A DNA stretch of 64,000 bases from an uncultured Prevotellaceae bacterium (GTDB lineage: Bacteria > Bacteroidota > Bacteroidia > Bacteroidales > Bacteroidaceae). Numbering within the stretch: position 1 is the stretch's first letter; every line of letters begins with the position of its first letter. The position numbers and the translations under genes were made by a program. The notes below the pieces were generated by a model. The model was not told where the DNA came from, made no database searches, and saw only the letters and a program-made list of their open reading frames with translations. The stretch spans positions 2,466 through 66,465 of the forward strand of contig CALCEL010000027.1 in the NCBI GenBank assembly GCA_937900485.1. The letters are read 5' to 3'. This document shows, piece after piece, positions 1 to 64,000 of the stretch.

Positions 1-1
1 C

Positions 2-1090
2 GCTGAGAAGGCGGGTCTTAAGCTTTACCTTGGGTCTTATCCTATCACTCCAGCTACAGATGTGTTACATGAGTTGTCAAAGCACAAGTCGTTAGGAGTA
101 ACCACAGTGCAGTGTGAGGATGAGATAGCAGGTTGTGCTTCGTCAGTAGGTGCCGCTTTCGCAGGTGCTCTTGCTGTGACTTCAACATCTGGTCCTGGTA
201 TCTGTCTTAAATCTGAGGCTATGAACCTCGCAGTGATTATGGAGCTTCCGCTTGTCGTTCTTGATGTACAGCGTGGAGGTCCTGCCACGGGTCTGCCGAC
301 GAAGTCAGAGCAGACAGACCTTCTTCAGGCCTTGTTTGGACGTAACGGAGAGAGTCCAATGCCAGTCATTGCCGCTACAAGTCCTACAGACTGTTTCGAC
401 GCGGCGTTTGCGGCTTCAAAGATGGCGCTTGAGCACATGACTCCGGTCATACTCATGACAGACGCTTACATCGCAAACGGTTCAGCAGCGTTCAAATTGC
501 CTAACCTTGCTGAATATCCAGAGATAAATCCTCCTTATGTGCCAGAGGAGTTGAAAGGCACATGGACTCCATACATGCGTGCTGAGAATGGTACACGTTA
601 CTGGGCAGTACCTGGTCGTGAGGGCTTCCAGCATATCTTGGGTGGATTGGAAAAAGACAACAAGACGGGAGCCATCTCAACAGATCCTGAGAATCATGAC
701 CTGATGACACGTCTGCGCCAGGCAAAGATTGACAAGATTCAGGTTCCGGACCTTGAGGTACTTGGTGACGCTGATGATGCTGAACTTCTCATAGTAGGAT
801 TTGGTGGAACATACGGTCACCTTCATGCAGCGATGGATGAGATGCGCTCCAAGGGAAAGAAAGTGGCTCTTGCTCACTTCAAGTATATCAACCCGCTGCC
901 AGCAAACACGTCAGATGTGCTCAAGAAGTACAAGAAGGTTGTTGTTGCTGAGCAGAACATGGGACAGCTTGCCGGATGGCTTCGTATGAAAGTTGACGGT
1001 TTCGTGCCTTATCAGTTCAATCAGGTTAAGGGACAGCCGTTTGTGGTATCAGAGCTTGTTGAGGCATTCGAGGAAATCATTAACAAATAA
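2..1090 (+). CDS. korA: 2-oxoglutarate/2-oxoacid:ferredoxin oxidoreductase alpha subunit; the 5' end lies upstream of the window
   Basis: The frame is open from position 2 (AEKAGLKLYLGSYPITPATDVLHEL...) to the stop at 1090. KorA-like motifs are present (GSYPITPA, CEDEIAG, TSGPG). The TPP-binding beta subunit follows 14 nt downstream. Confidence 0.85.
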   Translation, partial: AEKAGLKLYLGSYPITPATDVLHELSKHKSLGVTTVQCEDEIAGCASSVGAAFAGALAVTSTSGPGICLKSEAMNLAVIMELPLVVLDVQRGGPATGLPTKSEQTDLLQALFGRNGESPMPVIAATSPTDCFDAAFAASKMALEHMTPVILMTDAYIANGSAAFKLPNLAEYPEINPPYVPEELKGTWTPYMRAENGTRYWAVPGREGFQHILGGLEKDNKTGAISTDPENHDLMTRLRQAKIDKIQVPDLEVLGDADDAELLIVGFGGTYGHLHAAMDEMRSKGKKVALAHFKYINPLPANTSDVLKKYKKVVVAEQNMGQLAGWLRMKVDGFVPYQFNQVKGQPFVVSELVEAFEEIINK

Positions 1091-1104
1091 AAAGGACATT
1101 AATT

Positions 1105-2109
1105 ATGGCATATACAGCTCAAGAATTTAAGAAGGGACAGCCACGTTGGTGTCCTGGATGTGGAGATCATTTTTTCCTTGCCTCTTTGCACAAGGCTATG
1201 GCGGAGATTGGCGTTGCTCCTTGGAACACTGCGGTGATTTCCGGTATTGGTTGCTCATCACGTCTTCCACACTATATGGCGACGTATGGTATGAACACGA
1301 TTCATGGTCGTGCCGCTGCCATCGCCACAGGATGTAAGGTTACTAACCCTGACCTTGCTGTTTGGCAGGTGAGTGGTGACGGAGACGGACTGGCGATTGG
1401 TGGTAATCACTTCATCCATGCCAACAGAAGAAATATCAATCTCAACATGATACTTCTCAACAACCGTATTTACGGACTCACTAAAGGACAGTATTCACCT
1501 ACTTCCCCACGTGGATTTGTCAGTAAGTCATCGCCTTATGGTACTGTTGAGGATCCGTTCCGTCCAGCTGAGTTGTGCTTCGGAGCGCGCGGACATTTCT
1601 TTGCTCGCGCCGTGGCCACAGACGCAGCCGGCACAGTGGATATTCTCAAGGCGGCATACAATCATAAGGGAGCTGCCGTTTGTGAGATCTTACAGAACTG
1701 TGTGATTTTCAATAACGGTACTCATGATGCTGTTTACTCAAAAGAGGAGCGCGCTAAGAACGCTATCTACTGTAAACATGGCGAGCCATTGTTGTTTGGT
1801 GAGAACAACGAGTACGGATTGATGCAGGAAGGTTTCGGACTTAAGATTGTCAAGATAGGTGAGAACGGTGTGACAGAGAAAGATATTCTTGTTCATGACG
1901 CTCACTGTGAGGACAACACCCTTCAACTGAAGTTGGCCCTCATGGGTAACGGTGACGGTTTCCCTGTTGCTCTCGGTGTCATCCGTGACGTTGACGCTCC
2001 AACTTACGATGACAGTGTGACAGCCCAGATAGAGGAAGTTAAGTCAATGAAGAAGTATCACAATTTCTCAGAGCTTCTTGAGACTAATGATATTTGGGAA
2101 GTCAAGTAA
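1105..2109 (+). CDS. korB: 2-oxoglutarate/2-oxoacid:ferredoxin oxidoreductase beta subunit (TPP-binding)
   Basis: 334 aa. N-terminal CPGCGDH motif and a GDGD...N TPP motif (VSGDGDGLAIGGNH). Tightly linked to korA. Confidence 0.85.
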   Translation: MAYTAQEFKKGQPRWCPGCGDHFFLASLHKAMAEIGVAPWNTAVISGIGCSSRLPHYMATYGMNTIHGRAAAIATGCKVTNPDLAVWQVSGDGDGLAIGGNHFIHANRRNINLNMILLNNRIYGLTKGQYSPTSPRGFVSKSSPYGTVEDPFRPAELCFGARGHFFARAVATDAAGTVDILKAAYNHKGAAVCEILQNCVIFNNGTHDAVYSKEERAKNAIYCKHGEPLLFGENNEYGLMQEGFGLKIVKIGENGVTEKDILVHDAHCEDNTLQLKLALMGNGDGFPVALGVIRDVDAPTYDDSVTAQIEEVKSMKKYHNFSELLETNDIWEVK

Positions 2110-2145
2110 TAGTCTTAAATCATAATAGACAATAACAAAAACCTA

Positions 2146-2182
2146 CGAGTGTCACAGCCAACGCTGTGGCACTCGTTTTTTT
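2146..2182 (+). terminator. Rho-independent terminator after korB
   Basis: cgagtgtcacagc / gctgtggcactcg forms a 13-bp stem (one G-T pair) with a short loop and is followed by tttttttg. Confidence 0.8.
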
Positions 2183-2231
2183 GTTTAGACCAATATAAAA
2201 ACATTGTAGACGAATAAAATACCTCAATAGT

Positions 2232-2263
2232 TTTGCGTGTTTTGAAAATATACACTATATTTG
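2232..2263 (+). promoter_or_regulatory. Candidate Bacteroidetes sigma-A promoter for the GH115 gene
   Basis: TTTG at 2232-2235, a 20-nt gap, then TAtaTTTG at 2256-2263. This fits the Bacteroides -33 TTTG / -7 TAnnTTTG consensus. It lies about 130 nt upstream of the ATG at 2395. Confidence 0.45.
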
Positions 2264-2394
2264 CAGAGGTTAATTTTTAACTTTCGTTTTCAAAAGAATT
2301 CAGGTTAATTTATTGTGGGGACTTGCCGTTGTGAAACGTCGAGTCCATTTTTTTTCTAATACAAATCAACAGATAACATAAACTCGTATACTTT

Positions 2395-4629
2395 ATGTGT
2401 AATCGTAAAACCATACTGATATTATTTATATTTCTTTCTCAGATATGCGTGGCTCAGAAGTTTAGGATAAGTCATGGACAGTCTGTAAATATTTACGTCA
2501 AGAAAACTGAGAGTCCTGTGGTACACACTGCGATGGAGATGGTGAGGGCGGACTTAGTCAAGGCGTTAGACGCTGAGATGACTCAGTGTGATGATGTGAA
2601 AGATGCCGATGTGGTATGCTCTTACGATACGACATTGTCACGAGAGTCCTTTGAGTTATGTGTGAGACGGGGCCGACTATACGTCAAGGCGTCCGACGCT
2701 CACGGCATGGCATATGGATTATTAGAGTTATCACGACTGGCAGGTGTGAGTCCATGGGAGTGGTGGGCAGACTGTCAAGTCCGTAAGATCAAGTCACTGT
2801 CCCTGCGTGACGGTTACAGGCGGACAGAGAGTCCCGCTGTGGCCTACCGCGGAATCTTCATCAACGATGAGGACTGGGGTATGATACCTTGGTCGACCAG
2901 ACGAGAGCCAGGTGCGTGGACCATAAGGCAAGGACGCATAAAAGGAGCCGTGGGACCCGAGACCACGGAGAAGATATTCCAGTTGCTTCTCCGTCTCAGA
3001 GCCAATTACTATTGGCCTCCTATGCACGAGTGTACCCAACCGTTCTTCCTGACAGAAGGCAACAGAGAGGTAGCTGCCAAATACGGTATATACATTGGCG
3101 GAAGTCATTGTGAGCCTATGGCTTGTTCTGCCGCTGCGGAGTGGGGCTTGCGAGGAACGGGCGACTATAATTATGTGAGCAATGAGGTTGGAGTGCGTAA
3201 GTTCTGGCAGGAACGACTGGATGAGGTCAAGAATCAGGAGATACTATATACGATAGGAATGCGAGGTGTGCACGACGGAGCCATGCAAGGAGTGAAGACC
3301 ATGGACGAGAAAGTGCGAACACTTCAGAAAGTCATCAATGACCAGAGAGAGATGTTCGAGAACACCAAGCCCGGCATGGCTGACGGCAAACAGCTGTTCG
3401 TGCCATACAAGGAAGTGCTTGACATATATAAGAACGGTCTTCATGTCCCGGAAGACGTCACACTCATGTGGACCGATGACAACTACGGATATATCAGACA
3501 TTATCCTGACTCGACAGAAAGAGCGAGGAAAGGTGGAAACGGACTGTACTATCATGTTAGTTACTGGGGTGCGCCACAAGACTATTTATGGCTTGGCTCT
3601 TTCTCGCCGAGACTGATGTACCATCAGATGAGAGAAGCCTACAGACGAGGTGTACAGCAGGTGTGGGTGTTGAATGTGGGTGACATCAAACCGGCGGAGT
3701 TCCTTATTGAGGAGTGGATGAGTCTCGCCTGGGACGGATTCACTGACAAGAAAGACGAGGTGGAAGACATGATGCGCTCCTTTTACGCCCGTGAGTTTGG
3801 AGACTGCAATGCCGACAACATAGTCAGGATGATGAATGAGTGGTATGCGCTTGCTTTCGAGCGACGTCCTGAGTTCATGGCCAACACACGTGTCTATGAG
3901 AGTGACAGACAGTGGTGGGCTAAGCATCGTACCATACCAGGATGGAACAGTGAGGATGTGCGCCGACGTGTCGAGGCATACCAGAGATTGTCGGATGAGG
4001 CGGAGAAGATAGACGCCCGTATACCATCCGACCGTAAGTTCGCTTATTATCAGCTTGTGAAGTACCCTGTTCAAGCCGCTGCCCAGATGAATTTCAAGTT
4101 CCTTTGTCCTGAGCGTAGCTCCGAGTCCTACGACTCTATCGTGGTGCTGACAGAATTGTATAATAAAGGATATGACGGAAAGTGCAAATGGCAGGGCATG
4201 ATGGATATGTCACCGAGAAATTTACCTGTTTTCGATAAGGTGGACACGTTACTCACTTATCCTGCTCCTACAGAGAAATTGTTGTCAGTCATGTCGAGAT
4301 GTAAGACGACAGACAATGGTGACCTGTTGTTCAAACTGCCTAAGGACGCAGTGGTCAATGACAGTGTAACCCTTGAGATAAGTGCATTGCCTACGTTTCC
4401 CGTGTATGGTGACAGGATGGCCATGAGCATATCGTCAGACGGGTGCGCAGGAGTCGTAGCGGAGTTCCAGAGTAAGTATCATGGTGAGGAATGGAAACAG
4501 AACGTGTTGAGAAACAGAGCCGTGAGGCGTGTGAAGATACCTACCCGAGGTGATAAAGTCTTATTGAGTATGCTTGACGAAGGCATCACGGTCACTGACA
4601 TTAAAATAAAAATTCGTGATGGTAAATGA
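2395..4629 (+). CDS. Glycoside hydrolase family 115-like (alpha-glucuronidase-type), secreted
   Basis: 744 aa with a signal peptide. Blocks typical of GH115: GIFINDEDWG, LLLRLRANYYWPPMH, GGSHCEPM, YTIGMRGVHDG, WTDDNYGYIR, GLYYHVSYWGAPQDYLWL, NVGDIKPAE. Confidence 0.7.
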   Translation: MCNRKTILILFIFLSQICVAQKFRISHGQSVNIYVKKTESPVVHTAMEMVRADLVKALDAEMTQCDDVKDADVVCSYDTTLSRESFELCVRRGRLYVKASDAHGMAYGLLELSRLAGVSPWEWWADCQVRKIKSLSLRDGYRRTESPAVAYRGIFINDEDWGMIPWSTRREPGAWTIRQGRIKGAVGPETTEKIFQLLLRLRANYYWPPMHECTQPFFLTEGNREVAAKYGIYIGGSHCEPMACSAAAEWGLRGTGDYNYVSNEVGVRKFWQERLDEVKNQEILYTIGMRGVHDGAMQGVKTMDEKVRTLQKVINDQREMFENTKPGMADGKQLFVPYKEVLDIYKNGLHVPEDVTLMWTDDNYGYIRHYPDSTERARKGGNGLYYHVSYWGAPQDYLWLGSFSPRLMYHQMREAYRRGVQQVWVLNVGDIKPAEFLIEEWMSLAWDGFTDKKDEVEDMMRSFYAREFGDCNADNIVRMMNEWYALAFERRPEFMANTRVYESDRQWWAKHRTIPGWNSEDVRRRVEAYQRLSDEAEKIDARIPSDRKFAYYQLVKYPVQAAAQMNFKFLCPERSSESYDSIVVLTELYNKGYDGKCKWQGMMDMSPRNLPVFDKVDTLLTYPAPTEKLLSVMSRCKTTDNGDLLFKLPKDAVVNDSVTLEISALPTFPVYGDRMAMSISSDGCAGVVAEFQSKYHGEEWKQNVLRNRAVRRVKIPTRGDKVLLSMLDEGITVTDIKIKIRDGK

Positions 4630-4646
4630 CCATCACGAATTTTTTT
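4609..4646. terminator. Bidirectional terminator hairpin shared by the convergent GH115 and GH16 genes
   Basis: aaaattcgtgatgg / ccatcacgaatttt stem flanked by an A-run and a T-run. It overlaps the GH115 stop codon (4627-4629). Confidence 0.7.
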
Positions 4647-4650
4647 ATGC

Positions 4651-5520
4651 TCACTTCCTCTGCCAAACCCTAACGTAGTCAATCTCGTATCTCATCGGAA
4701 AAGCTTTGTCGTCAATCCTGCCTCCGTTATCACCACCAAGAGCGAGGTTTAACAAGATATACTGTGGAAAGTTGAAAGGACTGACATTGTCACCTATACT
4801 TCCGTTGACGGTTGACTTGACCGGAGTCTCGTTGAGTAGATCATCGTCCAAATATATACGTATAGCGTCCTTGTCCCAGTCCAGCCTCCATACGTGGAAA
4901 CTGCTGTGCCAAAAACTGTCTTTGTCCAGGAAATGCTGATAAGGAGTCTTGACGGAATTCCATACGGCATTCCATCTCTTGTCGTTGCCCCATGCCACGT
5001 TGGCGAGTACATGACTCACATTGTCAATACGATAATACTCCATGACGTCTATTTCTCCACACGATGGCCACTCACGTTGGTTGCCGAGAGTCCATATCGC
5101 TGGCCATGCGCCATAAGCCACAGGTATCCTTGCCTTGACCTCCATACGTCCGTAAGTGAAGCTGAAGCGGTCCTTTGTCGTCACGCAAGCCGAAGTATAT
5201 CTGATGTGCTTACGTCTTTTGTTCCATGCGTCGCTGTTCTCATCATACCAGGGGTTGAGTCGTAATGTGTCCAGCTTGTCACACTCAATCACCAGCATAC
5301 CATTTTGTCTGTATGCGTTCTCCTTCTGATACCATTGGTCCTCATGGTTTCTGACAAAGCCCTCCTCGTAGGTCCATTTGTTCTCGTCCAGCACTCCGTT
5401 ACCGTCAAACTCGTCCGACCACACCAGCTGGTATTCTTGTGCGTTCGTGCTAAGATGACAAGCCAACGATGCGAATAGCAATAAGTCTTTCATTTTTACC
5501 TTCATATCTTTCTTTTCCAT
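4651..5520 (-). CDS. Glycoside hydrolase family 16 (beta-glucanase/laminarinase-like), secreted
   Basis: GH16 catalytic motif EIDVMEY (ExDxxE) and a beta-jelly-roll-like sequence. Signal peptide MKVKMKDLLLFASLACHLSTNAQ. The start is placed at the ATG at 5520; 5505 or 5493 are alternatives. The longer ORF-track start at 5613 is unlikely. Confidence 0.8.
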   Translation of the reverse strand: MEKKDMKVKMKDLLLFASLACHLSTNAQEYQLVWSDEFDGNGVLDENKWTYEEGFVRNHEDQWYQKENAYRQNGMLVIECDKLDTLRLNPWYDENSDAWNKRRKHIRYTSACVTTKDRFSFTYGRMEVKARIPVAYGAWPAIWTLGNQREWPSCGEIDVMEYYRIDNVSHVLANVAWGNDKRWNAVWNSVKTPYQHFLDKDSFWHSSFHVWRLDWDKDAIRIYLDDDLLNETPVKSTVNGSIGDNVSPFNFPQYILLNLALGGDNGGRIDDKAFPMRYEIDYVRVWQRK

Positions 5521-5806
5521 TGTTATCCAGATGTCATGTCCGTATGAAAATCCTTGTCTCCCGATGAGAGACAGGGACTGCTCGCGAAGTTCATAAAAAA
5601 CAATTAAAAGCACAAGAAATTACGGATAAACTACATTCCTCACGCTTACCAACGAGTGTACTCTCAATCGTATGCGTGAAATGGATGATAACAGACCTCA
5701 TAATTATAACAAGCATGTGTGGCGACAGTCCCCATTCGTAGTGACGGATATTGTGGATTGAAACGATGAGAGATTAAAAAAGAAATAAAACATCTCTTTC
5801 GTAAGA

Positions 5807-6138
5807 CTAACCAGATTTCCTATCCGCACCCCCAATTTTTGCTGTCCGAAACTCCTCTTTTTCCGTTGACACAAGGCAACGAGAAAATGACTTCCGGAAT
5901 TTTCCCGTGTCTTATTCGGCTTTTGAAAATCTCAGGTTAGGATGATGAAAAGTTCAGGTTAGGATTTTTAAATTATCAGACCTGCGTATAGACTACATCC
6001 TAACCTGAGATTTTAAAAAAAGAGACATAAGGTTTTTAAATGCTTTGTTTTAACATTATCAATAAGTTAACCTATTTTTGATAAAAAATGGGCATAGGAA
6101 ATTTCGTCACACCATAAATTGTCCATTATTTCACCATG
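5807..6138 (+). repeat. Copy 1 of the ~330-bp structured non-coding repeat family
   Basis: Colinear with 21563-21894, 32853-33182 and 53861-54189. Contains AGGTTAGGA half-sites in the order > > < < and a subterminal inverted repeat, ATTTCCTAT (5815-5823) with ATAGGAAAT (6094-6102). No conserved ORF. Confidence 0.9.
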
Positions 6139-6205
6139 TGTTTACTGACTTATAACTGCTGCCTTATCCTGATTTTGGTTGACTCGGGTTGATTACATCC
6201 ATTAG

Positions 6206-6325
6206 CAGTTTGTCGAAGATATTTATGTATATAAGGATGCCAAAGGTCTATACATCGAGAAATATGGCGAGCGGGCAAAGAATGCTGTTTTAGTCATCCA
6301 TACCATTCCAGACAATGCTTTGTGA
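6206..6325 (+). pseudogene. Orphan C-terminal gene fragment (TonB-dependent receptor plug / BlaR-TonB C-terminal-like motif)
   Basis: The short frame QFVEDIYVYKDAKGLYIEKYGERAKNAVLVIHTIPDNAL* resembles the '...VLKDA..A.YG.RA.NGVI.I.T' motif. It follows an in-frame stop and has no start codon or upstream body. The surrounding 6139-6890 holds only short broken ORFs. Confidence 0.3.
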
Positions 6326-6868
6326 TGCCTATGTGTCATTCGCCTATCAAAGAAAGGGTAACTATCAGAATATGGATGAGAACAAGGATATGGTTGCGCT
6401 AACCAAGACGTTTATGAATGGTAACCTCAGCGTGAAGATCGAGGATGACGACCTGTTCTGCGGAAGATGTGACGGTTTCTGCTCAACTTCCAGGGCATGA
6501 CTATCGACAATTTCAACTCGTACGACAGCCGTTGCTGTTCTATAACCGTCAGGTATAAGTTCCATCAGTCAAAGTCGAAGTACAAGAGCCAGAGTACAGT
6601 TGACAGAGAGATTGACCGTTTATGACGTTTTTTGTGTGGATGTCGACATGCTCAGCCAGTCATGTCATGATGAGTCTATCAACGCATATCTCCATTAGTG
6701 GATACTGACACCTTTGTGGTCTATACTGAGTCGTTAAACGACTACACCTATTATATACATGTTGCGTATGTATGGAAAAAGGCTGATAAAAACTATTAAT
6801 CAAGAAGAGTTAGATAGAGGCGACGACGACAAGTAATCAGGATAAAAATTCCAAAAATGATTATTTAT

Positions 6869-6899
6869 TTTGCATTCTCTTTATAAATATATAACTTTG
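6869..6899 (+). promoter_or_regulatory. Candidate promoter of dxs
   Basis: TTTG at 6869-6872, a 19-nt gap, then TAacTTTG at 6892-6899, 45 nt upstream of the ATG at 6944. Confidence 0.5.
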
Positions 6900-6943
6900 C
6901 CGTTTAAAATGGGGTGGTTTCGGTCCATCATTATATAGAAGAA

Positions 6944-8854
6944 ATGGCAGAGAATAACGAATATAAGTTTTTATCAAAAATAAACTATCCGGATGATTTG
7001 CGGCATTTGCCTGTCAGTGATTTGCCAGAGGTGTGTCAGGAATTAAGGAGAGACATTATTAAGGAATTATCTGTTAACCCTGGACATCTGGCATCCAGTC
7101 TGGGTGTTGTGGAGTTGACCGTGGCTCTTCATTATGTCTTCAATACTCCTTACGACAGAATCGTGTGGGATGTCGGACATCAAGCTTATGGACATAAGAT
7201 TCTCACGGGAAGAAGGGAACGGTTCGCCACCAATAGAAAGTTACACGGATTGAAACCTTTTCCGCATCCTGATGAGAGTGAGTACGACACGTTTTGTTGT
7301 GGACACGCCTCAAACTCCATATCTGCCGGATTAGGAATGGCTGTGGCAGCCAAGCTGAACAAGGAAAAACGAAAGGTGGTGGCTGTTATTGGTGATGGCT
7401 CCATGAGTGGCGGTCTTGCCTTTGAGGGCATCAATAATGTCTCGTCCACTCCTAATGACATGCTTATCATCATCAATGACAATCATATGTCTATTGATAA
7501 TAGTGTGGGTGGTATGAGGAAGTATTTGTTGCAGTTGACCACTAATGACACCTACAATAATCTGAGATATACTATATCCCGTAAGCTGACAGACTGGGGA
7601 GTGCTCAATGAGAGGAGAAGAAAAGGACTCATAAGATTTAATAACAGCTTGAAGTCCGTGCTCACTCGTCAGCAGAATATCTTTGAGGGAATGGACATCA
7701 GGTACTTTGGTCCTATGGACGGACACGACGTGGAGGAACTAGTGCGTGTGCTGACCATAATCAAAGACATGAAAGGACCAAAGATTCTGCATATCAACAC
7801 GAAGAAGGGTAAGGGGTATGCTCCTGCCGAGAAGAATGCCACGGTATGGCACGCACCCGGCAAGTTCGACTTCGAGTCGGGTGAGCGTCTTTGCCCTAAG
7901 ACTACGGAGGCTATTCCGCCTCGATTCCAAGATGTCTTTGGAGAGACACTGCTGGAGCTTGCCACCAAGAATGACAAGATAGTAGGTGTCACTCCCGCCA
8001 TGCCGACTGGCTGTTCCATGAACATAATGATGAAAGCGATGCCGGGGCGTACCTTCGACGTGGGCATAGCAGAGGGACATGCCGTGACGTTCTCAGGTGG
8101 TATGGCTAAGGATGGACTGTTACCTTTCTGTAATATCTACTCGTCATTCATGCAAAGGGCGTATGACAACCTCATACATGACGTGGCGTCGATGAGGCTG
8201 AATATGGTGTTATGCCTTGACAGGGCAGGACTGGTTGGCGAGGATGGACCTACGCATCATGGTGTGTTCGACCTGGCATATCTCCGTCCTATACCTGACA
8301 TCACTGTGTCTTCTCCTTTGAATGAGATAGAACTCCGCAACCTTATGTATACAGCTCAGCTCCCGGATAAAGGCACGTTCGTCATACGTTATCCGAGAGG
8401 ACGAGGGTCGGTCGTGGAGTGGAGAAAGGACTTTGAGGAGGTTGAAGTGGGAAAAGGACGTGTGCTGAGAGATGGAGACGACTTGGCGGTGTTGTCCTTT
8501 GGCCCTATAGGCACTGAGGTGTCAAAAGCCATAGATATGTGTAACACTGACGGACGTTCGTTGTCCGTGGCTCATTATGATATGCGTTTTCTCAAACCTA
8601 TTGATACAGAGATACTCCATGAGGTGGGAAGAAAATTCAAACATGTCATCACCGTTGAGGATGGTGTGATCTGTGGTGGCTTGGGTGACGCCGTGTTGGA
8701 ATTTATGTCGGATAACGGATATGACGTGTCCGTGCGTCGTGTCGGCGTACCTGACAAGTTTGTGGAGCACGGAACCGTCAAGGAGTTGTATGGAATAGTT
8801 GGCATGGATGCCGAGAGTCTCTCAAGACTGATGTCTGAGACATTGAGTAAATAA
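6944..8854 (+). CDS. dxs: 1-deoxy-D-xylulose-5-phosphate synthase
   Basis: Dxs-typical N-terminus ([13 protein letters not shown]), [16 protein letters not shown] motif [17 protein letters not shown], and a transketolase-like C-terminal half. The start is taken at the ATG at 6944 rather than the GTG at 6914. Confidence 0.9.
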
Positions 8855-8881
8855 TCGCCGTTTCAGTAAATTAAGTATAAA

Positions 8882-10261
8882 GTGAAGATTATCATTGCGG
8901 GTGCAGGTGCCGTGGGCACACATTTGGCTCGTCTGTTGTCTAAGGATAACATGGACGTGACGCTGATGGACAGTGATGTTGACAAGCTCAGTAAACTCAA
9001 TACTGAGCTTGATATCATGACTTTGCCCAAGTCACCGACGTCGATAAAAGCGCTGAAAAGCGCTGATGTGGATGACGCAGACTTGTTTATTGCCGTGACA
9101 CCACACGAAAGCGAGAATCTCACGTGTTGTATGCTCGCCAAACAACTGGGTGCCAAACGTACCGTGGCGCGAGTGGACAACTATGAGTATATGAAACCAG
9201 AGAACCTGACTCTTTTCCGTAACATGGGAATCGAGTCCCTGATTTATCCGGAGCTGCTCGCCGCACAGGATATAGCAAGTAGCTCCAAATACAGCTGGGT
9301 ACGTCAGATGTGGGAGTTCAACAATGGTGACATGGTTCTGCTGAGTGTGATGATGCACGAGTCAAATCCCAGGTCTGACAATGAGATAGAGAACACGAAT
9401 AATATTCTTGTCGGACACACACTGAAACAGATTGGTATAGTACATGGACACTTCTTTCATGTCGTCGCCATCAAACGTAATGGAGAGACCGTGGTGCCTT
9501 ATGGTGATGAGAAGATATTGCCGAGAGACCTCGTTTTCTTCATGACTACGAAAGAAGGAATTAGTATCATCAAGAAATTATCGGGAAAAGAGGACTATCC
9601 GGATACGGAGCACACCGTTATTATCGGAGGCTCTAAGCTGGCTGTCAGAGCCGACTGGGCATTGCCCGACTCTTATTCGCTTAAGATTATAGAGCCTGAT
9701 GTGGAACGTTGTCAGGAGCTGGGTGCCCTGACTAAAGACCGCACTCTCATCATCAATGGTGAGGGGTACGACATGGATTTGCTTAATGATGAGGGATTCA
9801 ATCATCTCGAGGCGTTCTTCTCACTGACAGATAATGATGAGCAGAATATATTGGCATGTGTGGCGGCAAGAAGGAAAGGCGTGCGTAAGACGATAGCTCA
9901 GGTCGAGAATATCGATTACTTTGACATGGCTGAGAATCTTGATGTAGGTACTATAATAAATAAGAAGGTCATAGCCGCAAGTCACATATATAGGATGTTG
10001 CTTCAGGGTGATGTGGATAATGTGAAGATGCTTACGGTGGCTGACGCTGATGTGGCGGAGTTTATCGTGAAGGAGAAGTCAAAGGTGACACAGTATCCTA
10101 TTATGCAGCTCAGTCTGCCGAGAGGTGTGAACATAGGTGGTATGATACGTGACGGCAAGAGTATGCTGGTGTCTGGAACGACACAGTTGCAGGCTGGCGA
10201 CAAGGTCGTGGTCTTCTGTATTGGTAATACTCTGAAGAAATTGGATAAGTGGTTCAGATGA
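8882..10261 (+). CDS. trkA: Trk potassium uptake system NAD-binding protein
   Basis: 459 aa with two RCK/TrkA-N plus TrkA-C units. The Rossmann motif KIIIAGAGAVG sits at the very N-terminus, which requires the GTG start at 8882. Confidence 0.85.
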   Translation: MKIIIAGAGAVGTHLARLLSKDNMDVTLMDSDVDKLSKLNTELDIMTLPKSPTSIKALKSADVDDADLFIAVTPHESENLTCCMLAKQLGAKRTVARVDNYEYMKPENLTLFRNMGIESLIYPELLAAQDIASSSKYSWVRQMWEFNNGDMVLLSVMMHESNPRSDNEIENTNNILVGHTLKQIGIVHGHFFHVVAIKRNGETVVPYGDEKILPRDLVFFMTTKEGISIIKKLSGKEDYPDTEHTVIIGGSKLAVRADWALPDSYSLKIIEPDVERCQELGALTKDRTLIINGEGYDMDLLNDEGFNHLEAFFSLTDNDEQNILACVAARRKGVRKTIAQVENIDYFDMAENLDVGTIINKKVIAASHIYRMLLQGDVDNVKMLTVADADVAEFIVKEKSKVTQYPIMQLSLPRGVNIGGMIRDGKSMLVSGTTQLQAGDKVVVFCIGNTLKKLDKWFR

Positions 10262-10386
10262 TATTTTCGTAGTTTATCCGGATACTGTCGTGCCGGTGTC
10301 TTGATGTGTTCTTTGAAGACCAGTGAAGTGCCTCGCGTGACTCTTGGCTATAATTGTGGTAAGTCATATTTTTATCGTAAAAGGAA

Positions 10387-11874
10387 ATGATTAATTGGCG
10401 TCTCATATCTAAGATAACAGGAATGCTTCTTTTCATAGAAGCGGGTCTGATGGTCTTGTGTCAGATCGTGGCGTTCATCTATGATGAGGGGTTAAACTCT
10501 TTCGGACCGCCCATAGCCGCAGCTGTTGTGTTTGGCGTGTTATGCCTGATTTATGGATGTAAGGCAGGCTCAAACATGGGGCGTAAGGATGGTTATGTCG
10601 TGGTGTCAATAGTATGGGTCATCTTTACTATGATAGGTATGGTGCCGTTCTTGGTGTCTGGGACTTTGCCTGACATGGCGAGTGCTTTCTTCGAGACAAT
10701 GTCAGGTTTCACGTCGACGGGTGCCACGGTCATCGATAACATAAGTGAAGTCCCTCACAGTCTGTTGTTCTGGAGAAGTGTGACACAATGGATAGGAGGT
10801 ATAGGAATCGTGTTCTTCACTATCGCCATATTGCCAGCCTTCGGAGTGGGTGAGGTAAAACTGTTCGCCTGCGAGTCGACAGGCCCGCTTCATGACAAGG
10901 TGCATCCGAGAATAAGTGTGGCGGCAAAGTGGATAGGCTCGATCTATCTCATGCTCACTTTGCTGTGCGTCGCCTCTCTGGTATTGTGTGGCATGGATGT
11001 GTTCGACGCTGTGAACTACTCCATGTGTACGACGGCAACAGGTGGATACGGCACTCACTCTGAGATGTTACATGAGGTGTTCGGTAACTCTGCGTCAATA
11101 GAGTATGTGCTGACCTTTTTCATGTTTGTGTCAGGAATTAATTACACACTGATATATTTAACGATTCTCAAAGGTAAGCTGAAGCACTTCTTTTGTGACG
11201 CTGAGGTTCGTTGCTACTACTCAATAGTATTGTCTGCCACGTTGATATGTACTATTTCACTTTGTATTAACAATAATTTCTCCGACATTGAGTTGTCATT
11301 CAGAGAATCAATATTTACCGTCGTCTCTCTACAGACCACTACGGGACTCGCCACGTGCGACTATACTCTGTGGCCTGTACAGTTGATGCCGATTCTTTTG
11401 TTCGTGATGTTCGTCGGTGCCAGTTCGGGCAGCACCAGCGGCGGATTTAAGTGTGCGAGAATATCTATTATTTATCGTGTGTTGAAGAATGAGTTTGTTC
11501 GTATACTGCACCCTCGTGCCGTGATACCGGTGAGGCTTAATAACACTATCGTGCCTCATTCTGTTGTTCAGACTCTTCTCGGATTTATCACGCTCTTCGT
11601 GTTGGGGCTTTTCGGAGGCGCTTTCCTTCTTGCTATTTGTGGAGTGACTCCTAATCCGGAACATCCTCATTTCGACTATTATGAGGCTTTCGGACTTGCC
11701 TTGTCAAGCATAAGTAATGTGGGACCAGGAATGGGTTATTACGGTCCAGCTCACTCATGGATGATTCTCTCACCAGTGGCTAAGTGGATCTGTTCGTTCT
11801 TGATGCTTATCGGACGTCTGGAGATATTCCCGATAATAATACTCTTCACCCCGTCTTTTTGGGAGAAAAACTGA
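10387..11874 (+). CDS. trkH: Trk-type potassium uptake permease
   Basis: 495-aa polytopic membrane protein with TrkH-like selectivity-filter repeats (SGFTSTGAT, TTATGGYG, TTTGLAT, SNVGPG). Adjacent to trkA. Confidence 0.85.
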   Translation: MINWRLISKITGMLLFIEAGLMVLCQIVAFIYDEGLNSFGPPIAAAVVFGVLCLIYGCKAGSNMGRKDGYVVVSIVWVIFTMIGMVPFLVSGTLPDMASAFFETMSGFTSTGATVIDNISEVPHSLLFWRSVTQWIGGIGIVFFTIAILPAFGVGEVKLFACESTGPLHDKVHPRISVAAKWIGSIYLMLTLLCVASLVLCGMDVFDAVNYSMCTTATGGYGTHSEMLHEVFGNSASIEYVLTFFMFVSGINYTLIYLTILKGKLKHFFCDAEVRCYYSIVLSATLICTISLCINNNFSDIELSFRESIFTVVSLQTTTGLATCDYTLWPVQLMPILLFVMFVGASSGSTSGGFKCARISIIYRVLKNEFVRILHPRAVIPVRLNNTIVPHSVVQTLLGFITLFVLGLFGGAFLLAICGVTPNPEHPHFDYYEAFGLALSSISNVGPGMGYYGPAHSWMILSPVAKWICSFLMLIGRLEIFPIIILFTPSFWEKN

Positions 11875-11898
11875 TTTTATTAATACAAACAATTATAT

Positions 11899-13062
11899 AT
11901 GAGTCTTTTTTCGATTTGCCGCAGAGGTGCTTTGCTTCTGATTTTGCTACAAGTGATGTTCGCAACCTATCTTCATGCTTTCACTAACGGAAAGTTATGG
12001 ATGGATAATTCTGGTAAACATATCAACGCACATGGTGGTAATGTCATCAAGTATAACGGGAAATACTACTGGTATGGTGAGAATCGTCCTTATGTAGGAT
12101 TCACCACGACCGTCGGCGTCAGTGTGTATTCCAGTGACGACCTCAAGACGTGGACCAATGAGGGAGTGGCTTTGTCTATCAGCAATGAGGAGGGCAGCGA
12201 TATTGAGGCAGGATGTATAATGGAGCGTCCGAAGGTCATATATAATAAGAAGACGAATAAGTTCGTCATGCTTTTTCACCTTGAACTTAAAGGTCGTGGA
12301 TACGAGGCTGCTCGTGTGGCCTTTGCGGAGAGTGACACCCCTACGGGACCTTTCCGTTTTATCCGTTCTACTCGTATTAACGCCGGTATATGGCCTTTCG
12401 ATATGAAAAAGGCGGACAGAAAGGCTGCCATGGCTACTGACGCAGGAAAATGGAAAGACTGGTGGACTCCAGAGTGGAGAAAAGAGACGGAGAAGGGAAT
12501 GTATCTGTGGAGAGATTTCGAAGGGGGGCAGATGAGTAGGGACATGACGGTCTATGTCGATGAGAAAGGCAAGGCTTACCACATCACCTCATCTCAGGAG
12601 AATCTCACACTTCTTGTTAGTGAGCTGACGGATGACTATCTTGACTTCACGGGTAAGTATAACATGATTGCGCCAGGTGGACAGAATGAGGCTCCGACAA
12701 TCATGAGGCATGACGGTAAATACTGGCTTATATGTTCTGGATGTACCGGATGGGCTCCTAATGAGGCGAGAATGTTCGTGAGCGATAAGATCTGGGGACC
12801 ATGGAAACAGGTGAAGTCGCCGTTCAAGGGAGCTAACGCTACGTATAAGGATTTCCCTGCGTCTAAGACCTTCGGAGGACAAGGCACGTATATTCTTTCT
12901 GTTCCTGAAACCGATGATAAGGGAAAGACTGTGACTAAGTATATCTTTATGGCTGATATATGGAATCCGGAGCATTTGAGTGAGTCGTTACACATATGGC
13001 TTCCTATCAACTTTGACAGTGAGGCTACTCCAGAGATTATGTGGACGGACAAGGTGCTTTGA
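11899..13062 (+). CDS. Glycoside hydrolase family 43-like protein, secreted
   Basis: Signal peptide. Five-bladed-propeller GH43-style blocks: HGGNVIKYNGKYYWYGE, MERPKVIY, EAPTIMRHDGKYWLICSGCTGW. Confidence 0.65.
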   Translation: MSLFSICRRGALLLILLQVMFATYLHAFTNGKLWMDNSGKHINAHGGNVIKYNGKYYWYGENRPYVGFTTTVGVSVYSSDDLKTWTNEGVALSISNEEGSDIEAGCIMERPKVIYNKKTNKFVMLFHLELKGRGYEAARVAFAESDTPTGPFRFIRSTRINAGIWPFDMKKADRKAAMATDAGKWKDWWTPEWRKETEKGMYLWRDFEGGQMSRDMTVYVDEKGKAYHITSSQENLTLLVSELTDDYLDFTGKYNMIAPGGQNEAPTIMRHDGKYWLICSGCTGWAPNEARMFVSDKIWGPWKQVKSPFKGANATYKDFPASKTFGGQGTYILSVPETDDKGKTVTKYIFMADIWNPEHLSESLHIWLPINFDSEATPEIMWTDKVL

Positions 13063-13123
13063 GCCTTTCTTTCCAATGTGACCATGTCGGATGATTTATT
13101 CAAGTAATGTAAGCTTGTCAAAT

Positions 13124-14356
13124 ATGAATAATATGATAAAAGTAAGTGCGCCGCAGCGTGTTAAAGGAGAGGTGAGACTGCCATCGTCAAAAAGTATCTG
13201 TAATCGCGCTTTGATTATTAACTCGTTGGCTGGTAATGATGAGATGCCGCAGAATCTGTCGGACTGTGATGACACACGTGTGATGGTTGATTGGCTTACA
13301 CGCAGACCTGATGTTATAGACATAGGAGCGGCTGGTACTGCTATGCGTTTCTCCACGGCTCTGTTGGCAGTCACAAAGGGCACATATGTCATTACGGGAA
13401 CGGAGAGAATGAAGAACAGACCTGTTTCCGTGCTTGTTGACGCATTGAGGCAGCTGGGCGCTGATGTCAAGTATGTGGAGAAAGAAGGCTATCCTCCTTT
13501 AAGTGTCACAGGCAATGAGAAACTGCCAGGTGGCGACATTGAACTGTCAGGCAGTGTCAGCTCACAGTATGTGTCTGCTTTGCTTATGATAGCGCCGGTG
13601 ATGAGTAACGGACTGCGACTGGTGCTTCAAGGTAATGTGGTGAGTAGACCATATATCGACATGACCATCTCGTTGATGTCTGAGTTTGGCGCCGAAGTGA
13701 AATGGGAAACATCAAACTCCATCGTGGTTAGACCTGTGACATACAAAAAACGTCAGTATTATGTGGAGAGTGACTGGAGCGCTGCCAGTTATTGGTACGA
13801 GATGACAGCATTGACAAAAGACCCTGATGTGGAGATAACACTACCAGGATTACATAAGAAAAGCATGCAGGGTGACTCTAAGGTAGCTGACCTTTTCGGA
13901 CAGCTTGGAGTGGAGACGTCTTACTCTGACGCAGGCGTGACGTTAAGAAAATGTGTGAGAAGAACAGACAAACTTGAGTACGATTTTGTTGAAATACCCG
14001 ATCTTGCTCAGACGTTCGTAGTTACATGTTGTATGTTAGGTATACCATTTCACTTCACTGGTTTGCAGAGTCTGAAGATAAAGGAGACAGATCGTATAGA
14101 GGCTTTGAAGTGTGAGTTGAGGAAGCTTGGCTACTTAATTCAGGACAGTAACGACTCTGAGCTTTCATGGAATGGCGAGAAGTGTGACGTCCAGGCGGCA
14201 CCTGCGATTGACACGTATGAGGATCATCGTATGGCTATGGCCTTTGCTCCTTGTGCACTCTGTCTTGGTGAGATAAATATTAATAATCCACAAGTTGTGT
14301 CCAAATCTTATCCTGGCTATTGGGATGATTTGAAATCAGTTGGTTTTGCGTTATGA
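13124..14356 (+). CDS. aroA: 3-phosphoshikimate 1-carboxyvinyltransferase (EPSP synthase)
   Basis: LPSSKSICNRALI, GAAGTAMRF and SSQYVSALLM motifs. The start is placed at the ATG at 13124. Confidence 0.9.
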   Translation: MNNMIKVSAPQRVKGEVRLPSSKSICNRALIINSLAGNDEMPQNLSDCDDTRVMVDWLTRRPDVIDIGAAGTAMRFSTALLAVTKGTYVITGTERMKNRPVSVLVDALRQLGADVKYVEKEGYPPLSVTGNEKLPGGDIELSGSVSSQYVSALLMIAPVMSNGLRLVLQGNVVSRPYIDMTISLMSEFGAEVKWETSNSIVVRPVTYKKRQYYVESDWSAASYWYEMTALTKDPDVEITLPGLHKKSMQGDSKVADLFGQLGVETSYSDAGVTLRKCVRRTDKLEYDFVEIPDLAQTFVVTCCMLGIPFHFTGLQSLKIKETDRIEALKCELRKLGYLIQDSNDSELSWNGEKCDVQAAPAIDTYEDHRMAMAFAPCALCLGEININNPQVVSKSYPGYWDDLKSVGFAL

Positions 14357-14772
14357 CGATTCTTGTATTATCAATAGTGGTTCTTGGTTTGGTGGCTTTC
14401 CTCGCCGGATGGCAGAGAGAGAGAAAGTTGAAGAAGATGTTGGAGAATGGTGAGATATCTGAGCTGCCGAGTATAAAGCAAGTGGAGGATATGGAGTGTT
14501 GCGGTCAGCATGAGACATGTGAGAAGGAGAGTCTGCTTGCCGCTGTGAGCAAGGACATTGTTTATTATAATGATGAGGAGCTGGACAGGTTCAGGGGGAC
14601 GCCTCCGTCAATGTATCAGGAGAAGGACGTGGACGAGTTCCGTGATGTCTTATATACGATGAAAGAAGATGAGGTGGCAGGTTGGGTCAGGAGTCTTCAG
14701 CTCAGAGCCGTGGAATTGCCTGATGAGTTGAGAGATGAGGTGTTCATGATTGTCGGAGAACGTCGTTCGTGA
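14353..14772 (+). CDS. Hypothetical N-terminally membrane-anchored acidic protein
   Basis: 139 aa. Its start overlaps the aroA stop (ATGA). One N-terminal TM helix, a CCGQHETC cysteine/histidine cluster and an acidic C-terminal half. No family recognised. Confidence 0.55.
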   Translation: MTILVLSIVVLGLVAFLAGWQRERKLKKMLENGEISELPSIKQVEDMECCGQHETCEKESLLAAVSKDIVYYNDEELDRFRGTPPSMYQEKDVDEFRDVLYTMKEDEVAGWVRSLQLRAVELPDELRDEVFMIVGERRS

Positions 14773-14806
14773 ATAATAATTATTTGTTTCTTGCGTTATT
14801 CATTGT

Positions 14807-17701
14807 ATGCGGACTCTTGTTAAGTTTTTATCATTAGTGATGACGATGGTCATCGTTGTGTCGTGCTCCACAAAGAAAAACACGGCAATGACCAGGCGTG
14901 TCCAAGCTTTTAAGGCACACTACAACACGTACTACAACGGGCAGTTGGCCTTTAAGGATGGTGAATTGGCGCAGGAGACGGGTAACAAGGACAATTTCAC
15001 GGACGTCATACCTTTCTACATGACAGGTAATAAGACTACTGTCACGCTGGGTAAGTCAGACTTCGACAGAGCTGTGGAGAAATGTCAAAAGACAATAAAG
15101 CAGCACTCCATCACAAAAAGACCGGAGTGGAAAGGTAATAAGGTGCAGACACCTAAAGACAAGATATGGCTCAATCAGAAAGAATACAACACATTTCTTT
15201 ACAAGGCATGGTTCCTGTTGGGAGAGAGTCAGTTCAGAAAAGGTGAATACATGGAAGCAGCTTCCACTTTCGCTTACATACAACATATATATTTTTCGAA
15301 TCCGGACATCATTGCCAAGGCACGTCTGCTCGAAGCTAAGTGTTATGTGGAGCTTGAGTGGTACTACGACTCGGAAGATCTGTTAAACAAGACCGAGAGA
15401 GATAGTTTTCCTACAAATCTCAAGTCACTCAAGGCATCCGTTGAGGCTAATATCTTTGTTCGTCAGAAACAGTATGAAGAGGCCATACCCAACCTGCTGT
15501 TGGCGGTAAAAAAAGAAAAACGCTCATTACAAAAGACCCGTATTTATTACCTCTTAGGCCAGTTATACCATCGGACTGGTAATGATGTCAGTGCTTATAA
15601 GTATTATTCCAAGGTTATCAAGCGTAATCCAGCTTATGAACTTGAGTTTAATGCCAGGATACATCGGACGGAATGTATCACTAACGGACAGTTAAAGCAG
15701 ATTCGTTACCTGCAGTCCATGGCGAGGAGCGAGAAGAACAAGGACTATCTCGATCAGGTGTATTATGCAATCGGTAACGTTTATCTGAGCATGGGCGATA
15801 CCATTGGTGCCATCAATTCTTATGAGACGGGTGTGGAGAAAAGCACGAGGAACGGTATAGAGAAAGGCGTGTTGTTGCTACACTTGTCGAGGTTATATTG
15901 GCAGACCGAGAAATTCGTGAAATGTCAGAAGACATACTCTGAGGCTTTAAGCTTGTTCGATAAGGATATGGATGATTACGCCGAGATATATGAGCGTTCC
16001 AAAATCCTTGACGACCTGTTGCCTTACGCCTCAGCCGTGGAGCTTCAGGACAGTCTGCAAAGACTCGCTAAGATGTCACCTCAGCAACGTGAGAAAGTTA
16101 TCGAGAAGATAATCGAGGAGTTGAAGAAGAAAGAAAAAGAGGAGGAGAGAAAGGCGGCAGAGTCTGAGGAGGCGGCTAAGTCTGCGTCTACCAATACGAG
16201 AAACAATAAAACAAATAACGGAAGAGTAAATAATAATACTAACGCCAACAACTCTCAGAAATCAGTTTGGTATTTCTACAACGCCACGACAGTCGAAGCC
16301 GGAAAGAAAGAGTTCGCCAATAAGTGGGGGAAAAGAAAGTTAGCGGATGACTGGAGACGTAGCAATGTCACTGTGTTGTCGGACTATAATGCGGAAGAGC
16401 AAACGGATTCCGTGAGTGCGGACAGTACGCAGAGAAAAGATATGCAGGCTGAGTCAAGCACAAAGGACAAGAAGGCTGACAAGAAACGACAGAAAGAGGA
16501 AGAGAAGGCCAATGACCCACATAATGTGGAATATTACCTGAAGGACATACCTCTTACTGAGGAGCAGATGGACGAGTCCAACAGCTCGTTGGTGGATGGT
16601 CTGTACGGCTCTGCTATTATATATAAGGATGAGATGGAGAACCTGCCGCTTGCCAAACGTACGTTTAACAGGATTTTAACTGACTTCCCTGATTTTGGGA
16701 GCAAGGACGAGGTGTATTATAATCTGTTTCAGTTATATTCGCGTATGAATGATAGTCTGACCGCCGAGGACTACAGACAGAAACTGTTGAGCGAATATCC
16801 GCAGAACGAGCACGCAAAGCTTATAGCTGACCCACTGTTCCTTTATAAAGGGAAATACGGAAAACATATTGAGGACTCCATTTACACCGAGGCGTATAAT
16901 GACTTCTGCCAGGGAAACTTCCGGTCTGTAGTCGAGAAAAACGAATATGCCTCACGTGAGTACCCTAACGGAGACAACAGAGCCAGATTCTTGTTTATTA
17001 CAGCGATGAGTAAACTGGAACTCGGAGAGAGAGAGGAATTTCTCTCCGCCATGAGAGACATTGTGGAGAATTATCCGAAGAGCACCATAAGTGAGCTGGC
17101 AGGTATGTATGTGAAAGGACTGAAGGAGGGACGTCTGTTAGCCAGTGGAAAATTTGATATGGGCTCAATTTGGGAGAGAAGACATGGAGTGGGAGAAGAT
17201 GGTGACAGTCTGGCCGTTGACACCACTTTCTCGAAAGAGAAGAACAATGACTGGGTGTTCGCCATAGCGTATGAACGTGACAGCGTCGATGAGAACCAAC
17301 TGCTTTTTGAAATCGCCAAGTACAATTTCACCAACTTCACAGTCAGGAACTTCGATATAGCGACTGACAAGGGAGACGGAATAGACATGCTTCAGGTCCG
17401 TACGTTCAACAATTATGATGAGGCTTACATTTACCTGCATCGACTGATGAACAACGAGGAGATGGCATATAAGCTTGGCGGACTGAAATGTTTCATTATC
17501 TCTGAGGAAAACCTTAAGTTGTTGATGAAAGGATTCAGCTTCGCAGACTATTTCGAGTTCTATGATGAGAATTTTGACAGGCTAGGACACTTACAGGTTG
17601 ATGATGACACTCTGGACTCAACGGATGAGATAATCAACTATGATGAGCAGGAGGAAGAATACTACGAGGAAGAAGAGGAAGAAGAGAATTTCATATTCTG
17701 A
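14807..17701 (+). CDS. porW: TPR-repeat outer-membrane lipoprotein, PorW/SprE-like (type IX secretion)
   Basis: Lipobox VVSC followed by STKKNT...R..AFKAHYNTYYNG, as at SprE/PorW N-termini. Multiple TPR-like segments, K/E- and N-rich low-complexity linkers and an acidic tail. Located directly upstream of a PorX-like gene. Confidence 0.5.
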   Translation: MRTLVKFLSLVMTMVIVVSCSTKKNTAMTRRVQAFKAHYNTYYNGQLAFKDGELAQETGNKDNFTDVIPFYMTGNKTTVTLGKSDFDRAVEKCQKTIKQHSITKRPEWKGNKVQTPKDKIWLNQKEYNTFLYKAWFLLGESQFRKGEYMEAASTFAYIQHIYFSNPDIIAKARLLEAKCYVELEWYYDSEDLLNKTERDSFPTNLKSLKASVEANIFVRQKQYEEAIPNLLLAVKKEKRSLQKTRIYYLLGQLYHRTGNDVSAYKYYSKVIKRNPAYELEFNARIHRTECITNGQLKQIRYLQSMARSEKNKDYLDQVYYAIGNVYLSMGDTIGAINSYETGVEKSTRNGIEKGVLLLHLSRLYWQTEKFVKCQKTYSEALSLFDKDMDDYAEIYERSKILDDLLPYASAVELQDSLQRLAKMSPQQREKVIEKIIEELKKKEKEEERKAAESEEAAKSASTNTRNNKTNNGRVNNNTNANNSQKSVWYFYNATTVEAGKKEFANKWGKRKLADDWRRSNVTVLSDYNAEEQTDSVSADSTQRKDMQAESSTKDKKADKKRQKEEEKANDPHNVEYYLKDIPLTEEQMDESNSSLVDGLYGSAIIYKDEMENLPLAKRTFNRILTDFPDFGSKDEVYYNLFQLYSRMNDSLTAEDYRQKLLSEYPQNEHAKLIADPLFLYKGKYGKHIEDSIYTEAYNDFCQGNFRSVVEKNEYASREYPNGDNRARFLFITAMSKLELGEREEFLSAMRDIVENYPKSTISELAGMYVKGLKEGRLLASGKFDMGSIWERRHGVGEDGDSLAVDTTFSKEKNNDWVFAIAYERDSVDENQLLFEIAKYNFTNFTVRNFDIATDKGDGIDMLQVRTFNNYDEAYIYLHRLMNNEEMAYKLGGLKCFIISEENLKLLMKGFSFADYFEFYDENFDRLGHLQVDDDTLDSTDEIINYDEQEEEYYEEEEEEENFIF

Positions 17702-17767
17702 CGATGACTCTCATGTGGGGGCAGATTGAGAAGGAGATAACAGTAATAACAATAAAACGATAACAGC

Positions 17768-19318
17768 GTGAACGGAACATTATTGTGGGTGGATGATGAG
17801 ATTGAACTGCTCAAAGCACACATCATCTTTCTGAGAAATAAAGGATATGACGTGGAAACAGCCAGCAATGGACAGGACGCCATAGAGGCATGCCGTGAGC
17901 GCAGATTCGACCTCGTCCTGCTGGATGAGAACATGCCGGGCCTGAGTGGTTTGGAGACATTGTCCATACTCAAGGATGACAACCCCACTCTGCCTGTCGT
18001 CATGGTGACCAAGAGCGAGGAGGAGAATATCATGGACTTGGCTATAGGATCGAAGATAGCTGACTACCTCATCAAGCCTGTCAATCCGTCACAGATACTG
18101 CTCACACTGAAAAAACACCTGCATAAGCATGAGATAGAGAAAGAGGTGGCAAACACCAGTTATCAGCAGAACTTCTCAAAGTTAGGCATGCAAATCAATG
18201 ACTCGTATAGCATCGACGACTGGAAAGATGTGTATAAGCGTCTTGTGTTCTGGGAGCTTGAGCTGGCGGATACAAGTAGTGACATGTCCGAGATGCTCAT
18301 GATGCAGAAGAATGAGGCGAACAACGGGTTCGCTAAGTTCATCAGGAGAAACTACATGGACTGGATGCGTAATCCGGACACACGTCCTTTGATGTCTCCT
18401 GACATCTTTAAGTCCAAGGTCTTTCCTTTACTCAACAACGGAGAGAAAGTGTACCTCTTTGTGTTTGACAATTTCCGGTATGACCAATGGCGTATACTCA
18501 GCCATGAGTTGTCTGACGAGTTCTCGTTTGACGAGGAGCTTTATGTCTCAATACTGCCGACAGCCACTCAGTATGCGAGAAACGCAATATTCTCTGGACT
18601 GATGCCTGAGCAGATTGCCACTATGTATCCTGACCTGTGGGTGGACGAGGATGAGGAGGATGGAAAAAACATGAACGAGGAGCCATTGATAAAGACACAG
18701 CTGGAGAGATTCAGAAGAAAGAACACGTTCTCTTATTTCAAACTCAATAACGCTAATGACTCCGAGAAGATTATGGATAAGATGAAGAGCATAGCGGATA
18801 ATGACCTGAATGTCTTCGTCGTCAATTTCATCGATATGCTGTCGCATGCCAGAACGGAGTCGAGGATGGTGAGAGAGCTGGCATCCGACGAGAAGGCTTA
18901 CAGGAGTATCACAGCATCGTGGTTTCATAACTCACCTGTGCGTGAGTTGTTCTCCGCACTCAGTCGTACGGATGCCAAGATAATCGTCACGACAGATCAT
19001 GGCAGCATACGTGTCAATAATCCTATTAAAGTCATTGGCGACAGAAACACTAACACAAATCTCAGATATAAACTCGGTAAGAACCTGTCGTACAACCAGA
19101 AACAGGTGTTTGAGATGAAGAACCCGAAAGACGCCTTTCTGCCTTCTCCGAATATCAGCACCACATATATCTACGCTCAGAATGACGACTTCTTCGCATA
19201 TCCGAATAACTACAATTATTATGTCAGCTATTTCAAGAACACGTTTCAGCACGGAGGAATAAGCATGGAGGAGATGCTGATACCGCTGATTGTCATGCAG
19301 AGCAAGAAAAGAGGATAG
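17768..19318 (+). CDS. porX: Response regulator with receiver plus PglZ (alkaline-phosphatase-like) domains, PorX-like
   Basis: 516 aa. CheY-like receiver (LWVDDE, LVLLDENMPG, KP motif) followed by a long PglZ-type domain. Size and architecture match the T9SS regulator PorX. GTG start. Confidence 0.7.
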   Translation: MNGTLLWVDDEIELLKAHIIFLRNKGYDVETASNGQDAIEACRERRFDLVLLDENMPGLSGLETLSILKDDNPTLPVVMVTKSEEENIMDLAIGSKIADYLIKPVNPSQILLTLKKHLHKHEIEKEVANTSYQQNFSKLGMQINDSYSIDDWKDVYKRLVFWELELADTSSDMSEMLMMQKNEANNGFAKFIRRNYMDWMRNPDTRPLMSPDIFKSKVFPLLNNGEKVYLFVFDNFRYDQWRILSHELSDEFSFDEELYVSILPTATQYARNAIFSGLMPEQIATMYPDLWVDEDEEDGKNMNEEPLIKTQLERFRRKNTFSYFKLNNANDSEKIMDKMKSIADNDLNVFVVNFIDMLSHARTESRMVRELASDEKAYRSITASWFHNSPVRELFSALSRTDAKIIVTTDHGSIRVNNPIKVIGDRNTNTNLRYKLGKNLSYNQKQVFEMKNPKDAFLPSPNISTTYIYAQNDDFFAYPNNYNYYVSYFKNTFQHGGISMEEMLIPLIVMQSKKRG

Positions 19319-19385
19319 ACGTTAAGATAATAAATGATTGACGAGTTTTCTGACAGAAGACCACGGACTCAAAAAAATAACAGAT

Positions 19386-19796
19386 ATGGAGATATTAATT
19401 AAAGACATTGAGAATATCAAAGACGCTGCCGCCCAGTTTGTCAAAGCGATGGGTGACAACACGATATTTGCTTTTTACGGTAAGATGGGAGCAGGAAAGA
19501 CAACATTCATAAAGTCTGTATGTGAGGAACTGGGAGTGAAGGACGTCATCAACTCTCCTACCTTCGCCATTGTCAATGAATATATGGATGGACGCGGCAA
19601 TCCTATTTTCCATTTCGACTTTTACCGTATAAAGAAAGAACAGGAGGTTCTTGATATGGGTTATGAGGACTATGTCTACAGCGGTAACGTGTGTTTCATG
19701 GAGTGGCCAGAGCTGATTGACGACTTACTGCCGGATGATACGGTGCGTGTTACCATCGTCGAGGAAGAGGACGGCTCCAGAAGAATCACCATGTGA
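19386..19796 (+). CDS. tsaE: tRNA threonylcarbamoyladenosine biosynthesis ATPase TsaE
   Basis: Walker A GKMGAGKTTF, SPTFAIVNEY and HFDFYR motifs. The start is placed at the ATG at 19386. Confidence 0.85.
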   Translation: MEILIKDIENIKDAAAQFVKAMGDNTIFAFYGKMGAGKTTFIKSVCEELGVKDVINSPTFAIVNEYMDGRGNPIFHFDFYRIKKEQEVLDMGYEDYVYSGNVCFMEWPELIDDLLPDDTVRVTIVEEEDGSRRITM

Positions 19797-19810
19797 CACC
19801 AGTGATTTTT

Positions 19811-19857
19811 TTCTGACAACCACGCATACGCCACCGCTGCTTGTGTGGTTGTCAGAA
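19811..19857 (+). terminator. Hairpin downstream of tsaE (possible terminator)
   Basis: ttctgacaaccac / gtggttgtcagaa forms a 13-bp perfect stem with a 21-nt loop. No downstream T-run; a T-run precedes it. Confidence 0.35.
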
Positions 19858-19962
19858 ACGAGACACTCCGTGTACTGACTTGTGACACCTCTGTATAGTA
19901 TGTCTTCTGACACAGAAGGCCACATTTCTATGAACAACATAACCGAGTAGAATATCTGTATT

Positions 19963-21444
19963 ATGAATATAACACAAAAGCAGCGTTACACCATTATTAT
20001 GTCTGTGTGTGTGATACTTTGGACGGTATCATGCTTTCTGTGGTTCAACACATCATTCAAATATCACTTTTATCATGAGGAACAAAACCAGTTGTTTCTA
20101 CTCGACAGACAATATCTCCTGACGTATTTAGACAAACCGGCGTGGATGGCTTGTATCTCAGGCGACTATCTCACTCAGTTTTATTACTATGAGTATGCCG
20201 GAGCGACAATTGTGAGCGTATCTTTGCTGCTGCTTGCTGTCGTGTTTGCTAAATGTGTGAGACAATGTGCCGATGACTCATATTCTTTCCGGCAATGTGT
20301 GGCGAGTCCGACGTTGTCACTTTGTCTCGTGACTGCCGTAGCCAGGCTCTACCTGTATGAGAACTTCAAGCTCAGCGCCGTTATGGCGTTGCTGGGTGCG
20401 TGCGTGATGATGGCATTCGTTTATCACCCGATAGGCAAGAAAACTGTGAGTTGGTCGTTGACGTGCCGTCTGTTGATGGACATTCTGTTCATAGTACTCA
20501 CAGCATGGATGTTCGGCAATGGCGTGTTCTTGCTGTTGACGATTATGATTGCTCGTGACGTCACCAAGTGCGTGAGGAACAAAAGACTGTCGGCGACTGC
20601 AGTCTCCCGCTCATCGCTGTGTATCGTGCTCACCTTCGTGACACTGATAGTCATGTCTCGTTTCTATCATGTGAACAGAGATAAGTGCCTGATGTATCCG
20701 GCGCAGCTCAAGCTCGTCAGCATGAATGATGTGAGAACTTGGGAGAAAACACTGATGTATGACAACGAATATTACTTCGGCAACTATAACAGAGTGATAA
20801 TGATGTTTGACAAAAATGAGGAGGAAACGACGAGTGAACAGTGTTTCTTCTATTGTCTGAGTCTTGCTAAGATGGGCATGCTGCCTGACCGGCTGATGTC
20901 TATGCGTACTCCCGTTCTCGGCACATTCTTTCATATAGACGAGACCGCGCAGTTGTATACTATAAAGATGATTAACGAGTTGTATTTCATTCTCGGCGAC
21001 ATGACGTATGCGGAGCGAGCCGCACTGATGGCCAACACCTTCTCTCCTTCCGGAAGAAACGTTAGAATGGTGAAGAGGCTGGCGGAGATCAACCTGCTGA
21101 AGGGTGATGAGCGCGCTGCAATGAAATATCTGAGGATTCTTGAGAAAACGATAGTCTATCGTAAGTGGGCTGAGGAGCATACGCCTGGTCATCTCACGGT
21201 GACGGTAAGTAGAGAACTGGAAGAGAAACGTAAGTATCTGAACACTTGTGATGATATCCGCGTCGGCGATGATTGTTACGTCATCCTCACTCAGTTGCTG
21301 ACAAGTAATCCTGACAATACCATCGCTTTAGATTATCTCTTGTGTAGTGATATTTTATCAAGACAGAGGAATCTGTTTGTCAGTGACTATATGAAGTATA
21401 AACCGAGGAAAAAGTCTCTTTACGAGAGTGCACTGATCAGGTAG
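19963..21444 (+). CDS. Hypothetical polytopic membrane protein (multi-TM N-terminal half, helical-repeat C-terminal half)
   Basis: 493-aa ORF in this region, with several hydrophobic helices in the first ~240 aa. It resembles Bacteroidetes DUF-type membrane proteins, but I cannot name the family with confidence. Confidence 0.7.
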   Translation: MNITQKQRYTIIMSVCVILWTVSCFLWFNTSFKYHFYHEEQNQLFLLDRQYLLTYLDKPAWMACISGDYLTQFYYYEYAGATIVSVSLLLLAVVFAKCVRQCADDSYSFRQCVASPTLSLCLVTAVARLYLYENFKLSAVMALLGACVMMAFVYHPIGKKTVSWSLTCRLLMDILFIVLTAWMFGNGVFLLLTIMIARDVTKCVRNKRLSATAVSRSSLCIVLTFVTLIVMSRFYHVNRDKCLMYPAQLKLVSMNDVRTWEKTLMYDNEYYFGNYNRVIMMFDKNEEETTSEQCFFYCLSLAKMGMLPDRLMSMRTPVLGTFFHIDETAQLYTIKMINELYFILGDMTYAERAALMANTFSPSGRNVRMVKRLAEINLLKGDERAAMKYLRILEKTIVYRKWAEEHTPGHLTVTVSRELEEKRKYLNTCDDIRVGDDCYVILTQLLTSNPDNTIALDYLLCSDILSRQRNLFVSDYMKYKPRKKSLYESALIR

Positions 21445-21562
21445 CCGCCATACAAGTGACGATGACTTGCAAAATGACGTTATGACTGTTCTCCACCTTG
21501 TGAGAGGCCACATGAAAAGCCGCTGAATCACGGTTTGTTACCATTACATATTTATTACTTGG

Positions 21563-21894
21563 TTAACCGGATTTCCTATTCACACCCATAATTTTTGTTG
21601 TTCGAAACTCCTCTTTTTTCGTTGACACTTGGCAACGAAAAAATGCTTTTAAGTATTTTGTCATAGCTTATTCTTCGGTTGAAAATCTTAGGTTAGGGCG
21701 TTGAAAAGTTCAGGTTAGGATTTTTAAATTCTCAGACCTGTATGAAGACTATATCCTAACCTGAGAATTTTAAAAAAGAGACCTAAGGTTTTTAAATGCC
21801 TTGTTTTAAGATTATCAGCAAGTTATCTTAAATTTATACAAAAATAAGCATAGGAAATTTGGTGACGATGTAAATTGTCCATTATTCCACCATG
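21563..21894 (+). repeat. Copy 2 of the ~330-bp structured repeat family
   Basis: Colinear with the other three copies, same orientation. The B1 half-site cttaggt (21687-21693) is exactly complementary to B4 acctaag (21781-21787). Confidence 0.9.
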
Positions 21895-22120
21895 TTAAGA
21901 GGCGGCGAGAGTCGTTCTCCATGGGATGGTCGGACATCTCGGCTTGCGCGAGCTGATAAGCGAGTAACACTACGATACGTTCTTGGCTTAGCTGTACCGC
22001 ACTCTGCCTGACTCCGCGCATTCTGTCATCAACGACAGGGTATCGAGAAATTTCACTTGTAAAACCTTAACCAGACTCGTCGATTTGATATTTTTTTAAT
22101 CGTAGTTTGTCATATATAGT

Positions 22121-22150
22121 AGTAAAGGGTGCCAAACGGCACCCTTTACT
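22121..22150 (-). terminator. Hairpin downstream of the SDR gene
   Basis: agtaaagggtgcc-aaac-ggcaccctttact forms a 13-bp perfect stem 25 nt past the stop at 22175. No clear U-tract. Confidence 0.45.
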
Positions 22151-22174
22151 ATTATATAATATGTAATGTTCCTA

Positions 22175-22981
22175 TTACTTAGGCTGCTTGCCGATGTATG
22201 CCAAGATACCACCGTCAACATACAATACGTGACCATTGACAGCATCTGAAGCGTGAGAAGCGAGGAACACAGCAGGACCACCGAGCTCTGCTGGGTCGAG
22301 CCAGCGTCCAGCCGGAGTCTTGGCGCAGATGAATGAGTCGAATGGGTGTCTGCTGCCGTCAGCCTGACGCTCACGGAGTGGAGCAGTCTGAGGTGTGGCG
22401 ATATAGCCAGGGCCGATACCGTTACACTGTATGTTGTACTCTCCGTACTCAGAGCAGATGTTACGAGTGAGCATCTTGAGACCACCCTTAGCTGCTGCGT
22501 AAGCGGATACTGTCTCACGTCCAAGCTCTGACATCATCGAGCAGATGTTGATGATCTTACCCTCTTTGCGCTCCATCATTTCTGGGAGCACAGCTGCTGA
22601 GACGATGTAAGGAGCGACGAGGTCGACATCGATGACTTGCTGGAACTCCGCTCTCTTCATCTCGTGCATTGGTATACGCTTGATGATTCCAGCGTTGTTA
22701 ACCAAGATGTCAATCTGACCAACCTCTTGATGTATCTTGTCAACGAGAGCCTTGACAGCGTTCTCGTCAGTAACGTCACACACGTATCCCTTAACGTTTG
22801 TGATGCCTGCCTCTTTGTAGTTGTCGAGTCCTCTCTGAAGAGCTGCCTCGTTGATGTCGTTGAATATTATGTTCTTAATACCTGCCTGGACAAAAGCCTT
22901 GGCGATGTTGAAACCGATACCGTAAGAAGCGCCTGTAATCCATGCGTTCTTACCTTCAAGTGAGAAATTAGATAAATCCAT
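22175..22981 (-). CDS. Short-chain dehydrogenase/reductase, gluconate 5-dehydrogenase / KduD-like
   Basis: 268 aa. TGASYGIG cofactor motif, NNAG, and the catalytic S...YxxxK (YAAAKGG). Confidence 0.75.
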   Translation of the reverse strand: MDLSNFSLEGKNAWITGASYGIGFNIAKAFVQAGIKNIIFNDINEAALQRGLDNYKEAGITNVKGYVCDVTDENAVKALVDKIHQEVGQIDILVNNAGIIKRIPMHEMKRAEFQQVIDVDLVAPYIVSAAVLPEMMERKEGKIINICSMMSELGRETVSAYAAAKGGLKMLTRNICSEYGEYNIQCNGIGPGYIATPQTAPLRERQADGSRHPFDSFICAKTPAGRWLDPAELGGPAVFLASHASDAVNGHVLYVDGGILAYIGKQPK

Positions 22982-23112
22982 ATTTTTATGATGTATATTT
23001 ATGTGTACTTTTCGTCTTGCAAAAATAAGAAATTAAAAGAAAGGAAGGTCTTGACGAGTGGATTTTTTTAGTCAACCGACTTTCTTTTCCTGTTATTGCC
23101 AGTCCACACATC

Positions 23113-24183
23113 TCATGCGGTGTGTCCGCTCTCCTCAATTTTCTGCCTTGCCTCGTCAAGCAGTCTGAACAGTTCCTCTTGTGTCTCCGCCTTGAGAATG
23201 CTGATGCGTGTCTGCCTGAAGTCGGGTATTCCCTTGAACAAAGGCGAGTTGGCAAGATGACGTCTCACGTGTATTATGCCTCCAAGCTCCGTGCGCTTAC
23301 GTTCTTTGAGAGCGTTGTCCTCCCTAAGACTGTATTCCACTGACTTTCTGATTTGTTTCTTCAGTGTCTCCAATTTCCAGTCCAGAGTCATGTTGTCGTC
23401 ATGTTTTCCGTGATCAAGATATTCTCTTACATCTTTGAAGAGCCAAGGCTGTCCGAATGTGGCTCTTCCAATCATGACGGCATCCACATGGTATTTGGTG
23501 AAAGCCTCTCTTGCATCTTCGGCTGACGTGATGTCACCGTTGCCGATAATTGGGATGGTCATGTACGGATTGTTCTTAACCTCACCTATCAGAGTCCAGT
23601 CCGCCGTTCCCTGATACATTTGCGACCTTGTCCTGCCATGTAATGTCAAAGCCTTTATGCCGCAGTCCTGCAGTCTCTCCGCCAGCTCCACGATGAATGG
23701 TCGTTGGTCACTCAGTCTGTTGGGTGTCTTCAAATCGTCGCAATCCCATCCCAGTCGTGTCTTCACTGTGACTGGTATGCTGACGGACTCTACTACTGCT
23801 CGTGTTATGTCCAGAAGCAGTGGCACGTCTTTCAACATTCCCGCTCCAGCACCTTTTCCCGCCACTTTCTTCACGGGACAGCCGAAGTTGATGTCTAGTA
23901 TGTCAGGTCGAGCCTCAGCCTCCACAATCTTAGCAGCCTTGACCATAGAGTCGACGTCACGTCCGTAAATCTGTACTGCTACGGGACGCTCAGACTCGTC
24001 AATCTTGATTTTCTCGATGGAACGGTTGACGTTTCTGATGAGAGCATCTGCACTGACAAACTCGGAGTAAGTCAGCGACGCCCCGAACTCCTTGCATAGT
24101 AGTCTGAACGCCTGATCCGTGACATCCTCCATGGGTGCCAGCACCACGGGGTATTCCCCCAGGTCAATGTCGGCTATTTTCAT
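23113..24183 (-). CDS. dusB: tRNA-dihydrouridine synthase
   Basis: Dus family blocks: LAPMEDVTD, DINFGCP..KV, TVKTRLGW, LTLHGRT and GNGDI. Confidence 0.85.
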   Translation of the reverse strand: MKIADIDLGEYPVVLAPMEDVTDQAFRLLCKEFGASLTYSEFVSADALIRNVNRSIEKIKIDESERPVAVQIYGRDVDSMVKAAKIVEAEARPDILDINFGCPVKKVAGKGAGAGMLKDVPLLLDITRAVVESVSIPVTVKTRLGWDCDDLKTPNRLSDQRPFIVELAERLQDCGIKALTLHGRTRSQMYQGTADWTLIGEVKNNPYMTIPIIGNGDITSAEDAREAFTKYHVDAVMIGRATFGQPWLFKDVREYLDHGKHDDNMTLDWKLETLKKQIRKSVEYSLREDNALKERKRTELGGIIHVRRHLANSPLFKGIPDFRQTRISILKAETQEELFRLLDEARQKIEESGHTA

Positions 24184-24233
24184 GTGCTTTATATCTGTTG
24201 TTTAACGCGAAGATAGGTAAAATCATCGTTTTT

Positions 24234-24265
24234 TTTGTGTTGTTTGTATAATTGTGTTAATTTTG
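24234..24265 (+). promoter_or_regulatory. Candidate promoter of the glycan-modification cluster
   Basis: TTTG at 24234-24237, a 20-nt gap, then TAatTTTG at 24258-24265, 51 nt upstream of the ATG at 24316. Confidence 0.5.
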
Positions 24266-24315
24266 CGCAGTAAATTTGTTGTCTGCCGTATAGAAGTCAC
24301 GGCATTTTGCGAGAA

Positions 24316-25374
24316 ATGAAAGAGAGAAATCACACATTCGATTTTCTATGTGGTATATGTATAATCAGAATGATTACGCTTCATACCATCACATTCTGTG
24401 GGCATGCTAAGGATACCTGGTGGGAAGAGACTATGGCATGGTCATTCTTTTTTATGTGTTTCTTCTTTTTCAAAGCTGGCTACTTTAATAAGACTGTCAG
24501 TGGTAACTCCAAGGAATACGTCAAGGATAAGGCGAAACGTCTGTTGATTCCTTATCTCGTGTGGGGTACTATAGGCTTTCTCGTTTATGTCTTCTATCTG
24601 CCTTTCGAGATAGAACGGTTCCATAAACCGATAGAGCCGATGGAGTGGCATCACCTGTGGCAGACAAGCAGCTTTTGGGGTAATGAGCCGGTATGGTTCC
24701 TTTTCTCGTTCTTCTCGGCGTATGTACTGGTGCACTTCATGAAGAAGATACAGATTGTAAAGCCTATATCTGTGTTTCAGACAGTGGTGCTGTCCACATT
24801 CCCGTTCCTTAGTTACTGGCTGTGGAAAAACGGTAACCCGTTGTGGATGAGCCTCAACAATGTGTTTATGGGCGCTTTCTTTTTCTACCTCGGCCGCGCA
24901 TGGCGATTTGTGCTTGACCATACTACCCGTGGACAGATAATACCGGTCTGCATGGTGCTTATCATAGCTTTCTGTGTCTGTAATGTCTTTTGGCACGGAG
25001 AGTATGTGATGAGTACTAACAGGTTCGAGGGTGAACCGTTGGCGGCTTTCATTAACACCATAATAATATTGCTCGGCTTGTCCGGCCTGTTCATCAAGTT
25101 GCCTTTGGGACGTGTGCCCGTGATCAATTACATCGGTCAGCACAGTATGGTGTATTTCGTGGCTCACTACCCGATACTGCAATTCTACAGATTCACTCAC
25201 ATCGTGTTCGGAAGAAGTATTTACGGTCGTTATGACGACTTCATAATATTGCTGATTTTTGTTTTTTGTATTTGCAGTTGGTTTGTTCCTTATGTGGAGT
25301 CGGTGCCATGGCTGAGTGGACGCTTCAAGAAAAATAAAACGAGTGTATCTGGAAAAGAAAACGTCGCTGGTTAA
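24316..25374 (+). CDS. Acyltransferase family 3 (membrane O-acyltransferase)
   Basis: About 350 aa with ~10 TM helices and an N-terminal F(D)FLCG...R...H-type motif typical of acyltransferase_3. Confidence 0.7.
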   Translation: MKERNHTFDFLCGICIIRMITLHTITFCGHAKDTWWEETMAWSFFFMCFFFFKAGYFNKTVSGNSKEYVKDKAKRLLIPYLVWGTIGFLVYVFYLPFEIERFHKPIEPMEWHHLWQTSSFWGNEPVWFLFSFFSAYVLVHFMKKIQIVKPISVFQTVVLSTFPFLSYWLWKNGNPLWMSLNNVFMGAFFFYLGRAWRFVLDHTTRGQIIPVCMVLIIAFCVCNVFWHGEYVMSTNRFEGEPLAAFINTIIILLGLSGLFIKLPLGRVPVINYIGQHSMVYFVAHYPILQFYRFTHIVFGRSIYGRYDDFIILLIFVFCICSWFVPYVESVPWLSGRFKKNKTSVSGKENVAG

Positions 25375-25396
25375 CTAAACAAAACGAATCGGATAA

Positions 25397-26344
25397 ATGA
25401 ATTTGGCATATCTCATTTCTGCACATACGGACGCTCCGCAGTTGAGACGTCTCATATTATCACTTCACCCAGACGCACATTTCTTTATTCATATTGACAA
25501 GAAGTCAGACATTTCTGAGTTTACATCATTAATCAAGAGTAGAAACGTACATTTCCTGGAAAAGAGGATTAATGTGCGGTGGGGTACGATACTTGAGGTG
25601 GAATATCAGATGGAGCTTATTAAGGCTGCTCTGGATTACCCGTTGTACTTCGATCGTCTGTTCTTCCTCAGCGGAATGGATTATCCGTTGTGGACCAATG
25701 AGCATATTCTGGAGTTCCTCGACCGTAACAGAAACAAAGAGTATATTCAGGGTTTGCGTATGGACACGGAGTGTGTGTCTGAAGAACAACGTCAGCTGTA
25801 TTCCATTCCACGTCCGTTTGTCAACAGTGCCAGATTGAGCGATAAGTGGAATGTGCGTTTGGGTATCTTGAAAAGGAAGATGGGAAAGATGATTGGTAAA
25901 CGAAAACCGTTGGAGTTTATCGTAACACCAGTGGTCGGCAATCATCCTGCAGTGTTGCCTCAGCCTGAGATTTGGTATTTGTACAAAGGCTCGGCGTGGT
26001 GGTGCATATCTTCCGAGTTGGCTTCTTATGTCTATGACACCTATGCCTACAGACCGGAGGTGAGGGAGTATTTCATTGACTCGTTCGGCCCTGCGGAGAC
26101 TCTCATACAGACTATCGTGTTCAATACGCATGAGTGGGCTGAGAAGAGTATCCTCACTCAAGGTAAATACCCCGGCTTACCTGCGTTGACTCCGTTACAT
26201 TACATAGTATATGACCCGGTTATCAAGGTGATGGACGAGAGTGACTATGACGTGCTTGTCGGAAGCGGTAAAATGTTTTCACGTAAGTTTGTCAGCGGAA
26301 AAAGTGACAAGCTTGTTGATATGTTGAAGGATGGAAGGTGTTAA
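25397..26344 (+). CDS. Glycosyltransferase family 14-like (core-2/I-branching, beta-1,6-GlcNAc-transferase-type)
   Basis: N-terminal LAYLISAHTDAPQLRRLILSL...FFIHIDKKSD, followed by WG..SI/LEVE and GS.WW blocks characteristic of the Branch/GT14 domain. Confidence 0.6.
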   Translation: MNLAYLISAHTDAPQLRRLILSLHPDAHFFIHIDKKSDISEFTSLIKSRNVHFLEKRINVRWGTILEVEYQMELIKAALDYPLYFDRLFFLSGMDYPLWTNEHILEFLDRNRNKEYIQGLRMDTECVSEEQRQLYSIPRPFVNSARLSDKWNVRLGILKRKMGKMIGKRKPLEFIVTPVVGNHPAVLPQPEIWYLYKGSAWWCISSELASYVYDTYAYRPEVREYFIDSFGPAETLIQTIVFNTHEWAEKSILTQGKYPGLPALTPLHYIVYDPVIKVMDESDYDVLVGSGKMFSRKFVSGKSDKLVDMLKDGRC

Positions 26345-27386
26345 GAAACGTATGGAATGGCTTGACGCCATGAGGGGATTCACGATGATCCTCGTCGTCT
26401 CATACCATGTGGCGCAGATGGGGTTCGTACAGTCGGAGAAAATTTCAGCCTCATTGCCTTTTCTGGTTCTTTTTCGTATGCCTCTCTTTTTTTTTGTGAG
26501 CGGATTTCTCGCTTATAAGTCGAGGGAGGTGTGGAACGCAGACTACTTCAGTTCACTGTTGTGGAAGAAACTGAAGATACAGGTCATACCTGCTCTCGTG
26601 TTCATGTGTGTGTTCATAATACTCAGGTCAAGGATGGAGTTTTTTGACACCCTGTGCCGTTTCATGCGGAGTCCGACAAAAGGAGGATATTGGTTCACGT
26701 GGGTCTTGCTTCAGATGTTCTTCGTGTATTATGTCTTCGCGGCCATCTCACAAAAGGTGCGCTCCGATGCTCCGGTAGTCTTGCTGTGGGTGCTCGCTCT
26801 TATGCTTTACCTCAGCGTGAATATGCCGCATGAGTTCGGGAAATACTGGAAGACACCTTTTTTTATGTATTCCAGCGTGTACGAGTTCTTCAAGTTCTTC
26901 CATTTTTTCGTCATGGGTAATCTCGTGCGCCGTAACTGGAGTAAGGTGCAGCGTCTGTTCGACTCTCAGTGGTTCAGTACGCTGGTTCTCATTGTGGCGT
27001 TCGTTAGTTGCGCTGACTTCTTCAGATGGCATGTGTTCATCGGAGAGTACGCTAATATTTCCAAAACGTCAGCGATGTATTCCTTGTTAATCATCGTGGT
27101 GATGTTTTTCAGACATTATCAAGACTCGTTCACGAAAGACACGTTCATAGGAAGTAAGCTTCAGTATGTGGGAGTGAGGACGTTGGACATTTATCTGCTT
27201 CACTTCATTCTGCTGCCTAAGCTGCCTATGGTTGGACAGTTCCTCGACTCTCATTCTCCAAATTTCGTGTTGGATATTGTTCTTTCAATGTCCGTGGCCT
27301 TGGTAGTTGTTTACTTTTGTTGTCTGGTAAGTAATGTGCTGAGAATAAGTCCGGTCTTCCGTCAATATCTTTTTGGACGAAAGTGA
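26331..27386 (+). CDS. Acyltransferase family 3 (second copy)
   Basis: WLDAMRGFTMILVVSYH motif and a polytopic membrane protein. It overlaps the preceding gene by 14 nt; an alternative ATG is at 26352. Confidence 0.7.
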   Translation: MEGVKKRMEWLDAMRGFTMILVVSYHVAQMGFVQSEKISASLPFLVLFRMPLFFFVSGFLAYKSREVWNADYFSSLLWKKLKIQVIPALVFMCVFIILRSRMEFFDTLCRFMRSPTKGGYWFTWVLLQMFFVYYVFAAISQKVRSDAPVVLLWVLALMLYLSVNMPHEFGKYWKTPFFMYSSVYEFFKFFHFFVMGNLVRRNWSKVQRLFDSQWFSTLVLIVAFVSCADFFRWHVFIGEYANISKTSAMYSLLIIVVMFFRHYQDSFTKDTFIGSKLQYVGVRTLDIYLLHFILLPKLPMVGQFLDSHSPNFVLDIVLSMSVALVVVYFCCLVSNVLRISPVFRQYLFGRK

Positions 27387-27496
27387 GATGTTAGATTTGA
27401 GAGGCATTAAATCGTCTTGATGGTATGTACTTACAAAAAGTAATGTTTATATTTGCATAAACATTTAATGTATATTGTTCATAGCGTACGTAATCA

Positions 27497-28219
27497 ATGA
27501 ATATCGCGATTATTATAGCAGGCGGTTCAGGCGCCAGAATGGGGCAGGATATTCCGAAGCAATTCATCAATGTGTATGACAAGCCAGTGTTGATATATAC
27601 GTTGGAGAATTTCCAGAATCATCCTCAGATAGATATGATAGAGGTGGTGTGTATCGACGGATGGCACGACGTGGTGTGGGCTTACGCGAGGCAATTCTGT
27701 ATTGACAAGCTCAAGTGGGTGGTGAATGGAGGTTCTACAGGACAGGAGTCGATACGTAATGGTGTGTATAACCTGGAAGGAGTGGCGAGTGATGACGACA
27801 ACATTATCATACATGACGGCATACGTCCTCTCATTGAACCGTCTGTGCTGAGTGATGTCATAGCGAAGTGTGATGAGTATGGCAACGGAGTGACGAGCAT
27901 GCCGTACAACGAACAGATATTCCTGGTGGACGAGGACAATGAGCAGACGACCACGAGGTATGTGCCGAGAGAGACTCTGAGAAGAGTGGCTACTCCCCAG
28001 GCGTATAAGTTCGCTAAACTGGACTGGGCTTATCACAAGGCGTTTGAGGAGAAGGTCGGAATATACGGATCATCGTATACTAATACTATGATGGTTGAGC
28101 TTGGAGAGAAGTTGTACTTCGCCGCAGGTTCGGACAAGAATATCAAACTGACTACTAAGGATGACTTGGAGCTCTTCAAGGGTTACCTTGGTATGGAGAA
28201 AAATAAATGGCTGAAATGA
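27497..28219 (+). CDS. IspD/TarI-family cytidylyltransferase (candidate ribitol-5-phosphate cytidylyltransferase)
   Basis: N-terminal IIIAGGSGARMG....PKQF motif of the IspD family. A TAtaTTTG -7 box lies at 27448-27455. Linked to SDR and LicD genes rather than to isoprenoid genes. Confidence 0.7.
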   Translation: MNIAIIIAGGSGARMGQDIPKQFINVYDKPVLIYTLENFQNHPQIDMIEVVCIDGWHDVVWAYARQFCIDKLKWVVNGGSTGQESIRNGVYNLEGVASDDDNIIIHDGIRPLIEPSVLSDVIAKCDEYGNGVTSMPYNEQIFLVDEDNEQTTTRYVPRETLRRVATPQAYKFAKLDWAYHKAFEEKVGIYGSSYTNTMMVELGEKLYFAAGSDKNIKLTTKDDLELFKGYLGMEKNKWLK

Positions 28220-29250
28220 CTTTTCGTATAGACAAGAGTAAGGAGTTGTACAAAGAGGACCTGCGCAATGCCTTGGATGTTAAGAATATTGAAAGACTGA
28301 AAGGTAAGAAGGTTCTGATTACAGGTGCTACAGGACTCATCGGCGTGTGCATGATTGACGCGTTGATGTCTCTCGGCGGAGTGTCTGTCGTCGCTGTCGG
28401 AAGAGATAAGGGTAGGGCGAAAGAAAGACTTGGAGAGTACTTTGACAATCGGCTGTTCTCTTTCCTTGAGCAAGATGTGACAGAGCCTTTTCCGGACGAC
28501 CTGACCGTGGATTATGTTATACCTGCCGCAAGTAACACTCATCCTCTCGCGTATTCCAAGTATCCAGTAGAGACTATGATGGTGAACCTCAAGGGTGCGG
28601 AGAACGCTCTTAAGCTTTCCGTGAGATGCGGAGCCGTGGTCTTATATCCGTCCACTGTTGAGGTTTATGGTAACGCTGTCACTAGTGATGACGTGTTTGA
28701 CGAAGGCTATACCGGACATCTTAATCTCTCAACTAGCAGGTCTTCATATCCTGAGTCCAAAAGAGCAAGTGAGGCGATGTGTCTCTCCTACATCTCAGAA
28801 TACGGTGCGAAAGTCAGGATTGTCCGTCTGTGTCGTGTCTTTGGACCGACTATGCTTGAGAGCGACTCTAAGGTGGCTTCTCAGTTTGTCAAGAATGTGC
28901 TTGCAGGAGAGAACATAGTGTTGAAGAGCGAGGGAAACCAGTATTTCTCTTATGTGTACGTGGCTGATGCTGTGTCTGCGATGCTGTATGTGATGCTCAA
29001 TGGTGAGGATGGTGAGGCGTATAACATATCATCTAAGGACTGTGATGTGCATCTCAAGGATTTGGCAGGCATATGTGCTGAGATAAATGGTGGACATGTG
29101 GTGTTCGACCTGCCGTCAGATGTCGAGAGGAAAGGTTATTCCATCGCCGTTAACGCAATAACGGATAACAGCAAACTGCTTTCAGCCGGCTGGAAGCCCA
29201 AGTACAACATTGAGGATGCCATTAGAAGGACTGTCGAAATCTTAAGGTGA
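28207..29250 (+). CDS. NAD(P)-dependent SDR epimerase/dehydratase/reductase
   Basis: VLITGATGLIGV Rossmann motif and a YPESK catalytic YxxxK. Overlaps the IspD-like gene by 13 nt. Confidence 0.75.
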   Translation: MAEMTFRIDKSKELYKEDLRNALDVKNIERLKGKKVLITGATGLIGVCMIDALMSLGGVSVVAVGRDKGRAKERLGEYFDNRLFSFLEQDVTEPFPDDLTVDYVIPAASNTHPLAYSKYPVETMMVNLKGAENALKLSVRCGAVVLYPSTVEVYGNAVTSDDVFDEGYTGHLNLSTSRSSYPESKRASEAMCLSYISEYGAKVRIVRLCRVFGPTMLESDSKVASQFVKNVLAGENIVLKSEGNQYFSYVYVADAVSAMLYVMLNGEDGEAYNISSKDCDVHLKDLAGICAEINGGHVVFDLPSDVERKGYSIAVNAITDNSKLLSAGWKPKYNIEDAIRRTVEILR

Positions 29251-30089
29251 TGGAAAATAAATACTATATAGAATACGTGAAGAGGAATCTTCGCAAGTGT
29301 CAGTTGAAACAGCTTGACATTCTTGTGGAGATAGACAGGATATGCAAGAAACACAATATTGTTTATTGGCTTGATGGGGGCAGTATCCTCGGAGCAGTGC
29401 GTCATGGCGGATTCATACCTTGGGACGATGACATAGACCTGGGTATGAGGCAGGAAGACCTGGACCGTTTTGTTGAGGTCGCGCAAACGGAGCTGCCGTC
29501 ACATTTGTTCCTTCAGACAAAAGACAGCGATCCCGGGCAGAAGGAGCCTATAGTGAAGATCAGAGACTTAAACTCGCTATATATAGAGGACACAGACGTG
29601 TTCTCCGTGGATTATCAAAAGGGATTGTTCGTCGACATTTTCCCCTTCGTGGACTATCCGAAGGTGTCAAGAGGACTGGCGCACGACATACTCAAAGGAT
29701 TGTCCGTGAGTCATAGCATACTGCATCGTCAGCACTACTATTCATGGAAGTCTTTCGCAGAGTTCTTCTATTTCGGAATGAAAAACGTCGTGCTCAATTC
29801 TTTGTGGAAAATCTTGAGCTGTGTTATGCCGGACAGTGACTACATGGGTAATATTCCGATAAATAATGGTTATGGCATAATGCACAGAAAAGACAGCGTT
29901 TTCCCTGTCAGTGACATACAATTCGAAGGTATGTCCTTTTCCGCGCCTAGCAATCCGGATGCCTATTTGAAGGACTTATACAGAAACTATATGGACGTGC
30001 CGCCGCCAGAGAAACGTCGCATTCACGCCATATTTGTGGCTCCCCAGCTTTTGAGTGAAAGTGAGTGCGGTGGAGAGTCAGACAAATGA
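29247..30089 (+). CDS. LicD-family phosphotransferase (phosphocholine / ribitol-phosphate transferase family)
   Basis: LicD signature LDGGSILGAVRHGGFIPWDDDIDLGM. The start overlaps the upstream stop (ATGA). Confidence 0.75.
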   Translation: MMENKYYIEYVKRNLRKCQLKQLDILVEIDRICKKHNIVYWLDGGSILGAVRHGGFIPWDDDIDLGMRQEDLDRFVEVAQTELPSHLFLQTKDSDPGQKEPIVKIRDLNSLYIEDTDVFSVDYQKGLFVDIFPFVDYPKVSRGLAHDILKGLSVSHSILHRQHYYSWKSFAEFFYFGMKNVVLNSLWKILSCVMPDSDYMGNIPINNGYGIMHRKDSVFPVSDIQFEGMSFSAPSNPDAYLKDLYRNYMDVPPPEKRRIHAIFVAPQLLSESECGGESDK

Positions 30090-30105
30090 CTTTTGTCTGC
30101 TATAG

Positions 30106-30137
30106 TTTGTTGATGAGGAAAGTTTTATATATCTTTG
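30106..30137 (+). promoter_or_regulatory. Candidate promoter of the fumarate hydratase gene
   Basis: TTTG at 30106-30109, a 20-nt gap, then TAtcTTTG at 30130-30137, 48 nt upstream of the ATG at 30185. Confidence 0.5.
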
Positions 30138-30184
30138 CGTGACAAATCGATATATTGATATAAACATATAATTCTAAAAGTATT

Positions 30185-31837
30185 ATGGCTCAAGCACCAG
30201 AATTTAAGTATGCTCCGATGTTCCAGGTTGGTAAGGATGATACAGAATACAGACTTGTATCAAAGGAAGGAGTCAGTGTAAGTGAATTTGAGGGTAAGGA
30301 AATAGTAAAGGTCTCACCGGAGGCTCTCACCTTATTAGCTCAACAGGCTTTTCATGACGTGGAGTTTATGTTACGTCGTGAGCACAATCTTCAGGTTGCT
30401 AAGATATTGAGAGATCCTGAGGCGTCAGAGAATGACAAGTATGTCGCTCTTCAGTTTCTGCGTAATGCGGAGACTGCCTGCAAGGGTGTGTTGCCTTTCT
30501 GTCAGGATACCGGTACTGCGATTATTCATGGTGAGAAGGGTCAACAGATATGGACCGGTTTTGAGGATGAGGAGGCGTTGAGTAAGGGTGTGTTCAACAC
30601 ATATACACAGGATAACCTCCGTTATTCTCAGAATGCCCCACTTAACATGTATGACGAGGTTAACACCAAGTGTAACCTTCCGGCACAGATCGACATTGAG
30701 GCTGTGGAAGGTGCGGAGTATCGTTTTGTGATGGTGGCTAAGGGCGGTGGCTCTGCCAACAAGACATACTTCTATCCTATGACCAAGGCTACGATACAGA
30801 ACGAGGGTACGCTTTTGCCTTTCCTCGTAGAGGAGATGAAGCACCTCGGTACTGCTGCCTGTCCTCCATATCATATCGCTTTTGTTATTGGTGGCACGTC
30901 AGCGGAAAAGAATCTCCTGACTGTTAAGCTCGCCTCAATCAAGTATTACGACAATCTGCCGACTACAGGAGACGAGACAGGACGCGCTTTCCGTGACATC
31001 GATCTTGAGCAGAAATTGCTGAAAGAGGCTTATAAGATTGGATTGGGCGCACAGTTCGGTGGTAAGTATCTTGCGCACGACATCAGAGTTATCCGTCTTC
31101 CACGACATGGCGCTTCCTGTCCTATAGGAATGGGAGTGAGCTGTTCTGCGGACAGAAATATTAAGGCAAAGATAAATAAGGACGGTATATGGCTGGAGAA
31201 AATGGACGACAATCCATCAGAGCTTATACCTGAGGAGTACAGAAGACCAGGTGAGGGCACTAAGGGCATAGAGATTGACCTTGACAAAGGCATTGACGCC
31301 GTACGCGCTGAGCTTACTAAGTATCCGGTGTCTACACGTGTGAACCTCAAGGGAACAATCATTGTGGCTCGTGACATCGCTCACGCCAAGCTCAAGGCTC
31401 GTCTTGACGCAGGTGAGGGAATGCCACAGTACTTCAAGGATTATCCAGTTCTTTACGCTGGTCCTGCAAAGACTCCGGAAGGCTATCCTTGTGGTAGTAT
31501 GGGACCTACAACGGCCAACCGTATGGACCCGTATGTGGATGAGTTCCAGGCTAACGGAGCGAGCCTCGTGATGATAGCGAAGGGAAACAGAACACAGCAG
31601 GTTACAGACGCTTGTAAGAAGCATGGCGGTTTCTACCTCGGCACGATTGGTGGTGTGGCCGCTGTACTCTCACAGAGCAGCATCAAGAGCATTGAGTGTG
31701 TCGAGTATCCAGAGTTGGGTATGGAGGCAATATGGAAGATTCGTGTCGAGGACTTCCCAGCGTTTATTCTTGTTGATGACAAGGGTAACGACTTCTTTAA
31801 GCAGCTCAAACCATGTGAGGGCTGTACAATACTGTAA
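30185..31837 (+). CDS. fumB: Class I (Fe-S) fumarate hydratase
   Basis: 550 aa. Fused alpha and beta domains of Fe-S-type hydro-lyases (CQDTGTA, GGGSANK, GPTT..RMD blocks). Confidence 0.85.
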
Positions 31838-32006
31838 TGAGTGAACGAACGTGCGATAGTGAAGATAAGTGATAAGGGGTGATAGTTAAGACTATGACGA
31901 TACTTGACTTTTCACGTTTAGAATGAATATTAATAACAATTAAATAGCAAGGTGAGGATAAGAGGGCTGCTTGCGGTTCCTCATCCCTCGCTTCAACAAA
32001 ATCATT

Positions 32007-32567
32007 ATGGATGACGTAAAAGTTTTCATTAAAGAGGCTGAGGACTCCATGGAGATGGCTGCATTGCATCTTGAGGAGGCTCTTAGTCGTATCCGCGCCG
32101 GACGCGCTAACGTGCATATCCTTGATGAGGTGCGTGTGGAGTCTTACGGACAGCATGTCCCACTGAGTAACGTTGCCAGTCTTAATACACCTGATGCTCG
32201 TACCATCACTATCAAGCCATGGGAAAAGCAGATGCTGAAGGTTATCGAGAAGGCTATCATCGATTCTCCTGTCGGTATCATGCCGGAGAATAACGGTGAG
32301 ATAATACGTCTTGGTATACCTGCCCTCACAGAGGAGAGACGTAAGGATTTGACAAAACAGTGTTCTAAGGAGGCTGAGACAGCTAAGGTCAGTGTTCGTA
32401 ACGCTCGCCGTGAGGCTATCGACAAACTCAAGAAGTCTGTTAAGAATGGTGTGCCTGAGGATGTAGAGAAGGACTCTGAGGACACAGTGCAGAAGATTCA
32501 CGACAAATATGTCAAGAAGATTGAGTCTATGCTCGAGGTCAAGAACAAGGAGATCATGACTGTGTGA
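32007..32567 (+). CDS. frr: Ribosome recycling factor
   Basis: 186 aa from the ATG at 32007. Contains L...RIRAGRAN..ILD.V.V..YG, PLTEERRK.L.K and similar blocks. Confidence 0.9.
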   Translation: MDDVKVFIKEAEDSMEMAALHLEEALSRIRAGRANVHILDEVRVESYGQHVPLSNVASLNTPDARTITIKPWEKQMLKVIEKAIIDSPVGIMPENNGEIIRLGIPALTEERRKDLTKQCSKEAETAKVSVRNARREAIDKLKKSVKNGVPEDVEKDSEDTVQKIHDKYVKKIESMLEVKNKEIMTV

Positions 32568-32590
32568 TTTCTTTGTCGTGATATAAAAAA

Positions 32591-32627
32591 GGCGGAACAG
32601 GATATTCCTGCTCCGCTTTTTTTGTTG
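32591..32627 (+). terminator. Rho-independent terminator after frr
   Basis: ggcggaacagg-atatt-cctgctccgc stem (one mismatch) followed by ttttttt. Confidence 0.75.
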
Positions 32628-32852
32628 TGAGACGTCACATCGGGTTTTCAGACGTTGACGAACCGCAAAGCGAAAGCATTCGATAGGCTACTGACTGCAG
32701 TGCCTATATATGAAATGAAGTCTACATTCATACTTCTACATTTCTGTGCGTCTTGAATGTCAGAGTCGAGTCAATAGAAATCAGTGTTAACCATTACCTT
32801 GCGTGAGTCCTTTTTGTACCGGTTTGAGATATGAAAAACTCGTAAACACACA

Positions 32853-33182
32853 CTTACCAGATTTCCTATCCGCCCCCCAATTTTTACTGTCCGAAACTCC
32901 CCTTTTCCCGTTGACACGTGTCAGCGATAAAATGACTTCTGAAATTTTCCCGTGTCTTATTTGGCGTCTGAAAATCTCAGGTTAGGACGTTGAAAAGTTC
33001 AGGTTAGGATTTTTAAACTCTCAGACCTGCGTATTGACTATATCCTAACTTGAGAGTTTCAAAAAAGACACCTGAGATTTTTAAAAGTCTTGTTTTAAGA
33101 ATATCAGCAAGTTAACCGGATTTTAGTAAAAACTAGTCATAAGAAAATTGGTTACACTCCAAATTGTCCATAATTCCACCAG
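32853..33182 (+). repeat. Copy 3 of the ~330-bp structured repeat family
   Basis: Colinear with the other copies. B1 (32971-32982, aaaatctcaggt) is a perfect complement of B4 (33070-33081). B2 (32998-33010) pairs with B3 (33042-33054) with one G-T. The palindrome tgacacgtgtca lies at 32912-32923. Confidence 0.9.
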
Positions 33183-33626
33183 TTTATTTATCTGTTTCTC
33201 ATGCTTTTTGATGTCATGGCCAAGTTGTAGCAACATCCATTAGTAGACTCATGACGGATGAGAGTCCCAGGAGTGGCAATAGTTGTTACCTTGGTGTTTG
33301 CAAATTCTTTTATATCAACTACTTGTGTGTTAAATGACAGGAAGTGATGACGTGGATTCTAAGGAGAATTAAAATGATGAAGATTTTACTTTTATATACC
33401 TCAAATACGTGTTATGATATATATATATCACTTGAATGCCACCTTTTTCCGTGATATGTCAGATTAATTCGAAAGAAATGTAGTATCTTTGCTAAGACTT
33501 TGATGTCTATTGTCTCACGAACCCTTTAGTGTTACTTATCATACTTTTCAGATATACATCTCAGTCAATTATCAATTATGTAAATTATACATGTGAACTC
33601 ATGTGTCAGATTCATTAAAAACAATT

Positions 33627-35459
33627 ATGAGAGAGTTCTTCAATGTGATGGGCAAATACTTTGCCAATTACAAAGGTTATATAGCGGCAGCTTTTGGAGT
33701 TAATGTCCTTTCCGCTTTCTTGAATATATTCTCTTTCGCAGCTATAATGCCGATACTGAATATATTATTCAAAGTAGACAATAACGTGTATTCTTTCATT
33801 CCGTGGGGAGATGGAGACTTCAAGGATACGGCGATGAATAATATATATTATTATTCTCAGGTTCTTATCGAGCAGTTTGGTCCGGCGACGACCATGCTCT
33901 TACTCGGTATTGTGCTTTCTGTCCTGACATTATTCAAGACGGGAACATACTTCGGAGGTTCGGCGTTGCTGATGCCTTTGCGTACGGGTATAGTCAGAGA
34001 TATACGAAATGACATTTATCGTAAGATTCTGAGTCTGCCGCTCTCGTTCTTTAATGAGGAGCGTAAGGGAGACATACTCACACGTGTGAGCACTGACGTG
34101 AATGAGATAGACTCGAGCATCACCAGTTCTCTGGACACGCTCATCAAGAATCCGATCCTGATTTTAGTGTATGTCGGCACCCTTGTCTACATCAGTTGGC
34201 AGTTGACGTTGTTCACTCTTCTTGTTGTGCCTGTTCTGGCGGTGGCGATTGGTAAGATAGGAAAGTCGCTGAAAGCAAAGAGCATAATGCAGCAGACCAA
34301 GCTGTCCGACAGTATAAGTCAGATTGAGGAAACTCTCGGAGGCCTTAGAATCATCAAGGCGTTCATTGCTGAGCAGAAGATGATGGACAGGTTTGAGAAG
34401 GTGAACAACGAGTACAGGAACATATCCAACAGAGTGGCTATACGTCAGTCTGCCGCTCATCCTGTGAGTGAGTTCCTGGGAACTGTCATGATAGTGATTG
34501 TCCTTTGGTTTGGCGGTTACCTGATTTTCTCAGGCCGTTCAAGTATAGACGCTGGAATGTTTATCTATTATCTGGTTATTTTGTACACGACCCTGCAGCC
34601 GTTGAAAGACATCTCTAAGGCGGGATATTCCGTTCAGAAAGGTCTTGCTTCCATGGAGCGTGTGAATATGATTTTGTCCGCAAAGAACAATATCACGGAG
34701 GTCAGCAATCCAAGTAAGGTGGACGGGTTGAAGGATAAGATAGAGTTGCGTGACGTTTGTTTCTGTTATGAGAACTCAGAGCGTAATGTCCTAAGCGGGA
34801 TAAACATAACAGTGCATAAGGGTGAGACAGTAGCTCTTGTCGGTCAGTCAGGTTCGGGTAAGAGCACGCTTGTTGACCTCATACCTCGTTATCATGATGT
34901 CACAAGCGGTGAGCTGCTGATAGACGGAGTGAATGTCCGTGACTTGTCAATCAGATCGCTGCGTTCAATAATAGGCAATGTTAATCAAGAGGCCATATTG
35001 TTTAACGACACTATATACAATAACATCGCTTTTGGTGTTGAGAATGCTACGATGGAGCAGGTTGAGGCTGCGGCTCGAATAGCTAACGCGCATGACTTCA
35101 TCGTTGAGATGGAGAACGGTTATCAGACAAATGTCGGTGACCGCGGATGCCGACTCTCAGGAGGTCAGAGACAGCGTATCAGTATTGCGCGCGCTATACT
35201 TAAGAATCCGCCGATCCTCATCCTCGATGAGGCGACGAGCGCACTCGACACGGAGAGTGAGCGTCTCGTTCAAGATGCTTTGGGTAAGCTGATGAGCTCA
35301 CGCACCACAATAGCCATTGCTCATCGTCTGTCAACTATTAAACATGCGGACGTGATATATGTGCTTCACGACGGTAATATTGTGGAGAAAGGCACGCACG
35401 ATGAGCTGATTGCTATGGGTGGATACTATAAGCGCCTGCATGACATGCAGACGCTATGA
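33627..35459 (+). CDS. ABC transporter, fused permease/ATPase (MsbA-like lipid/drug exporter)
   Basis: Six-TM exporter domain, then Walker A GQSGSGKST, signature LSGGQRQR and Walker B ILILDEATSALD. The start is either the GTG at 33603 or the ATG at 33627. A TAtcTTTG box lies at 33484-33491. Confidence 0.85.
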   Translation: MREFFNVMGKYFANYKGYIAAAFGVNVLSAFLNIFSFAAIMPILNILFKVDNNVYSFIPWGDGDFKDTAMNNIYYYSQVLIEQFGPATTMLLLGIVLSVLTLFKTGTYFGGSALLMPLRTGIVRDIRNDIYRKILSLPLSFFNEERKGDILTRVSTDVNEIDSSITSSLDTLIKNPILILVYVGTLVYISWQLTLFTLLVVPVLAVAIGKIGKSLKAKSIMQQTKLSDSISQIEETLGGLRIIKAFIAEQKMMDRFEKVNNEYRNISNRVAIRQSAAHPVSEFLGTVMIVIVLWFGGYLIFSGRSSIDAGMFIYYLVILYTTLQPLKDISKAGYSVQKGLASMERVNMILSAKNNITEVSNPSKVDGLKDKIELRDVCFCYENSERNVLSGINITVHKGETVALVGQSGSGKSTLVDLIPRYHDVTSGELLIDGVNVRDLSIRSLRSIIGNVNQEAILFNDTIYNNIAFGVENATMEQVEAAARIANAHDFIVEMENGYQTNVGDRGCRLSGGQRQRISIARAILKNPPILILDEATSALDTESERLVQDALGKLMSSRTTIAIAHRLSTIKHADVIYVLHDGNIVEKGTHDELIAMGGYYKRLHDMQTL

Positions 35460-35524
35460 TGAAGTCGGAAGTTAGTGCGCTTGCGTGTAGAGAGCTTGCG
35501 TGACTTGCGTGCCGCGCGTGTGCA

Positions 35525-36172
35525 CTACATCTGTCCTGACTCAATCAGGAGGATACATCTCTCTGTCAGTCGGTCGTCACAATCCGGGTCATATTCTTTT
35601 TTCAGGCTTGCTCCGAACAAGCTTGCGAAGGCGTTGTAGAAACCAGCCTTGAAACCACCCATGTATGTCTTTATTAGCTCGTAGCTTGTCTGGTTACATT
35701 GCCTGTCTATCAGTTTGATGAGAAGCTTACCCTGTGAGAAAGTGAGTTTTTTCAGACGAGGTGTGTACTGTTTCTTCAGCTCTTTCTCCGCTATTTTCAT
35801 ATAGGCGTCCTTCTCTTTCTTAGTCGGTAGGGAGTCGAGGTGAGCGATAGTTTTGTCAAGCGTCACTTTTATCTCACACGCAATCGGATAAACCTTCTTG
35901 ATGTTATTCGCTATGCGGTAATATTTCTTGGCTTGCTTTGGGCTCTTAAACACAAGCTTCGGATAGACGTAAAAGTCAGCGTATGTGAAAGTGGGAATCA
36001 TCTCACCTTCAAATTCCGCCATCCCCGTGAAATATTTAGCGTGAGCGAATATCGGCTCGCCAGTCATCAGTACGTCATTGTCGTGTGAGGCCACAATCTG
36101 CTGGCCCTCAGCGTGTGTGAACGTGATGCTGAGGAAACAGGACAATAGTACGTATTTATTGACAATATTCAT
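35525..36172 (-). CDS. Hypothetical secreted protein (DUF4294-like)
   Basis: Signal peptide and a basic helical protein with KLIDRQC..TSYELIK and YDP motifs. The family name is recalled from memory and not verified. Confidence 0.55.
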   Translation of the reverse strand: MNIVNKYVLLSCFLSITFTHAEGQQIVASHDNDVLMTGEPIFAHAKYFTGMAEFEGEMIPTFTYADFYVYPKLVFKSPKQAKKYYRIANNIKKVYPIACEIKVTLDKTIAHLDSLPTKKEKDAYMKIAEKELKKQYTPRLKKLTFSQGKLLIKLIDRQCNQTSYELIKTYMGGFKAGFYNAFASLFGASLKKEYDPDCDDRLTERCILLIESGQM

Positions 36173-36337
36173 GACGGCCAAATATCTTAGGTCGCAAAAG
36201 TACTAAGAAAAACATTAATACTCTAATTTTTGATTTCACAGTCGTTTTAATTTTTATTTTTTTAAATATTGGCTTATTTTTTTGTCTTTGTTTTGTTATC
36301 TTTGCCATTAGTACGATAAAGAATAGAAATTAAGGTA

Positions 36338-38956
36338 ATGGGAAAGAAAGAAGAACTCACTCCGATGATGAAACAGTTTTATGATTTAAAATCAAAGCAT
36401 CCTGACGCTTTGTTACTGTTTCGATGTGGTGACTTCTATGAGACATATAATGAAGATGCTAGTGTAGCTGCTGATATTCTTGGTATAACTTTGACGAGAC
36501 GTAGTAGTGTGGCGGGTACGACCGCCAATGGTACTGCTATGGCGGGTTTCCCGTATCACGCTCTTGATAACTACCTGCCTAAGTTGGTGAGGGCTGGTAA
36601 GAGAGTGGCTATATGTGACCAGCTGGAAGACCCGAAACTTACCAAGAAGCTTGTGAAGAGAGGCATTACGGAGCTTGTGACTCCAGGCGTCGCTTTTGAT
36701 GATAATGTGCTTAGTCATAAGGAGAATAATTTCCTCGCTTCGGTGCATTTCGGAAAGGCTGCCTGTGGAGTGTCTTTCCTGGATATATCAACGGGAGAGT
36801 TTCTCGTGGCAGAGGGAACCACGGACTACGTGGACAAACTCTTGGCAAATTTCTCACCGAAAGAGATACTCTTTGAGAGGGGCAAGAAGATGATGTTTAC
36901 CGGTAATTTCGGAAACAGATTCTTTAATTTCGAGATGGACGACTGGATTTATTCTGATAATACGGCGTACTCGAAGCTGCTTTCACATTTCGGCGTGAAA
37001 AATCTGAAGGGATTCGGAATAGACCACCTGAAAAATGGTATCGTTGCGGCTGGCGCTATCCTCTTCTACCTTGAGCAGACGTTACATAATAACATGTCTC
37101 ATATACGTAACATCTCCAGAATTGAGGAGAATAAGTATGTGCGTCTCGATAAGTTCACAATCAGAAGCCTTGAACTGGTCGAGCCGATGAACGAGGGAGG
37201 AAAAAGCCTCCTGAGCATAATCGACAAGACGGTCAGCCCTATGGGTGGACGTATGTTGAGGAAGTGGATGGTTTTCCCTCTCAAGAGCGTCACGCAGATT
37301 AGACAAAGACAAGAGGTCGTGGAGTGTTTCTTCCGTGACCCAGACTTCCGTGATAGTGTTGAGGAGTGTGTGTCCCAGGTTGGTGACCTTGAACGTATCG
37401 GCTCAAAAGTGGCGGTCGGACGCGCTAACCCGAGGGAGATTTTTCAACTGAAAAACGCACTCAACGCAATTGACTCTATAAAGAAGCTGTGTCAGGACAC
37501 GGACAATGAGAGCATAGGGAAAATAGGTGAGACGCTTGACTCATGTACCGAGTTGCGTGATGTGATAGAGAAGCAGCTTGTCCCTAATCCTCCTCTGTTG
37601 GTCGGTAAGGGGCAGGTCATTAGAGACGGATTCAACGAGGAGTTGGATGAATTGAGAGCTGTCGCTTACAGCGGCAAGGATTATCTGCTGAAGATACAGC
37701 AGAGAGAGATTGAAGCTACTGGAATACAGAGTCTTAAAATCGGATTCAACAATGTCTTCGGATATTATATAGAGGTGAGGAACACATACAAAGATATGGT
37801 TCCGGAAGAGTGGATACGAAAACAGACACTGACTCAGGCAGAGAGATACATAACACAAGAGCTGAAGGAGTATGAGGAGAAAATCGTCGGAGCGGAGGAG
37901 AAGATAGCTGTCCTTGAGGCTTCCCTGTTCAGTGAGATAGTGACTAAGGCGGCTACGTTCATATCACAGATACAAACGGACTCAGTACTCATAGCTCAGC
38001 TGGACTGTCTGCTTTCTTTCGCTTTAGCGGCCAGGGATTACAGATATGTATGTCCTGTGGTCGACGAGAGCTTGGTCATTGACATCAAGCAAGGAAGACA
38101 CCCTGTGATTGAGACACAGATGCCGGTGGGAGAACAGTATGTGCCAAATGATATTTTGCTGGACAGCCAGTCTCAGCAGATAATAATTCTCACGGGACCT
38201 AATATGGCGGGTAAGTCTGCTTTGCTCCGACAGACCGCATTGATTACGTTACTTGCTCAGATAGGTTCGTTTGTGCCTGCTGAGAGTGCGCGTATCGGCG
38301 TGACGGATAAGATATTCACACGAGTGGGCGCAAGTGACAATATCTCGGTCGGAGAGTCAACATTCATGGTAGAGATGAACGAGGCGGCAAGCATACTTAA
38401 CAATATCTCAGAACGCTCTCTTGTCTTGTTCGACGAGCTTGGCAGAGGAACATCCACATATGACGGCATCTCCATAGCATGGTCCATCGTGGAGTATATT
38501 CATGAGAACGCTCATGCGCATGCGCGTACCTTGTTCGCCACTCATTACCATGAGCTGAATGAGATGGAAAAGTCGCTTGAGAGAGTGAAAAACTTCAATG
38601 TCTCGGTGAAGGAGGTGAACGGAAAAGTGATTTTCATGAGAAAGCTTGTTCCTGGTGGCAGTGAGCACTCTTTCGGTATTCATGTAGCTAAGATCGCTGG
38701 CATGAACGAGACTATTGTCCGACGCGCTGAACAGGTGTTGAGAGACCTTGAACGAAATAATTCGGGCGATTCTGTTTCCGGACCACAGAAGTTGACCTCA
38801 CCTAATGATAGTGGTACCCAATTGAGTTTCTTCCAACTGGATGATCCTGTGCTTTCTCAGGTAAGAGATGAGATATTGAATATCGACGTGAACAGTCTCA
38901 CTCCGCTGGAAGCCTTGAACAAACTAAATGAAATAAAGAAGATTGTTAAGGGCTGA
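36338..38956 (+). CDS. mutS: DNA mismatch repair protein MutS
   Basis: 872 aa. TPMM.QY N-terminal mismatch-binding motif ([11 protein letters not shown]), Walker [21 protein letters not shown] and FATHYHEL. Confidence 0.95.
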
Positions 38957-39013
38957 AGCCAGTCATTCAGTGATGATATAAAACCTTTGTAAGAACCAAA
39001 AAAATAATGTACT

Positions 39014-39925
39014 ATGGGAAAAGCAAAAATAATACATGATGACTCGTGGATGTCGTCATTGTCAAATGTGCTTAGTGGATTTCTTTATGACTTCACCAGT
39101 GATGGCAACTATAACTTGGGAAAACTGAAACATAGTGACGTGGTTGTTGATGGTAAGCATTATAAGGTGATGAGTAAGCTGCTGGTAAGCGGCAGAATGT
39201 TTGAGTGTTTTCGACTCACGCTCGAGGATGACTCGGAAAATGACACGGAGCTTGTGCTGAGAAGGATGACGGAGCTGTTCAAACGACAACATCCGGAGTG
39301 CTCAGGTCTGTTGGCTCATGAATATGAGTTGTATAAGGAGATGAACTTGTCTCATAATGACGGACTTATTGATATCGTTGACTATATTCCTGAAGAAGAG
39401 GTTGTGCTTAGTAAACTGGTGCCGGGATTGTCCTTGGACAGGTTTGTGGAGCAGAATCCCGAATATTATTTCAAGCGTAGGACTACAATCAAAATGCTTA
39501 AGCAACTGATAAAGACTGTCGACTTTCTGCATAAGAAAGGATTGTGCCACTTTAACATATCTCCGGAGAATATTCTCGTGAAGATGACTGAGGAACATGA
39601 CATAATGTTGCTTAACATCGGTTTGGCGGCAGCATATAATAAAGGTGTACGTTTTGCTCCTTTCCTGACAAACGGTTTGCCGCCGGAGATGACAAACGCT
39701 GAGCCGTTGGATAAACAAACGGATATTTTTGAGATAGGACAGATTATAAAGTATATCATCAACGTGAGAAAGAAAGATCCTACAAGAGCAAGTAACCACC
39801 TTAAGATGATAGCGATGAAATGTACTAAGAGAAAACGTGAGGAACGTTACTCGAACGTGAGAGAGATATTGAAAGATATTGAGGTGTGGGAGCATAAATA
39901 TGATAATTTCTTCGACGGCAAATAA
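39014..39925 (+). CDS. Protein-kinase-like fold protein lacking catalytic residues (predicted pseudokinase)
   Basis: LHKKGLCHFNISPENILV aligns to the kinase catalytic loop (H-R-D-x-K-x-x-N) as H-F-N-I-S-P-E-N. NIG replaces DFG. APE-like PPE and a downstream D..(E/S).G helix are present. Confidence 0.6.
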   Translation: MGKAKIIHDDSWMSSLSNVLSGFLYDFTSDGNYNLGKLKHSDVVVDGKHYKVMSKLLVSGRMFECFRLTLEDDSENDTELVLRRMTELFKRQHPECSGLLAHEYELYKEMNLSHNDGLIDIVDYIPEEEVVLSKLVPGLSLDRFVEQNPEYYFKRRTTIKMLKQLIKTVDFLHKKGLCHFNISPENILVKMTEEHDIMLLNIGLAAAYNKGVRFAPFLTNGLPPEMTNAEPLDKQTDIFEIGQIIKYIINVRKKDPTRASNHLKMIAMKCTKRKREERYSNVREILKDIEVWEHKYDNFFDGK

Positions 39926-39983
39926 TTGATTATGTCGTTTCTGTGACCTTGTCGTGTTGATGTCCGTCGAAATCTGTTTGTGT

Positions 39984-40022
39984 GTGGGTTCTATTCACAG
40001 CGTGAGCGTGATTAGAACCCAC
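39984..40022 (+). terminator. Hairpin downstream of the kinase-like gene
   Basis: gtgggttcta / tagaacccac forms a 10-bp perfect stem with a 19-nt loop. No U-tract. Confidence 0.3.
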
Positions 40023-40183
40023 ATGTTGCAAAACGACATGAGACTCAGTGTTTTTTGCCGCTTGAAAGCCAATGATATGACGTATTTGCTTTTTTCCATA
40101 AACTCCTACCGCTTATTTGGTGGAAAAGTCGTACATTCGCGACCAATAAGTATTGATATTTATTTTTAAAAGGTTTATATAAT

Positions 40184-42100
40184 TTGAAAACATTTGAAGA
40201 ATTGGGCGTCTCTGGCGAGATACTCAAAGCGATTACAGAGATGGGGTACGAGAACCCTATGCCTGTTCAAGAGGAAGTGATTCCTTATCTGCTTGGTAAT
40301 AATAATGATGTGGTTGCGCTTGCCCAGACTGGTACTGGAAAGACTGCAGCCTATGGTCTGCCTGTGTTACAGAAGGTGGATACAACAAATAACGATGTAC
40401 AAGCTCTTATTTTATCGCCTACGCGTGAGTTATGTCTTCAAATCGCCGATGATTTGAAGGAATATTCAAAATATATTGATGGTCTCCATGTGCTTGCCGT
40501 GTATGGAGGTGCAAGTATTGAGACTCAAATCAGACAACTGAAACGTGGTGTGCAAGTGATAGTGGCTACTCCAGGTCGACTCGTGGACCTTATGGACCGT
40601 GGAGTGGCTAAGCTCCAGAATGTTCGTAACGTCGTGCTCGATGAGGCTGACGAGATGCTGAATATGGGATTCACCGACAGCATCGACGCTATTTTCGAAG
40701 GCGTGCCTGAAGATCGTAATACGTTGCTGTTCTCTGCTACCATGAGTAAGGAGATTGAGCGAATAAGCAAGAATTACCTTCATGATGCTAAGGAGATTGT
40801 AGTGGGTAGTAGAAATGAGGGAGCTGAGAAGGTCAATCATATCTATTACCTCGTCCATGCAAAGGACAAGTACAACGCATTGAAACGCGTGGCTGACTAT
40901 TATCCTGAGATTTACGCCATCATTTTTTGCCGTACAAGAATGGAGACTCAGGAGATAGCGGATAAACTGATTCAGGATGGATACAATGCAGAGTCTCTCC
41001 ATGGTGAGTTGTCGCAGGCACAGCGTGACCTTACTATGCAGAAATTCAGACAGCATAGAGTACAGCTGCTGGTGGCAACGGACGTGGCAGCACGTGGCTT
41101 GGACGTGGATAACCTCACTCATGTGATTAACTACGGATTGCCTGACGATATTGAGAGTTATACGCACCGAAGCGGTAGAACAGGACGAGCAGGTAAGGCC
41201 GGAACAAGTATCTGTATTATTCACTTACGTGAGAAGTCTAAGGTGAAGGCTATAGAAAAGCAGATACAGAAGAAGTTTATTCCGGGTGTTTTGCCTACGG
41301 GACAGGAGATTTGCGCAAAGCAGTTGTATAAGGTGATTGACGACATCGAGAAAGTCGAAATAGACGAGGATGAGATAGCTCCGTTCCTCCCTGAGGTATA
41401 TCGTAAGTTCGATCTCATGGAGAAGGAAGACCTCATCAAACGTATGGTGTCAATGGAATTCAATAAGTTCCTCAATTACTATAAGAATGCTCCTGAGATT
41501 CTCGAGCCTACAGAAAAGGGCGCAAGGAAAGGTGACAGTGAGCGAAAAGGTAAAAGAGGTGAGAGGGGATCTCGAACGGCTGAGTCTGGATACGCAAGAC
41601 TGTTCGTTAATCTTGGAAAGAAAGATGGTATCAACCCTCGCTCGTTCATGGGATTTGTCAATCGTGTCACCAAAGGTGCGAAGATTGAGCTCGGACGTAT
41701 TGACTTGATGAATAACTTCTCTTTCTTCGAGGTACCGGAGAATCAGGCTCAGATGGCTATCTCACTTATAGCTGGCTCAGATTATGACGGACGTAAGGTT
41801 AATGTGGAGCTTACGGAGGACAATGGCGGTGCCAAATCTCATGGGGCGAAGGCAAAGAGGGGAGGTGGCGATGGTCATGATTCGAAGTCTGGTAAGGATA
41901 GAAAGAAAGGTAGACGTGACAACGACTTCGCCGGACGTGATAGGTCTGCCAAAAAATCCGGTAAGCCAAGTAGAGAGGAAAGAGGATATACCTCAAAGCG
42001 TGGTCCTAAGGGTGCTGCTGAGTGGGCAAAGTATTTTGAGGGACAGGTGGAGAACCAACCGTTCTACAAAGGATTTCAAAGAAAAGAACGAAATAAGTGA
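40184..42100 (+). CDS. deaD: DEAD-box ATP-dependent RNA helicase (DeaD/CsdA-like) with DbpA-type RNA-binding domain and basic G/K/R-rich tail
   Basis: F.ELG Q-motif region, AQTGTGKT, DEAD (VLDEADEML), SAT and HRSGRTGRAG. TTG start at 40184, with no in-frame ATG before the conserved N-terminus. Confidence 0.9.
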   Translation: MKTFEELGVSGEILKAITEMGYENPMPVQEEVIPYLLGNNNDVVALAQTGTGKTAAYGLPVLQKVDTTNNDVQALILSPTRELCLQIADDLKEYSKYIDGLHVLAVYGGASIETQIRQLKRGVQVIVATPGRLVDLMDRGVAKLQNVRNVVLDEADEMLNMGFTDSIDAIFEGVPEDRNTLLFSATMSKEIERISKNYLHDAKEIVVGSRNEGAEKVNHIYYLVHAKDKYNALKRVADYYPEIYAIIFCRTRMETQEIADKLIQDGYNAESLHGELSQAQRDLTMQKFRQHRVQLLVATDVAARGLDVDNLTHVINYGLPDDIESYTHRSGRTGRAGKAGTSICIIHLREKSKVKAIEKQIQKKFIPGVLPTGQEICAKQLYKVIDDIEKVEIDEDEIAPFLPEVYRKFDLMEKEDLIKRMVSMEFNKFLNYYKNAPEILEPTEKGARKGDSERKGKRGERGSRTAESGYARLFVNLGKKDGINPRSFMGFVNRVTKGAKIELGRIDLMNNFSFFEVPENQAQMAISLIAGSDYDGRKVNVELTEDNGGAKSHGAKAKRGGGDGHDSKSGKDRKKGRRDNDFAGRDRSAKKSGKPSREERGYTSKRGPKGAAEWAKYFEGQVENQPFYKGFQRKERNK

Positions 42101-43095
42101 TGGATATGTGTAGTCCTGTGGCGATATTTGTGTATAACCGTGTGGACAACACGAAAACAACAATTCAGTCTCTTCTTGCGAATACTCTCGCAAGGGAGAC
42201 TGATGTTTTTGTGTTCTCTGACGGTGTGAAGGTAAATAAGGACGGACTGGCAGACGAGAATTCTAAACGAGGAGTCGATGAGGTCAGAACTTACCTGAGA
42301 CAGTTGTCAGAGGACTTGAGACGCAATGGAGGATTCAAAAGTCTTACACTGATAGAACGTGAACGTAACATTTATCTTGAGGAGAATATTCTCACAGGAA
42401 TAGACTATGTGTTCGAAAGCTATGATACGGTGATTGTGCTGGAGGATGATATATCTACATCACCCTATTTCCTGCAATATATGAACGATGCTTTCAAACT
42501 GTATCAGGATGAGAATAGGGTCATGCACGTGTCAGGTTTCACAAATCTCGATTTGTGGGAGTCATGTGAGGAGTATAATGGACGAGATTTCTATTTCACC
42601 CCGCATATGTCTGGATGGGGATGGGGAACATGGAAAAACCGTTGGGAACGTTTCTTCCGACATTATTCCACCCGTGAGGAGGCTTTGGCATATATGTCTG
42701 ATGACGACTTGAGAGCCTTCGAGTATGGAGGAGCTTTCCCGTGCCTGAAAAGTCTGGACAAGAAACCTATTCCATGGGATATTTGTTGGGAATTGGCTAT
42801 ATATAAGGAAGGTGGGCTTTGCTTGACTCCGAGTCACACGATGGTGAGGAATACGGGGCTGAGAAACGGAACACATTTCCGTTCATTTAATATCTTGCAA
42901 AAGTTTGAGTATGACCGTGTTCCATCTACTCGTCCGGTAAATGTGGAAAAGGTCGACAACCCGGAGAAAGACCCGTTGATAGAGGAGCGATTCGCCGTCG
43001 CTATCAAGGATTGGGGAATCCGGTATACCTTGTTGGGCAAAATCATCCGTTTCTTCTATAAGAAATTAAAAGTGTTAGCTATAGTGAGAGTGTGA
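42097..43095 (+). CDS. Putative GT-A-fold glycosyltransferase (GNT-I/GT13-like)
   Basis: VAIFVYNR...FSDG N-terminal block and VLEDDISTSPYFLQY (an EDD metal-binding-type motif). The start overlaps the helicase stop. Confidence 0.5.
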   Translation: MMDMCSPVAIFVYNRVDNTKTTIQSLLANTLARETDVFVFSDGVKVNKDGLADENSKRGVDEVRTYLRQLSEDLRRNGGFKSLTLIERERNIYLEENILTGIDYVFESYDTVIVLEDDISTSPYFLQYMNDAFKLYQDENRVMHVSGFTNLDLWESCEEYNGRDFYFTPHMSGWGWGTWKNRWERFFRHYSTREEALAYMSDDDLRAFEYGGAFPCLKSLDKKPIPWDICWELAIYKEGGLCLTPSHTMVRNTGLRNGTHFRSFNILQKFEYDRVPSTRPVNVEKVDNPEKDPLIEERFAVAIKDWGIRYTLLGKIIRFFYKKLKVLAIVRV

Positions 43096-43242
43096 GTAGT
43101 ATGTACTTACACCTTTTTTTCTTTTGCCTTGTTCCTTTTCCCCTCACATCTAATAGCCGTGCGTACCTTACAAGTTGATTTGTCCGATGCTGTGAAAAAT
43201 CTCTAAATAATAAGGTTACAGTAACTTTTGTTTTCAAATGCA

Positions 43243-43272
43243 TTTGTAAACAAAATAAATTCTGTATCTTTG
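43243..43272 (+). promoter_or_regulatory. Candidate promoter of aroQ
   Basis: TTTG at 43243-43246, an 18-nt gap, then TAtcTTTG at 43265-43272, about 20 nt upstream of the start. Confidence 0.4.
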
Positions 43273-43291
43273 TCTGCAAAAATAGAACGTG

Positions 43292-43723
43292 ATGACAAAG
43301 GCGAAGATACTGATATTAAACGGACCTAATCTCAATCTTTTGGGAAAACGCGAGCCTGAGATTTATGGCGCTGAGACTTTTCTTGATTATTACGCTAAGC
43401 TTGTGGAGATGTATCCGGATGTGGAGTTCGATTATTATCAGTCAAACATCGAAGGTGAGTTGATTAACAAGATACATGAGGTTGGCTTTTCGTGGGACGG
43501 AATCGTTTTTAACGCAGGTGCTTACACGCACACCTCTGTTGCCCTGCAGGATGCTATAAGAGGTGTGACCACGCCTGTCATTGAGGTGCATATCTCAAAT
43601 GTGCACAAACGTGAGGAGTTCAGACATAAGTCAATGATATCATGTGCGTGTCTCGGCGTTATTTGCGGTTTCGGACTTGACAGTTATCGTTTGGCTGTGG
43701 AGGCGTTGTTGAATAGGAGGTGA
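43292..43723 (+). CDS. aroQ: Type II 3-dehydroquinate dehydratase
   Basis: ILILNGPNLNLLGKREPEIYG, NAGAYTHTS and IEVHISN motifs. Confidence 0.9.
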   Translation: MTKAKILILNGPNLNLLGKREPEIYGAETFLDYYAKLVEMYPDVEFDYYQSNIEGELINKIHEVGFSWDGIVFNAGAYTHTSVALQDAIRGVTTPVIEVHISNVHKREEFRHKSMISCACLGVICGFGLDSYRLAVEALLNRR

Positions 43724-43755
43724 TGATGTGGAATGTTTACTGTAGGTTTTGAAAA

Positions 43756-44433
43756 ATGAAAAACTCAAATATTTCTCTTATATCAGAGTTTTCTGACGAG
43801 GTTACTCGTATCGAGGATTATATCAGAGAACACATAGATGCTGAGGGAGAGTATCTTCATAAGCTTTACCGGGCGACACATCTCCATCTGCTGTATCCAA
43901 GGATGGCCAGCGGACATATACAGGGTAGGCTGCTTAAAATGTTTGTGAGGATGATTCAACCGAGACAGGTCTTGGAAATTGGTACGTACAGCGGATATTC
44001 TGGATTGTGTATTGCTGAAGGACTTGGAGATGAGGGACATCTGCATACTATAGAGATAAATGAGGAACAGGAGGATTTCACTCTGCCTTGGTTAAAAAAC
44101 TCAGACTACGCTGACAAGATAACGATGCATATCGGTGACGCTTTGAAGATTATACCTGAGTTGAACATCACATTCGATATGGCATTTATTGATGGAGACA
44201 AGAGAATGTATCCGGAGTATTATGAAATGGTGCTTAGATATCTGTCAAACGGAGGCTATATGTTTGTGGATAACACGCTGTGGGATGGACATGTGTTGGA
44301 CGAAAACCCAAGGGAAAGCGACTTGCAGACTAAAGGAGTCAAGGCTTTCAATGACTTGGTGGCGTCGGACGACAGAGTGGAGAAGGTGATCTTGCCGGTA
44401 CGTGATGGCTTGACCATTATAAGGAAAAAGTGA
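43756..44433 (+). CDS. Class I SAM-dependent O-methyltransferase (caffeoyl-CoA OMT-like)
   Basis: VLEIGTYSGYS SAM-binding motif, FIDGDK, and the YL..GG....DN.LW pattern of the Methyltransf_3 family. Confidence 0.75.
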   Translation: MKNSNISLISEFSDEVTRIEDYIREHIDAEGEYLHKLYRATHLHLLYPRMASGHIQGRLLKMFVRMIQPRQVLEIGTYSGYSGLCIAEGLGDEGHLHTIEINEEQEDFTLPWLKNSDYADKITMHIGDALKIIPELNITFDMAFIDGDKRMYPEYYEMVLRYLSNGGYMFVDNTLWDGHVLDENPRESDLQTKGVKAFNDLVASDDRVEKVILPVRDGLTIIRKK

Positions 44434-44466
44434 AACAATAATTTTAACGTTTAAGTATTAAGAGAT

Positions 44467-44832
44467 TTGGAGACAACAAGACAAAATAAAATAGCCAGGT
44501 TGATTCAGAAAGATCTGAGCAATATTTTTCAGGAGCAGACACGACAGACACGTGGCATATTGGTCAGTGTGAGTGTTGTCCGTGTTAGTCCAGACTTGAG
44601 TGTGGCACGAGCATATCTGAGCATTTTCCCAAGTGAGAAGGCGAATGAGATATTAGATAACATAAATGCTCACACATCAGAGATAAGATATAAACTCGGT
44701 ACGTTGGAGCGTCATCAGTTACGTATAATACCAGAATTGAAGTTCTTTATTGATGACTCGTTGGATTACGTCGACAATATTGACCGTTTGTTGGGAAAGG
44801 GTAATGTGTCTGGTAAGACAAATGAGGAGTAA
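44467..44832 (+). CDS. rbfA: Ribosome-binding factor A
   Basis: 121 aa with an RbfA-like N-terminus (TRQNKIARLIQKDLS) and VRVSPDLSVARAYLS. TTG start. Confidence 0.8.
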   Translation: METTRQNKIARLIQKDLSNIFQEQTRQTRGILVSVSVVRVSPDLSVARAYLSIFPSEKANEILDNINAHTSEIRYKLGTLERHQLRIIPELKFFIDDSLDYVDNIDRLLGKGNVSGKTNEE

Positions 44833-44863
44833 TGATTGGTTTTAACGACGCGTGGCCTAAGTT

Positions 44864-46096
44864 ATGTTTCCGTACTTTATAGCAAAGAGATATCTTTTCT
44901 CAAAGAAGTCGCATCATGCCATAAATATCATTTCAGGCGTGGCGGTTTGCGGAATAGCTATAGCAACGGCTGCGTTGATATGTATCCTGTCTGTTTTCAA
45001 CGGATTTCAGGATATGGTGGCAGGTCTTTTCACGTCGTTCGATCCGGAACTGAAAGTCGTTTCTGCACAGAGTAAATACATGGCAGCTGACGAGAAGGAA
45101 CTTGAGGCTCTTAAGCAGTTGGAAATCATTGATGTTTACTCTGAGACAATAGAGGATAATGCCTTGGTCGTGGTGAACAACAGACAGAGGATGGTGACTG
45201 TGAAAGGAGTCTCTGACAACTTTACGGAACTTAGCTCCATTAATGACTTGCTGTTGGGAGACGGTGTGTTTGAGTTGAGTGCTGACGTGATAGATTATGG
45301 CATTTTCGGTAGCTCACTCTTGACACAGTTGGGTGTTAGGGCTGATGTGAACGCTCCGTTTGAGTTATATGCGCCACGGAAAGGTGAGAAGCTGGATATA
45401 ACAAATCCGCTGGAGAACCTGAACAACGAGCAGATATTCTCACCTAAGGTCTCTTTCATGGTGAAGCAGAGCAAGTATGATGGTAATTACGTTATCACAT
45501 CATTGCCGTTGGCCAGGAGACTGTTTGATAGGCAGGGGTATGTGACAGCTGTTGAGTTGAAAGTCTCTGAAAACGTGAGTGTCAGTGAGGCTAAGAGCAA
45601 GATAGAAAAGCTGATAGGCGATAAGTATAAGGTACTTGACAGATATGAGCAGCAAGAAGATACTTTTAAGGTTATGAAGATAGAGAAACTGATTTCCTAT
45701 ATTTTTCTGACATTCATATTGCTGATCGCCTGTTTCAATATCATCGGTTCTTTGACAATGTTAATCATTGATAAGAAGAATGATATATATACCTTGCGAT
45801 GTCTTGGGGCCACTGAAAGACAGTTGGAGAGTATCTTTCTGTTGGAGGGTAGGATTGTAGCTCTTGTTGGTGCCGTGGCAGGTATCGTGTTGGGCGTAAC
45901 CCTTTGTCTACTTCAGCTACAGTTTGGGTTGATACGATTTGGTAACGGTGATGGCGCATATATCATTGACACGTATCCTGTCAGCATAAAGATAACTGAC
46001 ATCGTTTTGGTCTTTGTTACAGTGTTGTCCGTTGGATTCTTATCCATTTGGTACCCGTGCGTGAGGGCAGTTAAAGGATTAAAGAAAGAAAAGTGA
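44864..46096 (+). CDS. FtsX/LolE-family ABC transporter permease
   Basis: N-terminal IAKRYLFSKK motif, a large periplasmic loop and a C-terminal FtsX 3-TM domain. Confidence 0.8.
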   Translation: MFPYFIAKRYLFSKKSHHAINIISGVAVCGIAIATAALICILSVFNGFQDMVAGLFTSFDPELKVVSAQSKYMAADEKELEALKQLEIIDVYSETIEDNALVVVNNRQRMVTVKGVSDNFTELSSINDLLLGDGVFELSADVIDYGIFGSSLLTQLGVRADVNAPFELYAPRKGEKLDITNPLENLNNEQIFSPKVSFMVKQSKYDGNYVITSLPLARRLFDRQGYVTAVELKVSENVSVSEAKSKIEKLIGDKYKVLDRYEQQEDTFKVMKIEKLISYIFLTFILLIACFNIIGSLTMLIIDKKNDIYTLRCLGATERQLESIFLLEGRIVALVGAVAGIVLGVTLCLLQLQFGLIRFGNGDGAYIIDTYPVSIKITDIVLVFVTVLSVGFLSIWYPCVRAVKGLKKEK

Positions 46097-46136
46097 ATAA
46101 TACATATTTTTAAGTACTTAAATTAATTTATTAAAA

Positions 46137-47834
46137 ATGAAAAAGAATGTTTATGTTTTAGTTCCAGCCGCTGCGGCAGTTCTGCTGTCAGGCTGTAGCA
46201 AATTCGGAAACTTCACTTCAGACATGTTCAATGTCACTCCTACTCCACTGGAGTATGTAGGTGGTGAGGTTCCAGCGACAATCAGTGCTAACATACCTTC
46301 TAAGGTGTTCCCTAAGAAAGGCATTGTCACTTGTACTCCTGTACTCCGTTACAATGGTGGTGAGTCTACAGGTGAGGGTAAGACTTTCCAGGGCGAGAAG
46401 ATTCAGGGTAACAACACTGTTATCTCTTACAAGAATGGCGGCGCTTCAACAATGAAGCTCTCCTTCCCATGGGCTGACGGCATGGAGTCTTCAGAGCTTT
46501 ACATGACATTTGCCGCTACAAAGAGTGGTAAGTCTGTTGAGCTTGACGATGTTAAGATTGACTGGGGTGTACAGTGCACTGCTACTCTTTTGAAGGAGAC
46601 TGTTAAGTCTGGTACTACAGGTCAGGCTGCTGACAATTTCCAGCGTATCATTGCTCAGAAGCAGGAGGCACAGATTAAGTTCCTCATTGGTCAGGCTAAT
46701 CTTCGTGGCAGCGAGTTGAACAGCTCTAACGTTAAGGAGTTCATCAACAAGCTCAAGACTATAAAGGGTGATGAGAAGGGACTTAAGCTCAACAACGTTG
46801 AGATCAGTTCATACGCTTCTCCAGATGGTGCTTATGATTTGAATGAGAATCTTGCAAACAACCGTGGTAAGAACTCTGAGTCTTATGTAAACAAGGAACT
46901 CAAGAAGCAGAAGCTTTCAGGCGATGTTGACACAAAGTACACAGCTGAGGACTGGGATGGTTTCAAGGAACTCGTACAGCAGTCTAACCTCCAGGATAAG
47001 GATGTTGTTCTCCGTGTTCTTTCTATGTATTCTGATCCAGAGCAGCGTGAGCAGGAGATTAAGAATATCTCATCTGTTTACAAGGAGCTTGCTGACGCCA
47101 TCCTCCCAGAGTTGCGTCGTTCAAGACTTACTATCAACTATGACGTTATCGGTCGTAGCGATGATGAGATTCTTGCTCAGTACAGTGAGGATGCAAGCAA
47201 GTTGAGCGTTGAGGAGCTTCTTTACGCAGCTAACAAGTTGACTACTGACAATGCGAAGAAAGAGGCTATCTTGAAGAAGACAACAGAGCTTTATCCAAAG
47301 GATTACCGCGCATACAACAACCTTGGTGAGTTGTCATACAAGGCTGGTGATAACACTGCTGCCACTAACTATTTCAAGAAGGCTCTCTCTCTCAACTCTA
47401 AGGCTGCTGAGCCAAATGTGAACCTCGGTCTTATCGCTCTTCAGAACGGTGACACTAAGTCTGCTGAGTCCTACATCGCTAAGGGTACTGCAGCAAACAA
47501 CTATGATGAGGCTCTCGGTGAACTTTACATCGCTCAGGGTAAGTACAGCCAGGCAACAGCTAAGCTTTCTAACTCTTACACTAACAGCGCAGCTCTTGCT
47601 TCTATCATGAACAAGGACTATGCTAAGGCTAAGGTTATTCTTAACAGCATCAAGCAGCCAGACGCAACAACTTACTATCTCTCAGCTGTTCTCGCTGCAC
47701 GTACTAACTCTAAGTCTGACTTGACTTCTAACCTCAAGAAGGCTGTATCTCTTAACAGCGCTTACGCTAAGAAGGCAGCTACAGATGCTGAGTTCAATAA
47801 GTATGCTTCAGAAATAGCAAGTATCATTAAGTAA
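46137..47834 (+). CDS. Hypothetical lipoprotein with an OmpA-like segment and C-terminal TPR repeats
   Basis: Lipobox LSGC. The central ASPDG....N..LA..R motif resembles an OmpA C-terminal-like domain. TPR-like repeats fill the last ~200 aa. Confidence 0.6.
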   Translation: MKKNVYVLVPAAAAVLLSGCSKFGNFTSDMFNVTPTPLEYVGGEVPATISANIPSKVFPKKGIVTCTPVLRYNGGESTGEGKTFQGEKIQGNNTVISYKNGGASTMKLSFPWADGMESSELYMTFAATKSGKSVELDDVKIDWGVQCTATLLKETVKSGTTGQAADNFQRIIAQKQEAQIKFLIGQANLRGSELNSSNVKEFINKLKTIKGDEKGLKLNNVEISSYASPDGAYDLNENLANNRGKNSESYVNKELKKQKLSGDVDTKYTAEDWDGFKELVQQSNLQDKDVVLRVLSMYSDPEQREQEIKNISSVYKELADAILPELRRSRLTINYDVIGRSDDEILAQYSEDASKLSVEELLYAANKLTTDNAKKEAILKKTTELYPKDYRAYNNLGELSYKAGDNTAATNYFKKALSLNSKAAEPNVNLGLIALQNGDTKSAESYIAKGTAANNYDEALGELYIAQGKYSQATAKLSNSYTNSAALASIMNKDYAKAKVILNSIKQPDATTYYLSAVLAARTNSKSDLTSNLKKAVSLNSAYAKKAATDAEFNKYASEIASIIK

Positions 47835-47840
47835 TTATAA

Positions 47841-48872
47841 ATGAGGAAATTTATTTCTTTCATTGTTGCTTTACCGCTGGTAACCACACTCCTTACGGGA
47901 TGTGGTTCCGGCGGTTCTGCTTTTAGCATTGAGGGATCATTTGACAATATTCAGGGTGGTGAGTTGTACATCTTCAACTTATCAGATGACTTCGGTGGTT
48001 TAGATACCGTGAAAATTACGGAAGGTACGTTCACGTACTCCGCTGAGGCTGGTGAGGAAGTCACTCCGTATGTCCTTGTGTTTCCAAATGCGATAGAGCA
48101 GGTCATATTCGCCTCCGCTGGACAGACGATAAAGTACAAGGTGGAGGGTAGTGATCTTCGTAACTACGTCGTCACAGGTAGTGACGAGAATGAGCTGTTG
48201 AGTGATTTCAGAAAGTCAGTGGCCTCGTTAGAGGGTGAGAAGTTAAAAGAAAAAGCAGAGAAATTCATAAAAGAGAATAAATCCTCCATCGTCTCAGTTT
48301 ACCTGTTCGACAGATACTTTGTCCAGTCGAAGTCATTTGAAAGCGATAAACTGAATACCTTATTGGCGATAATCAAAAAAGCACAACCGAACAATCAGTA
48401 CCTGATGAATGTAGAGAGCAAGATAAAGCTCTATAAGAAGTCCAATGTTGGATGTATCCTTCATGACGTTCAGATGGTGACAAAGAGTAAGGACTCCACG
48501 TATCTTTGGAGAGAAAAGAAAGAAAAAAATACTGTTGTCCTCTTTTGGGCTTCATGGTCATCCGCAAGTATTGATATGCTTTGGAAGATGCGTAACTTCA
48601 GCAAAGAACATAGAGATAGTATATCCGCAAGGTTTGTAGGATTCTCATTAGATACGGAATATTTCACGTTTGAGTCTCTGACACGGACAGATTCAATATA
48701 CAATGTAGAGCAATATTGTGATGGACAGTCCTTCGAGTCAGATGTGGTGAAACAATTCGGAATACCGTCGTTACCTTATTATGTTATTACGGATAAGAAA
48801 CACAAGGTGATGAGTCATGGTACGGAGATTAAGCAGTTAGAAAAAGACATGAAGAAATATCTTAAGAGATAA
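47841..48872 (+). CDS. TlpA/thioredoxin-fold lipoprotein with an N-terminal DUF4369-like domain; CxxC cysteines absent
   Basis: Lipobox LTGC. VVLFWASWSSAS aligns to the FWA.WC.PC active-site motif, with both Cys replaced by Ser. Confidence 0.6.
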   Translation: MRKFISFIVALPLVTTLLTGCGSGGSAFSIEGSFDNIQGGELYIFNLSDDFGGLDTVKITEGTFTYSAEAGEEVTPYVLVFPNAIEQVIFASAGQTIKYKVEGSDLRNYVVTGSDENELLSDFRKSVASLEGEKLKEKAEKFIKENKSSIVSVYLFDRYFVQSKSFESDKLNTLLAIIKKAQPNNQYLMNVESKIKLYKKSNVGCILHDVQMVTKSKDSTYLWREKKEKNTVVLFWASWSSASIDMLWKMRNFSKEHRDSISARFVGFSLDTEYFTFESLTRTDSIYNVEQYCDGQSFESDVVKQFGIPSLPYYVITDKKHKVMSHGTEIKQLEKDMKKYLKR

Positions 48873-48911
48873 CTGCTGTCCTTGATTATAATTAATTAAC
48901 CGATTCTTTTT

Positions 48912-50471
48912 ATGTTAACGAAAATCTTCTCAGCCACGTTACGTGGTTTGGACGCTTTGCCTGTTATTATTGAGGCTGACTCATATTCCACATCATCTCC
49001 TCAAGTGAGGTTTTCTATTGTGGGGTTGCCCGACAATGCTGTAAAGGAGAGTCAGGAACGTATCCTGTCCTCTTTGCGTTTTTATGGCTATAAACATCCA
49101 GTGAAAAATGTCGTTGTCAATTTAGCCCCAGCAGATATCCGGAAAGAAGGCTCAGGCTTCGATTTGCCTATAGCCATATCTCTCCTGTCCGCTTATGACA
49201 TATTGAATTTTCATGATTTGGACCACTGCATGTTTATTGGCGAGTTAGGTCTTGACGGTAGCATTTTACCAGTCAAGGGCGCCCTACCTATATCCATCAA
49301 GGCCCGTGAGTTAGGCTTTGACAGTCTTTTTGTTCCGAAAGACAATGTCAAGGAGGCTGCTGTCGTCAACAAGCTGAAAGTGTATGGTGTCTCAAACCTT
49401 CAGGAGGTTATCTATCATCTTATGGGGCAAGTGGTGTTGGAACCGGAATTCGTTGACACACGCAAAGAGTTTTACGAGAGTCAATGTGATTATGACATCG
49501 ATTTTGAGGACGTTAAAGGTCAGGAAAATGTGAAACGTGCCTTTGAGGTAGCTGCAGCCGGTGGACATAACATTATATTAGTGGGTAGTCCGGGCTGTGG
49601 TAAGTCTATGATGGCTAAGCGCATTCCCACCATCCTTCCTCCATTATCTCTTAGTGAGAGTCTTGAGACCACACAAATACATAGCGTGGCGGGAAGGATG
49701 AAAAAAGACTCGTCGCTGATATCTCAGCGTCCTTTCAGGTCACCTCATCACACGATATCTGTCGTGGCTCTTGTGGGAGGTGGACAGAATCCCCAACCAG
49801 GAGAAGTGAGTCTGGCACATAACGGAGTGTTATTTCTTGATGAGATGCCGGAGCTGAGCCGTAGTGTCCTTGAGGTGTTACGTCAGCCTCTTGAAGATAG
49901 GAAGATAACAATCAGCCGTGTGAAATACAATGTTGAGTATCCCTGTTCCTTTATGTTGGTAGCATCTATGAACCCGTGCCCTTGTGGATATTACGGTGAC
50001 ACTTCTCATCATTGCGTGTGTACTCCTGGACAGATACAGAGATATATGAACAAGATTAGCGGTCCTTTGCTTGACCGTTTCGATATACATTGTGAGATTC
50101 AGGCAGTGCCGTTTGCTCAGCTCTCGCAGATGCAACCGGGAGAGCCAAGTAGAAAGATACGGGAAAGAGTCATCAAGGCGAGACAAATACAGGAGTTGCG
50201 GTTCCGGGAGTTCAAAGGCGTCCATTGTAATGCCCAGATGAACGAACGTATGTTACACAAGTTCGCTGAACCTGATGTCGAGTCACTCTCTATGCTTCGT
50301 ACTGCTATGGATAGACTGAAGCTGTCTGCAAGAGCCTACAGCCGTATATTGAAGGTAGCCAGAACCATCGCTGACTTAGACAGTTCAGAGAACGTCCAGT
50401 CACAGCACATTGCCGAGGCTATTGGTTATCGTAACCTTGATAGAGGTGACTGGGCAGAAAGAGGAATATAA
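48912..50471 (+). CDS. comM: Mg-chelatase-like AAA+ ATPase YifB/ComM
   Basis: 519 aa. Lon-like N-terminal domain, Walker A GSPGCGKSM, Walker B LFLDEMPE, and the Cys cluster CPCGYYGD..H.C.C. Confidence 0.9.
   Translation: MLTKIFSATLRGLDALPVIIEADSYSTSSPQVRFSIVGLPDNAVKESQERILSSLRFYGYKHPVKNVVVNLAPADIRKEGSGFDLPIAISLLSAYDILNFHDLDHCMFIGELGLDGSILPVKGALPISIKARELGFDSLFVPKDNVKEAAVVNKLKVYGVSNLQEVIYHLMGQVVLEPEFVDTRKEFYESQCDYDIDFEDVKGQENVKRAFEVAAAGGHNIILVGSPGCGKSMMAKRIPTILPPLSLSESLETTQIHSVAGRMKKDSSLISQRPFRSPHHTISVVALVGGGQNPQPGEVSLAHNGVLFLDEMPELSRSVLEVLRQPLEDRKITISRVKYNVEYPCSFMLVASMNPCPCGYYGDTSHHCVCTPGQIQRYMNKISGPLLDRFDIHCEIQAVPFAQLSQMQPGEPSRKIRERVIKARQIQELRFREFKGVHCNAQMNERMLHKFAEPDVESLSMLRTAMDRLKLSARAYSRILKVARTIADLDSSENVQSQHIAEAIGYRNLDRGDWAERGI
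50080..50335 (+). repeat. Left copy of the 256-bp perfect direct repeat (inside intact comM)
   Basis: Identical, position by position, to 52933-53188 (offset 2853). Similarity continues in diverged form to the stop codons (50471 and 53324). Confidence 0.95.
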
Positions 50472-50513
50472 ATTTGGTCGTTTAATATAAAATTGTCACT
50501 TTTGCTGCCTATA

Positions 50514-51557
50514 ATGAAAACAAGAAGATTTATCATTTTAAGTATACTTAGTATAACTGTATCATTGCAAACATTAATTGCACAAAGCAACAGTAATAGC
50601 GAATACTATGACAAAGCGTACTCTGAAATAACGGATATGCTGGAAGGCAGAACTGCCTTGTCAATAAGTCGCGCTGTCTTTGTGGCAGAATGGGCTTACC
50701 TTGACGGCAATCTGGACTACGAGAAAGATTTCTGTGAGCCTATCAAGAAAGGAGCGGACTATATGATGCGTATGATTGCTGTCAATCATTGGGAGAAATA
50801 CAAGACAGCGAAACAAATAGCCCTCTGCAACTTTTTCTTTTACCCTTGCTCTGGGAATGGCCAGAAACCTTATGAATACGATTTCAGCAATGAATTCCCC
50901 AATGATGACTGGCACTACCAACTTGTTTCCATAACTATCAAAACACACAAAGGGCAATGCCACTCATTGCCTTGGGCATTCAAGCTGTATGCAGAGGAAC
51001 TTGGTGCAAATGTCTCGCTGACACATGCTCCATGCCATTGTTTCATTATATATAAAGATGAAGACAACTTATTCCCTGAAGACTGGATTAATGTAGAGGT
51101 AACAGCACACCAGTACCAACCGACTTGGGGAATAAAGGAACACTTTGCCATTTCGGATTCGGCAATAGCAGCAGGAACATATCTGACTCCTATTACTGAT
51201 GTCCAAACAGTGGCTTGTCAGTTGGCAGACTTAGCTTTAGGCTATTACCATAAGTATAAGCGTTATGATGATTTTACACTCAAATGCGCCGAAGTATCTT
51301 TGAAATACTATCCCATGAATCCTAATGCAATCATTACCAAGGGGAAATCTCTTGATGCACTTCTACAGCAACATCTTGAACAAAACGGACATCTTCGGGA
51401 TGCATATACAGATGCTATAGACTTACAATCGAGACAATGCATGCAGGACTTAAAAGCAACCCACTGGACTCAAGAGACGGAAGAACTGCGGAACAAATGG
51501 AAGCAAACTCCAGAAGACTTTGAGAATATCAGAAAGAATATACAAATCATAAAATAA
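50514..51557 (+). CDS. Secreted transglutaminase-like (Cys-His-acid) fold protein with TPR-like C-terminal region
   Basis: Signal peptide MKTRRFIILSILSITVSLQTLIAQ. Contains KGQCHSLPWAF ... PCHCFIIY ... WINVEVT in the order expected for a transglutaminase-like core, and a helical-repeat C-terminus. AT-rich relative to its neighbours. Confidence 0.45.
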   Translation: MKTRRFIILSILSITVSLQTLIAQSNSNSEYYDKAYSEITDMLEGRTALSISRAVFVAEWAYLDGNLDYEKDFCEPIKKGADYMMRMIAVNHWEKYKTAKQIALCNFFFYPCSGNGQKPYEYDFSNEFPNDDWHYQLVSITIKTHKGQCHSLPWAFKLYAEELGANVSLTHAPCHCFIIYKDEDNLFPEDWINVEVTAHQYQPTWGIKEHFAISDSAIAAGTYLTPITDVQTVACQLADLALGYYHKYKRYDDFTLKCAEVSLKYYPMNPNAIITKGKSLDALLQQHLEQNGHLRDAYTDAIDLQSRQCMQDLKATHWTQETEELRNKWKQTPEDFENIRKNIQIIK

Positions 51558-51563
51558 AGTATT

Positions 51564-52286
51564 ATGAAAAGATTTAAAAAAGCATTACTGTCAGTCGCTA
51601 TTTCATTAGCAGCAATTAACGCAAACGCATTTCCTTGGATTTCACCGTATGCATATTGTTTAGGGAACCCCGTGGCTGCAATTGATCCAGATGGTAGAAA
51701 AGTAGTATTTGTTAACGGATACCTTGGTTTTGGCTCACCAGAAGGTGGAGAGACCTATTGGAATGGGCATAACTCTTCATTTGTGAAAGGAGCACAATCT
51801 ACATTTAATGATTATGCAACACCATATTTTACTAACTACGATTATAATTATATGAAAAGTGCAAGTATGGTTAGAGAGTCTTTAGGTTATCAATATGCAA
51901 AAGATAATTACAATGCTCTTATCGAGGGTATGAAGCCTGGTGTAGATAAATTTAATTTCGTATCGCATAGTATGGGAGGAGCTTTCTCAGAGGGAATGAT
52001 GAAATATATGTCTGAACAAGGCTGGGAAACCGATAATGCTTTATTCCTAAACGCATGGGAACCATCACGAATTAACACTAAAGTAGAAAAGAATAGGATA
52101 GATGCGACATGTGTCAATGACCCTGTACAATTTCTAAGTAAACCTTTGTTTGGAGATCCAGACATTCCATCTTCTGATGAAAGAATAAGGATAAATAGTA
52201 ATGAGTCAATGATGTATATCCATAGAGATTTAATAGATGGTAATAACGATTTATGGAAACTGATTAATAGTTTCTTATCAAAATGA
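51564..52286 (+). CDS. Orphan Rhs/polymorphic-toxin C-terminal cassette with a lipase-like alpha/beta-hydrolase toxin domain
   Basis: SPYAYCLGNPVAAIDPDGRK (51642-51701) resembles the Rhs-core terminal PxxxxDPxG(R/L) junction. Downstream are VVFVNGYLGFG....YWNG and the nucleophile elbow VSHSMGG (GxSxG), as in secreted lipases. A signal-peptide-like segment MKRFKKALLSVAISLAAINANA precedes it. No YD/Rhs repeats lie upstream. Confidence 0.6.
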   Translation: MKRFKKALLSVAISLAAINANAFPWISPYAYCLGNPVAAIDPDGRKVVFVNGYLGFGSPEGGETYWNGHNSSFVKGAQSTFNDYATPYFTNYDYNYMKSASMVRESLGYQYAKDNYNALIEGMKPGVDKFNFVSHSMGGAFSEGMMKYMSEQGWETDNALFLNAWEPSRINTKVEKNRIDATCVNDPVQFLSKPLFGDPDIPSSDERIRINSNESMMYIHRDLIDGNNDLWKLINSFLSK

Positions 52287-52669
52287 GAATCTTCATCAAC
52301 ATTATTGCAATAATTGCATTTATTATACAATCATTTTCTTTTGTATTAAATGTACTAATTCAAAAGAAACCTGAAAGCACAATAGATTCATTGTATAGCT
52401 ATTTTGTTGTTATAGCTTATCTTTGCTCGGTATTGGTTATTGTTCTGTTTGTCTTATTATATAACTTTGATTTCAAGTTTCTGAAAACAAAAATTCTAAA
52501 TTGTTTCTTCTGTATAGTTGGTTTTCTCGGAACATATATTCATATTTGGCAGTTGTTTATACATAATGACTTCGTATTAACATCATTTGTTTTACTAATT
52601 TTTGATATCTATATCTTTTGTAAAATACTGAGTAGTTTTTTTAATATTAATGACTTGCATATCCAGTGA
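52283..52669 (+). CDS. Small 4-TM membrane protein, candidate cognate immunity protein
   Basis: 128 aa with four hydrophobic helices, very AT-rich. The ATG overlaps the toxin stop (ATGA at 52283-52286), implying translational coupling. Confidence 0.5.
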   Translation: MRIFINIIAIIAFIIQSFSFVLNVLIQKKPESTIDSLYSYFVVIAYLCSVLVIVLFVLLYNFDFKFLKTKILNCFFCIVGFLGTYIHIWQLFIHNDFVLTSFVLLIFDIYIFCKILSSFFNINDLHIQ

Positions 52670-52932
52670 GTCATAGTAGTTCTAACTGCAGTTCTTCCAC
52701 GATGAGTATACAAATAATTATTAATTTTTTGGAATTTACTCTATCTTTTATATACGTTATGCTTATATGGCCAGTATATGAAGGCGAAGATTGTTTATGG
52801 GATTGCTTAATTTTTCAGCTATTAAAACGAATTGCGAAGTAACATAAACGAAATTATGGAGAAAGTAAGCTAGAATGATTCATGCAAATAGTATCTGTCA
52901 GGAATTCTCGGCGTATAAAACCGCAGCACGTA

Positions 52933-53188
52933 TCGATATACATTGTGAGATTCAGGCAGTGCCGTTTGCTCAGCTCTCGCAGATGCAACCGGGAGAGCCA
53001 AGTAGAAAGATACGGGAAAGAGTCATCAAGGCGAGACAAATACAGGAGTTGCGGTTCCGGGAGTTCAAAGGCGTCCATTGTAATGCCCAGATGAACGAAC
53101 GTATGTTACACAAGTTCGCTGAACCTGATGTCGAGTCACTCTCTATGCTTCGTACTGCTATGGATAGACTGAAGCTGTCTGCAAGAGC
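52933..53188 (+). repeat. Right copy of the 256-bp perfect direct repeat
   Basis: Identical to 50080-50335. Confidence 0.95.
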
Positions 53189-53324
53189 TTACAGCAGAAT
53201 ACTTAAAGTGTCGAGGACCATTGCAGACTTGGACGGCTCAGAAAAAATCCTGTCCCGACATATTGCTGAAGCAATTGGGTATAGGAGCCTTGACCGTGGC
53301 GATTGGGCAGAGAGAGGTGTGTAA
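52933..53324 (+). pseudogene. comM: Displaced 3' fragment of comM (last ~130 codons, alternative tail)
   Basis: It encodes IDIHCEIQAVPFAQL...AEAIGYRSLDRGDWAERGV*, with no N-terminal AAA+ part. The ORF-track start at 52875 is a fortuitous upstream extension. Confidence 0.9.
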
Positions 53325-53498
53325 TAAATAAAGGCAAATAACTCTTAATATGAGAAATAATACAGAATCGTTTGCCTTTGTGGAAGAACTGTCTGAAGCT
53401 AATGAAGAAGAGAACGTAATGCAAATCATAGTGAACAGTAAGAAACTATTGGCGATTCAGTTCTAAACGAATGACTCTTGATTTAAGCCGCAGAAACA

Positions 53499-53861
53499 CT
53501 ATCTATGTATTATAGATTCTTTGAATTTATCTTCATATTCTTTTAAAAGTTCGCTAAGTGGAATTCCTAATCGAGTGTTTAAACGTAAGAATTTTCTATT
53601 TGTTACAGAGCGTGCATTCTTAAATAGTCTTGCAGTATCAGACTGATTAAAGCCGAGTGCCGTAAGATATATTAGTATTAAATCTTTGTTGTCTATGTCT
53701 TTGTAGTGTGAAAGAATATTTTTTCTGAGATTTGGATATAGTTTATCTACAGCAATAAACACATCTTCCCACATATCTTGTGTTAAGATGGCTTTTTGAT
53801 TATATTCAATTGTTTTTAGTTCTGTGATTACAGATGATACATCCTTTGCGCTTTCAGCTAC
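53499..53861 (-). pseudogene. 5'-truncated gene for an HTH-type regulator-like protein, cut off at the repeat boundary
   Basis: The frame is open from the repeat edge (VAESAKDVSSVITELKTIEYNQKAILTQD-MWEDV...). The upstream in-frame stop (53862-53864) lies inside the first nucleotides of repeat copy 4. The C-terminus LIYLTALGFNQSDTARLFKNARSVTNRKFLRLNTRLGI looks like a helix-turn-helix. An internal ATG at 53774 gives the 91-aa ORF. Confidence 0.5.
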
Positions 53862-54189
53862 TTACCAAACTTCCTATTCATACCCTCAATTTTTAGTGTC
53901 CAAAACTCCTCTTTTTTAGTTGACACGTGTCAGTGAAAAAATGACTTCTGAAATTTTCCAGTGGCTTATTCGGCGTCTGAAATTCTTAGGTTAGGACGCT
54001 GAAAAGTCAAGGTTAGGATTTTTTAAATTGCAGACCTGTTTGTAGTATATATCCTAACCTGAGAATTTCAAAAAGAAGACCTGAGATTTTTAAAAGCATT
54101 GTAATAAGATTATCAATAAGTTAACCCGTTTTTGATTAAAAAGCAGGTATGGGAAATTTGGTTAAGCGCCAAATTGTCCTTTATTCCAC
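53861..54189 (+). repeat. Copy 4 of the ~330-bp structured repeat family
   Basis: Colinear with copies 1-3. B1 gaaattcttaggttagga pairs with B3 tcctaacctgagaatttc (18 positions, one U-G). The palindrome tgacacgtgtca lies at 53921-53932. Confidence 0.9.
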
Positions 54190-54260
54190 TTTTTTTGAGT
54201 GTTTTTTCCGTCAAATAATCACTTGTCAGTCATATTTCACGTTATTGTCTCTCATTGAGA

Positions 54261-54308
54261 CAAAAAAGAGATCCATTTCATGTCAGCATCGATGCTGTGA
54301 AATGGATC
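54261..54308 (-). terminator. Rho-independent terminator of sufE
   Basis: On the minus strand the long hairpin gatccatttca...tgaaatggatc (inner palindrome cagcatcgatgctg) is followed by tctctttttt. Confidence 0.75.
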
Positions 54309-54359
54309 ATCTTGTCTTTATGTAATAAATCTCTCGTCTCAGTATAGACGCTATACGTC

Positions 54360-54785
54360 TTACGCCTGTTTACTCTTGAATGCCATAGCGTAGAGCTTCA
54401 TTTGTTTAAGCATGGCGAGAAGTCCGTTGGAGCGTGTCGGAGACAAATGCTCTTTGAGTCCTATATCCTCAATGAAATGTATGTCGGCGTTGAGTATCTC
54501 ATCAGGAGTATGTCCTGAGAGGACCCTTATTAACAAGGTGACCAGTCCCTTCACTATCAAGGCGTCACTTTCCGCCTGAAAGACGATGACACCCTCTGAT
54601 GTCAGGTCAGCCTGCAGCCATACTCGGCTTTGGCATCCGTCAATGAGGTTACTCTCGTTCTTGTACTTCTCAGGGAGTGGTTTCTGTTCGCATCCCAAGT
54701 CGATAAGCAACTGGTATTTATCCATCCAGTCGTCGTAATCGGCGAATTCCTCGATTACTTCTTGTTGTATCTCCTCTATAGTCAT
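54360..54785 (-). CDS. sufE: SufE-family cysteine desulfuration (sulfur acceptor) protein
   Basis: 141 aa. Contains the conserved SufE active-site region (GCQS.VW) and the C-terminal SRSNGL-like motif (PTRSNGLLAML). Confidence 0.85.
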   Translation of the reverse strand: MTIEEIQQEVIEEFADYDDWMDKYQLLIDLGCEQKPLPEKYKNESNLIDGCQSRVWLQADLTSEGVIVFQAESDALIVKGLVTLLIRVLSGHTPDEILNADIHFIEDIGLKEHLSPTRSNGLLAMLKQMKLYAMAFKSKQA

Positions 54786-54817
54786 GTCTTGTTGTCTTTA
54801 TTTACGCGTCTGTGGAC

Positions 54818-55819
54818 TTATTCATTCCAGAGCACTGTGAGTATAGTCTGTCCTACAGCTTTCAACGTCTGTTTGTTGATGTTCTCTATATTGTCGTTGG
54901 TGGTGTGCCATGTCTCTGGGAAACCGACACCCTCGTTGTCTGCGCCTATGACATCTATGCAAGGTATTCCGCCGAGGTTGATTTGCACATGGTCGTCTGT
55001 CACGTATCCGCAAGTCTCATTGCAGAAGAAATTGTTATATCCCAGCTTGTTGGCCACGCTCCACACCTTGTCCACGAGTGCTGGAGCATAGTGTAGACTG
55101 TATCGTTCTTTGTAGAACACCGTGTTGTTGCCGCCTACCATGTCCAGGTTGATTCCGTATCTTGCGGTGTATCCGTCCAGATGTCTCACTCCCGACCAGT
55201 ACTGTGAGCCGAGGCACCATGTGGCAGACTCGTCCGTGTCGTGATTACCGTCAAATTCAGGCACCCCACAGTCTTCGGCGTCCCAACATATGAAGTCCAC
55301 GCATATTGACTTCTTTTTCAGCAGTGACGTGTCGCCGTGCAGTGACATGTCCTCGTGCAGTATTCTCGCAATCTCCATCATGACTCCAATGCTGCTCGCA
55401 CCGTCATTAGCTCCGTCGATAGGCGTGTGTGTCTTTTCTGAGTTCTCGTCTTGGTCAGCCCATGGACGACTGTCCCAGTGGCCGGATATTATGATGTGCA
55501 CGTCAGCGTCCGGGTTGACACTGGCAATGATGTTGCGCATCTTTATCTCTGTGCCGTCGTACAGTTTTGAGTCGGCGTACTGATCATACACCTCTGCCCC
55601 GTAGCTCTTGAACACGGATGCTATGTAGTCGCCGCAGCTGTCATGCGCCGCGCTGTTCATCACCCTCGGTCCAAAGTCGCATTGTCTTTTTACAAACATA
55701 AAGGCACTGTCGGCGTCAAAGTCTGGAGCGCTGACAAAAGAGTCAGTCTGACTTGTCTTCTTGTTTCCTCCGCAAGCCGTTACCATCAGTAGTGTGATGA
55801 GGTATAATAATTTTCTCAT
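54818..55819 (-). CDS. M28-family metallopeptidase-fold lipoprotein, glutaminyl-peptide cyclotransferase-like
   Basis: Lipobox VTAC. M28 zinc-ligand pattern (H.DS, D.(A/G)(S/A).G, WDAED.G, H...D). Size and architecture match the type II glutaminyl cyclases described in oral Bacteroidetes. Confidence 0.6.
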   Translation of the reverse strand: MRKLLYLITLLMVTACGGNKKTSQTDSFVSAPDFDADSAFMFVKRQCDFGPRVMNSAAHDSCGDYIASVFKSYGAEVYDQYADSKLYDGTEIKMRNIIASVNPDADVHIIISGHWDSRPWADQDENSEKTHTPIDGANDGASSIGVMMEIARILHEDMSLHGDTSLLKKKSICVDFICWDAEDCGVPEFDGNHDTDESATWCLGSQYWSGVRHLDGYTARYGINLDMVGGNNTVFYKERYSLHYAPALVDKVWSVANKLGYNNFFCNETCGYVTDDHVQINLGGIPCIDVIGADNEGVGFPETWHTTNDNIENINKQTLKAVGQTILTVLWNE

Positions 55820-55823
55820 ACTC

Positions 55824-56696
55824 TTAGTTCGTTGCTTTATTGTTTCCAGCTCTCCACATAAGGTATGCGCCGAGCAAACAGAACGGGATGCTGAGCAACT
55901 GTCCCATGTCGAGAACCATGTTTTGCTCGAAGTCCACCTGTTCCTTTTTCAGGAACTCGATGAAGAATCGGAACACGAATATCGTTGTTATGCAGAAGCC
56001 GAAATAGAATCCGCGTCCAGGCTTATACCTCAGCTCCTTGTCTTGTTTGTTCAAAAAGAAGAGCAGCTGAACCATGAAGATGACGAGATAGGCTATCGCC
56101 TCATACAACTGTGCAGGGTGTCGAGGCGTCAACTGGCCGTTGACCAGTGCCTCGTTGCTGTGAAAGATGAAAGCCCAAGGCACATCCGTCACGTTGCCTA
56201 TTATCTCTGAGTTCATGAGGTTGCCGAGACGTATGAACGCCGCCACGAGCGGCACGGCTATGGCGACATTGTCAATGACGTGTAACATCGGGATGTTCAC
56301 TTTTCTCGCGTACATGATCATGGCTACTATGATTCCTATCGTTCCTCCATGACTCGCCAGTCCTTCGTACCCGCGGTACACCCAGTCCCAGCTGTCAGGT
56401 AAGAAACGTATAGGCAGCAGCATCTCTATGAAACCCTTGGTGCTTGTGAGATAATAGCCTGGCTCATAAAAGACGCAGTGTCCTAACCTCGCTCCGACGA
56501 TGATTCCCACGAAGCAATAGAAGAACAGGGGCTCGAATTTCTCGTCCTCAATCTTTTGCGACTTGTATATCTTCATCACGATAAGATATGCCAGGATAAG
56601 TCCGATGCACCAGCATGCAGAATACCATCGTATGCCGAGAGAGCCTATCCTGAACAACTCTAATGATGGCTGCCAGTCAATATATAATAACGTCAT
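55824..56696 (-). CDS. lgt: Prolipoprotein diacylglyceryl transferase
   Basis: 290-aa polytopic protein with Lgt motifs (IRWY.., GAR.GH, HGG..G, R.GN..N.E..G, HP.QLYE). Confidence 0.9.
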   Translation of the reverse strand: MTLLYIDWQPSLELFRIGSLGIRWYSACWCIGLILAYLIVMKIYKSQKIEDEKFEPLFFYCFVGIIVGARLGHCVFYEPGYYLTSTKGFIEMLLPIRFLPDSWDWVYRGYEGLASHGGTIGIIVAMIMYARKVNIPMLHVIDNVAIAVPLVAAFIRLGNLMNSEIIGNVTDVPWAFIFHSNEALVNGQLTPRHPAQLYEAIAYLVIFMVQLLFFLNKQDKELRYKPGRGFYFGFCITTIFVFRFFIEFLKKEQVDFEQNMVLDMGQLLSIPFCLLGAYLMWRAGNNKATN

Positions 56697-56755
56697 AACA
56701 ATCGTTCGAGATTTATGTTACTGTTATGTTTTGTCGCGTGAGACGAACAAAGAGA

Positions 56756-57859
56756 CTACACGTTAAATCTGAAGTGCATGATGTCACCGTCGTTCACCAC
56801 ATACTCTTTACCCTCCACACCGAGCTTGCCTGCCTCACGAACGGCAGCCTCGCTTCCGTACTTTATGTAGTCCTCATACTTGATCACCTCTGCTCGTATG
56901 AATCCTTTCTCGAAGTCTGTGTGGATGACACCGGCGCACTGAGGAGCCTTCCACCCCTTGCGGAATGTCCATGCCTTAACCTCCATCTCTCCGGCTGTGA
57001 TGAATGTCTGAAGATTCAGGAGTGAGTAGATGGCTTTTATGAGTCTGTTGCAGCCACTCTCCTCCAGTCCCATGTCCTCCAGGAACATCTGTTTCTCCTC
57101 GTAACTCTCAAGTTCGGCTATGTCTGCCTCTGTTTGTGCTGAGATAACCATCAGCTGAGCGTCCTCGTCCTTTATCGCCTCACGTACTCTCTCAACGTAC
57201 TCGTTACCGTTCTTCGCGCTCTTGTCGTCAACGTTACATACGTAAAGGACAGGCTTTGTGGTCAAGAGGAACATGTTTTTTGACGCCTCAATCTCCTCGT
57301 CGTTGTCAAGCTCTACGGTTCTCGCACTTTTTCCGGCGAGCAGCGCCTCCTTGTATTTCAGCAGAACGCCATACTCCACCTTGGCGTCCTTGTCGTGACC
57401 CACGTTTGCAAGCTTCTCTGTCTTCTTTATTCTTGCCTCAACAGTCTCCAAATCCTTGAGCTGTAACTCTGTGTCGATGATTTCTTTGTCCCTGACAGGA
57501 TTCACGGAGCCGTCCACGTGTACGATGTTACCGTTGTCGAAACAGCGCAGCACATGGATGATAGCGTCGCACTCACGTATGTTACCGAGGAACTGGTTAC
57601 CCAGACCCTCACCCTTGCTGGCTCCTTTCACGAGTCCGGCGATGTCCACGATGTCGCATACGGCAGGGACGATACGTCCTGGATGTACTATCTCCGCCAG
57701 TTTTGTTAGTCTCTCGTCTGGTACGCTGACCTGTCCCAGCTGTGCGTCGATGGTGCAAAATGGGAAGTTGGCGGCTTGTGCCTTAGCACTTGACAAACAG
57801 TTGAAAAGAGTGGATTTACCTACGTTAGGAAGGCCCACGATGCCTGCTTTTAATGCCAT
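56756..57859 (-). CDS. ychF: Redox-regulated ribosome-binding ATPase YchF
   Basis: 367 aa. G1 motif GLPNVGKST, DIAGLV, NVxD, and the TGS/YchF C-terminal domain ending DGDIMHFRFNV. Confidence 0.95.
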   Translation of the reverse strand: MALKAGIVGLPNVGKSTLFNCLSSAKAQAANFPFCTIDAQLGQVSVPDERLTKLAEIVHPGRIVPAVCDIVDIAGLVKGASKGEGLGNQFLGNIRECDAIIHVLRCFDNGNIVHVDGSVNPVRDKEIIDTELQLKDLETVEARIKKTEKLANVGHDKDAKVEYGVLLKYKEALLAGKSARTVELDNDEEIEASKNMFLLTTKPVLYVCNVDDKSAKNGNEYVERVREAIKDEDAQLMVISAQTEADIAELESYEEKQMFLEDMGLEESGCNRLIKAIYSLLNLQTFITAGEMEVKAWTFRKGWKAPQCAGVIHTDFEKGFIRAEVIKYEDYIKYGSEAAVREAGKLGVEGKEYVVNDGDIMHFRFNV

Positions 57860-57895
57860 ATTTTACTCTTTAGTGTAATAGAAATGTTAATTGTT

Positions 57896-59962
57896 TTAGC
57901 AGACCAGACTGCCTCCCTTGACAGCGTGCTCTACCGTTGTCACCGCTATTGAGCCGTCCCAGTTCTCAGCGGAGAGGATCATACCTTCGCTGACGAGTCC
58001 GTTCTTGAACTCTCTCGGAGCCAGGTTGGCGATGAACAGCACTTGCTTGCCGACGAGCTGCTCTGGCTCATACCACTGGCTTATTCCACTTACGATGGTG
58101 CGTCCCTTCGGCGTGCCGTCATCCAGTTTGAACTTGAGAAGTTTCTTCATCTTCGGTACTCGCTCGCACTCCAGCACCGTGGCCACACGTATGTCGAGCT
58201 TGCTGAAGTCGTCGAATGTGACGAGGTCCTTCACCGGAGCTGTCTCGGCGCTGGCTTCCGCGTTAGCCTTGACTGTGGCTTCCAGCTTGTCCATCTGGAA
58301 TTTAATAACGTCGTCCTCAATCTTAGAGAATAACAGCTCAGGCTTGTTGAGCTTCTTGCCTGTAGGCAGTAAGCTGGTGCTTCCCAACTCTTCCCAGTTG
58401 AACTGTTCCATGTCAATCATGGAGCGTAACTTCTGGCTTGAGAACGGAAGGAATGGCTCGAATGCTATGGCAAGGTTGGCTGTGAGCTGAAGTGATATGT
58501 ATATCACTGTCTTGACACGCTCAGGGTCAGTCTTGATGACCTTCCAAGGCTCTTCGTCAGCAATGTATTTGTTACCTATTCTAGCCAGGTTCATAGCCTC
58601 TTTCTGTGCCTCCCTGAACTTGAACGCCTCAATCAAAGCCTCGACTTTCTCTTTCACTGTCACAAACTCTTCTATCGTTGATTTGTCTGTGGCTGTCAGC
58701 TCACCGCACTCAGGAACGATGCCGTCGTAGTACTTCTGTGTCAGCTGCAGGGCGCGGTTGACGAAGTTACCGTATACGGCAACCAGCTCGTTGTTGCAGC
58801 GGGCTTGGAAGTCTGACCATGTGAAGTCGTTATCCTTTGTCTCCGGTGCGTTGGCGGTCAACACATATCTCAGTTCGTCTTGTCTGTTCGGCAACTCCTC
58901 CAGGTACTCGTTGAGCCATACGGCATAGTTCTTGGATGTTGAGATCTTGTTACCCTCGAGATTCAGGAACTCGTTGGATGGCACGTTGTCCGGAAGAATG
59001 TAACCTCCGTGGGCTTTAAGCATGGATGGGAACACGATGCAGTGGAACACGATGTTGTCCTTTCCGATGAAATGTATGAGTCGTGTGTCAGGGTCCTTCC
59101 ACCACTTCTCCCAGTTTCCGTATTTCTCCGGATTATTCTCACACATCTCTTTTGTGTTGGAGATGTAACCGATAGGGGCGTCGAACCATACGTACAACAC
59201 CTTACCGTCGGCTCCGTCTACTGGCACTGGAATACCCCAGTCGAGGTCGCGTGTCACAGCGCGTGGCTTCAGACCGCTGTCCAGCCATGACTTACATTGT
59301 CCGTAGACATTGCTTCTCCATTCTGTGTGCTCGTTCAAGATCCAGTCTTCGAGCCAAAACTGATATTTGTCCAACGGGAGATACCAGTGCTTCGTGGATT
59401 TCTTAACCAACGGGTTTCCGTTGATGGCGTTGATAGGATTGATGAGCTCGTCTGGAGACAAGGTCGCTCCACACTTCTCGCACTGATCTCCGTAAGCGCC
59501 CTCGGAGTGACATCTCGGACACTCTCCTTTGATGTTGCGGTCTGTCAAGAACTGCTTGGTCTCCTCGTCGTAGAACTGTTCTGTCGTCTGCTCTATGAAT
59601 TTGTTGTCGTCATACAGTTTCTTGAAGAAGTCTGATGCGAACTTATGATGTGTGTCTGACGTAGTTCTGCTGTACACGTCGAATGATATGCCGAACTGCT
59701 CGAATGACTTTTTGATTATGCCGTGGTAACGGTCCACTACATCCTGTACGGTGCATCCCTCTTTCTTAGCGCGTATGGTGACAGGCACTCCGTGCTCATC
59801 GGAGCCACCCACGAAAATGACGTCTCTTCCTTTGAGTCTCAGGTAACGTACATAAATGTCAGCAGGGACATATACTCCTGCGAGGTGTCCAATATGTACA
59901 GGACCGTTCGCGTATGGTAAAGCGGCGGTGACTGTTGTTCTTTTGAAATTTTTCTGTTCCAT
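57896..59962 (-). CDS. metG: Methionine--tRNA ligase (with C-terminal tRNA-binding domain)
   Basis: HIGH motif (PVHIGHLAG), zinc knuckle [18 protein letters not shown], a KMSKS-type KISTS motif, and a C-terminal Trbp111-like domain. The start is taken at the ATG at 59962; a TTG lies at 59968. Confidence 0.95.
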
Positions 59963-60201
59963 TTCCAATATGTTTACATTATAGCGCGAAGTTAAGAAAA
60001 AAGGATGACATAAGTGTTGTGTTTTGAGATAATAACGATTTTACGGATGGCCAGTAGAGTAAAAAACCTGAATTTGCGGATGTCATCTTCTCACACTTCT
60101 TACGTAACGCTGTCGCCGGCTTTTGCTCGTTCGTTAACGAAATAATCGGCTTTTGTCTGTAAGTTTTTCTGAAGATAATAAAATCTTACTGTAAAATACG
60201 T

Positions 60202-60209
60202 TAACTTTG
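60202..60209 (+). promoter_or_regulatory. Candidate -7 box upstream of metA
   Basis: TAacTTTG 35 nt upstream of the ATG at 60245. No clear -33 TTTG at the expected spacing. Confidence 0.35.
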
Positions 60210-60244
60210 CACCTTGAAAATATAAGGATAATAGAAGAGTAGAT

Positions 60245-61162
60245 ATGCCATTAAGATTACCAGACCAGTTGCCTGCTATTGATATTCTGAAGCAGGAGAA
60301 TATTTTCGTTATGGGGTATAAGCGCGCTGATAGTCAGCAGATTCGTCCCCTGAGGCTTGCGATTCTCAATCTCATGCCAATAAAAATCACTACTGAGACG
60401 GATTTCATACGAATCCTGTCTAACTCGGCTTTGCAGGTACAGATAGAATTCATGAAGATCAAGTCACACACGTCAAAGAATACTCCTGTGGAGCATATGA
60501 TGTCTTTTTATCGTGATTTTGATGAGATGAGACATGAGAAATATGATGGTCTGATTGTCACTGGCGCACCACTTGAGCAGATGGATTATGAGCAGGTGAC
60601 GTATTGGAATGACTTACAGGAGGTGTTTGACTGGGCTCACCATAATGTCACTTCCACTATCTACGTGTGCTGGTCTGCTATGGCCGCCTTATATCATTTC
60701 TACGGAATACCAAAATATGCTACGGACCATAAGGTGTTCGGAGTGTTCTCACATAAGATGCTCAATCCGGAGCTGCCTATATTCAGAGGTTTCGACGATG
60801 AGTTTTACTGTCCTCACAGCAGACATGGTGAGGTTCATCGTGAAGATATCGAGCGTGTGACGGGACTGGATATCATCGCTGAGAGTGATGACGCTGGTGT
60901 GTGCATGGTCACAGCGCGTAACGGAAGGGAGTTTTTTATCACAGGTCACCTGGAATACTCACCGATGACGCTTGACGGAGAGTATAAGAGAGACCTAGAG
61001 AAGAACCTGCCTATACAGATGCCGGCCAACTACTATAAAGACGACAATCCGTTGTTGTCTCCAATCGTGCGTTGGCGCGCGGCGGCCAATCTGCTGTATA
61101 CGAACTGGCTCAATTATTATGTGTATCAGGAGACTCCGTTCAACATTAACGAGATAAATTAG
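60245..61162 (+). CDS. metA: Homoserine O-acyltransferase (MetA family)
   Basis: 305 aa. MetA N-terminus MP(L/I)..PD.LPA...L..ENIF, LNLMP.K..TE, and a catalytic Cys context (CW(S/G)A). Confidence 0.9.
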   Translation: MPLRLPDQLPAIDILKQENIFVMGYKRADSQQIRPLRLAILNLMPIKITTETDFIRILSNSALQVQIEFMKIKSHTSKNTPVEHMMSFYRDFDEMRHEKYDGLIVTGAPLEQMDYEQVTYWNDLQEVFDWAHHNVTSTIYVCWSAMAALYHFYGIPKYATDHKVFGVFSHKMLNPELPIFRGFDDEFYCPHSRHGEVHREDIERVTGLDIIAESDDAGVCMVTARNGREFFITGHLEYSPMTLDGEYKRDLEKNLPIQMPANYYKDDNPLLSPIVRWRAAANLLYTNWLNYYVYQETPFNINEIN

Positions 61163-61242
61163 TCGTAGGCATATACGTTTTTTTAACCACAGAAATTTTT
61201 ACTGTCACGAGAAAGATTGAGTTATTAGCTCCGGCGAGGAAT

Positions 61243-63057
61243 GTGGAAGTGGGCATCGAGGCAATCCGTCACGGTGCCGACGCTGTGTATATTGGCGCAG
61301 GCAGTTTCGGCGCCAGGGCTGCGGCTGGTAATGATATTTCAGATATCATCAGACTGGTTGAGTTTGCGCATTTTTTCAGAGCTAAGGTGTATGTTACTGT
61401 CAACACCATAGTGTATGACAATGAGTTGGAGGATGTCAGACAGCTTATTTGTGACCTTTACTCTGCTAAGGTTGACGCTCTCATCGTGCAGGATATGGGT
61501 ATATTGGAAATGGATATACCGCCTATTCCTCTGCATGCCAGCACTCAGATGGACAATAGGACAGTGGAGAAAGTGGACTTCCTGCACAAGTGTGGTTTTG
61601 AGCAGGTGGTGCTGGCCCGTGAGTTGAAGGCGGAGCAGATTAAGGCCATCCACGATGCTGTGCCAGACGTCAGTCTTGAGGTCTTCGTTCATGGTGCGAT
61701 GTGTGTCAGCTACTCAGGTCAGTGTTACGTCAGTGAGGATGTGTTCTGTCGTAGTGCTAACAGAGGAGAGTGCGCTCAACTGTGCAGGATGGAGTACGAT
61801 TTGTTGACGAGAGACAGAAAGAGCAACAAGGAACGTGTGATTGTAAGAGGCAAGAGTCTTCTCTCTATCAGGGATAATTGTCAGATAGATAATCTCGAGG
61901 CGCTGGTCATGTCAGGTGCTTCTTCTCTGAAGATTGAGGGACGACTGAAGGGTGTGGATTACGTTAAGAATGTGGTGGCAGACTATTCTCGTAAGCTTGA
62001 TGAGGTGATAAGCAGACATCCGGACGAGCTGGTGAGAGCGTCGTCAGGACAGACAGTCTTGAGGTTCAGTCCGGACTGGCGTAAGAGTTTTTTCAGGAAT
62101 TTTATTTTCCAACCAAAGTCTGTTGGCGAGTTTGTCGGCAAGGTGTCGGAAGTCGGGCATAATTTCTTTAAGATAAAAAGAGTAGGGGGCAGACGTGTTG
62201 GTGTGAGCGACTATTCGGAGATGAACAACGGTGACGGTGTTTGCGTGTTGGATTCCGAAGGTTCCATGGTCGGATTCAGAATCAACAGAGTCGATGGCGA
62301 CAAGCTGTTTCCGCTTGAGATGCCGAGGTCGCTGAGGAACGGAATGTCAGTATACAGGAATCAGAACCAGAAGTTCGAGAAAATGCTCGCCGGAGAGACT
62401 GCGGACAGACGAGTGTCCGTGTACATCACTTTCTCAGATTCATGTGACGGTTTCGTCATGTCCGCAGAGGACGAGGATGGGACACGTGTGGTCATGCCCG
62501 TCGTTTACGACAAGGAGATAGCCCGCAGCAGCCAGCATGACAATATTGTTAGACAGTTAAGTAAATTAGGTGACACCATGTTTAATGCTAAGAACGTCGA
62601 TGTTGACATGTCAGATAACTGGTTTGTCCCGTCATCATTGCTTTCTGAGTGGAGACGCTCGCTGATGAGTGATTTATATGAGAAGCGTTTGGAAAGCTAT
62701 CCCCTACATGAATCAGTCATTACTCAAAGCTCTCATACGTATCCTAAAGGTTATGAGTTTGATTACCTTATGAACGTGGCGAATGAACTGTCGAGACAAT
62801 TCTGTGAGAGACATGGTGTTACGGTGAGACAAAAAGCGTTTGAGATTACTCATCCTCATAACGTTCCTGTGATGTTTTGTGAGCATTGTATCAGGAGAGA
62901 GATGGGGATGTGTCTGAGGAATAAGGATGGAAAAGACATCTCACAGCGTGACAGAGTTACTCATGATGACTTGTTCTTACGTATGTCGGATGGTAAGGAG
63001 TTCAGGTTGGAGTTCGACTGTAAGAAGTGTGAGATGCGTGTCGTCAGTCAATATTAA
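61243..63057 (+). CDS. U32-family peptidase (PrtC collagenase-like); the true start is probably upstream of the first canonical start codon
   Basis: GADAVYIGA, PLHASTQ, ARELK, E.FVHGA.C.SYSG.C and SLKIEGR motifs. The in-frame sequence upstream of the GTG at 61243 reads TVTRKIELLAPARN, which is the conserved U32 N-terminus. Confidence 0.8.
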   Translation: MEVGIEAIRHGADAVYIGAGSFGARAAAGNDISDIIRLVEFAHFFRAKVYVTVNTIVYDNELEDVRQLICDLYSAKVDALIVQDMGILEMDIPPIPLHASTQMDNRTVEKVDFLHKCGFEQVVLARELKAEQIKAIHDAVPDVSLEVFVHGAMCVSYSGQCYVSEDVFCRSANRGECAQLCRMEYDLLTRDRKSNKERVIVRGKSLLSIRDNCQIDNLEALVMSGASSLKIEGRLKGVDYVKNVVADYSRKLDEVISRHPDELVRASSGQTVLRFSPDWRKSFFRNFIFQPKSVGEFVGKVSEVGHNFFKIKRVGGRRVGVSDYSEMNNGDGVCVLDSEGSMVGFRINRVDGDKLFPLEMPRSLRNGMSVYRNQNQKFEKMLAGETADRRVSVYITFSDSCDGFVMSAEDEDGTRVVMPVVYDKEIARSSQHDNIVRQLSKLGDTMFNAKNVDVDMSDNWFVPSSLLSEWRRSLMSDLYEKRLESYPLHESVITQSSHTYPKGYEFDYLMNVANELSRQFCERHGVTVRQKAFEITHPHNVPVMFCEHCIRREMGMCLRNKDGKDISQRDRVTHDDLFLRMSDGKEFRLEFDCKKCEMRVVSQY

Positions 63058-63068
63058 ATGTGATATCC

Positions 63069-64000
63069 ATGATAAGATCATTCTTTTTATTTATAACACT
63101 CGTGTTCGTGTCGTGTTCCGCTGGTGATGGTGATGGAACTTCTACGGAGAGCATGGACTCCATAAGTGAGATCACTCGTGAGTTGACGGACAGTCTGATA
63201 AGTGAGAATCTCATGAGAGAGTCTGCCGTCGATTATGTGGATGAGGAGAATGACCGCCAAGATGAGAAAGCTGTGTCGTCAGACACATCGTTACTCTTGA
63301 ATACTTTTCAGGCTGACTCACTTGAGTTCAGGCTGAGACATCATTATACCATCAATTTTAACTTTGTAGTTAAATGTGACTCTCTGACTCTGCTACCATA
63401 TGAGGGCGACCTGATATCAGACACTTGCGTGGTGTATCGCGGCGATGTGATTGCCGTGGCCAGTATCAAGACCATGAGCGCTGACTCGACGGACGCAGTC
63501 TGGGTTAAGGTGGCGCATGACCAGTATACTATGGGTTGGATAAATGAGGCGGATTTGTTGGCAGGTGTTGCTCCTGACGACTCTATATCTGAGATGATAT
63601 ATTTCATGACGGGAATCAGAGGAGTGTGGATGTCGTCATTGGTCCTCATGGGCGTCATAGGTTTCTTGTTACGTCGTGGAAAAGTGAAGAAACTTCAGAT
63701 ACTTCGTTTTGATGAGATGGACAGTTTCTATCCAGTGTTTCTGTTGTCTACGGTAGGTATCATGGGCTCTTTATATGCCAGCATACAGAACTTCGTTCCT
63801 GAGTTCTGGCAGGAGTTCTATTACCATCCTACTCTGAATCCATTCCAGTTACCTATGATTATGTCAGCCTTAGTGTTTTTGTTCTGGCTCATTGTGATTA
63901 TATACATTGCCGTGGTGGACGAGGTGTATCACAATTTCTATTTCTTGCCTGGGGTGGCTTACTTATTGGAGCTTACGGGTTTGACGATGGTAGTGTACCT
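63069..64000 (+). CDS. Hypothetical lipoprotein/membrane protein; the 3' end lies beyond the window
   Basis: ATG at 63069, and the frame is open to the window end (checked codon by codon). Lipobox FVSC, an acidic linker, a beta-rich domain (GDVIAVASIK...WVKVAHDQYTMGWINEADL), then several TM helices. Absent from the ORF track because no stop lies in the window. Confidence 0.65.
   Translation, partial: MIRSFFLFITLVFVSCSAGDGDGTSTESMDSISEITRELTDSLISENLMRESAVDYVDEENDRQDEKAVSSDTSLLLNTFQADSLEFRLRHHYTINFNFVVKCDSLTLLPYEGDLISDTCVVYRGDVIAVASIKTMSADSTDAVWVKVAHDQYTMGWINEADLLAGVAPDDSISEMIYFMTGIRGVWMSSLVLMGVIGFLLRRGKVKKLQILRFDEMDSFYPVFLLSTVGIMGSLYASIQNFVPEFWQEFYYHPTLNPFQLPMIMSALVFLFWLIVIIYIAVVDEVYHNFYFLPGVAYLLELTGLTMVVY

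Follow-up and report, generated by a model that had tools for sequence, protein, structure and literature searches.

The window, by which we mean the whole 64,000-nt stretch of Bacteroidales DNA that was analyzed, carries four copies, ~332 bp each, of a ~335-bp element, all on the + strand. Copy 1 (w1; positions 5808-6139, + strand; nhmmer score 376 bits) has a GH16 gene (- strand) on one side and a decayed outer-membrane-protein gene and dxs (+) on the other. Copy 2 (w2; 21564-21896, +), the most diverged of the four, is flanked by a DUF6057 gene (+) and an SDR gene (-), and copy 3 (w3; 32854-33185, +) by frr (+) and the gene for an ABC exporter (+). Copy 4 (w4; 53862-54192, +) lies between a 3' fragment of comM with a hypothetical ORF, and sufE (-). 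These neighbors were assigned by Pfam and are the genes named in an initial annotation of this DNA. That annotation had described four co-oriented copies of ~330 nt with roughly four fifths of their positions shared. Both statements hold: alignment of the four copies with 50-nt flanks (MAFFT) shows collinear similarity with sharp onset and stop, and a repeat search returned a single four-copy repeat family in the window, with 78-82% gap-free identity to copy 1. The core pattern derived for the family, AGGTTAGG-N12-16-AGGTTAGGA-N25-50-TCCTAAC, matches the window four times, compared to 0.00 matches expected from 100 shuffles.

All copies of the family are intergenic, with a G+C content of 32-38% compared to ~45% for the window, and most lie 70-300 bp from ordinary housekeeping genes on both sides. 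Convergent genes flank several of them (w2, w4, and the further loci L088 and L095). The window ORFs that were scanned, or matched to annotated genes of a sister strain, are housekeeping genes, except for three at 50493-52669 that have no Pfam match. The initial annotation had seen no transposase, integrase, reverse transcriptase, or nuclease gene next to a copy, and none was found by Pfam and the sister-strain gene tables among the neighbors of the copies and the other scanned or matched window ORFs. ARAGORN detected no tRNA or tmRNA in the window.

The family is genome-wide, as had been proposed from the four copies. A scan of metagenomes from JGI and other sources with the core pattern, followed by an nhmmer profile search, recovered at least 12 further full-length copies on 11 other contigs among the matches listed; these contigs, again among the matches listed, form one numerically contiguous block in a single metagenome bin of the WGS set FLNY01. 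In total, 16 paralogous copies and three orthologs were recovered from at least five independent assemblies. Copy density is four per 64 kb in the window, with about one additional copy in ~100 kb of FLNY flanks, and copy number is estimated at tens per genome. Among GTDB species representatives, with one genome per species and one core pattern, the family's core motif was found in 0 of 185,579, a scan that diverged relatives could escape. No family member was found in plasmids and phages by blastn or in viral contigs by three pattern scans, in which two end-block patterns matched unrelated sequence only; a plasmid or phage origin was rejected on these grounds. Arrays of AGGTTAGGA in Thiobacillus, Rhodocyclaceae, and IMG/VR contigs are iteron-like and lie beside VapE-type primase genes. 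They are a different thing and were rejected as family members.

The RRF and AroA proteins of the window place the host in the Bacteroidales, and the named proteins most similar to them belong to MAGs labelled Bacteroidaceae or Prevotellaceae. The host lineage is isolated, since the closest AroA is only ~70% identical, one sister strain aside. Positions 53062-64000 are 100% identical to the ENA bioreactor-metagenome contig ERZ922529 k127_656286, which contains w4 in identical form (L010, L152). Look-ups of exact proteins gave no matches for SDR and Dus, and YchF and SufE matched only the window's own strain. No copy is present at the loci of relatives with 84-96% identical RRF; in the relative with 96% identical RRF, the synteny after frr differs, and that locus therefore says nothing on empty sites. 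As judged from these comparisons of sequence, the family appears to be restricted to one species-level lineage of uncultured bioreactor Bacteroidales.

The + strand orientation recorded for every copy in the initial annotation applies to the window but not to the family. Over 16 copies, orientation relative to the neighboring genes is random (8:8), and relative to local GC skew, a proxy for replication direction, eight copies lie on the G-rich strand and eight on the C-rich strand. The fourfold co-orientation in the window is a chance outcome (1 in 8) and carries no signal. Replication-linked co-orientation was rejected on the 8:8 distribution with respect to GC skew. An invertible promoter (inverton) was rejected as well: some copies are located between convergent genes, no promoter is conserved, and the inverted repeat is altered in five copies.

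The anatomy of the element was read from an alignment of 16 copies (mean column identity 83%), in which both boundaries are sharp. The left end is ACCAGATTTCCTAT..., usually after T[T/A], with a second version, ...TCACCTTACCATTTCGCAC, in 5 of the 16 copies. In ~10 of 15 copies, the tetranucleotide T[T/A]AC stands immediately before the left end; it could itself belong to the element. The left end provides the left arm of an imperfect inverted repeat (5810-5828 in copy 1, + strand), the partner of which, at 6089-6107, is situated 30 nt inside the right terminus. In copy 1 the repeat search measured this inverted repeat at 19 nt with 79% complementarity; across the 16 copies it spans 14-19 nt and is 79-84% complementary, with 84% of cells paired. 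To the right of the left end follow the near-invariant block 1, TGTCCGAAACTCC-CTTTT, a hairpin proposed by RNAalifold, TTTTTCCGTTG-loop-CAACGAAAAA (5858-5887 in copy 1, + strand; alignment columns 60-89), and the conserved blocks AAAATGACTTC, ATTTTCC, and CTTATTCGGCGTCTG.

The center is occupied by an array of 22-bp units (5924-6042 in copy 1, + strand), of which U1-U3 are direct and U4-U5 inverted; the repeat search of copy 1 found direct repeats at 22-nt spacing and inverted 24-nt arms with 96% complementarity. Two motifs of the array are invariant in the 16-copy alignment, CAGGTTAGGA, which occurs twice in direct orientation, and TCCTAACCTGAG, which occurs once, inverted. The array is followed by an A-run, a GTTAAC block, hypervariable patch 1 (~9 nt, columns 277-286), the conserved block AAAAAYAGGCATAGGAAATTTGGT, which forms the right arm of the imperfect inverted repeat, a second hypervariable patch (8 nt, columns 314-321), and the right-terminal block. 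The latter, AAATTGTCCATTATTCCACC(ATGT) at 6119-6139 in copy 1 (+ strand), is conserved, with the consensus AAATTGTCCATTATTCCACC(A/T)(T/G)(G/T)T over the copies, and borders strain-variable DNA. A/T tracts are abundant in the element.

It had been argued that indels break every reading frame and that the conservation is therefore not protein-coding. The element is indeed non-coding, but the argument from the frames is overstated: the central ~230 columns are nearly indel-free across the 16 copies, and a 17-codon ORF on the + strand is open in 15 of them. The three codon positions of this ORF vary to the same extent (26/28/27), which indicates that it is not coding. Protein coding was rejected on this lack of codon-position bias and on the lack of conservation of a minus-strand ATG (MDNL...).

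Contigs of the sister strain, retrieved through exact-protein and near-homolog look-ups, allowed individual copies to be compared between two genomes. The sister strain shares ~96% nucleotide identity with the window and differs from it at 9.8% of four-fold degenerate sites. Positional orthologs were found for w1 (L150 476-811; 92% identical), w2 (L148 17068-17402 and L149 11473-11807; 86% identical), and w3 (L137 6846-7181; 90% identical). At each of these sites the orthologs are each other's closest relatives, indicating that the family predates the strain split and has not moved since at three sites.

Differences between the orthologs are distributed unevenly over the element. Alignment columns were classified from 13 paralogs, leaving out the three copies under test. 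Columns invariant among the 13 paralogs differ between orthologs at 3.8% of positions (18/474), ~0.4x the neutral value, compared to 19% (70/368) for columns with at least two deviants (Fisher p = 5.5e-13). With neutral divergence at ~10%, the invariant columns change ~5x more slowly than the variable columns, which themselves change at ~2x the neutral rate. The slowness of the invariant columns relative to this neutral value indicates that purifying selection acts in place on about half of the element. Ascertainment was rejected as the source of the rate heterogeneity, since the effect persists with classes drawn from 13 other paralogs (p = 5.5e-13). Of the 104 ortholog differences, 70 use states found in other paralogs, a pattern that suggests ectopic gene conversion; by our estimate, conversion matching the observed excess cannot alone lower the invariant class to 3.8%.

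A second property emerges at the right end of the element. Through the left flank and the element the two strains are collinear at each of the three sites compared, and homology stops at, or within ~13 nt of, the right terminus. At w1 both strains read ...CACCATGT up to the terminus (position 6139 in the window) and continue with GTTTAC in the window and ATAAAT in the sister strain (offset 0 nt). At w2 the common ...CCACCATGTT, ending at 21896, is followed by AAGAGG in the window and CTTTAC in the sister strain (offset 0 nt). At w3 homology ends at ~33189-33198 (offset 9-13 nt), and ~217 bp in the window correspond to 2455 bp in L137 until homology resumes. The effect is defined by three sites in one strain pair, with the derived strain partly deduced from gene integrity. 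For breakpoints placed at random within intergenic spacers, two exact hits and one near hit at the same end are estimated to have a probability of ~1e-3 or less.

The DNA to the right of the breakpoints retains traces of what has changed. Right of w1, the sister strain has an intact outer-membrane gene of at least 675 amino acids (L148 1-2028; Pfam OMP_b-brl_3), and the window lacks the first 572 codons of that gene; homology resumes inside the gene, with a frameshifted beta-barrel relic at 6327-6622 (+ strand) that corresponds to amino acids 573-675 (tblastn; 88% identity by blastn). Abutting the right terminus of w2 is what remains, at its 3' end, of a large polyvalent-protein (LPD/MuF) gene (21899-22027, + strand; blastn and tblastn). 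This relic of ~130-134 nt is 82% identical by blastn to L032 6383-6516 and matches by tblastn amino acids 1853-1895 of the 1921-amino-acid L032 protein. At L032, a paralogous FLNY locus, the element and a 500-nt spacer are followed by the intact LPD/MuF gene, its domains assigned by Pfam, and the right flank of w2 in the sister strain weakly resembles the start of the L032 spacer (z = 5.8). From these alignments, the w2 configuration looks like a ~6-kb deletion starting exactly at the terminus. At w3, the 2455 bp of the sister strain hold degraded ORFs and no recombinase.

Farther to the right, local homology is found again at w1 and w3, and the right-end breaks are therefore local indels, not inversions. 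Ectopic homologous recombination was rejected as their cause, because the ortholog differences are evenly spread with no switch point. Known systems that resemble this behavior are IS-mediated adjacent deletions and the islands at tRNA and tmRNA 3' ends, in which the element is likewise kept and the DNA at exactly one end is strain-variable; unlike these, the present element has no associated transposase or integrase and is neither an IS nor, according to ARAGORN, a tRNA or tmRNA. Neither the constraint in place nor the strain-level breakpoints at the right terminus figured in the initial annotation.

The initial annotation had suggested either a non-autonomous mobile element or a multicopy structured RNA gene. 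Each of these proposals lacks its own hallmarks: covariation and a promoter or terminator for an RNA, and target-site duplications, young copies, and insertion polymorphism for a transposon. No target-site duplication is present at the 15 copies for which both ends are available. The inverted repeat is not terminal at the right, where its arm ends ~30 nt inside the element, and the left end is different in 5 of 16 copies. Paralog pairs are 76-87% identical (all at least 12% diverged), with no near-identical copies. Nor was a transposase found in the ~64-kb window or among the genes flanking copies at other loci. The initial annotation had held that confinement to the four loci, together with a lack of presence/absence polymorphism between strains, would tell against its proposal: the three comparable sites are all occupied in both strains, and the family is not confined to four loci. 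A classical MITE is not supported. Compared to MITEs such as the Correia elements of Neisseria and those of Porphyromonas gingivalis (PMC5771137), the element is similar in size class, intergenic spread, A+T-richness, non-coding nature, and possession of a partial inverted repeat, but it differs in having no target-site duplications, insertion polymorphism, or young copies, no partner IS in the window or beside the copies elsewhere, and in the placement of its right arm 30 nt from the terminus.

Based on these data, we lean, tentatively and with less than even confidence, toward an element that is old, non-autonomous, asymmetric at its ends, and either mobile or active in recombination; in kind, it joins the BOX/ERIC/MITE-like elements as a new member. 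This interpretation is favored because of the uncompensated conservation of sequence, the phased array of direct and inverted units, the sharp and unlike termini, and the one-sided rearrangements. In such a model, the copies of this non-autonomous DNA element would have arisen through an enzyme whose gene lies elsewhere, at a time before the split of the two sampled strains. The conserved blocks, chiefly the helically phased 22-bp CAGGTTAGGA units (two direct, one inverted), are predicted protein-binding sites, and their putative binder would be a protein that recognizes DNA by sequence, be it a transposase/recombinase or a host factor. This protein may still cut or join DNA at the right terminus (...TTCCACC[A/T]TGT), and the outcome would be adjacent deletions or replacements with retention of the element itself. 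The palindromic arms appear to be conserved as sequence rather than as pairs, which fits protein recognition.

Several observations count against this best reading: target-site duplications are lacking, the inverted repeat is a weak one, nothing points to recent transposition, and no enzyme gene was seen next to the copies. Its main difficulty is the constraint in place. Invariant columns as slow as these are not what dead copies of a transposon would show; they point to a function of the element where it lies, and they keep alive two rivals, in which the copies are RNA genes or a module of host DNA. A more specific proposal, which we consider improbable, treats the element as the cis site of an undescribed breakage-rejoining system, which could be one-ended transposition or a recombinase, site-specific or RNA-guided. 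Such a system would repeatedly delete or exchange DNA to the right of ...TTCCACC(A/T)TGT and spare the element, and the copies would be selected via the CAGGTTAGGA 22-bp array.

The strongest rival, possible but on balance unlikely, is that the copies are paralogous non-coding RNA genes read from the + strand, in which the conserved blocks would form a protein-binding scaffold, columns 277-286 and 314-321 would pair with targets, and the 3' end would be a hot spot for insertion and deletion. Constraint in place on about half of the columns, combined with variable patches that evolve faster than neutral, would be expected for such genes, and the asymmetry of the element lies on the side that would be its 3' end. 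The hot spot would act as the corresponding ends of tRNA and tmRNA genes do for genomic islands. The variable DNA flanking the present element shows no integrase. A precedent for multicopy sRNAs exists in Bacteroides, where FopS has 14 copies, with a range of 12-15 per genome (PMC11697453). FopS RNAs are short, consisting of a single-stranded seed and a terminator hairpin, have canonical promoters, and are conserved across the Bacteroidaceae (PMC11697453); FopS and GibS are deposited in Rfam. Like FopS/GibS, the present element forms a family of paralogous non-coding sequences between Bacteroidales genes, but it is 335 nt long, has neither promoter nor terminator signal, has no Rfam match, and is found in one species-level lineage. 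Its length and density (four copies per 64 kb) exceed those of known sRNA families.

Folding provides some support for an RNA: both strands fold better than shuffles, the + strand with z = -4.0 and the - strand with z = -2.7. An excess on both strands is what any palindrome-rich DNA would show. In the hairpin at columns 60-89, G-U cells outnumber A-C cells by 16 to 3 on the + strand, a ratio that reflects few events, and a single C-G to U-A double change separates the w3 orthologs. Opposed to this are the tests for compensatory change. The covariation term of the RNAalifold hairpins is ~0. Two alternative structures, U1:U4, or U1:U5 with U2:U4, were scored on the 16 copies, and neither showed compensatory pairing: the paired percentage was 93.2 compared to 93.5 in shuffles, the covariation score was 0.066 compared to 0.071, and one pair with a double change was observed where 2.2 were expected. 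Shuffles scored at least as high in 446-497 of 500 cases for the first structure and in 281-495 of 500 for the second. The hairpin at columns 60-89 contains one-sided changes only, which give G-U on the + strand without compensation, and columns 135/210, the sole well-populated variable pair, show the combinations predicted by independence (CG 6, UG 4, CA 4, UA 2). An all-against-all scan of columns revealed no stacked covarying pairs. It is important to note that most stem columns never vary, which gives the covariation test low power.

Signals of transcription and matches to known RNAs were also sought. A conserved promoter of the Bacteroidetes type (TAnnTTTG) was not found, with GAAATTTG in 10 of 15 copies as the sole near-match; sigma-70-like sites occur at or modestly above shuffle expectation, with no position conserved between copies, and intrinsic terminators number zero, none above shuffles. 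Rfam 15, which includes FopS/GibS, HEARO/IscB RNA, and Bacteroidales motifs, yielded 0 matches at gathering thresholds over the whole window, in agreement with the description of the sequence as unrecognised. A permissive Rfam scan of copy 1 returned only chance hairpins, which matched miRNA and snoRNA models from eukaryotes with 15-25 bits compared to gathering thresholds of 38-117 bits. Assignment to FopS/GibS or to any Rfam family was rejected accordingly. Taken on these tests, a structured RNA is unsupported, with the proviso that most stem columns never vary.

Next in order, and improbable, is a host DNA module that was never transposon-like: copies dispersed by duplication and gene conversion would serve as binding platforms for a protein that is nucleoid-associated, regulatory, or active in replication/recombination, a role likened to that of BIME, ERIC, and BOX elements. 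Conservation at the level of sequence without compensation, the phased 22-bp motifs and A/T tracts, the purifying selection in place, and the conversion-like state of 70 of the 104 ortholog differences are in its favor. Very similar AGGTTAGGA arrays stand beside the primase-helicase gene of unrelated phages, where they are probably origin iterons, and we take them to show the protein-binding role of such arrays. However, boundaries that are sharp and the same at 16 or more unrelated loci call for a mechanism of insertion, and breakpoints exactly at one terminus are not explained by the module alone. The absence of the element from sampled relatives (~80% nucleotide identity or 84-89% RRF identity) and of its core motif from the GTDB representatives is unusual for a host housekeeping function.

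The two remaining explanations are less likely than those in which the copies are RNA genes or a host module. One of them, to which we give a decidedly low probability, is a single-strand derivative of the IS200/IS605 type, palindrome-associated and possibly acting as a guide-RNA-like scaffold with the right flank as guide. The IS200/IS605-like traits that were seen are the lack of duplications and of true terminal inverted repeats and unlike ends with internal hairpins; the T[T/A]AC found before the left end could be target/TAM-like or plain element sequence. The right terminus is sharp where the flank begins, and selection on a scaffold could explain the constraint. Against it stand the unbiased orientation with respect to GC skew (8:8), the absence of TnpA and TnpB from the ~64-kb window and from the vicinity of copies elsewhere, and the lack of structural covariation and of a match to transposon-associated RNAs in Rfam. 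Least probable of all are relics of an integrative/conjugative element, either the arm of its attachment site or its end, with the CAGGTTAGGA units as arm-type recombinase sites and the right-hand DNA as decayed cargo: variable and partly mobile-element-like DNA does lie on one side only (the L032 LPD/MuF gene, the w2 relic, and a degraded L137 gene), and the order element-spacer-LPD gene recurs at two loci, but most copies lie within 70-300 bp of housekeeping genes on both sides, the DNA lost at w1 is a chromosomal outer-membrane-protein gene, no integrase was seen at any examined locus, the tens of copies estimated here exceed what island scars would account for, and no arm stays behind when an island is excised precisely.

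Returning to the favored mobile or recombination element, the closest known relatives in kind are BOX of Streptococcus pneumoniae and ERIC/IRU of enterobacteria. These are interspersed, intergenic, modular elements of 100-400 bp, with partly complementary end modules around tandem short units; they occur in tens to hundreds of copies within a narrow lineage, encode no protein, and have no clear transposase, and the mechanism of their mobility is unclear. The present element resembles them in these traits: it was found to be multicopy, non-coding, intergenic, modular with short internal repeats, and lineage-restricted, with no enzyme identified. The two differ in that there is no sequence similarity and in that the present unit is 22 bp long, both direct and inverted, and fixed in number. 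We know of no description of constraint in place or of one-sided breakpoints for BOX or ERIC. The element has no sequence in common with any catalogued family tested, and the MITE, Rfam, and inverton tests were all negative.

Decades of cataloguing have not given BOX, ERIC, and their kin a mechanism, and the present family offers two handles, selection in place and rearrangements at one terminus. If an active enzyme is behind both, a new activity in Bacteroidales, either recombination or transposition, would become accessible through the element; if it is an RNA, it would constitute an unusually long and abundant regulatory family. In the bioreactor species, the element marks hot spots of gene loss. 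Several metagenome contigs end in or beside copies, and in practice the element breaks metagenome assemblies.

Gene order around copy 3 (32854–33185) differs between the window and its relatives. In relatives with an RRF of 84–89% identity (L130 and L134–L136), frr is followed directly by rsgA, whereas in the window (32567–33627) frr is followed by copy 3 and then by the ABC exporter, so that the synteny break coincides with the element. Missing from the window is a 2.45-kb segment that is present in the sister strain (L137, 7185–9639). This segment comprises a split ORF (61 and 278 aa) and a 168-aa membrane-like ORF, none of which returned a significant Pfam match; judged by eye on the translation, the split ORF appears to lack its N-terminal part.

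Gene relics flank copies 1 and 2. To the right of copy 1 (5808–6139) and upstream of dxs lies a frameshifted relic of an outer-membrane beta-barrel/TonB-receptor-like gene (6327–6622, corresponding to aa 573–675), which accounts for the 780-bp ORF-free stretch at this site and is undamaged in the sister strain (L148, 1–2028). Copy 2 (21564–21896) is adjoined by the C-terminal relic of a polyvalent protein (21899–22027). An intact paralog of 1921 aa with MuF_C, LPD1, LPD5, and methyltransferase domains is encoded at an FLNY metagenome-bin locus (L032, 828–6593), where the gene lies 500 nt downstream of another family copy. Polyvalent proteins of this kind typically belong to conjugative elements and phages.

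A separate rearrangement, the duplication of the comM 3' end, occupies positions 48912–53324. The two duplicates (50076–50375 and 52929–53228), spaced 2853 bp apart, are 96% identical over the first 300 nt, with identity dropping to ~86% further on. Between full-length comM and the 149-aa comM fragment are three ORFs (50493–52669) without a Pfam match. The arrangement suggests that a small insertion entered comM, bringing its own replacement 3' end. An independent ENA contig (k127_656286) begins within the duplicate, at position 53062, which suggests an assembly break at the comM repeat.

Within the repeat itself, a 17-codon ORF (MTSGIFPCLIRRLKISG; alignment columns 89–142, for example window 5887–5940) follows an A-rich leader. 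It is uninterrupted in 15 of the 16 paralogs. Copy 2 and its sister-strain ortholog each have a stop at codon 8, created by a different mutation in each. Given that the family shows no third-position bias across this ORF, it is probably not translated. Two FLNY copies share with each other ~120 nt of additional left-flank homology (83%; L054, 1307–1427, and L086, 4191–4315) that other copies lack; the shared stretch is a second repeat or else marks a longer variant subfamily.

Multiple independent metagenome contigs terminate within a copy or a few hundred bases from one (L139, ending at 6937, and L138, L148, L150, L032, L088, and L128); evidently, the family fragments short-read assemblies of the organism.

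Dense direct and inverted AGGTTAGGA(A/T)G arrays, found in a Thiobacillus MAG (L006, 6711–6974), in L001 (9411–9665), and in L003, L004, L005, and L008, are unrelated to the Bacteroidales family. At the two annotated array loci, in prophage or viral contigs, the array lies immediately 3' of a VapE-like primase/helicase gene, and the arrays are probably phage replication-origin iterons.

Follow-up and report, generated by a model that had tools for sequence, protein, structure and literature searches.

A ~335-bp intergenic repeat with a core of phased 22-nt units in an uncultured Bacteroidales bacterium

The repeat family and its genomic setting

The window, i.e., the whole stretch of 64,000 nucleotides that was analyzed, carries four copies of a non-coding repeat, all of them intergenic and all on the + strand. 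The genes around these copies are ordinary Bacteroidales housekeeping genes (dxs, frr, sufE, comM, and genes for a DUF6057 protein and an SDR). A 112-nt region of copy 1 that an initial annotation had singled out is the center of this previously undescribed repeat, whose unit is ~335 bp long. The annotation described four related sites in the order > > < <, the fourth degenerate; these sites are present, and they lie inside the longer repeat. The four copies are as follows.

5807-6140, + strand: copy 1 of repeat family D1, the whole element of ~335 bp (nhmmer with a 65-copy profile, E = 2e-105, model positions 4-337).
21563-21895, + strand: copy 2 (nhmmer E = 9e-97), between the convergent genes for the DUF6057 protein (19963-21444, + strand) and the SDR (22175-22981, - strand).
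32854-33185, + strand: copy 3 (nhmmer E = 2e-104), downstream of frr (31971-32567).
53861-54194, + strand: copy 4 (nhmmer E = 3e-98), between a duplicated comM fragment and sufE (54360-54785, - strand).

The family comprises at least 75 copies, four in the window and 71 in metagenome loci (L015-L084). A metagenome scan with the pattern of one core unit, B2, yielded 70 loci, and a profile search afterwards raised the total to 75. All 70 B2-pattern loci come from one contig block in a single ENA set (FLNY01003026-3108), and one further intact copy is found in other assemblies (loci L093, L095, and L096). Outside the repeat, the FLNY loci share no DNA with the window. Their tetranucleotide profile correlates with that of the window at 0.969, compared with 0.939 for the two halves of the window with each other, and GC content is also similar (0.455 in the metagenome loci and 0.448 in the window). 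The most likely explanation is therefore that the metagenome bin comes from this organism and that the contig of the window is missing from that collection. Positions 53062-57285 are 100% identical to a contig of a sewage/'bioreactor' metagenome run (ERR1278104), and the closest RRF homologues occur in Bacteroidaceae and Prevotellaceae MAGs (84-93% identity in the top matches). The host is an uncultured Bacteroidales bacterium of sewage or digester metagenomes, present in runs ERR1278104 and SRR14556366.

The family is new and of a general kind already known; neither Rfam nor the literature searched contains a described family that matches it. At gathering thresholds, Rfam gave no match anywhere in the window; below threshold, there were only generic hairpin (miRNA-precursor) matches of 15-25 bits. 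A search of the window for tRNA and tmRNA genes found none. When species-representative genomes were scanned with two exact core patterns, only TTAGG-type simple repeats were recovered and no relatives of the element. It was also absent from viral contigs in our scans and from plasmids and phages by blastn, and the literature on the motif and on Bacteroidales repeats held nothing specific to this family.

Copies sit in intergenic gaps, mostly at gene 3' ends. By crude ORF calls, the neighboring genes are convergent at 20 copies, divergent at 4, and co-directional with the element in sense at 6 and in antisense at 9. Replication polarity was considered and rejected as a determinant of orientation: the G-rich strand carries all four copies of the window but only 30 of the 57 at other loci, so there is no GC-skew bias.

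Comparison with relatives placed the element at sites of rearrangement. In relatives 96.3% identical over dxs and the region downstream of it, an intact gene for an outer-membrane beta-barrel protein lies 387 nt upstream of dxs and no element is present. At the dxs locus of the window, copy 1 and a GH16 gene stand in front of a remnant of the barrel gene, which lies outside the element:

6326-6705, + strand: 3'-end remnant of the outer-membrane beta-barrel gene, 88% identical to the 3' end of the intact gene.

At the frr locus, rsgA directly follows frr in relatives, and the window has frr, copy 3, and then an ABC transporter gene. In addition, contigs of the organism assembled from short reads break off ~60 nt inside the element. 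The copies are therefore located at junctions that vary between strains or species. The orthologous frr, SDR, and dxs neighborhoods of relatives are rearranged and not simply element-free, so they yielded no clean empty site.

Anatomy of the element

The core consists of three near-invariant 22-nt units, two direct and one inverted, that barely differ from one another over a 19-nt consensus motif, TGAAAnnyTYAGGTTAGGA. A fourth unit, also inverted, is degenerate. In copy 1, the core features are:

5924-5945, + strand: unit B1, consensus TGAAAATCTTAGGTTAGGACGT, with the core AGGTTAGGA at 5934-5942 (alignment columns 126-147; core exact in 57 of 65 copies).
5946-5967, + strand: unit B2, TGAAAAGTTCAGGTTAGGATTT, with its core at 5956-5964; repeats B1 in the same orientation, exactly 22 bp downstream of it.
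5979-5984, + strand: short partner of B2, GACCTG; in most predicted folds, it and CAGGTT of B2 form an inner hairpin.
5995-6016, - strand: unit B3, inverted, reverse complement TGAAATTCTCAGGTTAGGATAT, with the core TCCTAACCT at 5998-6006; forms a helix of 17-20 bp with B1 (96.5% paired).
6017-6037, - strand: unit B4, inverted and degenerate, reverse complement of family consensus AAAAACCTTATGTCTCTTTTT, 22 bp beyond B3.

The spacing is strict. B1 and B2 are exactly 22 bp apart, the cores of B2 and B3 are 42 bp apart, and the alignment of 65 copies has no indels in columns 100-217. The inner hairpin (columns 157-162 with 181-186) is 97.7% paired and essentially invariant. The invariance of B2 itself (columns 148-170) is inflated in the metagenome copies, since B2 was the search pattern; the four window copies nevertheless all have B2 intact. 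If one mismatch is allowed, AGGTTAGGA has 28 matches in the window, compared with 11.2 +/- 3.8 expected, and none of 100 shuffles reached 28. Its perfect matches form four clusters, one per repeat copy, each with two direct sites and one inverted site. The array is central in the ~335-bp element, ~120 bp from either end.

Outside the core, copy 1 has the following features:

5810-5823, + strand: 5' subterminal arm ACCAGATTTCCTAT, complementary to 6094-6107.
5836-5855, + strand: conserved 5' block TTTTTaCTGTCCGAAACTCC; an IS4-family element of this organism also has TTACTGTCCG, a part of this block, in its inverted-repeat end.
5864-5881, + strand: hairpin or palindrome H1, CGTTGAC...GTCAACG; its family consensus GTTGACACGTGTCAAC is a 16-bp palindrome.
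6094-6107, + strand: 3' arm ATAGGAAATTTCGT, conserved even in copies that lack its 5' partner.
6116-6135, + strand: conserved 3' tail AAATTGTCCnTTATTCCACC at the element end; all four of its occurrences fall within copies (0 expected by chance).

On the left, the element has a sharp boundary, with random sequence followed by T-N-ACCAGATTTCCTATCC (the 5' end may also be written T-N-ACCAGATTTCC), and the base that precedes ACC is variable and not a fixed target motif. On the right, the element stops with CAAATTGTCCnTTATTCCACC, and conservation fades after CCACC into a T-rich flank. The 3' arm of the 14-bp inverted pair lies ~28 bp inward of the 3' end. An alternative (B-type) 5' end, CCATTTCGCACATTTTTC, occurs in about one third of the copies; in these, the 5' arm of this closing helix is gone and the 3' arm, CATAGGAAATTTgGT, is unaltered. 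A subterminal hairpin, AATTTGG/CCAAATT, lies ~15 nt from the 3' end, and 7-8 hypervariable nucleotides (alignment columns 316-323) separate AAATTTGG from CCAAATT. The block TATCA(R)nAAGTTAAC is conserved across copies.

Neither a conserved Bacteroidetes TAnnTTTG promoter motif nor a sigma-70-like site common to the copies was found in the element, nor was a conserved intrinsic terminator. A 17-codon ATG frame, open in most copies and closed by the TAG of B1, was rejected as a small protein; its codon positions have equal entropies (0.46, 0.47, and 0.44) and the peptide varies freely. The element as a whole likewise has no codon-position signal.

The hallmarks of a transposable unit were sought at the ends and in the flanks. 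There are no terminal inverted repeats, i.e., the 5' end T-N-ACCAGATTTCC and the 3' end AAATTGTCCnTTATTCCACC are not complementary. No target-site duplication was detected; across 40-60 copies, the two flanks bear no relation to each other, with only a T-rich tendency 3' of the element. An autonomous partner was not found in ~730 kb, which contained no solo or gene-flanking ends, no gene between ends, and no solo 3' tail AAATTGTCCnTTATTCCACC. The missing solo 5' and 3' end motifs also led us to reject insertion into a pre-existing short repeat. In tblastn searches of the window and the loci with approximate queries for Y1/HUH transposases (IS608 TnpA, IS200 TnpA, and RAYT), the best E-value was >1. 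The only multi-copy transposase belongs to the IS4 family (DUF4372 + DDE_Tnp_1), has its own inverted repeats of 18-19 bp, and inserts into the repeat. Derivation of the repeat as a MITE of this IS was rejected; the inverted repeat of the IS, TATTACTGTCCGCTAAAC, shares only TTACTGTCCG with the repeat, the two TGTCCG motifs of the repeat are direct, and there is no further homology. Guide-like variable loops, as in bridge RNA or omega RNA, were also rejected, as ten variable blocks, the hypervariable nucleotides of columns 316-323 among them, match their own flanks no more than they match the flanks of other copies.

Pairing potential and conservation of the core

The geometry reported in the initial annotation proved accurate. 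A script check placed B1 of copy 1 at 5926-5942, B2 at 5953-5965, and B3 at 5997-6014, exactly as described; positions 5998-6014 are the perfect reverse complement of B1, and B3 also contains a 12-nt complement of B2. In copy 3, 32971-32982 is perfectly complementary to 33070-33081. The pairs cttaggt/acctaag of copy 2 and ctcaggt/acctgag of copy 3 are present as stated there, and the arms of copy 4 were located at 53979 (B1) and 54052 (B3). The predicted fold of copies 1 and 4 is B1:B3, and that of copies 2 and 3 is the nested B1:B4 plus B2:B3.

With DNA parameters, the cores of the four window copies fold far better than shuffles (z = -6.1, -2.9, -3.1, and -2.7). The whole element also folds well, both on the + strand (z = -4.3) and on the - strand (z = -5.3). 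Pairing potential is thus real; selection for pairing as such is undetectable in 65 copies. The initial annotation had read the differences between copies, matched on both arms, as selection on base-pairing. The matching holds for the four window copies only. In 65 copies the positions vary independently of their partners and there is no covariation, the covariation term of RNAalifold being about zero.

Several results bear this out. RNAalifold keeps only B1:B3 and two small helices of the 65-copy alignment, with a covariation term of -0.25 kcal/mol. The pairs of columns with the highest mutual information are all neighbors that reflect linked local variants, and none is a helix pair. At the sole polymorphic pair of B1:B3 (columns 135 and 209), UG occurs in 20 copies, UA in 17, CG in 16, and the C-A mismatch in 10 of 65, and the two sides vary independently. 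The B1:B4 position that seemed compensatory between copies 2 and 3 is UA in 33 copies, CA in 23, UG in 4, and CG in 3, and in about half of the copies B4 reads ACAC or ACAT and is unable to pair with B1. Four copies were too few to claim compensatory change, as two positions that are matched in four copies are independent in 65.

Structural models were scored against shuffles. For a model with the closing helix, H1, B1:B3, and the inner hairpin, 94.1% of cells are paired (93.8% in shuffled data) and 8 of 500 shuffles reach the observed value; its covariation score is 0.092 versus 0.087, reached by 11 of 500. This marginal excess is within the range attainable from the relatedness of the sequences alone. 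The nested B1:B4 plus B2:B3 model is indistinguishable from shuffles, with 87.5% paired cells (matched or beaten by 327 of 500 shuffles) and a covariation score reached by 210 of 500. Among transitions in paired columns, 108 create wobble pairs (51 A>G and 57 C>T) and 138 create mismatches (63 G>A and 75 T>C). Choosing a strand by the asymmetry of G-U and A-C states was therefore abandoned: there is no overall excess of wobbles, and H1 (columns 65-69 with 78-82, 91% paired), which shows many G-U states, traces to ~4 wobble events versus ~4 mismatch events.

The initial annotation also raised the possibility of a conformational switch between mutually exclusive pairings. These pairings are thermodynamically possible; in 24 of 65 copies, the B2:B3 fold is either more stable than B1:B3 or less stable by no more than 2 kcal/mol. 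The difference in energy between these two folds, however, ranges from -11.6 to +15.2 kcal/mol among copies; since it is not conserved, no tuned switch is conserved either. With 65 copies lacking compensatory base changes, an RNA switch is not supported.

What is conserved is the arm sequence and not the pairing. The two arms keep their sequence, as does B2, the direct repeat that stays unpaired, and the spacing is fixed and free of indels. An array of putative protein sites, which the initial annotation had offered as its alternative reading, fits the data better than pairing does.

Copies of the family have a mean pairwise identity of 78%, a median nearest-neighbor identity of 84%, and a maximum of 94.5%, and the window copies are as distant from each other as from the remaining copies. 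No pair is near-identical, hence there is no sign of a very recent burst. Conservation is strongly uneven, at 64-74% in some 10-column bins and 94-100% in core bins, with the variable stretches falling in spacers and predicted loops. Variants private to one copy are evenly distributed (~0.5 per column; 12 in the B1 arm with 11 expected, 10 in the B3 arm with 11 expected), and shared variants are concentrated outside the core. This combination points to constraint on what is propagated and not on each resident copy.

The copies are also mosaics. Among 11 common markers, all four allele combinations occur at 55 of 55 pairs, which means that each copy combines block alleles from a limited set into a mosaic of its own. 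A copy in the FLNY set that is split by an IS (loci L038 and L078) and its intact counterpart (L093) have a common 5' junction, CATTGGAAGACCATTGTCTTATG|TTACC; these orthologues differ at ~13% of positions, via swaps between block alleles common in the family. Such patterns point to short-patch exchange between copies, and gene conversion or template switching could mix the blocks.

Readings of the element

The reading that we favor, with a confidence evenly poised between acceptance and doubt, is that the element is a selfish, mobile-type (or formerly mobile) interspersed repeat whose core is a phased array of putative protein recognition sites. Both protein binding, from the conservation pattern only, and the mode of spread are what we infer. 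The core sites would be recognized by one sequence-specific protein, either an enzyme or a host factor, that propagates or uses the element, and this protein could act on duplex DNA or on a hairpin of the single-stranded array. The complementarity of B1, B2, and B3, together with the alternative pairings, would then be a geometric by-product of direct and inverted copies of one site. Against mobility stand the lack of terminal inverted repeats, target duplication, and a partner gene, and the failure to recover a clean empty site among the loci of relatives. As for a duplex site array in particular, strict spacing and conserved arms are equally expected if the protein recognizes a folded single strand.

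An unlikely though credible alternative is a domesticated chromosomal site, i.e., a binding platform for a nucleoid-associated, architectural, or regulatory protein, or an orientation-independent hairpin at gene 3' ends comparable to REP/BIME. The preference for convergent gaps and gene ends argues for such a site, as do the uneven conservation of blocks in copies that average 78% identity and the conserved TATCA(R)nAAGTTAAC block, and a hairpin that works either way round would fit the missing orientation bias. A WATCARNNNNTTR-like sequence, TATCAATAAGTTA, at 6057-6069 is what we take to be a candidate IHF/HU-type site from its likeness to the IHF consensus, but the chance of meeting such a likeness in 335 AT-rich bases is ~5%, and other motifs were looked for as well. 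Close relatives do without copy 1. Furthermore, the core arms have 22 private mutations with 22 expected, a count that would reject a two-fold depletion; there is thus no visible purifying selection on individual copies.

We regard as distinctly improbable a structured RNA or single-stranded DNA element, in which the core would be a long hairpin, B1 and B2 would compete for B3 with B4 as a fourth partner, and the switch would operate in transcripts or a small RNA. Folding in excess of shuffles, the location of variable blocks in predicted loops, the marginal score of the four-helix model, and the accessibility of both folds in a third of the copies are in line with this proposal. It is opposed by the covariation results and the variable fold energies, and by the - strand folding as well as the + strand. 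There is also no orientation preference relative to co-directional genes (6 versus 9), no conserved promoter motif, no terminator, and no Rfam relative, and in a third of the copies the closing helix has lost its 5' arm while its 3' arm is unchanged.

More speculative, and in our estimate a long shot, is that the element is the cis module of an undescribed Bacteroidales system for mobility or chromosome organization. The 335-bp asymmetric unit would be re-assorted block by block by a putative sequence-specific protein acting on the hairpin or the array, and the enzyme might be of a single-strand or copy-choice type. As a second possibility of this kind, such a protein might read a B1:B3 versus B2:B3 switch, with the competing folds presented in RNA or single-stranded DNA.

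Least probable of all is a miniature derivative of an IS200/IS605 or REP/RAYT hairpin transposon, or of a Tn7/Mu-type element with subterminal 22-bp transposase sites: the absence of terminal inverted repeats and target duplications, the sharp 5' boundary at T-N-A-C-C, the subterminal AATTTGG/CCAAATT hairpin near the 3' end, and the > > < < order of the 22-bp sites would suit it, but the array is central and not terminal, the Y1/HUH search of the window and the loci was negative, orientation is unbiased, the base before ACC is not a fixed target motif, and no copy carries a gene between its ends.

The repeat behaves most like structured repeats of the BOX, REP, or bcr type, and it fails both the defining tests of a MITE and the covariation test of an RNA family. 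Pneumococcal repeats have been described (PMC3049150), and stem-loop repeat families have been surveyed (PMC2267715). In our own comparison, BOX of Streptococcus pneumoniae and bcr1 of the Bacillus cereus group are, like the repeat reported here, dispersed non-coding intergenic elements of one to a few hundred bp in ~100 copies, with strong stem-loop potential, a modular or mosaic makeup, no transposase of their own, and a location near gene ends. They differ in having no sequence relationship to it and in belonging to a different phylum. In addition, BOX has a variable number of boxB-type modules, whereas the present repeat has a fixed length and a central array of three 22-nt units at fixed phase.

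REP/BIME and REPIN elements of Enterobacteria and Pseudomonas are extragenic and palindromic, occur at gene 3' ends and in convergent gaps in either orientation, and are conserved as sequence and not in pairing alone, all of which resembles the situation here; they are thought to be protein-bound (by gyrase, IHF, or RAYT). REP/BIME elements bind gyrase and IHF and stabilize upstream mRNA. REP units, however, are 20-40 bp long and occur singly or as inverted doublets, whereas our repeat is 335 bp long with asymmetric ends, and approximate queries detected no RAYT-like gene in the window or the loci.

MITEs such as the Correia elements of Neisseria and MITE239/MITE464 of Porphyromonas gingivalis are similar in being short, non-coding, multi-copy, intergenic, strain-variable, and sometimes located at rearrangement junctions. 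The terminal inverted repeats and target-site duplications that define them are missing here, and no related autonomous IS was found in ~730 kb. The TnsB sites of Tn7, the ends of Mu, and plasmid iterons likewise consist of ~20-nt sites at 22-bp spacing, some direct and some inverted; those arrays lie at transposon termini or a replication origin, whereas the array described here lies inside a 335-bp unit that is itself dispersed.

Interspersed repeats like this one fragment metagenome assemblies, flag rearrangement junctions, and can be taken for regulatory RNAs. If a protein that binds the proposed site array came to light, the family could help to explain how repeats of this type spread and become homogenized in Bacteroidales. 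The evidence as yet points to nothing beyond an ordinary selfish or architectural repeat. Two of its properties stand out among bacterial repeats: three identical sites in a fixed central array, and the complete block-wise mosaicism, which extends to orthologous copies.

Insertions and sequence variants in the repeat

Copies of the ~335-bp intergenic repeat host insertions of an IS4-family element, whose transposase combines DUF4372 and DDE_Tnp_1 domains and whose inverted-repeat ends read TATTACTGTCCGCTAAAC. The element was seen at three loci of the metagenome bin that carries further repeat copies and probably represents the same organism:

L038, 1-180: IS4-family element
L078, 12545-13965: IS4-family element
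L081, 1-360: IS4-family element

L038 and L078 each carry one side of a single insertion, marked by a 9-bp duplication, ATTATCAAT; L081 holds a second insertion in a repeat copy, 3' of B2, the second 22-nt unit of the repeat core. The sequence TTACTGTCCG is common to the end of the IS4-family element and the conserved 5' block of the repeat (window 5836-5855).

In the 65-copy alignment (A3), a minority of copies carry an A-run instead of a T-run at columns 57-62 and 279-284 (approximately 5856-5861 and 6073-6078 in copy 1), with CCACAAAAT in place of CCTCTTTTT and CCTAAAAAA in place of CCTATTTTT. The swap abolishes predicted T5:A5 stems in two hairpins of the repeat.

Four bin loci (L054, L053, L063 and L018) share an extra conserved sequence directly 5' of the repeat, about 45 nt upstream (CACAGGTTATCCCCCATAAGAAATACACTCATAAG...), which may represent either another short repeat family or a longer form of the repeat itself. 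Another upstream sequence, unlike this one, is common to L026 and L033. At L004-L014, loci from Betaproteobacteria and Thermoanaerobaculales MAGs, all matches to the relaxed half-site pattern were simple or telomere-like repeats of the TTAGG type, unrelated to the ~335-bp repeat.

Sequences flanking the window copies

Next to copy 4, a comM duplication was found:

48912-50471: comM (Mg-chelatase-like)
50493-52669: three genes without Pfam match
52875-53324: duplicated 3' fragment of comM

Direct repeats of 300 bp (50076-50375 and 52929-53228) are 96% identical, and the region 48912-53324 has the appearance of a small island that inserted into comM at its 3' end. An ENA assembly of this organism has a break at 53062, within the duplication.

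Palindromes or hairpin-like sequences lie near copies 2, 3 and 4:

22113-22158: intergenic local palindrome, adjoining copy 2
32592-32616: canonical terminator-like hairpin, 3' of frr
54266-54313: intergenic local palindrome, adjoining copy 4

The two palindromes (~46-52 nt) probably serve as terminator hairpins for SDR and sufE, both on the minus strand.

Finally, the 770-bp "non-coding" gap between copy 1 and dxs (6141-6913, 5' of dxs) holds the decayed 3' fragment of an OMP_b-brl_3/TonB-dependent receptor-like gene (6326-6705), with 88% identity to its intact counterpart in close relatives; a segment of ~100 bp present in these relatives is absent at 6705.

Follow-up and report, generated by a model that had tools for sequence, protein, structure and literature searches.

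The comM 3' end as a candidate landing pad for small gene cassettes in Prevotellaceae

The comM locus and its duplicated 3' end

The comM gene described here lies in a 64,000-nucleotide (nt) stretch of DNA, hereafter the window, from an uncultured Prevotellaceae bacterium (GCA_937900485.1 CALCEL010000027.1:2466-66465). It occupies positions 48912-50471 on the forward strand and encodes an intact 519-aa YifB-family Mg-chelatase-like AAA+ ATPase, matching the full-length YifB/ComM profile (TIGR00368, 606 bits) and the Pfam domains ChlI, Mg_chelatase, and Mg_chelatase_C. The final 392 nt of the gene form the proximal copy of a direct repeat and consist of a block termed mid (50076-50335) followed by tail A (50336-50471), the comM 3' end in current use. 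Downstream on the same strand are three open reading frames unrelated to comM, namely ORF1 (50514-51557, 347 aa), ORF2 (51564-52286, 240 aa), and ORF3 (52283-52669, 128 aa), then a non-coding junction region termed pre (52670-52928), and finally a displaced, 5'-truncated comM 3' end (52929-53324, codons 389-519), which covers profile positions 380-499 of TIGR00368 only and, among the Pfam domains, Mg_chelatase_C only. The G+C content is 0.353 between the two copies (50472-52928) and 0.25 in ORF3, compared to 0.462 in comM and 0.448 over the window as a whole. AT-rich DNA also runs beyond the second copy, a feature absent from the preliminary description of this locus. This stretch, which reaches from the displaced tail to sufE and is mostly non-coding (53325-54359, G+C 0.33), had no match in any fetched comparison locus and holds, on the reverse strand, a truncated gene remnant (53499-53774) that covers no more than positions 478-554 (of 563) in the BT3442 family. 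The first intact core gene downstream is sufE (54360-54785, reverse strand; Pfam SufE, E = 2e-47).

Direct comparison of the two copies, at an offset of 2853 nt, showed no difference between 50080-50335 and 52933-53188 (256 of 256 positions). The homology truly starts at 50076/52929, with a single mismatch at 50079, where the attached copy reads TTC (Phe) and the displaced fragment ATC (Ile), and 5' of this start the two copies are unrelated. The tails (50336-50471 and 53189-53324) share 97 of 136 positions (71%); their codons differ synonymously in 23 cases and non-synonymously in 8, and a stop codon closes each tail. As in the e14/icd type of insertion, the 3' end of the target gene is directly repeated at both ends of the insert (50076-50471 and 52929-53324), and comM is kept full-length by an alternative end whose differences are mainly synonymous. 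The preliminary description had reported the identical repeat, two mostly synonymously diverged tails that both end comM, and an AT-rich islet with three unrelated ORFs, all of which hold in these comparisons, the G+C check giving ~35% against 46% for comM. Its reading of the perfect repeat as the footprint of insertion does not hold, since 256 identical nt are beyond what a plain crossover with an evenly diverged copy can yield; this identity itself requires gap repair or gene conversion, either at the same time or later.

An exact 256-nt repeat is the sort of sequence prone to mis-joining by assemblers, and the second copy might have been made by a chimeric contig. Such an origin is hardly credible, as a 2851-nt contig from an independent bioreactor metagenome assembly (L001) is 100% identical to the islet and reproduces both repeat junctions. 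This contig ends 127 nt (equal to k) within the repeat on both sides, which is the de Bruijn graph outcome for such repeats and makes an assembly artefact unlikely. Furthermore, tail B, being diverged, is a separate sequence for which there must be a place in the genome, and the same architecture is seen in many unrelated assemblies. The duplication at the comM 3' end is real.

A three-gene module as cargo

The cargo in the window is predicted to be an orphan Rhs-type toxin module. ORF1 has a signal-peptide-like N-terminus and belongs to a conserved, uncharacterised family without a match in Pfam, NCBIfam, or PADLOC. None of its 246 homologues is functionally named, the sources giving 'hypothetical' or 'uncharacterized protein', yet their alignment has invariant columns, including Cys149 and His175. 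The family sits ahead of Rhs-type toxin tips, and the AlphaFold model of ORF1 (pLDDT 79.5) gave no significant match against the PDB.

ORF2, which begins with a start codon of its own and has a signal-like N-terminus, resembles an orphan Rhs-type polymorphic-toxin tip. It carries a remnant of the Rhs core end (PYAYCLGNPVAAIDPDGR), its motif residues S27, Y29, N35, and D41-G44 are near-invariant across homologues, and it matches TIGR03696 weakly (E = 0.0036; 17.8 bits, under the 32.5-bit cutoff). Homologues are named 'RHS repeat-associated protein' or carry PF25023, proteins that share no more than the first ~48 aa with ORF2 differ from it in their C-terminal parts, and ORF2-type modules (L082-L087) are found downstream of a DUF6443 + RHS protein. 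Residues H135, S136, G138, D186, and H220 are invariant across 35 sequences, and the predicted structure (pLDDT 85) resembles lipase A, the rumen lipase Lip_vut1, and cutinases with a Foldseek probability of 1.00, the best matches being Bacillus lipase A, a rumen lipase, and cutinases. With a Ser-Asp-His triad present, ORF2 is a predicted minimal alpha/beta-hydrolase (lipase/cutinase-like) toxin tip. The start of ORF3 overlaps the ORF2 stop, and the gene order, including ORF3, is conserved in homologous modules (L082-L088). While profile searches found no family match for ORF3, it has about four hydrophobic helices, and this membrane character together with its position suggests that it is probably a four-helix membrane protein serving as a putative immunity protein.

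In a second species (L088), a homologous three-gene cassette, with ~70% nt identity along the part common to both, lies directly after comM, there without any displaced comM fragment, and another version, at 81.5% identity, is found in Rhs orphan arrays away from comM. Its presence both behind comM and elsewhere indicates that the cargo is modular. Searches with profiles and PADLOC found no remnants of phage or conjugation genes in the islet, and profile searches found neither a recombinase domain nor transposition genes in its ORFs. The lack of phage and conjugation remnants speaks against the view that the islet is the decayed stump of a larger prophage or ICE, which would have brought along an integrase and a substitute comM end and from which the integrase and most genes were later deleted. 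The geometry is the classic one described for e14 in icd (PMC13626634), genes have decayed in the flanking 53325-54359, and fragments in related arrays commonly have internal deletions. Yet this history is improbable, as it demands independent loss of the integrase in each of many related arrays and leaves the recurrence of the compact module in L088 and the Rhs arrays to be accounted for.

Recurrence of comM 3' fragments in Prevotellaceae

The survey comprised 80 species-representative genome loci, 82 metagenome loci, and IMG/VR scans. Extra comM 3' fragments downstream of comM were found in 12 of the 80 other Prevotellaceae species and on 49 metagenome contigs; 68 of the 80 species have no fragment, and in 7 of the 80 the contig ends no more than ~230 nt after comM. 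Most fragments begin at one codon, ~389, the boundary lying at codons ~386-390 in dozens of them, and all unbiased fragments (L004, L025, L035, L037, L057, L059, L062, and L069) begin at codon 389-390. Arrays hold two to four comM 3' copies between differing cargo (L069, L025, L139, and L161) and, as in CIME-type accretion, consist of non-autonomous units flanked by att-type repeats in tandem. Their cargo includes Bro-N, RhuM, WG-repeat, papain-like protease, DEDDh + DUF2971, AAA + PD-(D/E)XK, and type I restriction-modification (R-M) genes, as well as candidate defence genes. Judged from these sequence comparisons, the same layout with other cargo in related rumen and gut Prevotella-type bacteria makes the comM 3' end a landing pad that small gene cassettes have used repeatedly and that has so far not been described. 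Recurrence with different cargo also means that the duplication is neither an artefact nor one ancient fixed rearrangement, two possibilities considered in the preliminary description.

Array L035 aligns colinearly with L155 at 87%, and across species the Bro-N cassettes share 78-89% identity. The arrays look old and partly vertically inherited, and no recent transfer event was caught among those compared. Within arrays, identity between copies is patchy, and the blocks differ, being in the tail in L062 and L045 and in the 5' part in L155 and the window; such shifting high-identity blocks point to gene conversion or homologous recombination.

In the window, tail A is nearer than tail B to 78 of the 80 native Prevotellaceae comM tails, and its nearest relatives are the attached tails of island-bearing L059 (86%) and L025 (84%). 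The divergence of tail B is that predicted by the divergence of the comM N-terminal part, and mid diverges from other species as expected of a resident sequence. These comparisons agree in suggesting that tail A is probably incoming and cassette-borne, and tail B resident. No same-species empty site was found, the nearest ComM among 5.8 billion proteins being 75% identical. The earlier proposal that incoming DNA carrying its own comM 3' end displaced the resident end and left the gene intact thus gains support from both the recurrence and the tail comparison.

Among the displaced fragments are many intact ORFs that encode a hydrophobic leader and have an ATG overlapping the preceding cargo stop, and the copy in the window is an open 149-codon ORF. 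It could be speculated that such a fragment is a functional small gene for a membrane-anchored ComM C-terminal domain and that selection keeps the repeat. This is very improbable, as the leader has no codon-position pattern (0.66/0.82/0.83 bits against 0.40/0.22/0.81 in the comM part), many copies are internally deleted or cut to ~26 codons, and the leader sequence in the window is unrelated to the hydrophobic type-1 leader.

The last ~30 nt of pre (52899-52928, ...CTCGGCGTATAAAACCGCAGCA) share homology with the junction blocks in other arrays, as seen by alignment with L161 and with type-1 and type-2 junctions. The type-1 family has conserved blocks without a codon-position pattern. Overall, the junction element is ~90 nt long, non-coding, and joined to unrelated cargo; it contains the invariant blocks GCTGCAAT and ACGGGGTTAYATAATC, and a ~25-nt block beside the boundary is common to all variants. 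The boundary-side block loosely resembles native comM upstream of the boundary and may relate to it like an attP core arm to attB. No conserved hairpin or dyad was detected in the element (-3.4 kcal/mol, 0 compensatory pairs). Integron features were likewise not seen, there being no tyrosine recombinase near the arrays and no attC-like conserved structure in the junction element.

The preliminary description had noted that no integrase or recombinase remains, and this extends from the window to the arrays of its relatives. In ~170 loci and in the window, no array had a large serine recombinase (tblastn) or a tyrosine-recombinase box II motif within it or next to it, and a cognate integrase-bearing element at the same site was absent from the sampled genome loci, metagenome loci, and IMG/VR scans. 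Two Prevotella-type viral contigs (L089 and L090) have serine recombinase genes (510 and 630 aa) abutting a comM 3' fragment, which indicates that comM is also a split-gene attachment site in this clade. In these, comM is split at codons ~219 and ~309, and no replacement ends are brought. In L155, a serine recombinase remnant adjoins a broken comM.

It is possible, though doubtful, that the units are non-autonomous, CIME-like cassettes integrated site-specifically by a trans-acting or lost recombinase. The junction element with the comM 3' replacement would then form attP, attB would lie near codon 389, the tandem arrays would have grown by accretion, and the 256-nt identity would stem from later gene conversion. 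The constant boundary, the conserved element on unrelated cargo with its shared block, and arrays of up to four comM 3' copies would fit this scheme, as would comM being a proven recombinase target in the clade and the contigs that stop soon after comM, as expected of unassembled mobile or strain-variable DNA. However, none of more than 60 arrays has a recombinase inside or adjacent, no viral contig in the IMG/VR scans carries the junction element, and that element has no conserved hairpin or dyad. In addition, the serine-recombinase prophages found use other positions without replacement ends, and the patchy identity indicates that homologous recombination is active here regardless.

Routes of cassette entry and related systems

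The reading that we favour, with about even confidence, is that the 2.85-kb segment comprising tail A, the three-gene orphan Rhs-type toxin/immunity cassette, and the short junction element is one instance of a Prevotellaceae comM cassette hot spot and entered by homologous recombination. A cassette bracketed by comM 3' homology would enter via its own ~390-nt comM 3' segment by homologous, Campbell-type or 'ends-in' recombination without a dedicated recombinase. Gap repair or gene conversion may then give both copies the resident sequence in their first 256 nt, while the final 136 nt would stay heterologous, with tail A incoming and tail B resident. Every new arrival would shift the previous comM end downstream, where it would decay. 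The fragment-start and gene-end blocks of comM are highly conserved in DNA across species and could thus act as ready homology arms. A boundary fixed to about two codons over several junction variants, with a conserved non-coding element ahead, is not predicted by unaided homologous recombination, unless a single founder junction is assumed. Other observations that sit uneasily with entry by homology are the age and partly vertical descent of the arrays, the lack of a same-species empty site, L088 with its cassette and no fragment, and the likeness of the junction block to native comM.

More speculatively, and rather unlikely, the comM 3' end may be a dedicated cassette-capture platform of a hitherto undescribed type, at which small recombinase-less toxin, immunity, and defence cassettes, each ending in the ~90-nt junction element and a comM 3' segment, are taken up, comM is always rebuilt, and older ends are stacked downstream. 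Capture could proceed by homology itself, possibly with ComM-dependent transformation, as ComM drives branch migration, or by an unlinked recombinase recognising the junction element. If so, the platform would work like an integron or an accretion system that has no integrase in cis.

Prevotellaceae are dominant in the rumen and gut and poorly tractable genetically. If the pattern holds, the comM 3' end would be a predictable spot for strain-variable toxin, immunity, and anti-phage genes in this family, and its engineering would gain a natural insertion site that preserves the gene and has known homology arms. For annotation, displaced fragments account for short 'YifB/Mg-chelatase C-terminal' ORFs and for contig breaks right after comM. 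The pattern also raises the question of how cassettes without a recombinase repeatedly reach a single codon of comM, the product of which itself takes part in recombination during transformation.

A close geometric parallel is e14/phage 21 in icd of Escherichia coli, where the element supplies an alternative 3' end that keeps the gene intact, and the old end becomes the pseudogene icdC on the far side (PMC13626634). The icd ends differ mostly synonymously, and recombination between them yields chimeric genes (PMC13626634). In both cases, a conserved housekeeping gene receives the insertion in its 3' end and is preserved, and its original end is displaced. Yet e14, a 15-kb prophage, recombines site-specifically through a system of its own and is excised on SOS induction, whereas the insert in the window is a 2.5-kb cargo without a recombinase; the ~390-nt duplicated segment with its perfect 256-nt block and the tandem arrays of related genomes also set comM apart.

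CIMEs and accretion at the fda 3' end (ICESt1/ICESt3 of Streptococcus thermophilus) and the Dehalococcoides ssrA islands involve att-flanked units without recombination or transfer genes, arranged in tandem arrays spaced by repeats of the target gene 3' end, with cargo often consisting of defence or niche genes. The comM arrays resemble these in being non-autonomous units in tandem at a gene 3' end. However, a cognate integrase-bearing element is known there and none was found at the comM site, and the repeats there are short att cores (tens of nt), whereas that of comM is a ~390-nt gene segment.

AbaR-type/Tn6022-family islands of Acinetobacter baumannii are Tn7-like, interrupt comM, and carry transposition genes. 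The analogy drawn earlier stands as to the target gene and comM as an island hot spot but is otherwise loose, as comM in the window is preserved and the insert has no transposition genes, no terminal inverted repeats at 50472/52928, and a 392-nt rather than a 5-bp duplication. Split-gene prophages with large serine recombinases (SPbeta/spsM, skin/sigK, and A118/comK) find a counterpart in L089 and L090 at comM; unlike these, the window has its insertion at codon 389, an intact comM, and no recombinase. Finally, the cargo is akin to Rhs/CDI orphan modules, as the ORF2 tip keeps a piece of the Rhs core end and is followed by a small putative immunity gene. While the repeated 'main gene' is here comM, no full-length rhs is adjacent, and the toxin has its own start codon, the displacement of an old Rhs tip downstream by a new one, via homology in the main gene, parallels the replacement of the comM end.

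Duplication of the comM 3' end

The comM gene at 48912-50471 encodes a full-length YifB/ComM ATPase (TIGR00368, 606 bits), and the copy downstream of it comprises only the C-terminal 131 residues. Self-comparison of the window confirmed the duplication reported in the preliminary description, as 50080-50335 and 52933-53188 are equal at 256/256 positions with an offset of 2853 nt. The homology begins three bases before this block, at 50076/52929, with one mismatch at 50079, and further upstream the sequences are unrelated. Past the block, identity falls sharply to 71% (97/136) between the 3' end in use (tail A, 50336-50471) and that of the displaced fragment (tail B, 53189-53324), with 23 synonymous and 8 non-synonymous codon differences and a stop codon reached in both copies. 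The mismatch at 50079 places Phe (TTC) in the DR[I]DIH motif of the functional comM, against Ile in the displaced fragment; all other native comM genes listed have Ile here, and Phe is found elsewhere only in one fragment of genome locus L004.

The islet between the copies (50472-52928) had also been described as more AT-rich than the core genes, and the computed G+C bears this out (35%; comM 46%, window 45%). Low G+C persists as far as 54359, and the stretch from the displaced comM tail to sufE (53325-54359; 33% G+C) has nearly no intact genes and no similarity to any fetched locus. It contains a truncated gene remnant on the minus strand at 53499-53774, whose match to the BT3442 family (563 positions) is confined to the final ~77. 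No tRNA or known RNA was found in the window as an insertion target, and exact-sequence look-ups of the window's ComM matched no gene on record.

An assembly artefact, named at the outset as a possible origin of the second copy, was rejected. An independent bioreactor metagenome assembly yielded a contig of 2851 nt (L001) with 100% identity to the window, and both its ends lie exactly 127 nt, the k-mer size, inside the repeat. Given the repeat structure, such contig ends are the expected de Bruijn output, making a single-assembly artefact very unlikely, and the architecture recurs widely.

For want of a same-species empty site (the nearest ComM relative shares 75% identity), the tails were ordered by a divergence-expectation test using other-species pairs with a ComM N-terminal divergence like that of the window (62-72%). 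In the expected identity distribution, tail B falls at the 49th percentile, the 256-nt block at the 58th, and tail A at the 83rd. Tail A is nearer than tail B to 78/80 native tails (mean nucleotide identity 74.2% versus 68.4%), and at the nucleotide level it is most similar to the attached tails of the island-bearing loci L059 (86%) and L025 (84%). Tail B has kept every highly conserved residue, indicating that the divergence arose under purifying selection and not by pseudogene drift. Moderate evidence favors, as the most economical reading, a resident origin for the N-terminal part, the block and tail B, with tail A having arrived together with the cargo.

Cargo between the comM copies

The window cargo differs from that of the other arrays and comprises three genes. 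ORF1 (50514-51557; 347 aa) belongs to a widespread family without functional annotation (246 matches; homologues P0241-P0360), made up of secreted or lipoprotein-like proteins of ~345 aa from Bacteroidales, with invariant Cys149 and His175 and a predicted TPR-like, helical C-terminus; its structure model has no significant neighbor in the PDB. ORF1 lies just upstream of an Rhs-type toxin tip in the loci examined and may act as a chaperone, an adaptor or a second toxin. ORF2 (51564-52286; 240 aa) has a signal-like N-terminus and an Rhs core-end remnant, PYAYCLGNPVAAIDPDGR, with a weak TIGR03696 match. Of its 127 homologues, some are named 'RHS repeat-associated protein', and some are alike only over the first ~48 residues; H135, S136, D186 and H220 are invariant in an alignment of 35 sequences. 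The AlphaFold model of ORF2 (pLDDT 85) resembles minimal alpha/beta-hydrolase lipases and cutinases (Foldseek probability 1.00). The start of ORF3 (52283-52669; 128 aa) overlaps the stop of ORF2, and its product is a small membrane protein with several helices that, we infer, is probably the immunity protein.

The three-gene unit is also found away from comM, in orphan arrays behind a DUF6443-RHS gene (L082-L087; 81.5% nucleotide identity), and directly after comM in another species (L088), where it is about 70% identical, colinear with the comM end and not accompanied by a displaced comM fragment. By homology and context, the window cargo is a putative Rhs-type orphan toxin module; its neighbor is comM and not rhs. 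A weak 22-nt inverted repeat (50619-50640 / 52657-52678; 73% complementary, core GGATATGC/GCATATCC) is situated no more than about 15 nt from either end of 50632-52641, the block that is 81.5% alike in the Rhs-array copies, and may well be a chance match.

Elsewhere, Bro-N proteins are encoded between the comM copies in 5/12 genome loci, and other species carry RhuM proteins, WG-repeat proteins or a papain-like protease. Further cargo includes a DEDDh exonuclease with a DUF2971 protein (PADLOC candidates PDC-S48 and PDC-S31), an AAA ATPase with a PD-(D/E)XK nuclease (IetA-like, PDC-S26), and a putative type I restriction-modification system, a call based on gene sizes and order and not on a family scan.

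Recurrence and junctions in Prevotellaceae

A ComM protein scan with one genome per species gave 80 loci in Prevotellaceae, none of them from the species of the window itself; the best match was 74% identical, and 75% among 5.8 billion proteins. One to three extra comM 3' fragments lie downstream of comM in 12/80 loci, and cargo differs among them, so the duplication is not an arrangement of identical content fixed in all relatives. In eight loci (L004, L025, L035, L037, L057, L059, L062 and L069), one or more fragments begin at ComM residue 389-390, as in the window, while the other fragments in the 12 loci are shorter remnants. A metagenome scan with an 18-nt motif from the ~90-nt junction element described below gave 82 loci, 49 of which also carry comM 3' sequence on the contig, mostly directly after the motif, and up to four comM 3' copies occur within 7.4 kb in L139. 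In addition, 7/80 genome contigs stop within ~230 nt past comM, above the chance expectation, which fits strain-variable DNA at that position. The 3' end of comM is a cassette hot spot that recurs in Prevotellaceae and is apparently undescribed, with the window as a new instance.

The arrays appear fairly old and insertion events rare, none having been caught in the act, judging from array colinearity (L035 and L155, 87% identity) and from the divergence of Bro-N cassettes, which are 78-89% identical across species. Recent horizontal transfer of shared Bro-N/RhuM cassettes was not seen, as their between-species identity (77-89%) is similar to that of comM itself. Short remnants of about 26 codons have scattered left ends, which shows that internal deletion erodes the fragments once they are displaced.

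In L002-L081, the order of genes around comM is unusually variable. In the window, comM is preceded by genes for a 565-aa protein and a DUF4369/thioredoxin-like protein; around twelve species have this pair downstream of comM and inverted, as would be seen if comM marked an inversion breakpoint. One locus (L175:10001-12274) encodes a 757-aa ComM in which the AAA+ region, corresponding to window 49452-50098, is duplicated in tandem and in frame, the first copy ending about 20 nt beyond the codon-389 boundary.

Many fragments are preceded by a conserved element of ~90 nt with the invariant blocks GCTGCAAT and ACGGGGTTAYATAATC. Neither an attC-like hairpin (no covariation, -3.4 kcal/mol) nor a coding leader peptide (no codon-position pattern) accounts for it. 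A junction-proximal block of ~25 nt is common to all junction variants, including the window's (52899-52928). The fragment start, IDIHCEIQAVPF, and the gene end, YRNLDRGDWAERG, are highly conserved as DNA across species and thus provide homology arms. The spacer after the comM stop is near-identical, TATATTTGCAAGTTAGAGG..., in the Bro-N cassettes of L004 (11549-11585), L051 and L025 (one base off), and diverged in L069. This spacer begins with TATATTTG, which agrees with the -7 promoter consensus of Bacteroidetes, TAnnTTTG. Part of the promoter that drives the cassette may therefore lie in the comM tail and, if so, this would explain why tail remnants of ~26 codons persist.

Insertion mechanism and known systems

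The preliminary description proposed that an incoming comM 3' end displaced the resident one. Recurrence and the tail tests support this, but the perfect 256-nt block reflects conversion and not the insertion itself: a single crossover with a uniformly diverged copy cannot leave 256 nt identical and the rest at 71%, so gene conversion or gap repair is required. We favor, with about even confidence, a model in which the cassette would enter by Campbell-type or 'ends-in' homologous integration via a cassette-borne comM segment, after which repair would copy resident sequence into both comM copies up to 50335. High-identity blocks between copies vary in place (the tail in L062 and L045, the 5' part in L155 and the window; short blocks in L057, L069 and L035), and this patchiness argues that homologous recombination between comM copies is demonstrably active. 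Alternatively, a recombinase acting in trans could insert the cassettes site-specifically, as CIME-like non-autonomous elements. The fixed fragment boundary, the invariant blocks of a junction element with neither coding pattern nor conserved hairpin, and the ~25-nt block in all variants point this way; however, one founder for all junctions could account for the same facts, and we consider site-specific insertion possible but somewhat doubtful.

As initially noted, no integrase or recombinase was found in the islet; the rest of the 64-kb window and the related arrays with their surroundings gave none either, and no island with a recombinase at the same comM position emerged. Pfam, NCBIfam and PADLOC scans of the islet ORFs and individually listed cargo proteins gave no integrase, while a Pfam screen of 89 ORFs, read from the 25 most frequent families, cannot exclude one. 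Searching ~185 loci and the window by tblastn with three serine recombinases and by a tyrosine-recombinase box II pattern revealed none in or beside the arrays, the sole matches being XerC/D-like genes kilobases away. Likewise, DNA-pattern and protein scans of IMG/VR revealed no relevant helper phage or ICE with the junction element (10 pattern matches were chance matches without comM), and the islet borders have no terminal inverted repeats.

Serine recombinases do meet comM elsewhere. Two prophage-like IMG/VR contigs (L089:7879-10396 and L090:6003-8532) terminate in a gene for a large serine recombinase (510 and 630 aa) that directly adjoins a comM 3' fragment beginning at codon ~219 or ~309, so that in Prevotella-type hosts comM also serves serine-recombinase phages as a split-gene attachment site. 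Locus L155 (1-12697) has, downstream of an intact comM and cassette array, a second, broken comM (residues 1-63 at 8565-8377 and 303-491 at 587-3, with about 7 kb of other genes in between) beside whose residues 1-63 lies a 149-aa serine recombinase remnant (8075-7626); the arrangement resembles what a prophage-split comM would leave after decay, with a replacement copy alongside. These insertions split comM and bring no replacement end, making them a phenomenon separate from that of the window.

The comparison with AbaR islands in the preliminary description holds only loosely: the insertion is not of the AbaR type, as comM is intact here and neither transposition genes nor terminal inverted repeats are present. 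An integron was rejected as well, with no tyrosine recombinase near the arrays and no conserved hairpin in the junction element. In agreement with the preliminary description, literature searches of incomplete coverage, and hence indicative only, found no work linking comM to islands in Prevotella or Bacteroides. A cassette-capture platform at the comM 3' end, if true, would be of high interest. In geometry the insertion matches e14 and phage 21 in icd, where the 3' end is likewise replaced, the former end is left displaced as a pseudogene, and most differences are synonymous; those elements encode their own recombination system (PMC13626634). Tandem stacking resembles the accretion of CIMEs at fda and the Dehalococcoides ssrA islands (PMC5704250, PMC3146451); no cognate integrase-bearing element was found here. 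Gene-end replacement and accretion are a known theme, of which the window is a variant made unusual by the lack of a recombinase in cis and by the conserved junction element.

Follow-up and report, generated by a model that had tools for sequence, protein, structure and literature searches.

A 240-aa open reading frame lying behind comM in the 64-kb stretch of DNA analysed here (the window), probably from a Prevotella, joins a secretion-like leader to a remnant of an Rhs core and a lipase-like domain, which raises the question of whether such a gene serves as a toxin in its own right or is a displaced fragment of a larger one. Probably, it supplies the toxin of a polymorphic toxin module that is split over separate genes, exported through Sec, and present in Prevotella and other Bacteroidota. 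Because the helper–toxin–immunity order is conserved, with the toxin end swapped between strains, the cassette looks like a working weapon and not a silent spare part. Comparison of related loci has shown, as far as sequences go, a conserved module, many toxin domains borne on one leader, single-chain relatives, and an immunity candidate that tracks the lipase domain. The constant part of the module appears to comprise the upstream protein up354, the signal peptide of the toxin, and a 23-residue stub of the Rhs core; the variable part appears to consist of the C-terminal domain and the immunity gene. Judging from structure prediction, the variable part is here a LipA-like α/β hydrolase (candidate Ser136/Asp186/His220) paired with a four-TM membrane protein. 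The features of the locus are as follows.

48912..50471, + strand: comM (YifB/Mg-chelatase-like ATPase), intact, 519 aa; an ORF whose duplicated fragment matches Mg_chelatase_C and TIGR00368
50076..50471, + strand: left copy of the duplicated comM 3′ segment (repeat search, alignment)
50493..51557, + strand: up354, a secreted 354-aa protein with homologues directly upstream of small leader-bearing toxins
51564..52286, + strand: toxin ORF, 240 aa, ATG start; its sequence agrees with the stretches quoted in the initial annotation
51564..51629, + strand: toxin residues 1–22, Sec-type signal peptide MKRFKKALLSVAISLAAINANA (features kept in 43 leader variants; helix in the model)
51630..51698, + strand: toxin residues 23–45, FPWISPYAYCLGNPVAAIDPDGR, truncated end of the Rhs-associated core (TIGR03696 positions 57–75)
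51699..52286, + strand: toxin residues 46–240 and the stop codon, lipase/esterase-like α/β hydrolase (conservation, model, structure matches)
51969–51971, 52119–52121, and 52221–52223, + strand: candidate catalytic codons Ser136, Asp186, and His220, read from the sequence
52283..52669, + strand: tm128, 128 aa, four predicted transmembrane segments, candidate immunity protein; its start overlaps the toxin stop (ATGA)
52666..52842, + strand: 58-aa ORF, which corresponds to a conserved polytopic membrane protein of 123 aa but has an internal deletion (DNA matches, translations compared)
52929..53324, + strand: right copy of the comM 3′ segment (comM′ fragment), which closes the islet (repeat; Pfam Mg_chelatase_C, E 1.7e-33)

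Leader, Rhs-core stub, and hydrolase domain of the toxin

The 240-aa product is tripartite: a Sec-type leader is followed by the final ~20 residues of an Rhs-associated core (…SPYAYCLGNPVAAIDPDGR) and by an α/β-hydrolase domain. All 43 distinct leader variants keep a hydrophobic core (mean Kyte-Doolittle 2.0–3.5 over 10 residues) and an [A/V/T/I]-x-A motif directly before an aromatic residue; the N-terminus is net positive in 41 of them, and residues 2–18 are helical in the AlphaFold2 model. These shared features support a leader that behaves like a Sec signal, as the initial annotation had proposed, with cleavage predicted after ANA; the toxin would accordingly be a Sec-exported protein. A Pfam scan of the islet ORFs revealed no T9SS-type C-terminal domain family.

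The segment after the leader had been read as the conserved end of an Rhs/YD core, and this reading is borne out. Against TIGR03696 (Rhs_assc_core, 76 positions), toxin residues 26–44 align to positions 57–75 with an E-value of 0.0036 and 17.8 bits, below the cutoff of 32.5, and a complete core is not found in the toxin ORF; for comparison, an Rhs protein from a related locus, L001, covers positions 1–75 with 59 bits (L-numbers denote related loci). The homology is secure despite this weak score, since a profile of 68 toxin homologues (A2) matches solved structures (Rhs, TcC, SGS1, and teneurin-like) over their C-terminal core, with E-values down to 6e-13 and the match stopping at DPDG, and since the toxin domain from residue ~26 onward is also found on proteins with N-terminal extensions of 600–3200 aa that carry PF25023 or RHS annotations. 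The sequence NPVAAIDPDGR at residues 35–45 is a junction of the PxxxxDPxG(L) type standing right before the variable toxin domain, and residues S27, Y29, N35, D41, P42, D43, and G44 are conserved at 90% or more in the 68 homologues. Residues 23–45 mark, by sequence comparison, the apparent boundary between the constant and variable regions; in the AlphaFold2 model this segment is of low confidence (pLDDT about 50). The conserved junction residues use 3–4 different codons across 32 DNA versions, but the search pattern behind this count fixed several residues and so biased it, for which reason the unbiased A2 conservation is preferred as evidence.

No YD-repeat array precedes the junction, again as first noted: RHS_repeat and TEN_YD-shell find no match in the toxin ORF or in the upstream gene (Pfam), the nearest in-frame stop before the junction motif is just 28 codons away, and no other Rhs-type junction motif occurs elsewhere in the 64-kb window. 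In RhsA, the catalytic Asp pair is D1324/D1346, and cleavage takes place after W1350 (PMC8765631). The corresponding pair, spaced by about 22–25 residues, is incomplete in the window toxin, where D41 is present and residues 1–40 contain neither D nor E. Since these residues offer no acidic side chain as a first catalytic Asp, Rhs-type aspartyl self-cleavage is unlikely in the small toxin.

The toxin alone gives nothing above threshold in Pfam and NCBIfam, and a PDB sequence search with the single protein yields weak LipA matches only. The AlphaFold2 model of the toxin (pLDDT 86.6) is more informative: the top Foldseek matches in the PDB are all α/β hydrolases (21 of 21 at E ≤ 0.001), the best being LipA of B. 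subtilis (E 3.6e-5, TM 0.55–0.58); overall, the likeness to LipA-type lipases is modest, with TM scores of 0.43–0.58 and about 14% identity. N51, G52, G108, H135, S136, G138, G144, D186, and H220 are invariant in the 68 homologues, and among them S136 at the nucleophile elbow, D186, and H220 follow the canonical Ser-Asp-His order and form a candidate triad on the grounds of conservation. The α/β-hydrolase assignment of the initial annotation therefore stands on the model, the fold matches, and the invariant residues; the GxSxG elbow that went with it does not, as the sequence reads S-H-S-M-G, near the AHSMG of LipA. Together, these data support a C-terminal domain of the lipase/esterase type that is also used as an Rhs toxin domain. 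Its action as a toxin may be directed at lipids: the hydrolase would attack those of the competitors' envelope.

The upstream partner up354

The up354 ORF is listed from a TTG at 50493, with the ATG at 50514 (MKTRRF…) being the likelier start; a signal peptide is predicted to end in …LIA, just before QS, and the sequence has no lipobox. The AlphaFold2 model (pLDDT 87.9) appears to combine a transglutaminase-like core with helical repeats. Foldseek returns weak matches, menin and PNGase, at E 0.03–0.1, and Transglut_core2 is hit below threshold in 15 of 58 family members (best E 2.7e-4); the window's own copy has no match in Pfam, nor has the up354 profile any among PDB sequences. A transglutaminase-like fold is hinted at by these signals. 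At 50% clustering, the family counts 1541 representatives, all unannotated. A relationship with DUF6443, the N-terminal domain of Bacteroidales Rhs proteins, was considered and rejected, as hhalign finds no match between the two. The idea that up354 confers immunity to the lipase in the periplasm was likewise rejected, because unrelated toxin domains also follow it.

Directly upstream of the toxin stands up354 in the window and a homologue of it in L001-4, L006 (twice), L014, L021 (as three C-terminal fragments), L085-88, and L089-92. Of 19 leader-type genes from a metagenome sample with enough upstream DNA, 14 have up354 in front of them and five do not. Sequence comparison hence points to up354 as the constant partner of the toxin across differing toxin domains. 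Distant two-gene forms occur in Flavobacterium (L025) and Ignavibacteriae (L030), and in other Bacteroidota an up354-like domain, the Rhs-core end, and the toxin make up a single chain in the order signal peptide, up354 domain, linker, Rhs-core end, toxin. The junction motif follows the up354 domain in 18 of the best 150 representatives. In the fused proteins, TIGR03696 covers positions 35/42–76, with the first 34–41 model positions unmatched, and it exceeds the cutoff in the representatives P0298 and P0285; P0389 terminates in Ntox44, while P0299 and P0368 carry a lipase-domain-like sequence past the junction. PF25023 has no match in the fused up354-type proteins scanned. The gene described at first as an isolated, displaced orphan is instead the middle member of a conserved module.

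Under the proposed mechanism, toxin and up354 would both reach the periplasm via Sec. There, up354 might conceivably bind and recognise the conserved, probably unstructured junction peptide, acting as a carrier or presenter that replaces the YD shell or the N-terminal domain of larger toxins. A competing possibility, which we regard as rather unlikely, is that up354 is no passive carrier or anchor but an active cysteine protease of the papain/transglutaminase fold that cuts the toxin at or near DPDG and so replaces the lost Rhs aspartyl autoprotease. Such an enzyme would fit the invariance of Cys156 and His182 in 58 homologues, the G-x-C-H-[ST]-[LM]-P motif found in 95 of 150 family representatives, the transglutaminase-like signals from Foldseek and Transglut_core2, and the small toxins that lack the first catalytic Asp of the Rhs autoprotease (PMC8765631). 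It is harder to reconcile with a third catalytic residue that may be E196, N200, or E202, with the retention of both Asp motifs in the fused relatives, and with the fact that the best structural match, menin, is a peptide-binding scaffold.

Swapped toxin ends, the immunity candidate, and the comM islet

The stand-alone leader form of ~240 aa is a conserved gene family with 47–99% identity among its members, and the same leader (residues 1–49) and junction carry at least 10 different C-terminal domains. The window and L089 share 88–98% nucleotide identity over 50440–51640 (up354 and leader), beyond which the comparison turns to noise, with no identity after DPDG; the comparison places the breakpoint exactly behind this motif.

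The initial annotation had asked whether the gene might be only a recombination reservoir, i.e., a displaced Rhs C-terminal/immunity cassette that is unused alone and feeds a full-length rhs gene elsewhere in the genome. The setting has something to offer to this proposal: the junction is homologous to the end of the Rhs core, genuine Rhs proteins or fragments of them carry this toxin domain at 70–76% identity, a homologous module in L001 lies ~7 kb downstream of a full-length DUF6443-Rhs gene, and Rhs genes are found less than 10 kb away in L085-88 and L089-92. However, the search for full-length Rhs genes sharing the junction DNA, suggested at the outset and run in three types of related locus where Rhs and small-toxin genes are both present (L001, L087, L089), gave only 49–57% identity over 99 nt and exact runs of 7–15 nt, while the two small-toxin genes of L001 agree with each other at 81 of 99 junction positions and share an exact run of 39 nt. 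Exact runs of 7–15 nt are generally too short for efficient RecA-type exchange. Moreover, intact ORFs with a start codon and signal-peptide properties persist over the whole identity range of the family, the upstream partner is conserved, single-chain fusions exist, and the window has no second Rhs junction. A silent reservoir is therefore improbable.

The gene downstream of the toxin had been treated as a possible immunity gene, in agreement with what the related loci reveal. A homologue of tm128, 78% identical, stands at the matching position in L001-4, and a small protein with 2–4 TM segments follows the lipase domain in most homologous loci, the Rhs-fused ones included. Because it trails the lipase domain whether the toxin is small or Rhs-fused, this protein is the immunity candidate; in L089, an intact tm128 homologue is kept beside a deleted or decayed toxin. 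The membrane protein would guard the producer cell, through whose own periplasm the toxin has to pass. Further downstream, the gene for the 123-aa membrane protein is what regularly borders other cassettes on their right side, and right-flank DNA matches at 81–94% downstream of unrelated immunity genes in L085-88, L104, L105, and L121. Since this gene is reduced to 58 aa in the window, the module copy may be partly decayed here.

The cassette is inserted at the 3′ end of comM. Positions 50076–50375 recur as 52929–53228 with 96% identity; within them, 50080–50335 is identical to 52933–53188, after which identity drops markedly up to both stop codons. The SAYKTAAR-(I/M)DIH boundary of the comM′ copy is common to the window and L089, and comM or its fragments adjoin homologous cassettes in L117, L006, L014, L089-92, L104, L118, and L005, so the location, thought unusual for a lone gene, recurs in several lineages. 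The variable part of the cassette is low in GC (25–30%). A TAAATTTG box at the comM stop (50468–50475) is the sole promoter-like element found: between comM and the islet end, searches for a complete Bacteroides-type promoter (TTTG…TAnnTTTG), a sigma-70-type promoter, and a terminator gave nothing usable, and the whole window contains no Rfam family. New toxin/immunity pairs may enter by recombination, with the leader and junction serving as the left arm and the 123-aa membrane gene or the comM′ copy as the right one.

That the gene encodes a secreted nutritional or housekeeping lipase/esterase and up354 a protein that helps it fold in the periplasm, as Lif foldases do for the lipases of Pseudomonas and Acinetobacter, is very hard to believe: the fold is indeed nearest a secreted lipase, the more remote structural matches include a LipA:LipB foldase complex (rank 41), and up354 is mostly helical and of foldase-like size, but up354 precedes at least 10 unrelated C-terminal domains and not lipases alone, the lipase domain doubles as an Rhs toxin domain with a small membrane protein following, fused relatives bear recognised toxin domains such as Ntox44, and the cassette is low-GC and strain-variable.

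Relation to known toxin systems and significance

We found no published description of the module, including under DUF6443 and Bacteroidota/Prevotella Rhs-like secreted toxins, in a literature whose coverage was incomplete, so that an earlier description is possible. With the Rhs/YD-repeat toxins (T6SS Rhs, TcC, and WapA-type), it has in common the …SPYxYxxNNPxxxxDPxG motif before a hypervariable toxin domain and an immunity gene immediately downstream, and bona fide Rhs proteins carry the identical lipase-like domain. Unlike them, the window toxin has no YD shell, only positions 57–75 of the 76-position core, and no first autoprotease Asp, but it brings a Sec leader of its own and is accompanied by a constant partner encoded separately. 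Orphan rhs-CT/rhsI and cdiA-CT/cdiI pairs are likewise short genes starting at a conserved junction and encoding toxin and immunity, and the L001 copy does lie downstream of a full-length Rhs gene. Classic orphans of Salmonella and E. coli have no start or export signals of their own, and their junction DNA is common with the main gene. The genes described here, in contrast, have their own start codon, encode a conserved signal peptide, follow a conserved partner gene, and resemble resident Rhs genes little in their junction DNA.

The toxin domain itself most resembles the B. subtilis LipA type (family I.4 lipases), its best structural and sequence match, with a small lid-less α/β fold and an xHSMG elbow; it differs in having extra elements and a toxin/immunity context. 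The initial annotation had compared it with Tle effectors. As with T6SS Tle1-4, a predicted serine-hydrolase lipase would be turned against the envelope of other bacteria, and the immunity protein would reside in the envelope. Membership of the Tle families is not supported, however: the Pfam scan at E ≤ 1 gives PGAP1 (E 0.07) and NMT1_2 only and no Tle family, no Tle structure appears in the PDB sequence and fold searches, and Hcp, VgrG, and PAAR are absent from the Pfam matches listed for the genes of L001-4 and L085-92 (within the window, the scan covered the six islet ORFs). Furthermore, the inferred export is by Sec and not by a T6SS, and the immunity candidate is a polytopic membrane protein, unlike the soluble or lipoprotein Tli.

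Among Sec-dependent polymorphic toxins, Zhang et al. (2012, section 19) have described proteins composed of a signal peptide, an inactive transglutaminase, and RHS repeats with a toxin, and they proposed that the transglutaminase domain anchors or presents the toxin by binding peptides (PMC3482391). The likeness to up354 lies in a transglutaminase-fold domain, putative in up354, right after the signal peptide and is one of fold description. In the proteins of Zhang et al., the transglutaminase lacks its catalytic residues and an array of RHS repeats comes next, whereas the up354 family keeps Cys and His, is joined by the terminal part of the Rhs core only in the fused proteins scanned, and is a separate gene in Prevotella.

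The closest functional analogue, as an architectural analogy only, is the Neisseria Maf system (mafA-mafB-mafI), which has DUF1020 in MafB and a lipoprotein as MafA (PMC5349182, PMC4287609). The two share Sec dependence, a signal peptide, a conserved N-terminal part, a variable C-terminus, a conserved exported accessory gene upstream, immunity downstream, alternative cassettes, and modules placed in islands. They have no sequence relationship (the islet scan gave no DUF1020 or MafA-type Pfam match); unlike in Maf, the constant N-terminal part is here an Rhs-core stub, and the accessory protein appears transglutaminase-like and is fused to the toxin in other taxa.

A broader and more tentative reading, to which we give somewhat less than even chances, is that Bacteroidota hold a widespread, undescribed class of Sec-dependent polymorphic toxins. 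Here, the shell-less Rhs-core stub would be the peptide at which a dedicated transglutaminase-like protein docks or processes the toxin. This protein is part of the toxin chain in Flavobacteriia, Cytophagia, and Chitinophagia and is encoded by a separate gene in Prevotella, where the cassettes would spread and accumulate through recombination at the 3′ end of comM. If this is true, the junction peptide does more than mark a site of cleavage or recombination, as it also serves in partner recognition.

Prevotella and many other Bacteroidota are dominant members of the communities in gut and rumen, and, to our knowledge, little is known about how those without a T6SS compete. The module would amount to a compact antagonism system that relies on Sec and whose toxin domains can be exchanged; at least 10 of them occur on one leader. 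The lipase and its four-TM partner are a candidate new toxin–immunity family, and the toxin linkage gives the up354 family its first functional context. Finally, the module naturally separates the conserved Rhs junction peptide from the Rhs shell, and this separation makes a long-held assumption testable: whether the junction motif is only a landmark for cleavage and recombination or a recognition element as well.

The toxin gene and its hydrolase domain

The toxin gene lies in a cassette between comM and a copied comM 3′ segment, with the following features:

48912–50471: intact comM
50493–51557, + strand: up354, a 354-aa protein with its own signal peptide; it ends 6 nt before the toxin start
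51564–52286, + strand: toxin ORF, 240 aa, with the sequence quoted in the initial annotation; residues 1–22 are the leader (MKRFKKALLSVAISLAAINANA), 23–45 the junction (FPWISPYAYCLGNPVAAIDPDGR) and 46–240 the globular domain
52283–52669, + strand: tm128 (128 aa, predicted to span the membrane four times), overlapping the toxin stop
52666–52842: 58-aa ORF, an internally deleted version of a conserved 123-aa polytopic membrane protein
52929–53324: copy of the last ~395 nt of comM, after the cassette (left copy at 50076–50471)

The initial annotation proposed a lipase-like α/β-hydrolase domain and a Pfam search to check it. For the protein alone, no family in Pfam or NCBIfam exceeds the threshold (the sole Pfam match is PGAP1-like, E 0.07); the fold was reached via a structure model and Foldseek. 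The AlphaFold2 model (pLDDT 86.6) has an ordinary β-α-β pattern, and all 21 of its matches at E ≤ 0.001 are α/β hydrolases, headed by B. subtilis LipA (E 3.6e-5, TM 0.55–0.58 on target), which is followed by cutinases/PETases, thioesterases, hornet phospholipase A1, and Legionella PlaB. A homologue search returned 127 sequences, and in an alignment of 68 of these, N51, G52, G108, H135, S136, G138, G144, D186, and H220 are invariant; the elbow SHSMG resembles AHSMG of LipA. Given the invariant residues, the fold matches, and the LipA-like elbow, the proposed domain is well supported as a Ser136–Asp186–His220 hydrolase of the lipase/esterase kind, with predicted activity.

The sequence preceding this domain had been likened to the conserved end of an Rhs core, and rightly so, because profile matches, long carrier proteins, and junction conservation all speak for it. 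The profile of the 68 homologues, some of them with long N-termini, hits solved Rhs, TcC, SGS1, and teneurin-like proteins in their C-terminal core, as far as DPDG (E down to 6e-13). From residue ~26 on, the same toxin domain is carried by proteins with 600–3200 additional N-terminal residues, some of which match PF25023 or bear an RHS label from the source. In the alignment, conservation reaches at least 90% at S27, Y29, N35, D41, P42, D43, and G44. Of the core end, just the second half is left in the toxin, residues 26–44 aligning below threshold to positions 57–75 of 76 in TIGR03696, the Rhs-associated core model of NCBIfam (E 0.0036). The autoprotease of P. protegens RhsA involves D1324 and D1346, with the cut after W1350 (PMC8765631). 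D41 is the counterpart of the second Asp, but the toxin has no acidic residue in positions 1–40, so Rhs-type self-cleavage is unlikely.

Leader, variable domains, and the constant partner

All 43 different leaders of the small homologues (stand-alone toxin genes with their own signal peptide) bear a hydrophobic core and have [A/V/T/I]-x-A immediately ahead of F, W, or Y; the N-terminus is net positive in 41. Properties that stay constant while the sequences vary are the expected outcome of selection for a Sec signal peptide; the signal-peptide-like N-terminus noted earlier is upheld, and the protein would be exported. Since stand-alone leader-bearing forms span 47–99% identity, the short form is a maintained gene.

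The first 47–49 residues of the toxin (66–89% identical) are joined in P0096–P0120 to unrelated C-terminal domains of 180–225 residues, and at least 10 different sequences follow DPDG when genome and metagenome loci are included. The small leader-type toxin is thus itself polymorphic. The DNA of the window and of L089, a related locus, is 88–98% identical over a stretch that begins at the comM stop and takes in up354 and the leader, and becomes unalignable just after the junction. Because of this collapse, the constant region comprises up354, leader, and junction, with the variable region beginning after DPDG.

Homologues of up354 stand directly before the lipase toxin in L001–4 (74% identity), before two different toxins in L006, at the same place in L014, before the P0116 toxin domain in L085–88, and before the P0098 domain in L089–92 (94% identity); only C-terminal fragments are left in L021. 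Among genes encoding PWISPYAYC sampled from metagenomes, 19 of the leader type have upstream DNA of sufficient length, and up354 directly precedes 14 of these. No up354 precedes the Rhs-fused toxin copies (L007–L013). The family counts 1541 representatives at E ≤ 0.001, all unnamed. Its structure model is confident (pLDDT 87.9), and the Foldseek matches, to menin and PNGase, are weak (E 0.03–0.1). Both have a transglutaminase-like core, to which menin adds helical repeats forming a peptide-binding cavity. Transglut_core2 is matched, always below threshold, in 15 of 58 up354 family members, far above any other family, and C156 and H182 are invariant in the alignment of these 58.

In other Bacteroidota, proteins of 570–740 aa combine a signal peptide, an up354-like domain, a ~90-residue linker, an Rhs-core end, and a variable C-terminal domain; this fusion is the decisive evidence for the role we infer for up354. 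Their core end covers TIGR03696 positions 35/42–76 (above cutoff in P0298 and P0285), and those scanned contain only this terminal part and no PF25023 match. P0389 ends in Ntox44, and in P0299 and P0368 the post-junction sequence begins like the lipase domain. Intermediate split forms occur in Flavobacterium and Ignavibacteriae, where an up354 gene is followed by one encoding signal peptide, linker, junction, and lipase (P0088, P0090, L025, L030). In this fused-to-split series, the Prevotella pair is the most reduced member.

Immunity candidate and comM islet

The downstream gene had been proposed to confer immunity, and tm128 stands as the candidate. Behind the lipase domain, nearly every homologous locus, down to ~37% toxin identity, encodes a small protein with 2–4 membrane spans, for small and Rhs-fused toxins alike. 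In L089 (7243–8144; also L090–92), a deletion chimera joins up354 residues 1–106 to toxin residues ~145–240, and an intact homologue of the four-span gene follows, the decayed toxin having kept its immunity gene. Because of this recurrence and retention, tm128 fits the pattern of an immunity gene. For other leader-type toxins, too, the immunity candidates have signal peptides or membrane spans, which agrees with toxins crossing the producer's periplasm. Cassettes elsewhere have the 123-aa membrane protein as their right flank, after the immunity gene and with different toxins (L085–88 at 11130–11501; L105); the protein may be part of the system.

A lone cassette at comM had seemed unusual; this view does not hold. 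comM or its fragments adjoin homologous cassettes in L117, L006, L014, L104, L118, and L005, and in L089–92 comM fragments lie between two cassettes with the same SAYKTAAR-(I/M)DIH boundary as in the window. Fragments between tandem cassettes recur in other Prevotella lineages, their shared boundaries falling close to the DIH codons and to comM nt 849. As comM pieces flank cassettes in so many loci, the site appears to be a recurrent landing place. In the window, the two 3′ copies share 256 identical nt, after which identity drops markedly up to the stop codons, and the variable part of the cassette has 25–30% GC compared with about 45% around it. The duplication and recurring fragments suggest a landing site or an accretion mechanism at comM.

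Several further elements were observed. At 50468–50475, overlapping the comM stop just upstream of up354, TAAATTTG conforms to TAnnTTTG, the −7 promoter box of Bacteroides, with no −33 TTTG at the right distance and no + strand terminator from there through the islet. A 91-aa ORF (53499–53774, − strand), within a low-GC stretch (53330–54350), matches the BT3442 family over the latter's C-terminal end alone (NF053779 positions 478–554 of 563) and is probably a gene remnant beside the islet. An intergenic repeat of ~330 bp has four + strand copies (53860–54189, 32852–33179, 5806–6134, 21573–21890), 78–82% identical pairwise (alignment mean 83%), with internal inverted pieces AGGTTAGGA / TCCTAACCT and a palindrome at 53912–53941. 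The repeat has no Rfam match and could be a small mobile element, or an uncharacterised RNA or regulatory region. In L001–L004 (1–9000), a variable conflict island, cassettes adjoin a DUF6443-Rhs gene and lie among defence genes (SIR2_2 with nSTAND NTPase, an MmeI-type restriction-modification fusion, NYN nuclease). Downstream of the module in L085–88 (11813–20800), unannotated genes (135, 1014, 366 aa) precede 1031–1098-aa proteins, two with faint YD-shell signals, and small genes, perhaps a Bacteroidales Rhs operon that includes accessory proteins of unassigned role.

Cassette exchange and the nature of the module

It had been asked whether the gene is only a recombination reservoir for full-length Rhs genes sharing its junction DNA. 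Where both kinds occur (L001, L087, L089), their junctions are 49–57% identical over 99 nt with exact runs of 7–15 nt, which speaks against a reservoir for the resident Rhs. Two small genes of L001 have 81 of the 99 nt in common, a 39-nt run, and nearly identical leaders. As junction DNA is far more alike between small genes, exchange would be expected among them rather than with the resident Rhs; the toxin-domain pool common to both shows that, over longer times, exchange with Rhs has taken place. Small genes without up354 (one in L001 and 5 of the 19 metagenome cases) may represent genuine spare cassettes within the small-gene family.

Nearly all relatives in species genomes belong to Bacteroidota and allied FCB-group lineages, the closest being Prevotella MAGs (72–81%). 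No paper describing the module was found in the literature; in concept it comes closest to the signal peptide–inactive transglutaminase–RHS toxins of Zhang et al. 2012 (PMC3482391) and to the Neisseria Maf system (PMC5349182), which has an accessory gene upstream. The initial observation is thus confirmed, and its interpretation in part. By comparison across loci, the module, its boundaries, and its polymorphism are established; export, enzymatic activity, target, up354 role, and route to target cells are what we infer. On the best reading, the gene supplies the toxin subunit of a split polymorphic toxin module that derives from Rhs, lacks the shell, is exported through Sec, and pairs a lipase-like toxin domain with an immunity protein in the membrane.
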